Source: Ptychomitrium polyphyllum
Lineage: Eukaryota
Length of the DNA stretch: 64,000 bases
Direction: 5' to 3'
NCBI GenBank assembly: GCA_973851085.1
Contig: OZ316776.1
Coordinates: forward strand, 10,106,001-10,170,000
The notes beneath the pieces are model-generated. The model did no database searches, had not been told where the DNA came from, and was given only the letters and a program-made list of their open reading frames with translations. Position numbers and translations under genes: made by a program. Positions within the stretch are counted from its first letter, which is position 1; the number at the start of each line of letters is the position of its first letter. Below are positions 1 through 64,000 of this stretch, in pieces.

Positions 1-2256
1 TGTGGCAATGAATGCCAAGCTATGCTAAGTGGATGTAATGAAGTTTAATCAATATTTTTTTTATTAAATTACAATTTAATTGGACTTTTAAATGGCATTT
101 AGAATTATGAGAGTGTTATATAAATGATTTAGAATTATTTGCTAAGTCAAGTCTTAGGAATATAGTTTAAAAGAATAAAACATTAAAAAGGATTTTCAAA
201 GAGATGTTAGTGCAACCATTCAGTAAAGCTTTTGCATTATTTCATACGCTTGCATTTGTTGATTTTTTCTTTGTAGAATGAGAGATAACTTGATTTATGT
301 GTTTACTTGCCAAAATATTTAGACGGTTTCTTGAAAATTTTAAATTGCTTGGTCTCTTTATTTTAATATTATTATAAGTTAATTTCTTGAATAAAAGGAA
401 AAAGAAATTTAAGTAGAAAATAATATTAGAATTTGTGAAGGTTGTGCGTAGTAAGCATCTTTTAATGCAAACAACCATAGTCCAACATGTCAAATGTTGC
501 CATTGTGATCTAATATGATACTAAGAACCCAAGGTTTTATATCCATGGCAATAGAATATATGGACCTTAAAGTAATTTGATTTATTTATTTTTCATTTAT
601 ATCCATTTTAGAAATTTTAATTCAATTTTTTTTTTATTTTCGTTTTTTTTGTTGTATTTTTCTTTAAAAGATTTTTTAAAGTATAATGGAAGAACTTTTA
701 AGGTTTAAATTTTATATTAGCATTTATTAAATTCAAGTTGAATTTTTAGTGGTAGGTTCTTTTAATTAATTAATTATTTTTGCAAGTTTTTATAACTTTT
801 GGCCATCTATTGTTGGTGTGTGTCAATAGCTTTGATCCATTTTTTCTTTTATCATTTGTTGTTTGGAAAAAGAGATGTAATTTTTGATTTTAGAGTTTTG
901 TATTTGGTATTTTTTCTTAATTGCAAGAATTGTTGCCATCAATGTATATTGTTGCCTCATTTTGTATTAATATAGTATGAATTTAATAAGTGTATTACAA
1001 AGATGAGATTGAATTAATGGTTGAAAAATCCTTTTGGATATATTAATTGGGTGGTGCTTATATGAATTGTGGTGACAAAAAAGTGACATTTTGTGAATTG
1101 CAAGTTTGGAGGTAATGGCATGTATATGCTGCTTTTAAGCCTTTAGATAAATGTAGATTATCAAATAATTTTTTTCATGGTATATATTAGAAGTCAATAT
1201 TATCAATTTTCAACATTAGACTACTTAGTGGATGATTATATTGAAGACCTTGAATCAATAATGAACACCAAGATGGCTTTCGAGTCTATTTTGACTTTAT
1301 ACACCATTAAGAAGTTTTGGCTCTTTAATAATGAAAAATATTTGAAGAGATGGAAGATGATTCTCATTAATTAATTAAGGATTGACTTTTGAGATTAATT
1401 AGAGCATATTTTGTTGATAAAAGTTTACCCGCCTATGCAAACTGTGAACCTTTGGTCATCCATAAGCATTCATCCACTCAAAATACTTGCATATGCATAA
1501 ATTCATCCAAACCTACGAACATTAATGCTGCTTACTACCCTATACAAGCTAGCAACTATGCTGATTTAATATTGCAAAAGAATATTGAGTACTTTTGTGG
1601 CTTACAAAATAAGACTTATATTTTGTACGTTTGAATAAGCACACTCTACGTTTGGAGATATTTTCAAACAATAGAAGATGAAAACAAGACGGACAATTCA
1701 AACGGCAGAATTTGTACACGGAAGTGACAACTATCACGGGTTGCAAGCGCTGCGTGATTCTTCACATTCACGCTCGAAGCTATCTGGGTTGCTGATCTTG
1801 TGCGCCATGTGTTTTCACTAGAGGTTATCATTTGTGGAGTATGACCTGCCTGCCTCTACTCGTTGAATCTCCATCTCAACAATGTTTGCGATGGCTGGGC
1901 ACAGTGATTTGAACCGCCCTAACTGCCCACATCTTGACTCTGAAAGCCGCCAGATTCGGTCGGTTGCCAAATTGTGAGATCCAGTTGGTTGAAGCTCTAA
2001 CACTCAAAGCGTCGCATATATGACCTCTTCACATAAACTCTCAGCAGCATATTTTCGTTGGTCAAACAGCTCGTTCTTGCCTTAAAGCTGTCACTCCAAG
2101 CCCTAGTTCAGACCGGTAGCTGAAACTAGCTCCAGCTCGTGCTACCATATATCTGACAAGTGAACGAAAAGTAGTTGCTTGATCGAGTTCTAGAAAAATA
2201 AAGAGGTTGAATTTGTATCAAGGAAAGCAAGACTTGGAAATTGAGTACCTTTCAGG

Positions 2257-4100
2257 ATGAGAGAGTGCATTTGTATCCACATTGGTCAGGCCGGCGTGCA
2301 AGTTGGAAATGCGTGCTGGGAGCTTTTTTGTCTTGAGCATGGTATTCAGGTAAGCAGCTGCCTTTACTAAATTTAAATTGCAATCTTGATACATGATTCA
2401 ATTCGGAACAACCACAGCTGACGCAATGTTCTTGTACTGCTCTAACCCCGCTGAAACCTGCACAGCCGGATGGTCAAATGCCAGTTGAGAAGACCGTAGG
2501 AGGAGGAGATGATGCCTTCAACACCTTCTTCACCGAAACGGGAGCCGGAAAGCATGTCCCTCGCTGTCTGTACGTCGACCTGGAGCCCACAGTGGTGGAT
2601 GAAGTGCGCACTGGCACATACCGCCAGCTTTTCCACCCCGAGCAGCTCATCAGTGGCAAAGAGGATGCAGCCAACAACTTCGCTCGTGGGCACTACACAA
2701 GTATGGGCGATTCCTTTCCAAACGTCGGCACATTCAGTTCCGTTACCCAATTTAGGCCTAGAAACCGTGACCATCGTTGCTGTCCATGGTTTCAATAATC
2801 ACTAACATGTCTATAAATGCATCACTTACATAATTTGGTAATCGTTGCTTCAGTTGGGAAGGAGATTGTGGATTTAGCCCTCGACAGAATCCGAAAGCTG
2901 GCGGACCAGTGTACAGGACTGCAAGGATTCATGGTCTTCCATGCTGTGGGTGGTGGAACTGGCTCAGGCCTTGGCTCGTTGCTTCTCGAGAGGATGTCTG
3001 TCGACTATGGGAAGAAAACAAAGCTGTCTAAGTGCATCTTCCCAAGTCCTCAAGTGTCTGGTGCAGTGGTGGAGCCTTACAACAGCATTCTCTCTTGTCA
3101 TGGGCTCTTGGAACACACGGAGGTGTCCGTCATGTTCGACAACGAGGCCATTTATGATATTTGCCGACGCAACTTGGACATTGAACGTCCCACGTACACC
3201 AATCTGAACCGACTCATTACCCAGGTCCTTATCAGATTTCCAACCTGCACAAGCAAATTAAACCCAGTAGAAGTAAGCAAAGTACCAGTACTTGATTAAT
3301 CTGTGAAACGTGACCTGATATACTACTTCGTTGATTGGCTGCCACTGCAGGTGATGTCGTCGCTGACAGCCTCCCTGCGCTTCGACGGCGCCTTGAATAT
3401 GGACCTCACAAATTTCCAGACAAATTTGGTGCCATATCCCCGAATCCACTTCATGCTTGCGTCCTACGCACCCATCATCTCGGCCGAGAAAGCCTACCAT
3501 GAGCAGCTGACCGTCTCGGAGCTCAGTAACAGCGTGTTCGAGCCATCCAGCATGATGGCCAAATGCGACCCCCGGCACGGCAAGTACATCGCCTGCGCGC
3601 TAATGTACCGAGGCGACGTCGTCCCCAAAGATGTCAACTCCGCAGTGGGCAGCATCAAAACCAAGCGCACAATCCAGTTCGTGGACTGGTGCCCCACGGG
3701 CTTCAAGTGTGGAATCAACTACCAGCCTCCCACAGGTGATTCTTCTGGGTTGATCCATCTCCTGATTAGATGCCCAAATCAAGAGACCTAATCTAATGAT
3801 TCTAACCATGATCAGCCTCTCCCAACAGTGGTCCCTGGTGGTGATCTGGCCAAAGTCCAACGCGCCTGCTGCATGGTGGCAAACAGCACCAGTGTTGCCG
3901 AGGTGTTTGCACGTTTGGACCACAAATTTGATCTCATGTACGCTAAGCGCGCATTTGTACATTGGTACGTTGGGGAGGGGATGGAGGAAGGGGAATTCTC
4001 GGAGGCGCGGGAGGATTTGGCTGCCCTTGAGAAGGACTACGAAGAAGTGGGTGCGGATTCTACTGAAGGTGATGGCGAAGGTGATGAGGAGGAATACTAG
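2257..4100 (+). CDS. TUA: Alpha-tubulin, divergent isotype, 5 exons, 451 aa, carries E254N
   Basis: Exons 2257-2349, 2466-2700, 2854-3224, 3351-3735 and 3829-4100, all GT-AG and in frame. N-terminus [30 protein letters not shown] signature, K40 present, C-terminal EEEY. Confidence 0.98.
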
Positions 4101-4513
4101 ATCTTGAACAACAGTCCTGAGGTTTAGCATATCGGACCTTGTCAGATGAACCAAGACTCGAACTAGAACTCAGAACCAGTTTTTCTGAAACCTCAGTCTA
4201 CCTTTTTCTCTCTCCATCGAGCTTTTAGGTACCCCAGTCGGCTGCGACCAGGTGCAGAGTTTGTACCTTCTCTGCTCCCTGCAATTTTGTGAAAACTTCT
4301 AACAAAATTTTCCAATCATTACCTCAAAGGTTCAGGAATTTTTAGCTGCGTGGCATCTATTGTGACGGGGCGTTACAGCTAAGCTACATCCAGAGCAGAG
4401 GGAGCTCAACTATTCTCAGGTTTAGCGATGGCGTCACAGTCGGTGACAGAAGTTCCTTGGTCACGGTGAACAGGGTGATCGTCCCTTGGAGAAAAAACAT
4501 GCATTTTCTGGTC

Positions 4514-5871
4514 TTACCAGTGATGTGAGCGGGAGTCTTCATACTCGGCTTCATTAGGATGTACAATGTCAAAACAAGATTTCCAGACTTCGCTCTTTTT
4601 AACAATAATGTCATCAGGTGCAATGAGCATGTCAACTTCGCATAGCTTGTCATCCCATCTAGTCCAGTGGTGGACTTCAAGCTCTTCATGTTCAATCTCA
4701 CCCATCGTGTTCTCATAATCCGCTCCGAAACTACCTACACCAAATTCATTGTCGCCAGAAGCACATAGCATCCTTCAGGAACATATGAAGGAGTAGTACC
4801 AGGTGCTACTTCCCCGATTTGTTGCAAGGTTACGGTGCATAAAAACAAATCAAGCAGTGAGCTTCTGACTGAGTTTCTGCAATTCCACAAAACTTCTGCT
4901 ATAATCTGGACTTTGTAGAGCAATTCTTAAAAAAACAAGTCTTCATTACAGTAACCAATTTACTGTAAAGAAATTGCAAGCTTCTCCAGAAGGCCAAAAG
5001 GGTTCTTGTCCTTCAATTTCTGTACCCAAGATCAGAGAACAGCCTTAGCCTTGAGCAAAGAGAAAAACTTTTGATATTTGCTTGCGAGGGATTATTAAAT
5101 TTTGGAATAGAGTCATCAAAGGTGCCGTCCTCGAAAACTAATTTTCGAATATAAGAAGTTCGGCTGTATGAACAAATCGAAGACCAAGAACAGCTGAATA
5201 TCTGAATTATCCATCCGCAGCTTTTGGTTTGGAAAGAAAGTGGTATGGAAGGAAGCAATATGCGGAGGAAGCTGTGACTTACACCAAGTGAATTGTATGT
5301 AAACGGCCTCGATCCTATTGCTGCCACCAATTCACCACCTCTGAAGCCCATCTACATTGGAATTAGAATCAGTATTGTCTCAATTTCAGGCTGTCTGTTT
5401 CATATCACAAAGGAACTGGAGGGGATCACAATGCTCATACAGTAGCAACTTGGACAAGTATGCCCTGACTCGTATCTCATATAATCCCAGTGTATTAACA
5501 CCATCTGCTGTAATCAGCTGTACATTTGTACTTGAGAATAGAATTCCCTGTAGGAAATTAAAAAGGGATGAGTTTAGCTGCCAGGAACAACGAGTCTCTC
5601 CATCAATAACAATGGTTGAACCATCAACAAATAAAGATACTTTTTGAACTCGAATAACATCTTCACTAGAGAGAAGAAGGTATAATTCACCGATCCCAAG
5701 GATTTGTAGCAAATTAATGACAACTTCCACATCATTGACACCAATTCTTCCGTCTGTCATAGATGTTTCACGACTGCAATGTACATTCATGCTTGAGTAT
5801 AATGAGAAGGTTTGTGAACAACCTCTGCCTCCGAGCTCCTTCCGTTGTCTAGTCATTTGCCATTGTTTCAT
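4514..5871 (-). pseudogene. Degenerate 2OG-Fe(II) oxygenase-like gene
   Basis: Fragments ..TRCSWQLN.., RVRAYLSKLLLYE, (frameshift) ETILILIPM*MGFRGGELVA and C-terminal MGEIEHEELEVHHW..NEAEYE follow the order I recall for the 'AELYKLLLYE..HxD..TLVVQLP..GGELVV' 2OG-Fe(II) oxygenase family. Stops at 5386-5388 and 5352-5354; the HxD motif is not retained. Recognised by eye only. Confidence 0.55.
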
Positions 5872-7949
5872 AGAAGAAACTTAGGACCAGTATAAAAGTT
5901 CTTGTTCTAGCTGATGCAAGAGGTATGTCACTCTTGTGAGCACTTAAACACGTGCAAGAGATAAACAATGTCAGCATGCTCCACTACTGAATCTTGGACA
6001 AGGAAAATTTCAAAACAACACTTCTTTAAATTGGTACAAATTCTAAATTCTAAAGCATGCAAGAATGTTATTTCGCATTCAGCCTATCGAACGTCACCTA
6101 CAAACTGATTGTGACATACGCCAAGGTAACCTGTTTCTGCGGATGGATGCGCCCTCAACATCTCTTCATTGTAGAGCGCCTAGCGACCGAGTACAGGTAA
6201 AGACCACGCATTGTTCATGACAGAAAACAGCGAGGCCATGGGGTAGAAAGAAGAAACGGAAACATCAACAAGGATGATGCGAAATCAACACATACACAGC
6301 TCGTTCTTTAATCAGTTAGCATTCCACCTAAGCAAAGTTGACAATCGATATTCATCTCACCTGCCTTTATGTCGACAGCAAAGCAACAACTCGTAACACG
6401 GCTCCAATCACACTTATTTGCACCTCTTGGAACAGCCAGCCTGTAAGAGAAAATTACAAATCGCTGAATGCCGCAGCTAAGTCAACTTTAGTGTGATAGT
6501 GTGTAGCTGAATCGTTGTTTCTGGCCAATAGAATGCAGAATGCGGCGACGATTTCAACATAGAACGGGCGCCAGTGTAGATTGCCGGAAGTGCGTCGCAT
6601 CGACTTTCTGTATCCATATTAAGAAGCTCTTTACGATGCTCGGTAGCCGAGGTTTTGGTAGGAGAAGAGTGCCGGTGCATGCATCAATGACGAACATTTG
6701 GTTAGACCGGTACATCCACTTCGAAGCTTGGTACGAGTGTGTAAGTGTATTCATTCCGCTACACACTACGTTTTACACAACGATTCAGGTACACACTACC
6801 TCAAGTGGAAATCGTTTCAATTTCATTTGAAAGGAAATATAGAAACGTTCAGTCCGCAGCACCGACTTCATTTAAGTCCATCAACCACCTCTTGATGGGG
6901 CTCTGCTGGTGCTTTCATTGGCAGTGGATCGAATTGGAACTCGGCTCATCTTGGGAGCTGTATGTGTGTAAAGCTTGGTGGTTTCACTCTGCCACGGATT
7001 GTCTGCACGGCAATTGATGCATTTGAAGGCCTTTTTCACCTATTGGGTTTTTGAAGGGAATTTTGTATTTGAGCACTACCAAACCAGAGCAGCACAAAAG
7101 ACTGGCGATGTTTTATTTGCATGGTACTAGAAGTGAGTCTCTAATGTGCCTCACTCCTCTTTGCCCTAAATGCGACATTTTAGTTTGTGACCGAATATGC
7201 GATGGTGGATTGGATTTGTTTCTGAGATGGATGCAGGGTGCTTCCGGAGCCTGCTGTACACTTCAGAGGAGTACACCATAGCTAAGTTGTTATTTGACCT
7301 TTTTTTCAGAGTCCTGTATCGAGTGAGGAACCACTGATCTTGGTCTTTGTATTGTTAGCTCGTTGATCTTAAATGCGGCTTCTCTTCCTTTGTACAGGCA
7401 GGATGAGTGATCGATTCTTGCTGCAGATAAACAAAGCATGTGCTGGAGGTACATGTCTGAGAAGCCTTTGTTAATCATTGCTTAGTCTTGTTGCGGACGA
7501 AAAGCACACCTAAAGGGTAGCATAGCGGATGGCATTGGTGGTGTTAAACTTTTTTGTCGAAGTGAATCGAAGGCTGCGGATAATTGATTCAAACAAAGAG
7601 TCTCGGTAGTACTGGATTTGCCTGCATAGTAAATGAAAGAAGAATTTTGAAATCGAGGAAAAAAGGCTGAGTTGATGCATTGAAGAACTCGTGAGAAGGA
7701 CCAGGCCGCACCAAAGGGGCAGCAGACCCGTTAGTACTAAATTGGCCGTTGCCGCCGTCATTGTAGTCCAAATCTCTAGATCTTAGCTTTTCTAAAAACT
7801 AGACTTGCAGCCGCTTAGCTCCAAGAATTTTCACTACAATTTGATTGTTAAGCACCGAGAAAACGTCTTCTAAAATTAGGCTTCCAACCTACCAGGCCAA
7901 TGGATCCCCTCTCACTCAAACAACAGCCAATTCTTCCATATTTCTCCAA

Positions 7950-8243
7950 TTTTTGCGTTCCTTGGCTTGTTGGAAGATTAATGGCTTTCACCAGCAACTC
8001 TCTAAATTCTAGCTTTAGCACTTGCACAATGACGGATTGATGGCCCAAAATCCGAGCCCTAATTGCTATAGTATTTGTAAAAGTGCCTTCCATTAAATTG
8101 CTTGGTTCTTTCTTGTTATAGCTCCAATTCAAGCATTCTTTGGCTTGTTGAAAAACTTTTACTTGTTTTTACCAACCCTTCAAAATTCAACTCGTGCTCT
8201 TGCATAATAAAGGATTGACGGCCCAAAATCCAAGCCTTAATTG
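7950..8243. repeat. Degenerate ~180-bp-spaced direct duplication in a probable old TE remnant
   Basis: ttggcttgttg...cttgcacaatgacggattgatggcccaaaatccgagccctaattg (~7960-8064) recurs as ttggcttgttg...cttgcataataaaggattgacggcccaaaatccaagccttaattg (~8139-8243). Confidence 0.6.
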
Positions 8244-8821
8244 TTACCTCCTTTTATTCTAACACTAATTTCTTTTGCTAAACACCTAATTATTTCCTTG
8301 CTCATAACTAAATCCTATTTGTAAAAAAATAATTGTGTCAATTAATCCAAAACTTATTTCAAAAGTCTAATTTCAAATACCAAATTTCAAACCCTAATTT
8401 CAAAACCTAGCTTTCTTTGTTCTTTCAACAAAACCTTTCTTATTAAAATTAATGGTGTGTTTACAATTAAATTTGCTTGAAAACTAAGTGTAAAACTAAC
8501 TCAAAACCTTTAACTCCAAAACTTAATTCTCTGTTTTACAAACTTCATTCTTAGTATTTTTAATTCTCTAGAATCTTGTTCTTTCAAACCTTCTTTTTAA
8601 AATACTCTACCTTATTCTTACATACCTTCCTTCAAATCTTGAATTTCTTAATCAAATTGTAATAATAATTTTTGTTAATTCTAAAAAATTTTAAATTTAG
8701 TTGCTATTTCCAAATTTAGCTATTTTATGAATTTTAATCAATGTTCTAAATTTAGCTGCTATTTTAAATTTCAACTTTTTGGTCCTATTTATTAAAATTA
8801 GGACTATTTGTTAACTTTAGT

Positions 8822-9842
8822 TGTTGTGCATCTCTCCTTGAGAAATGCCCGCAACACTAAGGGCACAAAGAAGGCCCTGGAGTGACGTCCGGGACTTGTA
8901 GCGCCGATAGTGAAGTGGCCCAAGTAAGCCTAGCGTGGGAAAGATTCTGAGGGGGAGAAACATCCTTGCCCATGTAGTTCGAGAGCTACAAGGGATAAAT
9001 TAAAAGCATTAGAGTACTCACAACGAGTTAATTCTAGATTGTTAAAAATTGCTCAAATCGGACAAAGGAGCTAAAAGATATAGCATCTCAAAATTAGGGC
9101 TATCAAGGGGCTGTTTTAGACTGTGGCAGTCCTAGGCAGTGACTGTACTGGACTGGGACAGTATAAGGAGGGACTCCTCGGGAGTTTTAAACCTTGCAAA
9201 AAGTCCCGAAAGCTTCCTGCGGCTAAGTCCCAAGGGAGATCGGGTGGTCTTCCAAAGTTTTGGGTGTGTCGGGGTTCAGCTAGCTACAGAGGACCAGGGG
9301 GCTTGCCAAATCCTACAGAGAGTACAATAGGAGAGGGCTGGTCCCCCTCCTGACTTCCTTAGTGTCCCGGTAGGAACCAAGGATAAGTCCTGATTGGTGG
9401 AGCTAGTGTTGGAACTTCACCACAGGGACTCTCATACCATTGTGAGTTGGTGGATGATCGGTTTCACGAAGAGAACTAGTGAGATAAAAAGGGCACGCTT
9501 GTTACCATTAAATTAAAGTGGTGTCTTTACGCCGGTACCATAATGGCCCGGGATGATCTTAGGATCACATGGGAATCATAAGTAGTGGTGAGGAGACACC
9601 ACTAAGTGCGGTTAGGCCGTGTGGAATGGGAGTAACACCAAGCAAGGCCTTGGACATGAATGGAAGTCCGCACTTAACCATTGGCTACCAATCAATTGGG
9701 TGTCCTAAGAGAAATGGTAGGGGGAATTAGAAACCAAGCTTGGGACTTAGAAAGTGAAAATGGGGATTAACCATGTGCATGTGGGGGTGTACAGGGTTGA
9801 CGCGCGTGACGTTTGTTAAGGTGCATTACAAGGGTAGCGATA
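8822..9842 (-). mobile_element. Solo LTR, older copy, same family as 59884-61028 in inverted orientation
   Basis: Aligns by eye over ~1 kb to the reverse complement of 59884-61028. Termini TGTTGTGCAT...GTAGCGATA are decayed versions of TGTCGCGCAT...GTTGCGACA. Flanks ttagt (8817-8821) and ttagc (9843-9847) give a 4/5 TSD. Strand is relative to the other copy. Confidence 0.88.
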
Positions 9843-10689
9843 TTAGCTCTATTAATTAAATTTAAAATAGCTTCTAAATTTAGCCTTCTTTTTAAATTCA
9901 GCATATTTTAAAATTCAAACCTACTTCTAAATTCAAACCTACTTTTGAATTCACTTATCACTTCTACTAATATTTGATTTTTTCCATCATAATTAAGTTG
10001 AATTTCTCTATCTTCTTTTATAATTGAATTGGAATTAGTCCAAAAATATAAATCGAACCTTTTAGAGTTAACTAATGAAAATTCTTACAAAATCTAGTTA
10101 GTTATGGAATGCACCTAGTTAGTATTATTTCAAAAGTAATTCTTCACTATTATCATTAATATTTAATTTTAAATACTAAATAACCAAATGAGCCGATTAC
10201 TTGGCTCATATATGGCAACCATTTGGGACAATTCAAAGAGGCAAAGAACCCAATTAAAGTACTATGAGAAAAGTAGGAAATCAGTGGCTACACGATTATA
10301 AATGAATTGAGCCCTCTAAAGAATGGAAAAGTGAGATTGGACTATCATGTGGGTGGATTGAAAAAATTATTAATAAAAGGATCTAAAAATGTTGATTATA
10401 GAGATAAAAAGATGATGCCAAGAGAAAAAGGAAATTTAGATTTTCACTTATAAATTTGATTGAGCTAATCATGAGAAAATTTCTTTAAGTTAGTGGGCAT
10501 GGTGAAGTAGTTAGCAAGACTTTTTAAGCGTAGACCATCAGTGTTTTCATCTTGAACCTCTGTAGATGAATATGAGTCCATTAGGTGTCATATTCTTTAC
10601 ATCGGCTTCCACTGCTACGTGTTAGAAATAATTCTCTGTTGAATGTCTCCAATTGTACTATATTGTTGACAAACACCTCCTTTACTAAG

Positions 10690-11259
10690 GTAATTAGGTT
10701 TCAATAAAGGGGCCTTATTACAGAGTAAGCTGCTAATTGTTGTTTGAGGGTATTAAAAGTTGTTTGACACTTAGAGGTCCATTCAAACTTGAGGATTTTT
10801 CTAGTAATATTGGTAAGAAGAATGGAGATAGTAGTCTTTCTGTATGCACTTGTTTAGTGCCCTATAATCTATACAAACCCTCAATTTACCGTTCTTTCTC
10901 TTTAATAACACCATTGGAAATACCCAATATGATATCTCTACTAGTTTGATGAAGCTAGCTTCTAGTTACTTTTCCAATTCTACCTTAATTATTAACTGTA
11001 AATTCCGATTAATTCTCTTCTTTCTGAATGGGCTTGGACCCTGGAATAAGAAGGATAATGTATTGGGCCACCTCAGGGGAATTCCTCGCAAGTCTTTATA
11101 CAACCAAGCAAAGATATGACGGAATTCCATTACTAAGGTTTTATAATCCTTTATTTTCTTGGCTATTAGTTGTACCTTGATCTTGATGGTTTGCGATGGT
11201 TCACCCTCAATGGCTACATCCATCAATTTCCAAACTTGTGACTTGACACGGCCACTCAA
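10690..11259 (-). mobile_element. Ty3/gypsy pol remnant (RT N-terminus and RT-RNaseH linker), internally deleted
   Basis: EFRHIFAWLYKDLRGIP..LIIKVELEK* LEASFIKLVEISYWVFPMVLLKRKNGKLRVCIDYRALNKC, followed abruptly by FEWTSKCQTTFNTLK. Stops and frameshifts are present. Confidence 0.85.
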
Positions 11260-13286
11260 TGGCTACATCCATCAATTTCGAAACTTGTGACACGGCCAGG
11301 CTATGTTGGCCCAGGATACCAATCCCTCGGTTCTAGAGGATAAGTAACTATGTCAGAGCCTATTTGAAATAGTCCTATTGATGTCTTATGGACCTTCGTT
11401 CGTGTTGTTCCCTAGCAGGATGTCATCCTCCTCGCCGTTATCGCAGTTGCCATGATCCATCCACAGCCGTAGCCACAGGCCCACAGCCTGATCATATGAT
11501 GCATTTTTCGCAACAGAACCCACCTGATTCCTTAAACTTCTCAATGCATGAAGGCCGCTTCTTCCCGGAAAAGCATTCCCTAAAAGTTGCATGATCGCTT
11601 CGCAGTACGTTACAGGCAATGGTCAGGGTAACTGGCTATGAGCTTCACATTAGTTCCGGTCCACCAAGCTCCACTTTTGAGCAAAATTTGTTCACATTGT
11701 GTGAAGGATCTAGAGCGCAAAACCGTGCGGGAAAAATTAGCTTACGCAAGTTTGAGCACTAGAATCTTCTCTGCTGTCATTCTTATTTCCACACTGACCA
11801 GTTGCCATGAGTCGTGACCGCCAAATGGCGTTCCGCCTCGATTGCAGTTCCAGCCTCGATTGCGTCCTCGTTGACTCATTCCTCACAAGCAAAGCGCTCG
11901 CATTGGCAACTTCGCTAACCTCGGAGCAATTCTTCAGCATACGCAAGTTCCAGTAGTCCGTCCTGCCCTCCTCCACGAGCGGCCGCCCAATCCCTCCAGG
12001 AACTCCAAGCGCACTGTTTAATACGATAGTCAAAAGCCTGACATTCGGATGATGTCGGGAAACATCAAAGTTCAAACCCTGAGCGTTTACCAAGTAAATG
12101 AAGTGTTCTTGAAGCGCCAGCAGTATTTGCTCCATGTCGAACTTGCCGCCCTCACTTGCGAGCTCTCTAGGTTGTTGCTGCCTTGACTGCGAGCGTTGCG
12201 GTTCTAAATCCACCGTCCCTACCCCCTGGGCTATCAATTACTTCGAGCCACACTATTAATTCGAGTAATCCATAAGCGGCGAAGATCTCTTTTTCGTTTA
12301 CTTCTATCTCGAGATGAAGAAGCTAACGCTCGCATTCCTTGTTGATTAGCTGTTCGAAATAATTTTGAATTAGCCCCTTGAAATCCGGCTCACAGTCAAT
12401 TGGAAAATTGGAACTGGACTGCAGAAGCACCCCTGACCTCTGAAAGGGCATATAACAAAATACTACGGCTTAATCGACTATCTAATTTTGGTGAACCTGT
12501 TGAAAAAGAGATAGGAGATTTATACGATTCATTTCTAAGGCGCTAAAAGCGGGATACAAGAAGACAAAAAAATTGCGTCAAATACGTAAATTGATCTAGT
12601 TGAGGCATTTTTTTTAAACTTTTTCTTTGCTGATTCAAATACTTTTATTGAATCACGACAGAAGAAAACTTGTTTTCTTCTTTGAGCCCTTAATGTTACA
12701 GCTCTTTAAACAAAACGGCTTAGCTTTGTCCGGACTCACTCAGTGGAGGTGACGGTAACTTTCCGTGACATAGGTTTTGCACATTTATGGAATAGTCAGA
12801 TTCATCACGCATGTACTGTTCACGCTGTAGCCAGCCGGTGCCCGATATTCTGCAGATACACCACCTGATGCAAGATTCAATGGCAGAAGATTCACAAATC
12901 ACGAGCCTAATCCGGGTGTTATAGACACGTGATTTTCGAAGGCCGAGTCACCTAGTAGACGATGTTGCGGCCCTAGGTGAGATCGGATACTGGCACCAGA
13001 TCGAACCTGTGTTTCGCTGCCGCAAGCTGCCTGCAAGACTCTGATTTCGTACACTTTGCAGCGCACTCCCTCCACTGGCAGGCTGCGTCAATTACGACAA
13101 CGTGCGACAGGTATAATACCGTCGCAATTCTATCTAGAGGAAGAGCGATGAACTCCTCTTCCGGAAGCAGTTGCCTGGTGGAAGCGCAGGGTGATTAGAG
13201 TACATGAGAGGAAGGAAAAGCGCGCTTTGCAGGTTGTTTGTTGCATCCAGTTGCCTTCCGGCTGCTTGTTGTGGAATTAGGCAGCG

Positions 13287-16200
13287 ATGGTGAAGTTTGC
13301 GAAGGAGCTGCAGAGCCAGCTTGTACCAGAATGGCAGGAGGCGTACTGCAACTACAACGAGCTGAAGGAGGACTTGCGGCGCATCCAGCAGCACCGGCTT
13401 CTGGGACCGACCTACACTCGCACGGGCTCCTTAGGGCTGCTGCGCTCGCTGGTGTCCATGAAGCCCGGCCTCAGCAAGGCCTTGACGAGAACCCTTACGC
13501 GCCGAGGGCGCCCGGAGTACATGGCCTCGCTCTCGCCCAAGACAGGGGAGCACTCCAAGGATACCCTCGTGGTAGGTTTCATGGCCGCCCACACTGAGGC
13601 CCACTCGCTTCCACCCCTTGATTCTACAGAGCGCCTGTTCTTCATGACAAACGCATCCCACAAAGCCTCGAAGTTGCAATTTGCAGGAGCTTCCGAAATG
13701 CGGCACTTGAGGACATCTGAGGAAATTGCTGCTGCTTGTTTTTTTATTGATGCTTTGCGTTGACCGTTGATTAGTTTAGTACTAAGCAGGCTATTGATTG
13801 TAGAGCTCACCAGATTCTCGCTGTTCGTGCAAGAATACCACCTTTTAGTAGATATTGGAGGCGAAGACAAGTGCGAGCTTCAGCTTTTATTTGGTAGTCG
13901 TGCTTGTGCTTCGTTTTTGGCCGCCAACTTGTACTTGACTATGCTTGCATGAACCTTAGACGAGGTTGGCTGCACTGACATTGAGAAGTGCACAGGTAGA
14001 CAAGAAATTGGCGCTGGATGGGACTGAAATGTACGTCAGCGAGCTAGGAGAGCCACTGTCACAGTCTCCGCAGGACAGGACCTTCTTCGTGCGGCTTGAT
14101 GCACAGTTGACGAAAGTCAACAAGTTTTACAAGAAGAAGGAAGCGGAGAATATCGCTCGAGCAGGCGCGTTGGAGAAGCAGATGCTTGCACTGATCCATT
14201 TGCAGGAGGCATTAGCTCGCGAGGGGCTGGATTACGCGCCTACGGACTTCCCAACGGTCGGGCAGAGCGGTGTAGATGACCCTGATGAGCTGCATAGTAA
14301 GCACAACTGCTTCGTAATTACGATGTCGATTAGATATGGAATTGATTGAGCGATGAGGATTAACGTGAATTGATCTTCATCTCTTGCAGTTTCGAAGGGA
14401 ACATCCGACGAGCTTCCGCTGATAGACGAGGACACGGTGAAGTCGGACCGTGAACTGTACCAAATACAGACTTTTCCCATGACACCGTCTCGGAGAAACC
14501 GTGCGCAGAAGAAAAGGGACGCCGATGAAGTCGACGAGTCTGACAACGTTATTCAGGATTACATTGACCAAGTTACGAGGTCACCGAGGTCACCAGGAGT
14601 GCGATTCCAGCTGGACAGCCTCGCTTTGAGCTCATCAGGCACGCTGAAGTCGGCGTTGAAGAAAGTTTCGTCCATATCAGAGCGTGTTGAGCCTGTTGAA
14701 GAGGAGATGGTGGTGGTCGAAGATGCTGTGAGATTCGATGACATAGAAAATCAGAGGGTGTACACTCAAAAAGAGTTGGATCACGCAAGGAAGGTCCTGC
14801 GTCAAGCATTTGTGGAGTTTTACAGAGGGCTTGGTATGCTTACCAGTTACAGGTATTTGAGGCTTGCTAGCTGACAACGACCATACTCTGTAGCATAACC
14901 TATCGATCAAGTTAAGGAGGAGATGGTGGTGGGGCTGATACTGAGTATTTTAGAATCACTCCCTGTAGAATTACTTGCATCTTCAGTTTCTCAACTTTGG
15001 AGCTTCTTTGGAGCTAAGGTAATGGTAGATAGGAAAGCGGGTAGAATGCTGTGGAGCGACAAACATGCAGGAAAGAGGGCAATTGGTAAATGATACCAAA
15101 GCTGCACAGGGGAACTTATTGAGTGTATTATTCTCAGAGCTGGGGGGTTGTTGTTCTGGTGCTTTCATGAGTGATGTAAGGAAAGCACAATTGTGTCACT
15201 TCCTCTTCAATGCTAGGCGTGGTGAGAAGTTGCGTTCCATGTTTTCACAAGTTCTCTTAAACCCCGCAAGATGAGAGCAGGTATGGTGGAGTTGGGGCGA
15301 AGTAGCATAGAGCCCCTGGGTTTGTAGTTAAGCTTACCATAAGAGTGGTGATATTTCGAAGGCGGGCCGTTAATGGCGTGTACTGGAATTCAAGACATTA
15401 GTCTGACAGGGGTAGAAGTTGAAGCTGAATGGGTTAGGTGATGAGACTGAGGAGCATATAAACTTAGGAATGAGAGACTCTACCTAGCGAGCGTATGCAT
15501 AACTTAAGTGGAGAGACTCGTGAGGACAGGAACGGTACAGGAGGGACAGGACGGCGTCACGATTACCAATGAGGGGTTCTATGTTTATCATTTGTGCCCA
15601 GGCCAGCTCTTGTTGGAAGTTGTATCCAGAGGATGAACAATCTGTAGGTTACGGTCTCACTTACACCTCATCGATCTTACGAGTCAGCTCTTCTCCCTAT
15701 TGCAGCTGTGCGACAAATTTCGATTGCCTCCACGCCCGATTTGAAAATACGCTTTGAGGACTCTCCTATCGTCGGCACTTCCCAGAAAGTCATTAATTTA
15801 GTTGTGCATTGAGCAAGCTGATAGCACTACCTAAGCTGGAAGGAATTTGATGCATGTTATCTTATCCTTCAGACAGTATATTTTCTCTTCAACGTATGCT
15901 TCAGGGACCGGCAGCCCGAGGACCAGCATATCATATGAATCGAGCAGGTCTTAAAGTCACTGTAGATTTATGAATGTCGTGTTTATCATCTAACTACTGA
16001 TTCTTGCGCACTGGACCAAGTACTGCCGACAGTTTTGCTAGATATGAATCATGTTTCCGTTGCTCTTTCAGGTCCTTGAATATAACAGCATTTGCCAAAA
16101 TTTTGAAGAAGTATGATAAGATCACGGGTTGGAACTTTTCGCCAATTTACATGAAGGAGGTCGAAACTTCTCACTTTGTTATTTCTAAGAAGGTAAGAAA

Positions 16201-19200
16201 GTATGGTTTGTGGTGTTCTTACATTTCCATTTTAATCGCCAAGCCACACTGACACGCTAAAATAACGATGCGATTGCCTTGAGCAGATTCAAACCTTGCA
16301 TTTAAGCGTTGTTCTCTTTTTTATTTTATTTTATTCAATAATGAGCTCTGAAAAAAAAAAGTGGGTAAATTTGGGCCTGAATGTGCAACTGAAACTCAGC
16401 AGTCTGTCTGCTTTACAATGTAGTGTGGTTGGATACAACATTTCAAGAATTAATGCATATCTTTCGAAACCTCTAAAATGATCAAGATATCTTCGTGATG
16501 GCTTCGCAGATTCACAAGTTGATGAGCATGGTGGAGGAAATATTCACGAAGCATTTTACTGAAGGGCAGCGAAAGAAGGCTATAGCTCAACTGCGGCCAA
16601 CTCGGAGACAAGGGACTCATCGGACAACGTTCTTTTTAGGTACTAATATTTCTGGAGTTGGTTTACGATGACAAGGATTGGTATTGAGATCCTAGCTACG
16701 ACCTTAACTGTTTCTACTTCAACCTTTCTGTTTTTTCTATCGCAGAGGAGATAGTTTTAGCTTCAGCAAATAGAGTGACATCCTATGTCTCTCAGGTAAA
16801 TACTGCTGATCACTTTAGTTCGCTCTGAGTAATTCAGCTATTGAGGCAGCTCCAGTGATCCCTACGTCTTTGATGCCACGATTGTTGTACTCTGGGCTGA
16901 CTTGAACTCTGCTAACCTGGGCGTTAATGGACTGGAACCAGGTCTTTTTACGGGCTGTTCTCTTGCTCTTTTGGTTTCCTTCTTCTTCTTAGTGGAAAAT
17001 CCGCTGGCATGGGATCATGGTGGAGGTAACGAATATTTAGACACGGTGTTCCCTGTGTTCAGGTACATTTTCAGAGCCAATTTCTTACTCACTTCTCAGC
17101 TTAATGATTCCGACAACCCTTTCTTGTTTATGTCCATTCTACTGTAAGAGTCATCCCGTAAAAAAATCGAACGATTTCTATTGTGGAATTAGACTAGCGC
17201 AGAACTTCAAGTTAGATCAACCTAAGTGATTTATTAGTTTTCTTAAAATTTCGTTTTTCGGTTTCGTCATGTCCAAGGATCTTACAGTGTTATTGTGTGT
17301 GGCTCGCCATCAATTCAGCACACTTATGTTGATAACAATCCATATGTACTTCTACGGCTTCAATGTGTACGCATGGCAAAGGACTCGCATAAATTATCCG
17401 TTTATATTCGGATTCTCCCCAGGCGCTGAACTTCGATACCGCGAGGTCTTGCTTCTGAGCACTGGATTCACGACCTTCTTGCTGGGAGGCATGAATATTC
17501 ACATTTCTGTGACCTTGCTAACGCATAAAGATCCCGTGTCAGGCGCCGCTCCGTCTCCATCACAGCATCGTGGCTCTAAGTTCGCAGATATCATTCCCTT
17601 GCTCCTTGTCTTGGTAAAACCAACTGAATATATTTTCTTTTTTCTAAATGTTTTGGTTAATTAGATTGATTTCAGTTTTAAGACTGGTAACTGATCTGAG
17701 AGATTTTTGGCTAACTGGCGATGTACAGATAAGCTTGGGGATTTTGTTCTTTCCATTCAATACTATGTATAGATCCTCCCGCGCATTTTTTCTGAACTGC
17801 TTTCGACGTCTCGCTTTAGCACCCTTGTTTAAGGTAATCATTCAGTAAGTTTTAATGTTATTGGCTTGAATTACTTTCTTAATTTAAAATTGATGTTACT
17901 GGACCAACTCAATTAAAACTAAGCTGCATTGTTTTGCTACACATGAAATCTTTGCAACCTAAATAGTAATTCTAAAAGCTTGCGTGGCTGAGTGGTGCAG
18001 GTCGTACTGGCCGATTTTTTTCTCGGTGACCAGTTCACAAGCCAGGTGTTGGTGTTCAGAAACTTTGAGTTCGTAGCTTGCTACTATTCCAGTGGCTTCT
18101 TTTTGAACAAACAAGCCGCAGCATGCAAAACGAATCTTGTCTACCAGGGATTTGGCTATGTGGTGGCGTTACTTCCGTATTGGTGGCGTTTTCTTCAGGT
18201 ATAATCATGCAAATTGTAGGAAAAACGAACTCCTAGTCACTTGATTTTAAATGGCTTATTCATTGTCTGTGAATAGTCCAACAATGACTTGCTATTTGGA
18301 TGCTATGTTCTCAATCACGCTAAGGTAAATCTCAAGTGTGTTATGTGCTTATTATGTCATATGTGTCGAACAGTGTCTGAGGAGATACAAAGATGAGGGG
18401 GATACGCATCAGCTAGAGAATGCTGGCAAATACATGTCAGCGATCATAGCCGTGGGGTTGAGACAAGCATACACGAATTACCGCCATTTGCATGTATACG
18501 AACTCCCCTTGCGGGTGCTATTTATGGTCGCGTCCATTATTGCCACCATCTACACAAACTACTGGGATTTGTGTGTCGACTGGGGTTTGCTCAAATCTCA
18601 ATCGAAGAACAAATGGCTGCGAGACAAGCTTATTCTGAGGAACAAGGAAATCTACTTCGCAGCCATTGTAAGTGACCCAACCGCAATTTATTTTATTTCT
18701 GTTATAGTGTTTGGGATGAACATGTATACATGAGAGTTTTCAGTAACTAAATTACTGGTACTTGAAGTTTTGCCCTGTTTTGCTTTTTTTCAGGTAGGAA
18801 ATTCTCTTTTGAGGTTAGCGTGGTTGGCTACACTTCTCCAAGTTCAGGTGTCATATGGATTCAATCAGAACGCATTTGATGTTATCATGGCTAGTCTGGA
18901 GATTTTTCGGAGGGGAATCTGGAACTTCTTTCGGTAACAAACCATCTCCTAACGAGATTAGAGAAGGACCGTCCACTCAGAGTGTGCACGTCTTTCAATT
19001 TAAATGTTGTTTAGTTCTATGGCTCATTTGTTAACCATTGTTCAGTCAGTCACTTGCGGTTATGCAGTACGGTATTCTTAAGACCTCCAAGACCCTTATT
19101 GAGTGCGCTTTTTTTCAGAAGTGATCGTCGTTATGCTGCACGCATGAGGCTAGCAAATGTTTTCAACTGGATTGGTGGTTTACTTCGCAAAATATGCTTT

Positions 19201-19326
19201 ACTTGTTGGCTAACAAGAGGACGGTGATTGTTTGATTTTTGCAGGATTGAAAATGAGCATTTGAACAATGTAGGCAAGTACAGAGCTGAGAAAGCGGTTC
19301 CTTTGCCATTCAATGATGACATGTAA
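13287..19326 (+). CDS. PHO1: PHO1-family phosphate exporter (SPX + EXS domains), ~12 exons
   Basis: N-terminal [30 protein letters not shown] and [19 protein letters not shown] motifs [73 protein letters not shown]. Stop TAA at 19324-19326. Confidence 0.97.
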
Positions 19327-20197
19327 TGAGCTTGAGCTGAATCTTTGTACGCACAGAGCTGTGAAAGGATGTCGTGAGAAATGGGCAGTACCTGCAACAG
19401 AATATAAGGACACAATACGAAGTCACCCATCCCCGCTGCACTCGAAGGCCAAACTTGCACTGTACGTAAAACCTTGAGAGGTAAAATTTGAAGGAACTTC
19501 TGGACTTCCAGGCTTAAGCACATGGTGGAGAAACATGCATTCGAGAAGGAGAAACTAAGGCTCAAAGTTTTCTTTATATATTATGAAACTTAGTGAGAGG
19601 TACACACGAACATTGTATGTGAATTTTGAACACGTCTGACTGGAAATCGCTAGGCTTGTTTACTGGTTAGCAGCACATGAAAGTGTTTTTGTGTGTGAAT
19701 GTTAACTACCACTGCAAAGACACGAGGTAGTTCTTTGCAGGAACTCCTAGAGCTTATGTTAGCTCTTCTCTCAATTGTATTTCTCGGTGTATGTAAGAAA
19801 ATATTGCGGGAATATCGAAACTCTGTGACTAATTATGGCTGTCTGTATGCTGAGGGAGTATGTCAAAGTCAAGCTAATACAGTGGTGAACTCGAAAAAGC
19901 AGCTTCACAGCGTACACCAATTGCGACAGGAAGAATCAGATCTTTCTGCATTAAGCAGAGTGCGAAGGTGCAGCGCAGGCCAATATAATTCTATGATGCG
20001 TTGGTATAAGTTAGTTTACTGCCCAAGAGATATCTATACAAAAAGGCTCGTCTCTCCAATCCTACAAGAACTCGTGACAGGGCCGACGGCACTATAATCT
20101 AAATGGAAGTGACAACTTGTTGCGAAGATTGTACCTCCCCTGAGAAACCAAGACTTAGCTTCCCTGTGCACAAGACCAACTGTGCAGACGAATTTGA

Positions 20198-20865
20198 TCA
20201 TGTGTTATGAACCACATATCTGGGCAGTAGTTGAGATATATCCTTGCCCAGAAGCACAGTTTCGTTTTGTCCGAAGCTGTGATGTGTATTCCGTAAACCA
20301 GGAACTGCAAGCGACAGAAGCATCATTCTAGAGCCTCAACAATATGGCACTTAAATGTCAGGATCCACGGCGGTGTGTTTCACTCCAACTTTTATGGTAA
20401 CTCCCTCTGTTCCACCAATTTTGAAGCCTTGTGTAGCAATCTTGTGGATGGCGCCGGTGTCAGTCTCATGAAACACCCACCTCTCGATAGTACTACCTCG
20501 TTTTTCTCGAACACTTTCTTTTCCTGAAGGTACTTTTTTCAAGAGCCAGATTGATAACAACCTCAACTTTTGTGACCTTCATCAGTATAGGGATAGACGA
20601 GTGATCCTGCAACGAAGACACTTACTTACATTATTGATTGTTGCAACAATTTTAGAAGATTTATCTGGTGTGGACACTAGTTGAAGAATCTCAAGAGCCA
20701 AGTCCATAGCATATTGCACTCTCCACAAGTGTTAGCTGCAGAGAGATTCTCAAGAGAGTTGGAACTTCATCAGATTACCATGACCTTGCTCTTCATAGAA
20801 GAATAATCAAACTTGCTTAAGAAAATAGGCTGAACCCTCCGGAAGTGGATTTCTTGCGGAGTGTT
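20198..20865 (-). pseudogene. PARP-like ADP-ribosyltransferase catalytic-domain pseudogene
   Basis: NTPQEIHFRRVQ.. (probable intron) ..KVTKVEVVIN..ERWVFHETDTGAIHKIATQGFKIGGTEGVTIKVG..TAVDPDI*VPYC*GSRMMLLSLAVPG..SQLLPRYVVH follows the PARP-fold order FHGT..I...GF....QxxPxYVV. In-frame stops at 20351-20353 and 20336-20338, frameshifts near 20510-20540, and the GxGIY motif is missing. Confidence 0.7.
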
Positions 20866-21852
20866 TCCTCAAATCAATTAAAATAATGACTTTATATTAT
20901 TGATCCATTAGAACATAACATTCTTTAACAATTGAAGTAACTCACCTTCACTTTTGACAATGAGAAAAAGAAAGCAACATTAAATAATATTGATGGCATA
21001 TATTAGTGGATGCACAAAGGCATCAATTAAAGCTTGCTAATTTAAATTATATTTTGATATACAAATTCCCTTAAAATCTTTTGTAGAACATAGTTTTAAC
21101 AATTGGAATTGTAAATTCTGGTGACAAAATAATTCCTTCCATACAACTCATCATATAAGAATTATTCCAAGTAATATAATTGCAAAAAATAAAACTTATG
21201 TTAACTTATAAAATTTTGCATGTATTTTTTATTTGGAAGACTACATCACTCTAAAAAATTTAAAAATATTGAAAGAATACTAAGCTGTGTAATAGTTACT
21301 TCCTATTACATTTCAATACAGTATTAGAATGAGGTTTATAAATATATTTTCAATTAAAAGATAACAATCATAACTTACACAAGTTTTGAAATCAATTGTT
21401 CATGATTGTTCAAAGTTGGTAGTATGTTCTAAATCAAAAATCTTCCAGTTGTGAAGTGAAATATTTTGTGAAATGAATTGTTGGTGGTTTCCTTTATTAA
21501 CATGAATAGCAAGCTGCTTTTCATTTTCAGCATGAGTATCCTCGGTTATTTCTCTAAATTCAAGTTGAACTGCGCATGCTTGCTTATGTTCAAATAAGGA
21601 AGATAGTGTTGTCACCCTAAACCCGACAGGTTCTATGGATGGTGTAGATGAACAGTATTGGAGAAGATTGTGGGCCCGCGGTAATGGGTCTGGTGTGGGG
21701 ACGGCAACCGCGGGGCAGAATGCAGGGGGGGCGGAGGCAGGGGAGGGGGATGGCGGAGGAGGGAGATACTGTGGCGATGGCGATAGCGATGGCTATGGCG
21801 AAGCCAGTCGGAAGGCGCTTGTGCAGCTGTTGCGGCGTCGCCGGAGCAGTAC

Positions 21853-21910
21853 TGCAGCAGCAGCAGTCGCAGCAGCAGTCGCAGTCGCAGTCGCAGTTGC
21901 AGTCGCAGTC
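21853..21910 (+). repeat. (GCA)n/(GCAGTC)n microsatellite
   Basis: tgcagcagcagcagtcgcagcagcagtcgcagtcgcagtcgcagttgcagtcgcagtc. Confidence 0.9.
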
Positions 21911-22055
21911 GGCCTCACGCGGCAGCTGCGTTGTCTCTTGAGCCAAGGCTGATGCGCACGGCGCGAGGCGGTGTCCAGTTGCCCCGCGACCGCGACGTGC
22001 GTGGGGTTTCCGGGTGCGACGTCTTTTCACTCTTGAGCGGGGTTCGGACTCGGTC

Positions 22056-25000
22056 ATGGAAGACTCCAGCGCGCGCTCGCGCAGGCGCAGAGCGGCGGGG
22101 GTTTTGGGAGGCGGCCAGGCGGAGGCCGTGGCGCCGGGGAGCTTTGTGAGCGACCTTGGGTACGATCCGAGCTTCCAAGGCGGTTTGCAGGGGGAGGGTG
22201 AGCGGCCGAGCTCTGGCGGGGGTCTGTGGGGGAGTGGTGGTGCGAGCGGGGAGGGAAAGGAGCAGGAGAGCTTCGATGTCGCTGTAGATGATGCGCCTCG
22301 GGCCGCTGCGGGGCAGTTCATGGTGTCATTCTCCGGGGGTAGTAGTTATGGTGGGAATAGTTCGTCGTTGTTCTCGGAGATGCAGTTGTTCGGTTCGCAG
22401 CCTATTGTGATGCAGCAGCAGCAGCAGCAGCAGCAAATGGCGCAGCAGCGGCAGCAGATGCAGAATTTTTCGCCGAGTCTCGGTTGGCAGAATATGACGA
22501 GCTTAGTCGGCAGCCAGCAGAGCTTAGGGCAGTCGCAATCGCAGGCGCTTATGCATGGACTTGGTTTCGGCTCAGAGCAAGGTCTTCCGCCGTCGAGTTC
22601 GTTAGGTCATCTCATTCCGGGTGACGAGAATTGGCTAGGGCGTGATGGAGATACCATTCCGGCGAGTGAAATGTCTCTAGGTGGCGATTCGAGTGACAGT
22701 GAGGATTCGATTAAGGGTGAAGCAGGTCGCTTGCGCGGGAGGAAAGAGAAACTGGGCAAGGGAGGGAACCCTGGAGAGAAGTTGTGGAGGAAATTAAGAG
22801 GTATGATAAGAAGGAGTTCTCATTTGTGGATGATTAGTCGCTGGGCACTGAAAGTCTTCTCTTTTTTTGGAATCTGAAATTTTAAGACTTCACTTCAAGA
22901 TTCATAAGGGAAGCTATCTGTGCTGGATCATTTGTTGGTTTAGAAATGTAGCAAGTTTGTCTCCGTTCGGCTCAAGTTCTGTCGAGAAACACATTGCGTA
23001 GGCAGAAGCGGTGCTCGGAGTTTACTATTCCGAGCTCAATTTTGACCTTACTCAGTGGGATTTATAGTTATGTTAATCACATTACTGGAAGCCTATGCAC
23101 TAAGGGAGCTAGAGCAGACGTGAGAAAGTTGTCGCAGTATCTGATTAGCGCAAGGCTTTAAAGAACTGTAGAGAAATGGGTTTGGGACATTATCTGCGTA
23201 ACATATTGTCGTCTCGTATGTCATATTGTGGATTAAAGCAATTTCTTCCTTCAGATAGTGTAGCAGAGTCTGCAATTTAGTCGTATCAAACTCGGTCTTT
23301 CGAAGTGCAATCTTGTCGATTGCTCTTCATCTTGGGGTCTGAGGCATAACTATATTAATCTTATGTATGCAGTCGGCGAGAAGGGAGAGGACAAGATCGA
23401 GGGGTTTAGGGAAAGTGGAGAACCGTCACAAACACCAAGAGCTGGTGGTAAGGTGAGACACTATTACTAGTTCAGTATACATCAGTGCGCAAGTTGTAGT
23501 ACCCTAGTGTCGCGAATCGAAACTAACAGCGATAGCTGCATATTATGGTTTAGGGAGGAGTGCTTCTGTAGGAAGTTGAATGAGTTAGAGCTTAAAAGTC
23601 AACAATTCTGACTGTAGAATTTATTCGCATTATAAACTATTCTCGTTGTTTGTGTTTCAGGCAAGAAAGAGTAAGCACAAACATGCCAAGCCCCGGGAAC
23701 GTGTTGTGGCTTCTGAAGGATTGCTGGAGGATTCGGTGAATGAAGAGTTTTTGGCGTCGTCCTCAGAATCTGGTTCTAGCAGCGACTACTCAGACAGGGA
23801 TAAGAAAGAAGGTTGGAACAAGAAAAGGAAACGTGCTGGGCAAGATGCTGATGGCAATGTCACATGGACAGATGAGTCTGTAAAGTTCCTTTTTGAGACA
23901 TACGATGCCATACATCAACGGCTGTGGGAGGAAAGTAACGGCCATGTCAAGTATCAAAAGAAATGGACACCCATACTGAAGGCTATGCAGGATAAGTTTG
24001 GCAAGCATTTTTCGAAGAAGCAATGCCAGAGCAAGTACTGGAGCGTAAGGCGCGAATGCGCAGATTACAGGTAATCCAATAGAGCAGTGTGATAATTCAT
24101 AGCGTTCTGCTGCCTAGATTATAAGGCTTTGTTTGAGTTTTAGAGTTGATGCAAAGATTTTTTCGGTTCGAATTACACAGGGGTCCTTTCTACGGACGTC
24201 CCCGAATACATGCATATTGCTTTAGGCTGGTCCTAACTGTAGTAATTGTCCTAGAAAATTTAATAAAAGTTGCTTCTGTTGACTGTGTTGGTGCCAGGAA
24301 CATGTCTGCCAAAGCTGCACGATCCGATCCATCTTGGAATCCCAGTATAGCGGGACGAGAACTTCTCAAGCCAAAGTTTTATGATGTCTGGTTTGAGGTG
24401 TCAGGGAAGAAAGAAGCTATTTTGACGAATTCAACCGCGACAAAGGCTACTGGTGTGAAAGATGGAGGGGCCCTCGTCCGGGATCTTAAGACACCAGGAC
24501 ACAACGATTCGTGGAAAGTTGGAGGAAAAGACGGGCAACCGACAAAGCACAAGGTTGAAGATTGCGGAACTGCATTGAAGGAAATGCAGCGGCTTATGCA
24601 AGTGCAGCTTCAGGTGAGACTTTTAATTAGATTCATTTTATTTTTTTACTTAATTTGCTTGAAATTGAAACTGTTACCTTTAGCTGGTTTGAGAAAATGA
24701 ATATACTGTTTGTAGCACATTTGCGACGGTAATGTTTCATGATGAATTGCGCATTGAAGATAATTGCCTTATGTTGCTTACATTTTCAATTCCCTAATTG
24801 TATAGAAAATGTGAAACTCGATACTGAGTTCCTTCAATAGAGAAGTCTCACACAAATTCGGTGGGCCTCCACAGGCTTCAGAGAAGAGAGAGGAGGCCAT
24901 GAAGTTTCGTGCGGAGCTGATGATGGACCTTTTGACGCAACATATGGAACACGTGGAAAGAAGAGTAAGTAATTTAGACGAAGGTCGACAACCCCAACTT

Positions 25001-25111
25001 TACCTTCTAGAGCGTGTCAATCACAAGCTTGAAAAAGTACTTGAAGGCTTTACTGCTTTAAATGAAAATTTGTCCATAGTAGCATTTAAATTCACTCAGA
25101 AACAGTCATAA
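22056..25111 (+). CDS. Myb/SANT-like (trihelix-type) DNA-binding protein with Gln-rich N-terminus and C-terminal coiled coil, 5 exons
   Basis: Exons ~22056-22800, 23373-23452, 23661-24070, 24298-24613 and 24875-25111 join in frame with GT-AG sites. Domain VTWTDESVKFLFE..KKWTPILKAMQDKFGKHFSKKQCQSKYWSVRR; basic NLS-like KKRKR; polyQ tract at ~22413-22436. Start codon uncertain. Confidence 0.8.
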
Positions 25112-27495
25112 TTAGGGTGACTCGTTTTGTGAGGTCTTTTTTTATTATTTGTGTACAGTAGGTAGCCGATTTACATGACAAATCTCGCAGCTCGCCTTCA
25201 ATGGAGTACTTATTTCAATGCATCTGAACTAGGTGATCACAATGCCCTCGAAGCGCTATGTTTCACATTCTGTTCCTGCTTCACTTTGCATGACTGGTTA
25301 TGTCCATATACAGTAATCCTACCTGTTTCTTTCTGTAGACAATACATTTTTCCTCAAATATTTACACCAGTCAGCAATTTAAAAAAGTTTGAAGGCAGCA
25401 GTATTGATCAACAGCCTGGCCAGATATGGCGTTGTTGTTACAATGGAATGTTAAAATGCGGAAAATAATTATCAATCCCTTTCAACAAATCCTTCTGTTT
25501 CTGGATTTGCAAAAAGTCCTGTCTTATTGTCTTATTGAACTTGCAAGGCAACTAAAATCTTCTAAAAAAAAAAATTTTTACATGTACTACATTTCTTAAA
25601 TTTTTACATGTACTACATTTCTTTCTTTACGTGTGCTATTTTCTATGCCTTGGATCATTTCTATTCCTTGAGTCATTTTTTGAAGTACCATTGTCTCACA
25701 ACTCCTCAAACAGCAATTATTCTACAATCTTTTTATTCTTCCTTTTCTAGTGTTCTCAATTGATTATATGGTATAGTTCTATATAGATATTGAGTAATAG
25801 ACAATTCACTTAGGAAAGCATAAAAAGAATGAGGTAAAACTCTTGAACCTTTTAAATAAGAGACCTATGATTATAAAATCTAGTTTAATTCTCAATCAAC
25901 TTATCATTATCAATAATTAAAAAACAAATTTTATATCTACAATAAGTAAAGACATATATGTTCATTATAAGTCATATTATTTTTGAAATTATGGTGTAAT
26001 TTAAAACTATTGAAAACTTTTCATTAAGTATAAAAATTAATCTTAATTGCAAAATATATGCAAACATTCAATTTTTCCAACCATAAGTATGAAACAAAAT
26101 GAAAATATCAAATTGGAATATAGAGTTTTATATAATTTATGCTCCAATTTATATACTAATTTGAACTTCTTAGAAATTGACAAACTTCTTAAAATATTCC
26201 AACTGTTTTGCATTCCAAAGTGGTTGCTATATATGAACTAACTATTCAAAGCATACCATTAATAATTTATATTACCATTATGCTTTCATAATGTTCCTCA
26301 ATAGTTTTATTGATTCACCTTCACTTTGAGTAGTAGATAAATCATCAATAAGAATAGTATGTAGAAATTAATGCATAAAGGTGTGAAACTAGTTTGTTAA
26401 CCTGACATATAGTTTTGCCTAAACTTCAACAAAATAAGGTCTTGATAACAAAATTGATACTATAAAGGACAATATTATTGTTTTGATAGAAGATGTTCAT
26501 AAGAACCATCAATAAAACAAAAATGATACAATACATTTTTATTGTAGATCCTATGGACCATAGACTCCTCTATTAACCTAGGCCACTTTGATTAAAAATC
26601 ATACATTCTTTCAAACCTTAAGTGTATTCTATATGGGCTCTCATAATTGAGCATCAGGTTGTTGATAGCACACACCATGTAAAAATGAGAATGTAGTAGT
26701 TTCTGAAAAAGGGGAAACATAATGAAAAGACTAGTTGTAGCTTTGTAAAATTTAACCTTTCAGGCTCATTATATTAAAATGCAAGTTTTTAGTCTCGACC
26801 AGGTTATTCCTTTATGTATGAGCATTATGTGGGACGTTTAACCAGCAACTTGAAGACATAGGTGCCATGATCATTCCCACCTGTTTTCGGATTGCTACAA
26901 GCCCATACTCAGCATCCAAAGGAAACCACACCCTCTACGGCTCTCATTGACCATATACAGTTTTCTTGTGCAAAAGAGAAATGTGTTCACATCATTGAAC
27001 ATATGCAACCAAAAGCTCATTTTGCAATACATCAAAGTCTTGTGGAAAATGGCTGGACATGTTAGCAGAATGGATAATTCTTGAACCAGGCATATATATT
27101 AGATGTTTGAAAACCGATTTGCACCATAAGGGGCATTCTCATCCACTACGGTATCAATCCACAAAACAAATCTTCCACTGTAAAGAGTTTAAGAGTTATA
27201 ATCGGTAATTGTGAATGCAAGTAAAGTTGGGTCCACCCACAGCGATTCAAGCTAATGAATACTGTGTATTTCAAAAAACAAGATAAGAGCTAGAGATGAA
27301 GTACACCCAGTCGGTCTCACAAACGTGGAGTTGGGGTTGACTTGGTTCACCAGGAACTGTACATACCCTTCCGCACTCTCCCGTATTCACAAAAGACATG
27401 CAATGAAGTGATTTTCACACACCGACCATGGTAACTCCATCACCGTTTTCTTTAAGAATGACATGCCGGAGGCTAATTTGATAGCTTCTGGTGCC

Positions 27496-28560
27496 TTAAG
27501 GGTGATAGCCCTTGTACGATTCCTTGTTGTTCCTGTATGCGCAACATCCACAAGAATATACGACGATGAGAAAAACTAGCACAATGATGTTGCCAATGGC
27601 AACTCTCCGCCAGTTAGACTTCACGTTCTGCAGCACTCCAGCGCGGCATGAGTTGCAATCCGTGCACAATTGTGTTTGAGTATTGTTCCACTTCCCGCAG
27701 TCCGAGTCTGAGCCAGGTGCCGGAGTTCCATTCCAATCAGTCGCATTCACAAACGTGAAACCGCACGACGTCGGTGGCTTGCAGCATCCAGACTGTCACA
27801 AAGAGTAAAGAAGCAATTCAATAAAGTCAGAAGGCAAGATAACTCCACCTACTGCTTTAGCATCAAGTCGACTTCAGATGACTACGCTTTTCAACAAGAT
27901 TTTACCTTTTCGTTTCGAAAAAGTAAACAATGGCCACTGTTTTCAAAGGTGAAAAAACTCTAAAACATATGATCTGCTATGTCAAGTTAAAAACAAAGAA
28001 AAAAATAACTCAAAACTAAAATGCTTTACATCTAAAAGTAAGAATGCTTAGTAACAAAGTACCTCGAGAGGAGTGAGAGATGCTTTGTTGAATGCATCGA
28101 CGGTAATGTACTTTTTGCCCAAATCGTTGCACACCTTGGAATCGGCGATACAGCTCTTGATCTTTGCCCAGTACGTAGGATTATTGACCCGCCTCTGTAA
28201 CCAAGTGGAATAATCACCCAGCCTGTAGTCTTTGTAGCCTTTCCCCGAGACCGCATTCCCCGCACCGGAATTGGTCACCACAAAGGCGAAGATGGTGAAG
28301 CAGAAGAGGAGCACAATCAAAAGGAACATGACGAAGAGGTAGAGGAGTAGAAGGAACTTCATGTCGCACCATGCGCCAATCATGCCGGCCAGCGACACCA
28401 GCAGGATGAACACTCCCAGCGCAATGATAGGGTACTGCAAGAACCGCACGCACACGGTGTCGTGCGTCTTCGAGAGCCATACTCCTAGTGCGATGATTGG
28501 GATGGACAATATGCACGTCGCGAGATTCAGCAACCCGGTGAGCAAATTACTGCACCCCAT
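27496..28560 (-). CDS. TET: Tetraspanin, 2 exons
   Basis: Exons 28560-28063 and 27792-27496. Four hydrophobic segments, plant tetraspanin motif SGCCKPP, and GKGYKDYRLGDYSTWLQ, CTDCNSCRAGVL, YSCGCCAYRN. Confidence 0.97.
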
Positions 28561-31500
28561 GGTCACTGCTCCACCGAATCTTCAAACAGCACTTTCTCCT
28601 ACCACGGTCTGCAGAACAAGCATTGGGTTAGTCTACAAACTACCTCAAACAATCTTCAAAAAAACATCACATCACAACACCCAACCACAAAAAAACCTCA
28701 CGCGTTACTATAATAAACACTTTCTACGAACACCATCACCCTTTTCTGAAATGAAATTCACATCCGAACTCTTCTTTCAATTTGCCCCCCAAACTGCTAT
28801 AAAACCAAGATCTTTCCCTCCGCCACCAAAAAAGGTAAACAATTGAGACAGAAAAGGGAACACCTAGTAAACGCTGAGTACGTCCCCCCCAAAAACTCTA
28901 AACAGCGGAATCAGAATTTTTTCAAAAAGTCGAGAAAAGAAAACCGCAATTCCGTACAACCCACAAGGTGCCACCAAACCAAAGCTTTGCGCACCTGGAA
29001 ACCTTGAAACAAAAGCTTCACAACTATCTTCTTGCCACCTCCTCTGTAACCCAGTCTAGCAACCCAAAGACGCAACGTAACAACAACATACAAACTTAGC
29101 TCGGACTTGGTATTAAACGACTCCAAGACTCGGTTCAAATCCCGTATGGCGATGTTCTGCGTTAGTTATACTGCTGCTGGGATAAGCCGGCCCCCCCTTT
29201 TCTAACACACCGCTCTAGTCAAAGCTGCGCTTCTGCGTCCCCGACTCGGCCTCCACTATCCAAAGTTCAGGCGCGTCCCAACGGCCAGCCCCACATCCCA
29301 CTTCTTGAGAATGGTTCTAATGGCGACCGTGGATCGAAAGCCACTCTTGCAGAGAGCCGTTAGATTGTGTTGCGAAATTTGTCGGCAATTCTGGATGCGG
29401 GCGGGGATGCGTTTCAACAAAACTTCACGTTGAGGAGAATGGTTTCTGCGGTAGTTCTGGCCCGTGCAATGGTGCGTGTGGGTATCGAACGGGTGCCATG
29501 GAGCGATTCCATTGCTTAAAGTCAAGGAAGTGGGGGGCTAGCGGCGAAAAGAGCGGGCGCGTGGTGCTCCAATGCTCCCTTTACCGATAATTACCAGCAT
29601 AATTCTCATCTATAGTTCTTATCTTACGCGCAAACGCGACACTATGAGAATTGTGGATCTTCCTCGAAACTCATATACTTTGAATTTTCAATTGTACGCT
29701 TCGGGTAGACAACATCTGTTTTGGGTTCAATGACGGTTTTTGGTATACTTGCCATCCCATGTGCCCAGGCCAATTCGTGGTCAAGCGTCGCTGCTCCTTC
29801 AGTTCAACATTTCTAATATGCTTTACGAGATTCCGCATGCAAAACAAACAACGAGTTACAACGATCTTTGTTAACTTACTGTACCTCCTTCAAACAACTT
29901 ACAGTAGGATTTTTAGGTTCTCAGCCTCAGTGTCTCACCCATTTTCTGTAGTAAGTTTATCTGTAAAGGATCTGTCTCTGCCTGCACATGCAGGCTCACA
30001 AATTATTACTGTGTCTGCACCTCTAGTAGCGCAGTCACCTGAATTGATTGAGTCCACAAGCAGACGACTTTGTTTAATTTAGTGATAAATTTTGTAGGTA
30101 GGAACGGAAGAAGCCATGTCCATGATTCCACTGGATTATTGACTGCTTTGCCGAGTTTGCAGGCATGCCCTTCCTCCCACTTGCACAAACCAGGTAACTA
30201 CCGCCTCCTACTTTTAATGTAACCTAGTTGTGCGGTTCGATCGTGTGAAGGACTATTCAGTGGAGGCCATAGCAACAGTGACTCGTGCAGCGCATTGTTC
30301 GTCGCCATTGAAGTATTTTAATTTTAGGATACTGTAGAAAATATTAAAAGTATCAATACACTAGCTGTGGGCTTCAGGGCATTGAAAGCATCACGAATAG
30401 TCTCATGATTATACCCTAATATAATATACAGATTGTTCCGTTACCAGGAGCCAACATCAAAAAGAAGTTCAGTGCTTCTACCTCTAAAACCCTAGGGGTT
30501 TGGATTAGCTCTGTTTTTGTTTGATGACGGCCAGTAGGAACAATGTAGAATCGCCGGTTGTGGATTTTGAGACATTCAGGAGCAATTCTAGTAGTATGAG
30601 AGACGTGAATTTCACGCCTTGCGAGGATATTATTGTCAAGAGTTGATCCATGTATAGAGGTGACTGTATATGGAGCCTCTGACTGTTGCGCGATTGAATG
30701 CACTTGGGGAAGGCTGAGCTCGAAGCTGGATCCATCTAGCGTGACTCACAGGCGACCAGCAAGCTGCCTGAGTTGGTCACGCCCAATGCAGAATACAATG
30801 GCCCCTAGGCTTGTCTGGGTGAACACTGAACTTCGGATGATTCTAGAATTAGAGTTGAGAACATCAAAAGGTGACTCGATATACGTTACTTCGTGTAAAT
30901 TGTGGTCGAAACACAACGCGCTCCTGGCGAATCATGCGACATACTGGATTTTTGAGCCTTGTCATGAGCCCTACTTGATGTTCCCTGCGATGCGAAGGCA
31001 GTAAGTCCTACACTGTAGTTTTAACCCATCCCTCATGAATGCTCTCCATTCTCCACTGTCTGCTCCCCTGTGACTCCGCAAGCCGGCCTGCCTAGCGCTG
31101 CAGTGCACTCTGAGTGGTGGCTCTGCAGCACTCTGGTTGCACATGTTCACAGGAGCGGAGCTGCTGAAGGCCACGGTGGTTAGAATTTGCTAAGTTATTC
31201 TTTTTAGTTTTTCAAGAGTCATTTGTCAAAGTGAGATACTAATTTTGAAATGTAGCAAAACGGCGACAAATTGCATTAATAAAATTGGTAAAGAAAAGCA
31301 AAAACCCATGTAAAACTCATATACATACAGACGCACGTACGTGTGCATATGTATATAAAGGGAGAGAAGTTTTCTATTAATGAAGTGCAAGTGCTTCATT
31401 AAACCACCTTGTCTACTGTTTCTTCAACATTCAATATTAAATGTTACTTTACTGTAAGGTTGATGTGATATCAAGGACAACACATCTTAACAGTAACATT

Positions 31501-32369
31501 ATTTGACCTTTTATAAAAACAATGTCATTATAAATTTTTAAGCTATACAAATCTAGTTCAATAATCTTTTAATACAATTCTATTTCATAATATCTTCAAA
31601 TAAACATGGATAAAATAACATACTTGAAATTATGTGAAATTTATATGACATCATATAAAATATATCATACATGGTTTTTATGTCATAAGATATTACAATA
31701 AAAAGTGTATACGTGAGCATCAATTCTCTTTTACAACTAAATCACCATTTCAGTTTATTATTTCAGTGGATGAAGCCGGAATGAAACACTTGGTCACCAA
31801 AACTGGTAACTATGGTAGGTGGTTGCCACTTGGTCTTACTCATCTCTACTAAGTATGCATTTCTATGTAACCATCTGACCCACATAGTGCTAATTTCACC
31901 TTCATGCAGGCATTTACAAAAGTTGGATTAGGTTGGATGGTCACACGGAATCATACCATTCTTACCACACTCATGTATCCTTGACAAAAAATCTAAGCAC
32001 AACTATTACACTTCTCCTAGATTAAATCCACCACAGCTACTTTACATGCTAAGTATTCAGGCCCTCTTTGTCTTCCTAGAGTAACTTTCTACCATTCTTC
32101 TGATAAGGGGGGATGTTAGTTAGCTTGTGAAATGCAGTGCACTTCAGGAATCATGATCAAACAGTTGGTTGCAGTAGACAACAAACCCCTGCCAGATGAA
32201 CAAGAATGGAAGTAAGTTTTGAGTGGTGGCTTATCTTCATTCCAAAACATTGATCATTGCATGAGGTCGAGCCTCTCCCATCCCGTTTTCTTAATATGTC
32301 CTTTAACTAGATATACAGTCTCCTTGGAACAGACTCTTTCTTCACAACTCTGAGGAATCAGAGTTTTCT

Positions 32370-32834
32370 TTATTCTCATTATCCCACGGATGAAAACCAA
32401 TTTCCTTTTCTAAAACACTTTCATGATCCTCAATAAAGCCTGTACATCAACAGTCCACATGCATATTTCGCAGGGCCGTTTTCTCCAGAATACCAGGAAG
32501 TTAGTATCAGTCCAAACCACCAAATTCTCTGTTTTGGCTCCCCATTTGAAGTCACAGTTTTACCAGGATGTGGCCTAAATGTTAGGCAAAACACCAATTT
32601 CACATTTTCATTAGGCTGAAGTGTATGCTCTTCAATAACAGTCTCACTGTTCTGATACCTGCAAGTAACTTGGGTATTTGGAGATGAATTTTCTTTTGGA
32701 AGTCCACTAGTACTAATCTTGTTGAAGATGAAAAAGACAGCTGGGGGAAACTCACTGAAGGCCATGGTGGCTGACTCCATTGCCACAAGAAACACTAAAA
32801 GACATACTATAGGGAGTCTAATTGAGTTTCCCAT
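32370..32834 (-). pseudogene. S-protein homologue (plant self-incompatibility S1-like) secreted protein, frameshifted
   Basis: Signal peptide MGNSIRLPIVCLLVFLVAMESATMA, then FFIFNKI..VTCR..HTLQPNENVKLVF. After a frameshift near 32560 the reading is CDFKWGAKTENLVVW..RPCEICMWTVDVQ, and after a second near 32438 ..IGFHPW. The CxFxW / CxxCxW / terminal W pattern fits SPH proteins. Confidence 0.6.
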
Positions 32835-33549
32835 GTCAAAGGTATTGGATGAAAGACAGACAGCACTTCAGTCTTTTTGAGATCTTTGGAGGTCACGACT
32901 CAAGTGGAAGAGCTTTATCTTGCATGAAATATTTTCCTAAACATCAAACCATTTATGATATTGAAGGATTTGTCTTGAATGGAGCCATCTGGAGCTTTTA
33001 AAATATTCAGCCTTTGGTTGATTATCACCTTAGAAAAGTACTCTTATGATGGTCTTAGAATTTGTGGAATGATATTGATCCATTTGCACTGGATAGTGCT
33101 TGGATTCAATATATTATTTCAGCAGCAATGCTGCTTGTCTTTCCAGGCATTTAGAATATTTTTTTGGCAGCTTCATTTTGCAATTATATGTGGTGTTGTA
33201 GGATAGCTGTAAGAAACAGTAGTACTCTTCTTGTCAACTACATGGAGGTTGCTACTCTGTCCCAAATTCTAGGCAATCGATAAATCATATTTTTTCAATG
33301 TTCTATTTCAACCTTTCTAAATGTAATTATGTAGTTGAGTTTTAAAAACACCTATTGTGTTTACAATTTACATATTACTTGAGAAAGTCATTTGCTCTAT
33401 TTTGAGGCTTTTCATAAAATTTATGCTTGAATATGTCTGACAATGTAATATGATACGTGTGAGTTTGAAGATTCCATTTTAAAGTATCCAATCTCTTTGA
33501 GTTTTGTTAAAAAAAACTAGTTGAATGCATACAATTTAACCTAAAAGAA

Positions 33550-33573
33550 GGGTTTAGGATTTAGGGTTTAGGG
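33550..33573 (-). promoter_or_regulatory. Telo-box / short interstitial TTTAGGG repeat upstream of LpxB
   Basis: gggtttaggatttagggtttaggg contains TAGGGTTT (reverse complement AAACCCTA), ~340 bp upstream of the ATG. Confidence 0.5.
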
Positions 33574-33908
33574 ATGAAGAGCGTGACAACGTCCAGTTGA
33601 CCACATCAGTAGACTTGCAGTTACACAGAGTGATTGAATCACATGAGCACCATTTCTTGCAGGGTTGAGGGGTGAGGGTTGATCTTGAGACTGGAAGCCT
33701 GTGTGTGACACAAGTGCCCTAAGAGTTGAGGAGCTGGTTCAGGATGCTTGGTTTTGCAGCCCATTGACAACATCGTCGAGTTTTTGTGTGTTGATGGTTT
33801 GTTGATGAAGGAACGCAGTTCGGAGTAGTTGGTGAAGTGGGTGGGTGTGTGGGTGGAAGTTCGGGTTGGGATCAGATTGATTGCATAGTGGAGAGAAGAG
33901 GGCTTGTC

Positions 33909-36900
33909 ATGTGGCGGCACGGGTTGCTGTCGCTGAAGAGGTCACTTGGAGTTGCTACAGAATGGAGGGTCTCAGCTGCATGGGGCCAGGCATGTCCGCT
34001 GTCGGATGTGGCATATGATGCGGAAGGTGGCGATGAGGAGTTTCGGGTGTTTATAGTGGCAGGGGAGCCGTCCGGAGATGTCATTGGGAGTCGGCTTATG
34101 GGGTCGCTGCGGCGGTTGTCTCCGAAGCCGGTGCGGTTTGGGGGAGTGGGCGGGTAGTGAATCGGTGCCTTTCCTAGTTTCTACGTGTGTTTTCGTTTGC
34201 GTTTGCTTTGTAGCTGTAATTTTCAAGCTTGTTGTCGGAGGAATGCTTTCCGGATGACTCTTTTGAGGTTTGATGAGATTTTGTCATGTATGCAGAGCTA
34301 GTATGGAGAAAGAGGGGTTGAATTCTGCATTCAAGATGGAGGACGTCACTGTTATGGGTGCAGCTGAGCTTTTCCCCCACATGTTTCGTATATGGGTATG
34401 CTTTCTAAACTCCTCAGTTTTCACCAATTTGGATAAGGAGACCGCATTTGCCAAGTGTGCACCAAGTTTCGTAGCTCAATCATTTGGTGCTGCCTTTAAG
34501 AGAATGAGTTGGTTGTTTGTATTAAAGAAATCTTTTGCACAACCAACTGTCTCATTGAAATGTTCGCCAGGTGTCTTAGGGAACCATGTAGAGTTTCTGT
34601 ATGGTTCTTTATCAACCATCTTCTATTGATCTTTGGACTAGCTTTAGATGAACCGCAGGTTGTAGTGATCCTGAACACCGAATGAGTGTGATGATGTGAA
34701 GTAAGTGCCAAAGTTTGTTGTTTACGACTCGTTATCCGTGTTGTATATGGCCTGTTGTGGATCAGCGACGGCTCCGACAAACTGTTGCAGCAGCCATAGA
34801 TTTCGAGCCACATGTAGTGATCACAGTGGATGCCAAAGGTTTCTCTTTTCGTGTGCTTCGCAGCCTGACAGGTAAAGATCATCTCAGAAATGAGCAGTTT
34901 ACTGTTTGGGCACGTGAAGTTTTGCTACTGCTTGCAAGTGGTTTTTCTTCAGGACTAGCCCTGTTTCAGGAACTTTCCATGTATTGGCTATCCTTGTGTA
35001 GGATATACAGGATATAATAACTAGTATTCGCTAAAAGCCGAGAAGAGTATGTATTGAATTCCACGGGTAAGCACAACCAGACCTTGGACCTTGAAGTCTC
35101 GTATATCTTGTACCATCTATGTAAGAACTGTGTTTTTTGTTGTTAACAACAGTCTGCATATGTATTCTGCAGCGGCATACGAGAAGAAGAAGGAGCAACC
35201 ACCCTTCTTAGTGCACTACGTAGCACCGTCATATTGGGCATGGAAAGGAGGTGATGCGAGGCTAGATAGTTTGAAAGAATTTGTTGACCACCTACTGTGT
35301 ATCTTGCCCTTTGAAGCCCCTATATGCAAAGCACATGGTGTGGGAGCAACTTTTGTCGGACATCCTGTGTTGGAAGACGCCTACATGAATGTCTCTGTAC
35401 GGGCCTCCTGGTACCTAAGCTCTCTTGCATGAATTTACCTGAGTGTTCTCATAAGACCTCTTGGTCTCTTGTGCTTCTGATTGCAGTCTGTTTCCCATGG
35501 TCATTAGCCCAAAGTGCATGCCAAGCAGCACTTCTTTGAGGATTGAGAATTGAGGTGAAAATTATAATGATATGGTTGCGATTTCTAAGAGCTAATTGAA
35601 GCAAGATCATATGTGATATTTTTTTCAGTGTTCATGGTTTGAAGTGAGGCTTTCTTAAATCGTTTTCGGTAATTTACTTTATAAGCAAGATGGCTAGTAT
35701 GATGTTGTAGAACATGTCACATGTTTGGATCAAGCCATGCATGGAGACTTTGTTAATGTAAGCTTCTAGTAATCTTGACAAGATCACTGAGAGTAGTAGT
35801 TTATGTGCAGAGTGGAGGTAGCAATGCAAACAGGAACTGGAAGATACAAGGATTTGGAAACAAGTTCCGAGATCAACACCGTTTGCAGTCCGGTATGTGT
35901 ATGCTAACGATGTTGTCATGTCAGACCTTAAGGATTTACTTGTTTTTGCATGTCACTCTGTTGTTAGAGAGTTGCTGATCCGTACTTATGGCTCTTAAAG
36001 TGGATGCGTATTTCTGGAAATTGTGTATTTCTTTAAACGTAACAAAGCAGCTTTTGTGATGGTTTCAATTCTGTTGGGACTCTGTTGAATGAGTTATGGG
36101 TGAATGTGTTGTGGTTTTTAGATTGCATATCACTCACCCACTTGTGGCACATTTAGAGGCAAAAATAATCAGTGTGTTGCCTGGGAGTCGCACACAAGAA
36201 GTGAAGCGCATGCTGCCAATTTTTAGGGATGCTATGCATCGTCTAGCGGAAGATTACCCTCATATTACAGCCGTTATACCAACTCCACAGAGTTCGGTCG
36301 TCACGAATATGGTGAAAGAATCTATATCGAGATGGGAAGTTCCTGCTGTAATTCTTTCTGCTGCTTCTGATCTTGAAAAGTATGATGCTTTTGCTGTAAG
36401 TGCCAGATCCTTCCTTGCTATTTGCTTTGTCTATAAAAGTGATATCCTCTAATTAGATGCCATCAGTTTTGAGTTCATCTGGTATTCGGAACCTCACTAT
36501 CTTGTAAAAGTTTACATTTCAGATTTTTACTACCAGACATTGGCTGCTAATAGCATTTTTGAATGTTGCTGTAAATGTTATTTTATGAATAGTGCGCAGA
36601 AGTTGTATAGTTGTCCCTTAGGCTATGATGGACCTCAAAGGTGTCGTTTCTGTATGTTCTCTGTAGAATGTTAAATAAACTTTGACATGTTTAAGGACTA
36701 AATTGTGCAAGCAAATGACATGATTTTTGTCGTCTCTCAAGGCAAGCAGTGCTGGGCTGTGCACATCGGGAACAGCCGTTATGCAATTATTGCTAGCAAG
36801 AGTCCCAAGTGTCGTAGCATACCGTGCTAACCCAATCACGGAGTGGCTGATCAAGTCACGTACAAAGCTGGATTACATTTCTCTCCCCAACATCCTCTTG

Positions 36901-37318
36901 AACTCACCTGTGGTTCCTGAAGCTCTTTTTGGCGAATGCCATCCTGATCGAGTGGCTTGTTTACTGAAGTAAGTTAAAGCCGTTCAAACATTCAATTTTG
37001 TGCCTTTATTGGCGAAAGGCTATTCCATTGTATTAATTGCAACCGTCTGATATTTGAAGAAATGGGTATGAAACAAGTAGCTTGTTTTCATTCAGGCAAG
37101 TACTTGAAGACCAGAAGATGCAGGAGCAACAACGGACTGCAGCAGAGCAGGTGTTATCTATGTTAGCTCCTCCAAGGAGCAGCTTGATGCATTCTAGCGA
37201 TGCATCCCTTTTAGTGGCAGATAAGCATAGCCAGAAACCAAGCATGGCTGCCGCAGCTACCATATTAGAGCTTTTTGGCCTCCTCCACAGCCGCACGAAA
37301 TCACCCATTTCTTACTGA
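33909..37318 (+). CDS. LPXB: Lipid-A-disaccharide synthase (LpxB), probably mitochondrial, multi-exon
   Basis: RVFIVAGEPSGDVIGSRLM, VMGAAEL, PHVVITVDAKGFSFRV, VHYVAPSYWAWK, LCILPFE, FVGHPVLED, VLPGSRTQEVKRMLP, SGTAVMQLLL, YISLPNILL. Basic N-terminal presequence-like MWRHGLLSLKRSL. Confidence 0.96.
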
Positions 37319-37528
37319 GTGTATAGGTGTTCTCTTATCAGCAATTTTGCGAACTCCAATCATTATTTTGGTGCAGTTTCACATCCATTTTTCATATATG
37401 GGCTAGAAGAGGTTTTTTATCCTGAAACTCTAAACTTCTTTATGATCTGAGTACTTCGGATATGCAAATTGATACTCCTTATGATCAATTTGTACTCTTT
37501 ATAGGGGACATATCAGTGTTAGTACTGG

Positions 37529-37653
37529 CATGGACATGCCTGGATTGGGTTCATGGACATGCCTGGATTGGGTTCATGGACATGCCTGGATTGGGTTCAT
37601 GGGCATGCCTGGATTGGGTTCATGGACATGCCTGGATTGGGTTCATGGACATG
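37529..37653. repeat. 23-bp tandem repeat x5.4 (CATGGACATGCCTGGATTGGGTT)
   Basis: Units start at 37529, 37552, 37575, 37598 (one substitution) and 37621, with a partial unit at 37644. Confidence 0.97.
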
Positions 37654-37724
37654 TCTTGAGTTTAGAGTCCTCTCTATGGACGTTCCTACGGACATGTCCC
37701 CCAGGCATGTTCAGGCATGTCCTC

Positions 37725-37975
37725 GAAACTAGACTATGGACAGACATGTCTGAGTCCACTATGGACAGGCATGTCTGCACGAACTAACATGGACTGGGAA
37801 TGCAGACATGCCTGTCCATAGTCCAGTTTAGAGAACATTCAGTCCCTAAACTGGATTATGGACAGACATGTCTGAGTCCATAGTCCAGTTTAGAGAACAT
37901 TCAGTCCCTAAACTGGATTATGGACAGACATGTCTGAGTCCATAGTCCAGTCCCGTGTTCCTCATCCATAGTCCA
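37725..37975. repeat. Nested inverted repeats and 62-bp tandem duplication
   Basis: Perfect 22-bp inverted repeat at 37758-37779 / 37801-37822. The unit gtccatagtccagtttagagaacattcagtccctaaactggattatggacagacatgtctga occurs twice from ~37814 and is itself a hairpin. Confidence 0.9.
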
Positions 37976-38399
37976 TGTCTCGTGAGCCAGCATGACAGCA
38001 GCGATCAGTTGATCACGTGTAAAACACAATGTGTGCATCACAAAAGGTGAGAACAACACTCTACTTCTAAAGAATTGGAACTAATAGTGGTTAGCAATCT
38101 GTAGATACAAACACAAAATAACAGATTTTACCACTTCACAACGTATCAAAACAAGCTGGAATTTACCAACCCCTACCAAGAGTACAACATGAATCAAAAA
38201 AAAAACAGAAAGGGCTGGGCTGTTTTCAGCGCTACGGCCATCCAAATCACTAGGAACCGCAGTAGCAGTTTCAAGGTTCCAAATTATAATCGCTGGTAAT
38301 GGAATTCTAAATCAGAATGTAATTCTTAGCAAACTTTCACGAATATTATGAATGATAGGTCCATTAAAAAGCAAAGCAAGCCACGTTTACTCCCTGGCA

Positions 38400-38435
38400 C
38401 AGTTTTGTTGTCAGAATATTCTGACAACAAAACTG
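38400..38435. repeat. Perfect 36-bp palindrome without spacer
   Basis: CAGTTTTGTTGTCAGAAT|ATTCTGACAACAAAACTG. Confidence 0.97.
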
Positions 38436-38519
38436 CATAATTTAATTTAGCTTAGGAACTATACAAAATAGCAAACCATCCCTCCAATAGAACCTTACCA
38501 CTCAGTGGCTAACTCCTTC

Positions 38520-38697
38520 CATAATAGAAATAGCTAAAGGAAATGACTCTTGTTGAAGTTTGTTTGAGAGTGCAACGTATTTCCACACATTGCCATCAAC
38601 ATAAGATCATAATAGAAATAGCTAAAGGATATGACTCTTGTTGAAGTTTGTTTAAGAGTGCAATGTATTTCCACACATTGCCATCAAACATAAGATC
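38520..38697. repeat. ~89-bp tandem duplication
   Basis: cataatagaaatagctaaagg(a/t)atgactcttgttgaagtttgttt..ccacacattgccatcaa(a)cataagatc occurs twice with few differences. Confidence 0.93.
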
Positions 38698-41600
38698 TAT
38701 CAAGTTCTTCAGCTAATCCTTTACTAAAAGCCTTAAATATAGAGCCTAGCATCCAAGTAACATATGCTGCTACATACCGCCTAAGAATTGCTTCTCTATT
38801 ACTAGAACATGCATGTAAGGAAAGAAAATGAATATTTTCACGTTTCCGTTAGACAAAAAATTGCTCTTTTATTGAGTAATTTTTCTGCATAAAGTAGCTT
38901 GTAGACTTGTAGTTACGTATTTCATTAAAAACCTAAGCTGCAAATGATGATTTAAAATGTATCACACATTTCTGAATGACTACGTCTCAAAACGACTATA
39001 ACGATGTGATATGTTGATGTTGTGTATGAGCACTATGCTATCAGTTCATTGCTTTGTTTCATCACAATTGGAATTAATCCAGTGGATTGTACACAAGTAT
39101 TAGTTGGCTCAAACAGCACTACTCTTACTTGATGCATTTTTGACAGCATTCACTATAGTTTCATGGTGTCGAAGATACACAGTTTAGTAGCAAGCAGACC
39201 TTCACCGAACACTTTAATTGTTGCACAAAATCTTATATACAAAATTTCCAGACCCGAATCAACCTCCCCTACTGATCAGGTGACAGGAACCCTCGACAAC
39301 TAGGTACCATAATTGATTTCGAGGACTAGGAAAAAACTAAGTTGCAAACCAGGGATTACGCAATCAACACCTTCGTTATCCTTAGAATTTGAGAAAAAAT
39401 CCAAGAAAATGAATCTATTGTGAAAAACATAACCTACAAGGATTTTCTTATTGTTCAGTCTAGAGTCCAAAAAACTCGAACCCAAACAAATCCTAACGTG
39501 CATTGTGCTTGCACTTAAGAATTAATCCACCAACGCCAACCCTGACAAACCAAACCAAACCAAACCGCTCCACATAATCGCAAACTCCAAAGCCTGCCGA
39601 GCACAATATCCGATGCGATGAGCATCGCTCAGCCTGCTAGACGGAGGACCGAGCCTGCGCGGTGGACCTGCGCAGCGCAGGAGCAAGAGTGAGTAGGGGG
39701 GAGGACCCAGCACAGGTCAGAAGGCGCGCGCCCATCGACGTTCCAGCATAGGTGTGGAGGCGGAGCGGGCAAGCCACGTCGCGTGCAAGAGAACCACTCA
39801 AGACCAGATGACATCTTATACAAGGCACGAAGGAGTCAACGGAATACAGGTGTCTCTGTTTACGTGTTATCACTGTGAAGCAGAAAAATTGCAGCAGTTA
39901 TGAAATTGTAACACCTCTGCATAGTCATGTTGAAGCATTTAAGAATTGTTGTCATGTTGCGGATTTCGGTGTTCGTCGACTTATTGTGAGCTCCTCTCGA
40001 CAGTTTGAACCCTGCAGCCCGGGCAGCAGCAATCAAACGAGATGAAGGCAAACATTCATAACCCTAAATCCACAGAAGAACGCTATGCGAGTGATTTAGC
40101 ACTTCAGCTTGATGGTTGGCTAGCAAGGCCATATTGGAGTGTTGATGAAGTAATCACAACCTCGCAATAGCAGGGAGGCAATCAAGAACAAAAGCAGTGG
40201 AAAAGCAGCAACAAAGAAACGGGATTAGATGCAACAAAACACATCCACAAGTCTTGTGCAAGGAAGTTGTCCCGGCCTATGAAGTGACTGGGCCTTGTTT
40301 TGCATGTCCGTCGCCTCTTCTTCATGTTGCTGACGCTACTACGTGAATTTTTTTCTACCGACCGCTTAGACGTTAAAGACATTATGTTGGCAAATTTCAG
40401 CGATTCTGGCACAAATGTGCAAAACTTTCAGAATAGGAAGATTCTTGGTTCCATTCAGAAAATGTATTAGTTATGGTATACATAACACTCATATGGGTAA
40501 AAGTTGGAGAGGCTGACTGTAATGGATGATAAACCACCACTGGACCTGAACACAGCATGGAGGCAGTGGACAGATAGAGACCAAATTGTAGTGGATGTTT
40601 CCATATTCCAAACCGCACTCTCTTCAGTATGAGAGGGAGGTGTGGACAAAGTGCCCTATTTTGTCGTCGCGGGGATCCCATCCAAAACAACTCAATGTTC
40701 TCATTGATTGCCTAAATTGTGAAATTCCCTAGAGAATGTTTTAGGGTAGCATATCCCAAATTTAATATTATAACATCAAAATAGCACCTATACCATCCAA
40801 ACAGCTAGAACCGGCAGCTAGTTATATGCTAGCTTAATGTAAAGATAAATTACTATTTGAAGTTGGAATCTCTAGGATAAAACGATCGAGACAGAATTCA
40901 AAAAGTTTTCTATTTGAAATAAGAACTAGATAGACCAACTAAGACGTATTGATGGGCAACTGTGCAACATGACAAATAACTTCCGGTCTGCTCATCAGTC
41001 TGCAGCTTTCCACTCAACCTTAGGTCGAAGCTTACATGCAAGTGCACATTGGAACCTGCTCTGATCAATTGGTCAGAGCGTCCAGGTAATTTGAGTGCTG
41101 CGACAGGGCAGCTGACTGAAGTAAGATTTAGACACCGGTGCGCTTGGCTGCTGTAGGCTAGAACAACGGTTCCAGTGCAATCGTTCAGCCTGCTTCGGTG
41201 TTGACTTGTGAACACGTGGGACTCGCAGGTCGTCACGAAGTTCTTGTGTTAGCCTAATTACTGCAATGGCCATGTGGTTTGGGTACATGCGCTTCATATC
41301 TTAAGGAAGTCCAATGAGATGTCCACGACTACACTGTTCTTTTCATAGCTTATCGTCATCAGCTCTTCTGGCAATGTGCAGATCAAGGTTCGCTGCTGTA
41401 CAAGGCTAAAATCAGTACTTATTGTTCGTTACACTGCTTGCCACGATCCAGTCGCTTCAGTTTACGTTGTCTCCTAGCTCGAAATGTTCATGGTATGGCA
41501 CTAGATATTTGCAGCTCCACTTTTGGTTCTTCAGTTTCCGACCTGTCGTTCAACTCAAGTTCAGGTTGCAACTTGTTAGACATTAATATTGTGCGAGCTG

Positions 41601-41770
41601 TGAGTATTATAAATCAGTTTTGCTGATTGAAAGCTAAACTATTCACCAGCTTGTATATTTGATTTATCAGGGCTTGAAGTGCACCAATCCCAACGCTGTG
41701 TAGATTATCATAAGGCTTAGTGGTAATTATTACAACTCCACCGGAGCGAGGTAGATTGGCAGAGATTGCA

Positions 41771-44353
41771 ATGGGCAGGGAAAACGGTGCCAGAGGCGGA
41801 GGAGCTCTCAAGCTGGCACAGAAGGCTGAGTCCAACGATGTGGGGCTTCTACAACTGCACCAGGATGGAACTCCTTTCGTCATGCCTTCTAAGCGAGGCA
41901 TCGACGTTTCCGCTACCGACTTTGACCCTCAGGCATATCTGGACCTGTTGGGAGAGGATGCGATGTACATTCAGCACGAAGTTCTACGAGAGATTCTGGA
42001 GCTTCAGGCCGGCGTGGATTACTTGCGGCAGCATGGCCTCAATGGGCGCACCGACGTCGAGAGCTTCAGGAAGTGCGTGCCTGTTGTGAGCTATGCCGAC
42101 ATGGAAGCTGATATCATGAAGGTGGTAAACGGAGAGAGCTCGACTTCCATCTTCACAGTCGACCCCATCTCCCACTTTTATTTCAGGTCCCTCTCTTCCT
42201 TCACCATTCCAATCACTGAATTTCAGTTAATGTCTAGATTAGATCTTGACCTCTGTTTCCTTTCGATAACAATGTTTCAGGAATTGTGACCCACATTTTG
42301 ACCTAATAATAAGATGAATTCTATCTTACTGATTGTTACAGCTCAGGAACCACAGGTGGGAAACCAAAGTATATACCGATGACAAATAGAGCACAGGGGA
42401 TGAGCTTTTCACCGTTTGATGCTTCTCTGTACCGCAGGTTTATATTGAACTTCTCTCCTTGAACATCTTACTGAATAGATTCTTGACAGACAGGAGTCCA
42501 TTAATTTAACACATTGATTCGATTAGTTGAAGTTTTCATGTGCTTCGTGTGACAGACTATGTTCTGGTTCGACTGGCAAAGCACTGAATATTGTGTTTGC
42601 GGGGAAGCACAAAATCACTCCCTCAGGGCTCAAAGCTGGAGCAATGTCCACACATTTTTTCAGAAGTCCACGTTTTCTGAACCGAGAGAAGGGTCCAAAT
42701 GACGAGTACTGCGTCCCTGACGAGGTGATTCTGTGTGACGATTTCACCCAGGGCATCTATTGTCATCTCCTTTGTGCTCTTGCTCGAGCACCTGAGATCA
42801 TCAGAGTGTTTACTTTATTTGCAGGTAAAGGATACTATCGGCAGACCTTACTCGTGACTTTCAGTTTCCTGTGCTTCATATAAAGTTCTGTCCGTTCTGT
42901 CCGTTTAGAACACTAAACCAACATTTGAAGGCATAAGTTGTGCTTGCAATGTATCATTGTGGTGCAATTTAAAGCTCTGGTCCTTTGAAGTCAGTGGGTC
43001 TACTTACAATATGTTGTGTTGCGATTACAGCCACCGTTGTGGTGGGCATCCGTGCATTGCAAAAACAATGGCGAGAGATTGTAGAGGACATCAGGACAGG
43101 CACGCTGAACAAGTGTATTACAGAGCCGGAAATGAGAGCAGCGGTGGAGAAAACGCTGAAGCCTAACCCGGATCTCGCAACCATGATCGAAAGAGAATGC
43201 TCACAGGAGGATTGGGCGGGCATTTTTCCTCGCCTCTTTCCCAACGCACAGTATGTGGACTGTATTTTGTCCGGGAGCATGATGCAGTACGCGTCCACTT
43301 TGCAACATTTTTCAGGCCATCTTCCACTTATATCCCCTGTTTATGTAGCATCCGAGGGTGGGCTTATTGGCCTTAACCCCAAAATGAGGTGTGCACCCGA
43401 GGATATCTCTTACACGCTGTTGCCCGAAAGTAACTACTACGAATTCATTCCTTTATCTGACGATTACAATGGGGAAGCAAATGGGGAGTCCAAGGGCTTG
43501 AAGGTTCTGGAGGCTTGTGATTTGGAAGTGGGGAAAGAGTACGAGATTTTAATTACAAATCGCCTAGGTAATCCAACCTTTCAGAACATTCTCCAGAAGC
43601 TGGAGCTCCGTGCCCTGTCCTTGTGAAGTTAGAGAATCAAATATTGAATGCATCTAATGCTCCAGTGATGCTTTGGCTGAAAGTGACTATTGCATTCCTG
43701 AACAGGTTTTTACAGGTATCGTGTAGGCGATATCATAAGGGTGTTGAGCTTCCGCAAAACCTTGCCAGTGATTACGTTTGTTCGGCGCCTTAGTGTGGTT
43801 CTCAGTGTGCACGTGGAGAAGACCGACGAGGAGGAGCTTCAAGCTGCAATCAACAAAGTCATCGCACTTCTCAAAGACTCTAAGTCAGCCATGGAGATTT
43901 CAGATTACACTAGCACCAGTATTGTCTCATCCTTGCCAGGCCGATATGCAGTCTTCTGTGAGATGGGGGACAATAGGTATTATTTCTTGCCTTACTAGGT
44001 TGACAATGCCCATGTTGCAAAATAACACCACCTCCTTTAACATTCTTTGCTTGCCTCTTGGTGACAGCAACTTGGATGACGACCTACTACAAAAGTGTAC
44101 AAATACACTTGATGCGAGCTTCAGTTATTTATACAAGAGATGGCGCTACAATGGTTATATTGGGCCTTTGGAGCTTCGCATTGTGACAGAAGGCACGTTT
44201 CACAAGCTAAAGAATCTTGCACTTATGAGAGGAGCAGCGCCAGCTCAATACAAGCCTCCCCGGTGCGTGTACCATTTGCAAGGATTGGAAATCCTTAATG
44301 AAGGAATTATTAAATCCTTTCGCAGCATGTGGACACCAGAGAAAGGAACTTAA
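41771..44353 (+). CDS. GH3: GH3-family acyl acid-amido synthetase, 6 exons
   Basis: SFRKCVPVVSYADM, SSGTTGGKPKYIP (split by intron 1), GIFPRLFPNAQYV, YVASEG, YYEFIP, GFYRYRVGD, IGPLELRIV..GTF, QYKPPRCV. Exons join in frame. An alternative start at 41882 is possible. Confidence 0.95.
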
Positions 44354-45161
44354 CGAACAGGTCGACAGTTTCTCAGGGCCAGAGCTGTTGCAGATGTTTT
44401 AATGGTTGGGTGAGGTTGTAGATTTCCTCATGTGTTTGTAAGTTGAGTACTGTGCAAATATCGGATGGAATCCCAATTTTTGCAGATTAGAGTACGGCAG
44501 TAACCACCACAACTATTAACAGATAGTAATTCTTTGAACGAGCTTCTGAGACTTGAAAATGTGGTATTTGATCGATATCATGAAACAAGTAACCCGTTGA
44601 ATCTGGATATGTTGCTTTCATTTCTCTGGTATTTCTCCTATCACTTTTCTGCATAAACTACAATACACCAACAACGATACACGAATCTGCGGAACGTTCA
44701 AATTAGATCAACCAAGGTCCTCTCGGAAACACTTCTGCGTCCATATATAAATTGCGAACAGCAGGGCAAGCAAGATGAGGGAATCCCAGATTAGCCCTGT
44801 GAGAAAGTAACTATCCCCAAAAAAAAACGCCCCATTTGATACAGTCTGAACATGATGTCTACTGTTACCTCATAAAGTAACCATTGCAATTACTACTTTG
44901 ATCCTGCTTCGAACCAATTGGAGAACATTCACGAACTTAAAACATCCAATCTCAAAAACAAAATAGCTAACCAATAGAAACCAACATTTTCAAGACGTCT
45001 AATAAACCCACATACCATTGCTCGTAGCAAGGTTCATAAATGAGTTACACATTTAACTTAAATGTCCAAAGTAACAGAAACGAGTGCTCCAACCTCACTA
45101 CAAGTAGCTTGCAACACAGTACCGTTTACAATCAGAGGAATCTAACAAATGTGTAGCCTTC

Positions 45162-48100
45162 TTATCTACTCATTCCCCCTGCCGAGTACTTTAGGTTGTA
45201 GTACCGCAACCATTCAGGACCTCTCTCCTCGTAATCAGCTTTAGTGAAGGAGTATTTCTCAAACGACTTCGAGGCAAAAGTAGATGCACCATGCCAAGTG
45301 TCCAATAAAGGATTAAGTGCTCTAACTACTTTAATGTTAGAGCCTAGAGGTCTGGTTTTCCGGATTTCAGCAACCATTCGCCGATCTAGTCCGTCAAAGA
45401 GTGAGCTGCCTCCAGAGAGAAGAATCGACCCATTCATAACTTGGTCTCGATACTGTGGTGGCAAGCGCCTGAGAGCAGAAGCAACGGCTTCGCCCAGACC
45501 TGCCCGATCGATTCCACTCATAGCTGGTTGCATTACGATTTCTGGACATCGAAATCTTTCAACACCTAAGGAAATCCGGAAATCTTCAGCAGTAAGAGGT
45601 CGCTGTTGCTGGAAATCTAGAGATGAACCCTGTCCATTGCCCGAGTTGGAGACTGTTGATGGTACGAACGTAGGGTCCAGCTCCTGCGAGGACATCAGAC
45701 CAGGCATTATAAGAAACACAGTGTCTCAGAAAAATCTCCCATGACTCTACATAGAACAAAGTTCACTTTGCAAAAGCGTGACTTCGAGCACAGGTTAACC
45801 ACAATACCTTCAGTCGATTAGTGAGCCAGGCAAGCTCGGCGTCTTGTTCATCATCTTCGTCAAGATCATCTGCATCTTTGCTCATGCGTTTATACAGTTG
45901 CCAATCTTCATCATTCATACCAAAAGTATCCTCTTCTTTTCCTCTATCAAATGCTGCGGTAGTCAGCAGTTTCATACGTTCTTTCTGGGATTGATTCAAC
46001 CTCTCTCCACGGCCACCAGCTCCAGAGGTTAATGTTGGCACATTTGCACCTCCGGACCCAGCACCTACAGTAAATCGAAGTAAATAAGGTTTAATGCACA
46101 AACTTTGAATCCGTGAAAACTTTAAGATTCAATCGGCAGTAATTTTCATTCGGAACAATTCAAAGTGAATCCAAAAATTCCTAAAGAGAATTTGGCCTCT
46201 CAAGACTAAGCAACAACAAACCAGAATATCAATGAAATATTTACCTGTCTTTTGCCGCTTGCGTTGTTCTACCTTGATTGCCTGCTCAGCTTGTCTGGCT
46301 CGCAATTCCTCTAAATACAGCTCCGGATTTGCACTATTGAGAGGGAGTCATACAAGCATAATAAACCAATCAACAGATATGAACAATCATCCAGAGCAGT
46401 AAAAAATAAGTCCAACATTTTTGGTGGGTTTATCATTGTCGAATGAGGGACTTCAGTGTACATCAGAAGTTCTGACCCTTCGATACACCTTTCATCGAAA
46501 AGTCGAAGAAGGACTGTATTGTAAATCAATTATTTCCTGCTCCAGCACAAAACTGGTGGAATTAAATAGTTGAAGAGTAGAAAAAGTGGAGACGCTTACA
46601 GACGGCGTTCCTCTTCCAACTGTTGTTCACGTTCACGCTGTAAATTCAGTTCGTCCCTTTTCTGTTTAGCACGAATACGGCCCTCTGTAGTCATCTTCAA
46701 GAACTTTTGTTTCTTCTTCTCCTTTAGCTGCTCATATCCACACAGTCACCACATAAGAGACATAAAAGCCATCAAATTTTATATCTTACAATAACCAACT
46801 TGGCCAACAATATATAAAGGCGCAACACTTCTGATGCCAGTAATGAAGTACAGGTTCACTTCTTGACATCCTGAAAACCACCCTGTACCTAATTACAAGA
46901 GGGAGAATGATAAACAAACGAAGCCCTACTTATAAATAAATACAACTTGTGACTTTACCTGCTCTGCTGTAAGTTGATTGTCTGGGATTTCAAGCAAGGG
47001 GTATCTTTTTGACAAAGGAATCATATCTTCCTCTACTGATTTAATCTCCGCAGGTTGTCCCTTGGCTTTCCGCAGTGAAGCTGTGACTTTTGTGAGCGCA
47101 GCCTGCACCTCAGCTCTGGAATTATAGCCAGATGGTAAAAGAATAGAGGTTTCTTGCTTTTCATCTTCTGCATCGTCTAGCTCCTGAAAAAACGAACAAT
47201 GTATCGATAAGACAAAAAAGTAAATTCCAGGTGAACAATGACTATCAAGAAGGTTATATTTAAAATAGTCTATCTGTCCATACGAAATCCTACATTTCTA
47301 GGCTCTCAAACAGCCTAGAGTTCCGGCCGTCCATGTCCAGAGATGGCTTTTCATCATTGTTACCAGGTTGACACCAGCAAGAAGTATCTGCAGAAAATAT
47401 AAAGTCTCCAATTCACTGAAGTTGAACCTGCATGACTACTCTTCTATTGCAAACCTGTAGCAAATACTCTAGTCCTTGAACATTTGCCTCCAAGTCAGCA
47501 ATTTTGGATTCACGTTTGGCGTTGGCCATATCACGCAATCGCTGGCCCTGCTTCTCTTTAATAGCTGCCTTCCTTGCAAGTTCCTCCTCAGACTGTTCTG
47601 GTTTTTGTACTGGTGGTATGAACGGTAGTTGCCAATATCTTGTCTTGGCCTCAGCATCTGGACCGCCATTCTGCATCATACGTCATGGATGGCATCAGGA
47701 ATTCACACAATTTTGCTTTTTTTCCGCCAAAGCATAATTTTATCAAGCATATCAACCCCTGTCATGTTGCTCATGAGGAATTCAGACTCGACAATACTTG
47801 CTCACGAGTCAAATTTTTCCCAAAAAAAAACGGAAGTAAGCTCGTGCTGTACCAAACATCCTTCCACTACATTGCAAACCTAAAACATTTGGAAGAAGCA
47901 TGAACCAGAATTTGAATTTGAATATGAACTTGACATAGGGAACTTCATGACATCCCAGCTATAATTTATGAAACACAGCTTTTCACCCCATTTATGTGTA
48001 AAATTGTCGATGCAAACTCATGAATTGATAGCAGGGTTTCAACAAATAAATCTATAACCTTTAAACAGCATAAGAAAGATTTTACGAGTCAGCTGACGCA

Positions 48101-50418
48101 CGTGAGCAGCGACAAAACAATAAACAAGCACCTACTACTGACAGCAAATAAAACTTAGCCACCAACTATCATGAAGGAATCAACACCTCAAAAAGGCTCA
48201 GCTCCTGATGATAGTCTTCAGCAATATAGCAGTGCTCTTGCTTCAACTCTTCCGCCTTCTCCCAAGTAATGCTGTTCCTGCATATCACAACCAAAAAGAG
48301 TCAACAGATACCATGATTCTTGACTGCATAGGAGGACATACTAACAATTTCATGGAGGCAGTTCGAGAGCATGAAAAGAACCCATAAACAAAACATATTC
48401 CAAACCTAGCAGGTGAAACAAGAACCTACCCAAGTTTAGCAAAGGCTTATAATTTATATAAGATGCTCGCATGTGCATCTCATGTCCACAGAAACAAACT
48501 AACTGATTAGATTCAAAGAGAATATGTAATATCATCTGTTTGTAAACTTATTCTTTTTTTTGCTTTCTTTAAATTTTTTTTAAAAACAGTGTGCATATTT
48601 GCTTACACATGATAAGGGTACTGTAATGACAGCAGACGCTTCAAGTAGCTTGTCACCTGAAAGCCCCCCACTGGGGTTCTGCAAGCAGCCTCCAATACTG
48701 GTTCCCCTGCTACAATCTATTGCATACAGCAGCTTATCAGAAGTTGAAAAAATTAAGCACATTTTAACAAATGTCCGTCGTTCACATATTGGCTAGCGGG
48801 AAAACCAGACTAAGATTGTAGATTCTCGCCATATTAATGATAAATCGCTACCGGGATGACATGAGTTGTCTGATGTCCTATGTTGACAAGTAACCCGTCA
48901 CGTTCGCATACACCCAGCTTCTGGTTATGAGCATATCCAAACACTCCGTCTATGCCAAAAGCTGCCAATAGTAATTACCACAGCGACTGAATTCAGAATT
49001 TATTTCAACTTCCAAAAATAGAACATGAAATGAAGAGAAACGAGCCTGCAAAACGGAGCAGCAACAAGACGAGGAAAGGACTCCAAGTGTTCACATTAGT
49101 CTAAGCCCAACTGATACATCAGCATGAGAAACAAAAGCTGATTATGAGGACATGGGAACAAGGCGACCTCAACAAGGCGACTAACAGAAACAACTTACCA
49201 AGTGAGGGAACACCATAGGTTTCAAAAAGAAGTTCGGCCATGCGGTTTCGAGAGGATAGAGGGTTGCAAGCGCCCTCTGTTAGCAGAATTGGATGCTCAA
49301 TCTGCCCTACCAGCCAATTTCCATCCCAAATGTAGCGTCAAATCTTCGGCAGATAAACGCAGTCTCATAAGGTAGGGGAAAGTTGGGGGGGGGGGGAGAA
49401 GAAAAGAAAAAGAAACCTAATAAACAAGAAAAATGTCAGAGAAAAGTGCTGCAATTACCCCAGCTGCATCACAGCCCATCCGGTCGAAGGCGTAATCAAG
49501 AATCTGCATTGAAGACATAATTACGCAGAGTTTAGGGCCACACGATAGAATAGAAATAATCCCAGCAAACAACCGTTCAACATGAAATCCGACAAAAGGT
49601 GAAGAACCAAGGCACGCCAGAATATAGCTCGTGCTCACATATACGTATACAATGGTTCAATTACGAAATTAGGTATAGAAAAAGGGAGATCGATGGAACT
49701 TACACACTCCATGGTCTCGAACTGGTACACAACATTTCCATCAAACGCGCTGCGGATAGAGGATCGCGTGAAGTCGAACAGCTTGACAAAGCTAGGATCA
49801 AACTCTCCGACAAGACTCACCAATTCACCTGCCACCCACGTTTCCTGTGAGAAAAGTAATACACCGCCACAAATCCGTAACATGACCCTTCTACCCTAGG
49901 AAAAAAGGAGTGGATTGAACAACAAATCTCTAAACTCTAAAACTTTCAAAAAATCCAATACATACGCATCATCCTCCTAAATCGTGAGATCCCAGTCATA
50001 GAAGAAAAATGAACTCATCTCTCACGCCAAATCGTACCAGACGCCCGCTGTCGGGGTTTGTTGAGAATGTTCCGAAACGATAGCCGAGGCTCCTCCTCTC
50101 CGGCCCATCTACGCTCCAACACGTAAATCACATCAGACCTCTCACAAAACGACCATCTTTCATCAAACCAGGAAACACTTCCACTTCAATCACAACACCA
50201 ACTTTCCACCATACATCACATACACAGGGTTTAGGGTTTAGCAAAAAGAAACGCGAAACGCGACACGGGTTCGAAATGACAACACCAGCATGAACAGAAG
50301 CCCGAACCCCATACCCGACGCGGCAATGGTAAGCTCCGTTGTCGATGACCATGGGACAGTGCAGCGGAACGGCGCCGTAATCCCCCTGGCGCCCTGGCCG
50401 AACCACCTGCGACGGCAT
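45162..50418 (-). CDS. ARP5: Actin-related protein 5 (INO80 complex subunit), multi-exon
   Basis: PMVIDNGAYHCRVGWAGE..PR..FRN, VVYQFETME, LLSLQYPYH, charged insertion KEKQGQRLRDMANAKRESK, EEDTFGMNDEDWQLYKRM, LGVERFRCPEI, LLSGGSSLFDG, DTWHGAS. Confidence 0.96.
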
Positions 50419-51648
50419 TGCTGCAGCTATCGCTACTCCCGCGACGACATCACATACTCGACCATCGCTACCGCTTCAAGCCTCACCACGGCTAGCTGCC
50501 ATCCTTGATGAACAAGCGCCCTCAGCGCGCCATCCCCACAGCCCCCGAAGCTCCCCCGCCTCAAGCAAACCAGAAACACTACGCAACGCCACAAAACGCA
50601 AAGCCTTCCTCGCCCTTGCCTGCCCTCCTGTCTCCCTCGCAGCCTTCCTGCCTTCCTGCCTTCCTGCCTTCCTTGCTATCCTGCTACCTTGCTAGCTTGC
50701 TGGGTGGCCTGTGCGCTTGCTGGCTTGGGCGACAATTTGTTTGGTGGTGTGCATGCTCTGTTGTGAATTTCAAACGTTAGTGAAATATAAATAAAAAAGA
50801 GGCACATACTGGTTAAGTATCGTCTTCAACTTGTAAGTGCTCCATGAACAATGCAAGTAACAAGTGTGACACTTGATGAATAGGGGATATGCCAGCTTGA
50901 CAACATAAGGCTCATCTCCAAAGTTATAATTTTATCAAAAATGATGGTGTTGAAGTTCTATGGATATAAGTAAAATGGATGTTGGCTATTAGGTAGCATG
51001 TTTAGTAGAAATGGACGTTGGCTCCTCTACACATTGAAAGGTCGGAATTTTTAAGAAAAAACTTTAGTTTGAAAAAAATGTATCTTTCATTTTGTTATAA
51101 TGGCTGCTCTCACATTTTCATGATCAATTATTCAAATCAATTTAATTTCACACAAGGTTAATCAATTGTTTTTACAAAGAAAAAATTCACAATTCTATGA
51201 GTGTGGCAACGGTTCTACTCAATATTCATTGTGTTCCTCTCCTTTGCCTCTCTTTCATGTTTCATTAAACTTGTGCATTTGCCTCCTAAACATTTATCCT
51301 ATTTCATTCATCCATAGTCAAACACCAACCTTGTTTTTGCTATCCGTTCATCCAATTCATTATCATGTTTGCCTTTATGATTTGCGGTCATGTACTTCAC
51401 ATTAATGTTTGAGTGTCTCCACCAATGTTGTCATCCTACAAACAAATAAATAGACACCAATAATCTTACACTAACTATAATAATTCTCTTAAGAATTTAG
51501 GCCAAATACCTCACAAACTATGAAAGATGCATGTGAAATTAGGGCCTCTTCTCAGCTCAATGAAGAGACAGCAATAATCAGTCAACCATACTGACTACCA
51601 TTCTTAGGTGAAGCTATTCTGCAGGACCTGGAAAGCCTTGTTTTCATT

Positions 51649-52923
51649 TTACATAGAGATGTTGGTGTAATACTTCCCCAAACAACCATTATTGTTTCCT
51701 TCAGAGCCACCAGATAAGAGATAAGTACCTACTGAATGGCGATATCATAGCAAAGGGGGTCGTGATGGTTCCGTTGCTGCTTGAAAACTGATGACGTTGC
51801 ATCGAAGTAATTCCCAACTGCATTTGTAAATGAAATATTCCTCTGATACGCATTCACAGGGTAACCATCAATGGGAAATGCACCTGAGCCCATTGCAGTC
51901 TGTGAATGGGCTACAGCGTTAGCTTCCTTGAAAAAGACGATTTCACCTCCCCATTGCACCACGTTAGCACTGCCCTTCAGTCTACCATCGAAAATGGATG
52001 CAGGCCTATATTCAACAGGAGCATTGTTCACATACAACCACCACAACAGTTGAGTTCGATCATACAACACCTCAATTTCCACTTCAAGCTCCCGTCGCCC
52101 ATTGTCAGCAAGGGTGGTACATAGGGCATGGCTTCTCCAATGGCCCATTTGGGGTCATATTGGACAAACCCTGGGCGCTCAAGAATAAAGCATCCTGATT
52201 AACTGTAAGCATTGTTTATCCAGAAGATAAACAAATGCGGAGCAAAAGGCTTATTGTTTGGATGCATCAAAGGATATGTCTGCCAGCCAACTTCAATTAT
52301 GCTCAAAGTGTCATCATTCCAGTGACCATTAATAATCCACAAATGCTAAAGGCAAAAACCATATCTAGGAGCTTCTAGAGCAGGCTCATTGACACTGAAA
52401 ACAGCCTATGCTCCTGAGTAAAATTGGGGTGATTATGGTAAACTTGTTATAGCATACTCGTTCGTCTCCCTTGGAGCTGTACCTGCGCCAGCAACTTTGG
52501 TAGTGTTGATGTGATACTTTATGAGAAAAGGAATGGAGCCTTGAGGGCAGCCACCATGTTCTCTTGCAAAGAGTTGGGAACGTAGTTGCGAACTTTGTCC
52601 ATGACGAGATTTACAAGTGAAGAAGATGGTCCCATTTATATCTTGTGGCCCTTGAGGGCTGGATGGTGGGCTGCAATTAGTCCTTCAATAGGGACGCAAT
52701 CTACCAAACTGACACCTGAAACGAGGAAAGATTTTACAAGCGGAGCGTGCCCAAAGTAGTGTTGGCAGTGTATGCTTGGAGTCGTTTTTGATGTGAAGCT
52801 TGTTGCTGCATCTCCCGACTTGCTTCTATTGAGCCAACATCTGACGAGCAGCTGAATACATGTAAAGGTCCAAAATTTCCATGGCACTAGAAGAAATAAT
52901 GAAGGCGCTGGTTGAGAATCCAT
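51649..52923 (-). pseudogene. Neprosin (activation peptide + neprosin peptidase domain) pseudogene, apparently intronless
   Basis: LVDCVPIEG..HHPALKGHKI*, GCPQGSIP, NEYA, HLWII..IIEVGWQ, FIFW..SGCF..PGFVQ, WWLYV, VQWGGEI, TAMGSGAFP. In-frame stops at 52636, 52433, 52406, 52346 and 52199, plus frameshifts. Confidence 0.88.
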
Positions 52924-53348
52924 TTGTCTGTACCACATTCAACTATTACAAATAAAGGAATAATCAACTCGAACACAAACAAAAGAAAGCTCCCAAGGTC
53001 TGATTATTTTCTAGATCATCTTGCCAGTTAGGCTCACACAAAGTGAAAGGGCATATTAAAAAATAGCGTGAAGGCTGGTAATCAATTCAAAAGCATGTGT
53101 TGTCATAGTCCTTTCATCCTCTCCAAATCTCCATTACATGTGAAGTCTTAGTATACAGCAAGTCTCCAAATCTTTACATGCATGGTTCACGTTCATCCCA
53201 CGAACCAGCCCTGAATCTTTAAAATTCTTTGATCTCCAAGTGCAGGTTTCAAATCGCTTTTCTTTTCTCTAAAGAAAGTAGCAGAGTGACCCCAGGTTGC
53301 GTTAAGAGGAATTTTCAAGGCCGAAACTCGTCAGCAGATACTATGTGT

Positions 53349-56300
53349 TCAAGTGGGTGGTATTTGCACATCACGAAGAAGTCTTGCTGCCATTGACCCC
53401 ACTCTACCCGCCTGCCAACGTTCACTAATAGAAGCCTGAGTCCCATCAGCATCAGCTTCATCAGGCTCGAGACTGCTTACAGACGGTTCTTGTGAACCTG
53501 GGCATTCTTGCTCAGCTAATGACTTGTTCTCTTCTTGTGCTAGAGCGTCTGGTCGAATTAAACTGGAGGAAAGCATCAAAAGGTAGCAATAGGACACAAA
53601 GATTCAGAAATCTGAAACAAAAACCAACCCTAGACTGCACGAGATTAGTACAGTTTCTCTTTATGCGCCGATTACATAAATTGATCGTAAGGAAAAACCA
53701 CAAATTCCCAACCTTCATATACAGCTTGCACTCTATGAGAATCATTGCTGACTAATCAAATGATCTGTCAATCTTCACGTTTAAACATGATTGGGAACAT
53801 AATGCAGAAACAATATTCAGATATCAGACAATAAGACCAAAGGAAGAGACTGCACCGCATGATATAAAGGTCGATATTGCTGTGCTGAAACTTTGTGTCC
53901 ATCTGCAGTTGTATGTTTCAAGTTCAGTAAAGATGAAAGTCTATCGAAAGGACTGTCGTAGCCATAATAGAGTGTGTTTGTTACTCCAATGATGGGATGG
54001 CGTACGAAGCAAAGGCTGCTCTGTGCTGATTAAAACGAATTCTAGTATTACATCAATTAAAACAAACAAAATGAGCATTCGAAACAAGGTGTTAATGAAG
54101 CAACTCCGACGACCTTAATATAAAACCCGATTATGTGCAATAATCTGATGTCGACAAACTATTATCAAAACCATTCAGACTATCATTCAGATTTGAGGAC
54201 AAGGCAGAGGATTATTGCTAAAAGTATTTCACACTGTCACGAGAACCTCCTGCTTAATACAAAATATAATTAGCCTGTTTATAAGGACTAAGCGTATCCT
54301 TAGTGACTGACCTTTGAATGAGTAATCTTCTTAATCGTAAAATGTCGCGAAAATAGCTCCTGAAGCTTTTCTTTCACTCCACTATCCCGAAACTCGTAGC
54401 CCAACTGTGAATATCACAGTTTCACTAAGAGTTGAAGACCAAGTTGTAAAAAGGTGGTAACATTGCATGTCAAATAAGTTCAAAACGTCTAGAGATTAAA
54501 CCAGAAAAAATTAGGTGCATACCAGCAGTGTTGTCTTAGGACCTGCAAGAGCTAATACCGATTCAAGCAGAGGCGGCAACAGATGCTCCTTATACACCTT
54601 CGTACAACAAGAGATCGTTATAGCATATTCTTTATCTGCGCACATCCATCTTCTATATATAAAACACAGACGAAGCTCCATGACATGCTCTAAATATGGA
54701 AAGCAGACGCAATAGGACAACAGCTTACTACGTCTGTGCCGATGATGTAGTCAAACGGAGGATTCAAAGCCTCAGCTTGTTGCTGGTTACCCCAGTCAAG
54801 TTCAGCTACCTCCACTGACCCAATTAGTCCTGCACACATCAATCAAGAGATGTGAAAGTCTGCAGTAAGTTGAGCATTTGATTTACCGTGTATAATAAAA
54901 ACTGCAATTCTTCAACTAACAGGCAATTCAAAACTACGTAAGCAAGTATTGAATGATACCAAAATGAGAACATTCCAAAGCAGAATATTTAGCCCGGATC
55001 ATATTTCTTTCCATGTTCCTTCGTAGTAATGGCACCACTTCTGCCTGGTCGGTCACTACCACTTCACACCCCAGTAACGCCATCCCTGCCATACATAATC
55101 CAACTCATGATCCATACGAATGTTATTACCTGCAGATGTGTTTTGGACTCATCATCATACATGACTAGAAGGACAAGTTCGACCGACCTAATCCTGATAA
55201 ACCGCAGCCAGCTCCAAGCTCTACAACGCGCTTCTTATGAAGCTTAGCTCTGCTGAACTCGCCCTTCTTGCTATTTTTTTCCTGCAATAGCCCAATCTTG
55301 ATATTCAAATGCATCCATATACACGAAGAACATTGATGCTGCCATTTCCAAACATTGTAACTGAATTTTTCACAGCATTCTGAACATGAATTGGAACACA
55401 GAAGGCAACTATCATAAATAGTTTAGGACTTTCAAAAGTGCACAATGTGCATTGTGCACTGCAAGTGCATTCTCCACCATGACAATAAGACAGTGATGCA
55501 AATGTTACCAGGTACTTGACAAACACGATCGAGGAGTCCCATATTGTGGTTCCATGATGCTGGGAATTAGGGTCCTGCACAAGCAAGCATCAGGTTCAAA
55601 ATGGACACTCTAGCTAAGCTGCACTAGACCTCTTCAGAAGAAAAACCATGACTACGTTCAGGTTGTGCATAGATCTAATTCCAAGTGGTCCCTTACAGAG
55701 AAACTTCCACCGATATGATTAATAGCTCAAAACACAGAGGAAGATAGAGTTAACAGTTTCATGCTGAGGGTCGACGTTCATGGCGCAAGAAAATTGACCA
55801 TCAAACCGGTACGGGCAACACTGTGGTTCTCTTTTTCTACCAATGGAAACGTCCAAATTTTCAGGAAAACTAGAGGAATTAACAGAAATGTACATGTCAT
55901 ATCACTCTAGAATTCTGCAAATACTTGACAGACCAGGCATTCTGAAAATCTTTCATCAATCCATTACAGAATAAAAGTGCCTAATGTACGAATAAGTGTA
56001 CAGCTCCGGATGCAGTTCACTAGGTTTATTACGCAGGGTCTGAAGGTAAGAGTTACATGACACACCTGAGAAAGAGAAAGCTTGTGGCCCAAGACTTCCA
56101 GCTCAACTTTGCATGTTTGAGGGGTATTGAATCTGTAAACATCATTCACAAGTCATAAAGAACACCATACAGACGCACTTGGTCTTACAGAAATTCAATA
56201 CACTTGCACCACCTACAAGACCACGAGCATCAGTGAAAGACAGAACTCAAGTTTAAGCATTAGGCCTTAGGAATTAGGTCAGAAGGATTAGCAACATTCT

Positions 56301-56519
56301 TGCACACCTAGAACGCAACACACAGTACTACAACACGGCGCAAACAATGCTATTCCCATTTCGTATACCAACACTCCGAAAATGCAGCAACTCTCACAAA
56401 CTTCACTACAATCCTATGTATGACATGCCATAACATATGACAGGACATGACACGACAGAAGAAAATCAACCATCAAGCTGAGAGGCAAGAGTGAGGACAA
56501 GAACTCACACATCCTCCAT
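53349..56519 (-). CDS. METTL21-like SAM-dependent protein-lysine methyltransferase (Methyltransf_16 family), multi-exon
   Basis: MEDV|FNTPQTCKVELEVLGHKLSLSQ|DPNSQHHGTTIWDSSIVFVKYL|..KRVVELGAGCGLSGL|GMALLGCEVVVTDQ..|ELDWGN..PPFDYIIGTDV|VYKEHLL..|LGYEFR..; C-terminus WQAGRVGSMAARLLRDV. Confidence 0.92.
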
Positions 56520-59500
56520 GGCGACTGTTCATCCGATTCTCCTCTCTCCGAATTCGCAGCAGTCCCTAGTTTGATCGCTCGACAGAGTGGCTAGGAGCTT
56601 CCGCATAAGCCCCAGCCTTTAAATCCTAATTCTGCCGCCACCATCATCCACGCCGATATGTATATGCTTCCCCTCCGGTGCTCTGGCCCAAGCAAAAAGG
56701 GAATCCAGATGCCCTGACTCACCGCCGGAGTCTGTTGGCTGCTCGAGCTGGTTGCTTGCGCCATCAACTCCTTCCCTCTCTTCAGAAACACGCTGCAACA
56801 ATCCTCCTGTTGTTTACGTCCATGCAGCGGAGTGACTGCGGAGTGACTGCGAAGTGACATGCATTCATCGCCGAACCAGAACCCTAATATATCGTTACAT
56901 GACTCTAGAGGTTTCGTGAGTTGACGAACTCATTTCTTTTTCTCTTCTTTTACGAAAGTGCAGCATCTTTACCACCGTGCTAGCATCCTGTCAAGCAAGG
57001 TGGGTATCCCAAAGCATGGCGCCTTCACCACCTTGGGTACCACTTTGGAATATTCCCATTTGTTAGGACCATCTTGTTTTGAGTTTCATAATGTTCTTCA
57101 GCATAACATTCTAGAAGCAATCTTGGGACGGTCCTTCATAAAAATCTATATGTTTTGCTTAAATCTTTGGATATAGCCCATTTGTAAGGTATGGTTCAAT
57201 AAGTTCTAAATTTGGATTTTTAATTTGTTTTGTGAATGAAAGTCCCATCCTAGTATTATAACTGGTCATGAATAACTCGTTATTATCTTTGGAAAGTGGA
57301 AAATCAACAATATATGCTAGTGAAGGCATGTAGTAGTGAATGTGCAACATAATTCATACTTTAATTTGTATATATATGAATTTGATGTCTTTACATACAA
57401 ATTTTTTTAATGTTCATTTGAACAAAGTTTTTATAATTAATTGTATCTTTGTATGATAGAATTGTTATTTAAAAAAAAGTTGTTTAGAACGTTGTTAAAG
57501 GATGTTATATATTATTCAATTGTCTATTCATTTTTTGTTCAAATTCCATCCCACTTTTTATTTGGATGGTCATTCATCTTTTAATTATACAAAGTTAACT
57601 AATAGATTTTTCAATAATATATTTGCAAATTTTTACATTTATGCATATAGAAATCACAAAAAAATTATAATTTATATGATATAATAAAGTCTCAAAAATA
57701 ATATTCTTCATTTGAATGTTTAAAAACCATGTATGGTGCATCAATCTTTTAATGCACTCTTACAAATGCATTTTAACTTATTAATATTATTAATTATTAA
57801 TTACTTTGGTACAAACAAAAAATTAGATTTTTGAAATTTGATTCTAAATTATCTACAAAGAAAAGTGTATTTTAAGACAGATTTTGATAGTTTCTAATTG
57901 TTTGATTTTATTTTTAGAAAGATGTAAAATTTTCTAAAAAATACATTTTGAACCATTTTTTCATATTAGCATACAAACGCAAGTTGTAATGATGACTTTT
58001 GAATAATATTTGTTGAATTTGATCAATGTCATCATCAAAAATTACACTGAAGTAAATGTTAACATCCAAAATTGAATTGGATTCATCTGCTTTTGCAAAG
58101 TTTATCTTACAACTACATCATGAATATTATTATAATCTTTTATTTTATAATTTTTTAAATTATTGGCTAAAATCATACAAATAAAAACATTGACTAAATG
58201 AAAATAGTTTCAAAATAATAAGTTATTCTTCAATTGCTTCTAAGAATATATCCAAAATAATTCTATTAAACAAAAATAATGTTTGTATAAATACTTTCTC
58301 CACAAGGAGAACCAAATAATCTAATCAATCATAATTAAAATTAAGCTAAAAATATTGTACACATTTATAACATTAATAAACTTTCAAACTTAAACCCCAT
58401 ATTCTAATTTAAAAATACTTAATTATCTTTTTACAATCTTAACCATGCAATAGTTTTCCTAATTAAAATGCTATAAACTTTTTATTGGCATTGCAAGCCA
58501 AAAAGGTTAATATAGCCACATTTTATAATATATGTACAATGTATTTAAAACTTCAAGTGTTTAAAAGTTCAAATTCCATATTTTTCCATAAAAATCATAC
58601 TAACATGTTGATTTCATACAAATTTTATATTATTGTTTACTATTGTTATATACAATTCATGTGAAAATTTGTATAATTTCTATCATATTGGATTCCGTAC
58701 GACCTGCACATGAGATTTTCATAAGTGGCAAAATTGAATGCCTAAGCTCAATATTATGGGATCCAAAAAGTGCAACATAGCCATGCAATGAAGCCAAATA
58801 TCATTAGAAGCAAGATATGAGGAAAAGTCAAGAAAGAAAATGAAAGAAATAATAATTGTAATAATATCACAATTAAAAAAAATGTTAAAAAAAAAAATTG
58901 AAGTGAAAATTGAGAAGCAATATACTGACAGTAAAAATTCAATCATTTGCATTCAAAAATTATTGTTTATAGTTTATAAACATAGAGTAAGAATATTCTA
59001 TAGCTTATACAACAATATAACATCTTTATTTAATTTTATCATCCTTTCATTCTTCTATATATATGTCTTTATATTCCTTTTTATTATTTTCATCTACCTT
59101 TATGCTTCTATCTCCATGTTTTCTTGATTCCTTACTTTTACATGCCGCTTATTTTTTTCTTCTATTAATAATTAATTCTAAATTTCTATTTAATTTTTTT
59201 TATATTCACCAATTAATTTTTAAAGTTTTAACTTTGTATTTTTAATAATCATTAAATCCACTAACTTCTTTATTTTTTATCCTTTATCAATAATTTTCTT
59301 CATAATTATTTCCATATCTATATCCACCTTTATCCTTTATTCCAAAGCTTCTTTAAATCTAATTTTGTATTTTTTTTATCAATTTGTTTATCATTTATCA
59401 AAATCTATTTAGATTTTTATATAATTTATAATTTTTGAAAATAATATTGTACCAATTGCATTCTTTCACATAGAAATAAGCATCATTTTTTATGAATAAT

Positions 59501-59883
59501 TATTCAAAAGTCTTAACTTGCACAATCCATTTTATAAATGTATTATTTGAAATTGTAAATATTTATATAATTTTTAATTGTAAAAATAATCATAGTTATT
59601 AATTTAATATATACAACAATGTATGCAAGAGAAATGCACTTGCTAAAGAATAAATAGAAGTTATAAAAGACATTAGAATTATAAGCTTAGTATCCTTAAT
59701 CAACACTATAGTCTAACGTCATTAAAACAACATTCAATTATATAACAACTTCTACTATACAACATATTTTTGCACAATCAAATTATCTAGTTCAAAATTC
59801 CTCCTATAATACAATTATGACACATTATTATATAACAATCAAAACTCTCCATTTGTCATATCATAGAAGTAATTAATACCTAA

Positions 59884-61028
59884 TGTCGCAACCCTTGCAA
59901 TGCACCTTAGCAAGCATCACGCGCGTCAACCCTGTACACCCCCACATGCACATGATTAACCCTCATTCTCACTTTTCAAGTCTTTCTACCATTTCTCTTA
60001 GGACACTCAATTTATTAGTAGCCAATGGTTAAGTGCGGACTTCCATTCATGTCCAAGGCCTCACTTGGTGTTACTCCCATTCCACACGGCCTAACCGCAC
60101 TTAATGGTGTCTCCTCACCACCACTCATGATGCCCAAGTGATCCTAAAATCACCTCGAGCCATCATGGTACCGGCGTGAAGACACCACTCCAATTTAATG
60201 GTAACAAGCGTACCCTTTTGAACGTGCTAGTTCCCTTCGTGAAACCGGCCGTCCACCGGCTTACAATGGTGTGGGAGTCCCCGTGGTGAAGCTCCAACAC
60301 TAGCTCCACCAACCGGGACTCACCGTTGGTCTCTACCGGGACACTAGGGGAGTGGGGAGGGAGACCAGCCCTCCCTTATAGTACTCTCTGTGGGATTCGG
60401 CAGGCCCCCGAGCCCTCTGGAGCTAGCTGAACTCCGACACACCTAGAGTTTTAGAAGACCACCCGATCCTCCTTGGGACTTAGCCGCTGGAAGCCTCCGG
60501 GACTCCTAGCGGACCTTCAGGGCGTCATATCTTCCTCATTTGGTGCCTGAATGTATCGAGCGACCACTTTGTCGTCATCTACTTTTCGCGTAGATGCTGA
60601 TAGACTCCTCAAACGTCTGATTTGAGTTAGTATTGTGGGAGATACGCCTCTCCCAAGGATCGGGACTCAAGGGGAGTCCCTCCCTGCACTATCCCACTCC
60701 AGCACAGTCACTGTATAGGGCTGCCACATTCCAGAACAGCCCCTTGGCAACCCCAACTTTGGGGTGCCATAACTTTTAGCTCCCTTGTCCGATTTGGGCA
60801 ATCCTTAGCATTCTAGAATTAGCTCTTCGTGATTCCTTCAATGCCCATGATTTATCCCTTGTGGCCTTCGATCTATATGGGCAAGGATGTTTCTCCCCTT
60901 AGGGGTCCTTCCCATGTTAGGCCCACTCGGTTCTCCTCACTATCGGCGCCACAAGTCCCGAACGTCACTTCGGGGTCTCCCTTGTGCCCTTAGTGTTGCG
61001 GGCACTCCTCAGGGAGAGATGCGCGACA
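59884..61028 (+). mobile_element. Solo LTR, 1145 bp, younger copy
   Basis: Termini TGTCGC...GCGACA (6-bp inverted). Perfect 5-bp TSD CCTAA at 59879-59883 and 61029-61033. GC-rich island in very AT-rich DNA, homologous to 8822-9842. Confidence 0.93.
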
Positions 61029-61632
61029 CCTAATGTAGATGAATATTTGAATATTTCATTCATTTGTAATTGTAAATCTTATAAAAATTTTCAAAATCTA
61101 GGGTCTAAAAATGATAGTTAGGATTTGAAAATAATGGCTAGGGTTGGAATAGCAGCTAAGACTAATGTGGTGGTTAGGATTGGTTGCTATTAACAAGCTT
61201 AGTTTTATAAATCATGGTAGACAACTTTAAACTTTTTTTTTCAAGTTTTTTTGATTGTGAATATAGTTATACATATTTATAAAGCATATTTTAAATATTT
61301 TATAACCATTGTTTTGTGTTATTATATTTGTTTTGGTCAATATTTAGTAAGACACTAAATATCCTAAATATCATATAATCCAAAAATGCAACATTTCAAT
61401 TATATCACAATATATTTTTTTTCCAAACTTATCATATTATAGTAAAGTCATTAGTGACAGATCATTTAGATAGGAGCCTAGGCCAGGCCAGGCAATGCAC
61501 AATAATTGTAACTTCAGAGAACCGAATTAACTAAAAGTATACAAAGCCAAACATTGAATGGCATTTAACACTTAATTTTGGTTGGTTGCATAGTGTTAGA
61601 ATGTTTTGCTTAATTATTAAAGCAAGTAGATT

Positions 61633-61690
61633 GCCATGCCATATTCCATGCTCCATGTTCCATGTCCCATGTCCCATGTCTAGTCTGTCC
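61633..61690. repeat. Degenerate CCATG(T/C)-based short tandem repeat
   Basis: gccatgccatattccatgctccatgttccatgtcccatgtcccatgtc. Confidence 0.7.
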
Positions 61691-64000
61691 CACCTGCCCC
61701 CACACACAACTCCTGTCTCCACTCCACCGAACCCTAAACCCTCTGCTTCGCCTCACTCCGAAACACTGAATTAATTAAACCATGAACCCTAAACATACGG
61801 ACGCTAAACCTGCCACACTACACCACTGCAACATGTGCTCCTGTCCCCCTTCAAGTCTCCAAGACTCCAAGACACCGTACAGCTAATTATCTAATTAAAC
61901 TGCAAATTCATTTGGTTGCATAGTTACCACTCTTTGAGTGAACTCCATCTGAGACCCATGTCCATGTCCATCAGTCAAAGCACTCGTGTGCTTGGAACAT
62001 ACCATGTGAGCCATGCCCATGGATTTCCTTGTACTCAAGTCAACTTCATGTGAACACTCATGGTCCCATGCCACTCCCATAGCAGTTGCTAGACTGTGAA
62101 CTCGTCACCACTTCTAAAGCTAATGGTGAGCTTGGGCTAAACTGTACGAAAATCACGTAAAATGGGCTAATTTTGTTGATCAACCGAGTCGTCCTTGGGC
62201 TCATATTTTTCAGGTCTCCTGTCATTGTGTCCATCACTGCATGTTAAACTGCAAACTGAGACGATACAGTCCGTGAGCAAATATGCAGAGCGAGTACCTC
62301 TGAACTAAAAGAAAGAATCAACGCCTTCTAGAATACTGAACAGCTTGTTCGACATCACACTTCAGACCTAATCTAAATTGTCTAAGGAGACGCTGATGAA
62401 ATCAGAGGTCTGGTTCACCTCTGAAGCGGTACTTGTGTACAGAGATGTCAATGAAAAAAATTCGAGCCTGAAGAATAAATTCTCAAGATCTTGGTATAGC
62501 ATTCTTGCTAAGACACTCAACATGATTACATACATTATAACGCAATTACCTAGACTTCATGTAAGAGGCCTTCAGTATGATCCATGTATGATGCTCCTGT
62601 TCTAATTCCCTTGCAGTTAGCTGGTGGCAAATTGAGACGGTGTTCTAACTATCTCTCAGAGTTGCTGGATGTTTACGTACATTCATGAATAATAGAACGG
62701 CGCATCAAATCAGGAAGTGGCTATGATCACTATTGCTGATACACATTCACAACTAGTTCCTGAAAAGTGATTTCATAAACAGGCACAAATTAAAAATACA
62801 ACTACACATCAACAATCATTGCTCCAGCCATCCAAGGATCGATGCCACATCGCTAAAAATAGCTTGGATAGCGAACTAATTATTTTCTTCAGACATATAA
62901 ATAGACCTTTTCATACATTGTTTTTATTTATAAGAATGGCTTTTAATTCTCATCATATATTCAATCCTCAGCACATCTTTAAAACCAGTACTAGAACCTT
63001 GTAGTGCTCAGTTTGATGTCTTCCCGCTCGATACTGGGAAATTGCAGATCCTTCAGGACACACGATCCATGCTCTACCACTCGCGAACTTCATCCTCTTC
63101 ATCATGAATGGTTACAAACTATCGCCGCTTCATGTTTTCGCTTGAATAATCCCCGGTTGCATATCGTGACAATATCAAGAGGGAAACCTTCCATCAAGAC
63201 CTTGAAGTCCGAGTGGCATGTGATCACTTATGATTAACAAGCAGCTTCAGTACGCCGCATTGGTTCACAAAGCTTTAGCTCATGGATAATATGCAGAATC
63301 CATCTCTTTGAGAATCCATGCAAGTGGAAGAGTATTCGACAAAGATTTTTCACCAGGTCCCGAGGATGATTTCGGTCCCTTCGTAGACCAAGAGGCCAAC
63401 GCCACAGTAATCTTCTCGCCGGAATTGCATTTGAAGGGGAATAACAGAGTTGACTGACCGTATACAGTTTAAGAAGAGAGAGAGCACAAGCACTAACTTG
63501 ACGGTGCAGATGACGTGGACGAGTCGAAGTGCCAGGTGTGGAAGGCGGGCATGAAGACGTCCTGCGCGTACAGCACCCAACCATCGCTCAGTGACCACAG
63601 CAGTACTGAAAGTAGTAGCAGCAGAGACACCACATACGCCTTGATCACCAAGTACGACACCTCGCCCTTGCTATACTCCAACTCATGATGCACCACCACC
63701 GCCTGCTTCATCGCTCCACCAACCCAGGCACCACAATCCGTCGGAAACGTCCCTTCCTGTAAAATCCTGCAACAACGTCACCAACTCAACCTCCGGCACC
63801 AGACAAGCCACTGGTTCAATTTTTGCTGTCCGATGATCAGTACTTGATACAACTTACAAAGTTCTCGATCATGTCCAGATACACCGACGAGGCCAACTTC
63901 TGATCGATCAACGTAGAGCCTGAGGAAAAGCTGCTTTCGAAGAAAAGACCAAGAACATTACAAGTACAGCTCCTCCAAAGTGTGATCATCCCTGGAGCTG

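What the first reader, a model, noticed from the sequence alone, without database searches (positions are those of the whole stretch)
3351..3440. Intact alpha-tubulin with Asn at catalytic Glu254: candidate natural GTPase-deficient tubulin isotype
Seen: splicing the five exons gives a 451-aa ORF with no indels against canonical numbering (K40, I110, Q233 and T349 all line up). The T7/H8 segment reads [25 protein letters not shown] instead of ..NVDLT-E-FQTN..; codon 254 is AAT at 3411-3413, two base changes from GAA/GAG, so a single sequencing error cannot explain it. Established: alpha-tubulin E254 completes the beta-tubulin E-site at the longitudinal interface and drives lattice GTP hydrolysis, and engineered E254A/E254N tubulins give hydrolysis-deficient, hyperstable GTP-lattice microtubules. 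Inference: the gene may encode a dedicated stabilising isotype that seeds GTP islands or non-dynamic microtubules, for example in the spline/multilayered structure or axoneme of bryophyte sperm. That would be stability encoded in the isotype rather than imposed by MAPs.
Basis: partly seen in the sequence, partly recalled or inferred. Interest (0 to 1): 0.9.

Follow-up and report, generated by a model that had tools for sequence, protein, structure and literature searches.

The report
Moss tubulin lacking its catalytic glutamate
Several mosses keep an intact, conserved alpha-tubulin gene in which the glutamate that normally triggers GTP breakdown in microtubules is replaced by asparagine, the same change biochemists engineer to freeze microtubules, so it likely builds unusually stable microtubules, possibly in sperm.

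Summary
Confirmed and extended. Five GT-AG-spliced exons give a 451-aa alpha-tubulin with AAT (Asn) at codon 254. It is not a private mutation. Seven database proteins, including two Ceratodon purpureus loci, share [10 protein letters not shown] and are identical to it over residues 234-264. The eight form one branch (100/99) inside a moss group of E254 paralogues. dN/dS to the nearest E254 paralogue is about 0.03. Three environmental members run unbroken across intron positions, as spliced mRNAs would. The branch also fixed V250M, I235M, D199E, M313I, C316A and S379A, mostly in the elements under the T7/H8 catalytic surface, so the interface is remodelled rather than point-mutated. The only solved structures shown with this motif are Asn-254 human tubulins, and human E254N is reported as hydrolysis-blocked. 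Best reading: a moss isotype that likely cannot stimulate beta-tubulin GTP hydrolysis and likely leaves stable GTP-like patches. Activity and tissue are untested, and the sperm link is circumstantial. Five literature searches and this scan's index showed no prior report. Reads at codon 254 could not be viewed.

The parts
2257..2349 (+). alpha-tubulin exon 1 (codons 1-31, MREC start)
   Evidence: ATG at 2257, followed by GTAAGC donor
2466..2700 (+). exon 2 (codons 32-110/1); K40, D69, E71, D98, N101 kept
2854..3224 (+). exon 3 (codons 110-233); GGGTGSG loop intact; S168-K169-C170, G179 (moss group mark), C191, G193, E199, F204
   Evidence: Pfam PF00091 E=4e-28
3351..3735 (+). exon 4 (codons 234-362/1); H7-T7-H8 with M235, M250, D251, N254; I313, A316; T349, K352
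   Evidence: Pfam PF03953 E=4e-40
3411..3413 (+). codon 254 AAT = Asn in place of the catalytic Glu
   Evidence: E254 paralogues L001-L008 have GAA/GAG
3399..3401 (+). codon 250 ATG = Met in place of Val (T7 loop), fixed in all 8 N254 proteins
3736..3828 (+). intron 4 at codon 361/362; the same break is seen in genomic N254 ORFs P0265 and P0266, and is absent from the E254 sister loci that cover it (L002-L004, L006-L008)
3829..4100 (+). exon 5 (codons 362-451 + TAG); A379; acidic tail ending EEY
1912..1918 (-). one RRCSGTT (DUO1-type) match about 340 nt upstream of ATG; not above chance, not counted as evidence
   Evidence: 31 matches in the window, 35.5 expected

Best explanation
This is an intact, conserved moss alpha-tubulin isotype that has Asn instead of the catalytic Glu254, and it likely cannot trigger GTP hydrolysis in the beta-tubulin it lands on, so it would leave lasting GTP-like, catastrophe-resistant patches in microtubules of a probably non-dividing cell type, most plausibly sperm. 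Shown: intact ORF, N254, one origin inside a moss G179/E254 paralogue group, low dN/dS, retained N-site GTP residues, D251, K352, K40 and EEY tail, and co-fixed changes around T7/H8. Inferred: (1) it folds and pairs with ordinary beta-tubulin; (2) when an N254 dimer adds to a protofilament, the beta subunit beneath it keeps GTP and the interface stays expanded, as with human E254N; (3) it co-assembles with E254 isotypes as a mosaic, so stability scales with its share; (4) the co-fixed residues tune the uncompacted interface; (5) expression is restricted or low, because such a subunit would impair spindle and cortical dynamics, and the spline, multilayered structure or flagellar apparatus of moss sperm is the best-fitting site.
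For: Intact spliced ORF. Eight N254 proteins identical over residues 234-264, while the window and Ceratodon differ at 36 positions elsewhere. One branch, 100/99 for 8 rows and 100/100 for 5 rows nested among moss E254 paralogues. Two Ceratodon loci, one of them in two assemblies. Window vs L004, codons 234-439: dS 1.72, dN 0.052; vs L001: 2.07, 0.07; vs L005: 1.04, 0.085; the other 5 of 8 loci are saturated at synonymous sites with dN about 0.055. A relative's contig spans 3300-4150 with 48 differences and no gap; of the 14 displayed differences I assigned to it, 10 are intronic and 4 are synonymous. P0105 and P0106 run across all three tested junctions and P0104 across two, on contigs of 1.9-3.0 kb. 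Fixed changes at positions at least 90% conserved: 6 of 9 (254 excluded) lie in S4/S5/H7/T7/H8/S8/S10, p about 9e-4. PMC4931326 names those elements as the pocket whose distortion moves E254. The top PDB matches to the motif are 7sja and 9f3h/9f3s, which carry DLTNFQTN. E254N is hydrolysis-blocked and stable with an 83.5 A expanded lattice, and mutant tubulins co-polymerise as mosaics (PMC11893814). E254 is the base and has no in-lattice substitute in QM/MM (PMC10319017). Hydrolysis-dead tubulin makes persistent EB1 islands (PMC13229199). Context for sperm: P. patens has male-biased alpha-tubulins (PMC12851517 supplements), its spline and axonemes are acetylated, and K40 is kept here.
Against: No biochemistry and no tissue data for any N254 gene. 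None of the three male-biased P. patens alpha-tubulins could be tied to N254. The three Marchantia proteins fetched keep E254, although liverwort sperm also have a spline, so the spline does not require N254. The N254 DNA pattern found 0 loci in the metagenome collection, while the exon-3 pattern found 8 loci that are all E254; some mosses may lack the gene, or the collection lacks the contigs. No Physcomitrium or Sphagnum N254 protein was seen, though 'clusters' hide members at 81-86% identity. The dN/dS values span both branches since duplication and cannot date a recent relaxation. The window copy has private changes (K169 where the others have M; M157 at an otherwise invariant L) and the longest tip branch in the group (0.073 vs at most 0.017). 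The clustering test is post hoc and uses recalled element boundaries. K40 is common in vegetative alpha-tubulins too (recalled), and the DUO1 motif is at chance level.
Confidence: 0.55

Rival explanations
1. Compensated interface: the co-fixed changes (V250M, I235M, D199E, M313I, C316A, S379A), a co-evolved beta isotype or a MAP restore slow hydrolysis, or weaken the longitudinal bond so that the lattice stays dynamic without the GTP switch.
For: The changes cluster around T7/H8. D251 is kept. Human E254N nucleates poorly and shows segmented EB binding, so the lattice is sensitive to neighbouring residues.
Against: No new acidic residue appears in 234-264. QM/MM finds that E254 always does the deprotonation in the compacted lattice. 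E254A, E254N and E254Q all block hydrolysis in human tubulin.
Confidence: 0.15
2. Same hydrolysis-dead isotype but a vegetative role: low-level incorporation gives rescue islands or lasting arrays in non-dividing gametophyte cells (for example conducting cells) or seeds that survive drying or cold.
For: Spliced-looking N254 ORFs occur in JGI and Logan assemblies, which need not be from antheridia. The group is moss-restricted in the data at hand, whereas sperm splines are shared with liverworts. Hydrolysis-dead subunits form persistent islands. Stable endoplasmic arrays in moss conducting cells and microtubule loss on drying are recalled, not checked.
Against: The library types of those contigs are unknown. 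Dominant toxicity of hydrolysis-dead alpha-tubulin in yeast and twisting in Arabidopsis are recalled (papers not held) and would penalise vegetative expression.
Confidence: 0.14
3. Minus-end or template specialist: the remodelled T7/H8 face is the one exposed at the minus end (established tubulin polarity), so the isotype may cap or anchor microtubules on gamma-tubulin or the multilayered structure, where E254 is not needed, rather than spread through the lattice.
For: The fixed changes concentrate on and beneath the minus-end face, while the N-site residues and tail are ordinary.
Against: K352 and D251 of the longitudinal interface are kept. No localisation data. No precedent was found in the searches.
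Confidence: 0.11
4. A decaying or neutral duplicate (or an assembly error) with no selected function of N254.
For: Private radical change K169 and a longer tip branch in the window copy. A sister locus, L005, does carry in-frame stops, so pseudogenes occur in this group.
Against: The same N254 in 8 sequences, identical 31-residue context, 92% identity to Ceratodon, dN/dS about 0.03, and intact splice sites.
Confidence: 0.04

Closest known systems
Engineered human alpha-tubulin E254N (PDB 7sja, 9f3h/9f3s; PMC11893814)
   Same: Asn at 254 in [14 protein letters not shown]; D251 kept.
   Different: Lab mutant on a canonical background. The moss protein is natural, conserved, and carries M250, M235, E199, I313, A316 and A379; its activity is untested.
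Moss G179/E254 alpha-tubulins (Ceratodon M758_1G323400, Physcomitrium XP_024394005.1, loci L001-L008)
   Same: C[IV][FY][14 protein letters not shown] motif, first three intron positions (in the L loci), 85-90% identity, same branch 100/97.
   Different: They keep E254, V250, D199, M313 and C316, and the L loci lack intron 4.
Canonical plant and algal alpha-tubulins (for example PDB 6u42, Melia P0243)
   Same: 451 aa, no indels, N-site GTP residues, K40, T349, EEY tail; up to 87% identity to the window protein.
   Different: E254 in 70 of 70 full-length comparators (selected for E254 from 73 candidates, none of which had another residue there).
Sperm-restricted tubulin isotypes (Marchantia MpTUA5; P. 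patens Pp3c3_5290, Pp3c11_13690)
   Same: A dedicated paralogue in a flagellate-sperm plant; male-biased expression is reported for these genes.
   Different: Their residue 254 was not seen here, and no expression link exists for the N254 gene. The Marchantia proteins fetched (MARPO_0037s0019 and a M. paleacea relative, not shown to be MpTUA5) have E254.

Membership tests
alpha-tubulin subfamily (by descent) | Tubulin GTPase + Tubulin_C domains, about 450 aa, colinear with solved alpha-tubulins | tested here: met
   Pfam; ungapped 1-451 alignment of the orthologue P0108
alpha-tubulin subfamily (by descent) | Groups with alpha-tubulins; 77-87% identity to non-moss alpha-tubulins | tested here: met
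   (no beta outgroup included; identity makes it unambiguous)
alpha-tubulin subfamily (by descent) | N-site GTP residues Q11, A12, D69, E71, D98, N101, GGGTG 142-146, N206, Y224, N228 (list recalled) | tested here: met
   T179 is G
alpha-tubulin subfamily (by descent) | Forms alpha/beta heterodimers and enters microtubules | not testable with these tools
   The AlphaFold model was unusable (pLDDT 34); no complex job was run
Canonical GTPase-activating alpha-tubulin | Catalytic Glu254 | tested here: not met
   AAT/Asn
Canonical GTPase-activating alpha-tubulin | Asp251 in T7/H8 | tested here: met
   GAC at 3402-3404
Hydrolysis-deficient GTP-lattice tubulin (E254A/N/Q type) | Non-acidic residue at 254 | tested here: met
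Hydrolysis-deficient GTP-lattice tubulin (E254A/N/Q type) | GTP retained in lattice, no catastrophe, expanded spacing | not testable with these tools
   needs recombinant protein
Sperm-specific tubulin isotype | Antheridium/spermatid-restricted expression | tested here: inconclusive
   No P. patens gene id could be tied to N254; Ceratodon supplement not held
Sperm-specific tubulin isotype | DUO1-type RRCSGTT enrichment upstream | tested here: inconclusive
   1 match in 1 kb upstream, window rate 0.48 per kb

The most novel reading that the evidence does not exclude
Mosses evolved a genetically encoded GTP-lattice tubulin: a conserved alpha isotype without GTPase-activating power and with a re-tuned longitudinal interface, which switches off dynamic instability in chosen microtubules (such as the sperm spline) by isotype choice alone. 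It would be the natural counterpart of the engineered E254N GTP-cap mimic.
Probability: 0.5. Interest if true: 0.92.

Novelty: new variant of a known kind. Interest (0 to 1): 0.8.

Why it matters
Glu254 is the residue that makes microtubules dynamic, and E254N is known as a lab tool for mimicking the GTP cap. A natural, selected N254 isotype in a transformable moss (CRISPR in Ceratodon is reported; search listing) makes two open questions testable in vivo. First, can cells use permanent GTP-like lattice or islands to set stability? Second, which second-site changes let an uncompacted interface behave well? It would extend the tubulin code from tails and lateral loops to the catalytic switch itself.

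Tried and rejected
No whole genome is held, so paralogue count and beta partners in this species are unknown. No RNA holder was listed for the gene; this is no evidence on expression. The N254 DNA pattern gave 0 metagenome loci. The AlphaFold model from a 24-row alignment had pLDDT 34 and was not used; no fold search was run. The ESM Atlas gave only generic alpha-tubulin clusters. The DUO1 motif is at chance level. Synteny to tie a male-biased P. patens gene to this locus failed: the annotated listed neighbours of Pp3c3_5290 are mostly LEA-like or hypothetical proteins, and the LpxB and GH3 rows lie on chromosomes 10 and 17; only differentially expressed genes are in that table. Supplements of PMC13317287 hold none of the six motifs or ids searched. 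Supplements of PMC8245031 (Ceratodon genome) are not held and may contain sex-biased expression of these genes; bioRxiv supplements are closed. Two recalled papers (yeast dominant-lethal alpha-tubulin; Arabidopsis D251A/E254A twisting) were not held. The moss lineage of the window was not resolved: a neighbour gene's closest named relative is P. patens at 62%, and closer hits at 73-84% are unnamed. Earlier scan findings were unrelated protist tubulin notes or empty.

Full report
Observation. The stretch 3351-3440 reads [30 protein letters not shown]. Five exons (2257-2349, 2466-2700, 2854-3224, 3351-3735, 3829-4100) with GT..AG introns give a 451-aa ORF with one terminal stop, and codon 254 is AAT at 3411-3413. 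The N-site GTP residues, GGGTG loop, D251, K352, K40, T349 and the EEY tail are kept (the residue list is recalled). No second tubulin gene lies in the window. The window is a moss by inference: the closest named tubulins are Ceratodon (92%), and a neighbouring gene's closest named relative is Physcomitrium (62%).

It is a conserved branch, not a private change. Three homologue searches listed 120 proteins each, out of 3897, 7210 and 1533 hits. Seven proteins carry [10 protein letters not shown]: Ceratodon KC19_9G101900 (P0107), Ceratodon KC19_5G045500/M758_5G044600 (P0108, two assemblies), two Logan, two JGI and one ENA protein. Across all 462 motif copies fetched by then, 450 had E, 7 N, 3 D, 1 G and 1 was mis-registered; this set was enriched for likeness to the N254 query and is not a census. 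The eight N254 proteins are identical over residues 234-264, while the window and P0108 differ at 36 positions elsewhere. In a 35-row tree they form one side of a 100/99 branch, next to two moss E254 proteins at 96/97. In a 23-row tree, with the three partial N254 rows and several non-moss rows left out and two metagenome paralogues added, the five full-length N254 rows (100/100) nest inside a moss group marked by G179 (100/97), nearest to L004 (97/88). The trees are midpoint-rooted. The window copy branches first among the N254 rows, with weak support.

Selection and expression. Over codons 234-439 the window gene versus L004 gives dS 1.72 and dN 0.052 (ratio about 0.03). L001 gives 2.07/0.07 over 98 codons and L005 gives 1.04/0.085 over 111 codons. 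The other 5 of 8 loci are saturated at synonymous sites with dN about 0.055. These values cover both branches since duplication. A relative's contig covers 3300-4150 in one piece with 48 differences and no gap; the 14 displayed differences I assigned to it are 10 intronic and 4 synonymous, but 295 rows were hidden. P0105 and P0106 run through all three exon junctions tested and P0104 through two, on 1.9-3.0 kb contigs, whereas P0265 and P0266 are exon-4-only ORFs on long genomic contigs, with breaks at the window's intron 3 and 4 positions. The simplest reading is that N254 genes are transcribed and spliced in relatives (inference; library types unknown).

The interface is remodelled. Against 70 full-length E254 alpha-tubulins, the branch fixed D199E, V250M and E254N (each 100% conserved otherwise), M313I (98%), C316A (96%), I235M, L204F/Y and S379A (94%), and F169M/K, the last shared with the sister group. 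Six of nine such changes other than 254 fall in S4/S5/H7/T7/H8/S8/S10, which hold 51 of 309 conserved positions (p about 9e-4; post hoc; boundaries recalled). PMC4931326 (passages) describes these elements as the pocket around C316, whose distortion shifts V250, F255 and the catalytic E254. No new acidic residue appears near 254.

Mechanism. Established: the incoming alpha subunit supplies D251 and E254 to the beta active site (PMC12186500, passages). [quoted passage not shown] Human E254N microtubules are hydrolysis-blocked, catastrophe-free, expanded (83.5 A), poor nucleators with segmented EB binding, and mutant tubulins co-assemble as mosaics (PMC11893814, passages). Hydrolysis-dead tubulin forms persistent EB1 islands (PMC13229199, passages). 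The two best PDB matches to the window motif are human chains with DLTNFQTN, 7sja and 9f3h/9f3s. Inferred: the moss isotype pairs with beta, leaves the beta beneath it in the GTP state, and makes microtubules more stable in proportion to its share. My odds: real selected isotype 0.95; strongly hydrolysis-deficient 0.75; lattice-stabilising role 0.55-0.6; sperm as the site about 0.4.

The sperm link is circumstantial. Marchantia has antheridium-specific MpTUA5 under DUO1 control (PMC6290024, passages and section 8). P. patens has male-biased alpha-tubulins: Pp3c3_5290 with 75160/25550/17580 counts in sperm packages versus 0/0/0 in eggs, and Pp3c11_13690 peaking at 144 in 14-15 DAI antheridia (PMC12851517, supplement rows and passages). 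The moss spline is acetylated (10.1101/2020.12.21.423647, passages). None of these genes could be tied to N254. Against a general bryophyte sperm role: 3 of 3 Marchantia proteins fetched keep E254, though liverwort sperm have splines (10.1101/2021.07.10.451882, passages). The upstream DUO1-type match is at chance level. Eight of eight metagenome loci with the moss exon-3 motif are E254, and the N254 pattern found none. The absence of Physcomitrium or Sphagnum N254 hits says little, since one inspected cluster holds members only 81-86% identical to its representative.

Novelty. Searches for alpha-tubulin+E254+moss, tubulin+E254N+natural+isotype, moss+tubulin+catalytic glutamate+GTP hydrolysis, alpha-tubulin+'lacks the catalytic'+glutamate+divergent+microtubule and a six-term search including DLTNFQTN listed no report of a natural N254 alpha-tubulin. 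Only the top 20 were shown, and among the listed papers DLTNFQTN occurred only as the engineered mutant's peptide. PMC13317287 on P. patens tubulin modifications (passages and supplements) does not mention it. The library lacks most subscription papers. The Ceratodon proteins are in GenBank as hypothetical proteins. Verdict: an alpha-tubulin by descent that fails the canonical catalytic criterion; a new variant of a known kind, interest 0.8.

Noticed in passing
window 3030-3032 region, codon 169 of the tubulin (exon 3), and codon 157: The window copy has Lys169 (Met in the other N254 and sister proteins, Phe in 99% of E254 comparators) and Met157 at an otherwise invariant Leu; these private changes may mark relaxed or further divergent selection.
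   Followed up: partly
L001-L008: A moss alpha-tubulin group with T179G and F169M but E254, three introns, from at least two distinct genes; possibly an undescribed moss class in its own right.
   Followed up: partly
L005:1664-2270: Sister-group alpha-tubulin with in-frame stops in exons 1-2 and several odd residues (likely pseudogene); it shares C191 with the N254 branch.
   Followed up: no
proteins P0261, P0282, P0186: Single database alpha-tubulins with D254 (P0261 from Chaenocephalus aceratus, P0282 unnamed) or G254 (P0186 unnamed); may be errors or slow-hydrolysis variants.
   Followed up: no
window about 4380-6500 (-): Multi-exon minus-strand open frames ending close to the tubulin 3' end; the 5386-5877 frame has no Pfam match.
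   Followed up: partly
window 13200-18800 (+), 28048-28581 (-), 33795-35432 (+), 41714-44353 (+), 45162-47300 (-), 51729-52154 (-): Neighbouring genes: SPX-EXS (PHO1-like), tetraspanin, LpxB, GH3, actin-related protein and neprosin by Pfam; no functional tie to the tubulin is seen.
   Followed up: partly
window 21942-24700 (+): Gene with a poly-Gln region and a Myb/trihelix-like segment (resemblance recalled; no Pfam match); only 17 relatives among the 50% representatives, the closest named one an uncharacterised Physcomitrium protein.
   Followed up: partly
window 32430-32867 (-): Small ORF with a signal-peptide-like N-terminus and no Pfam match.
   Followed up: no
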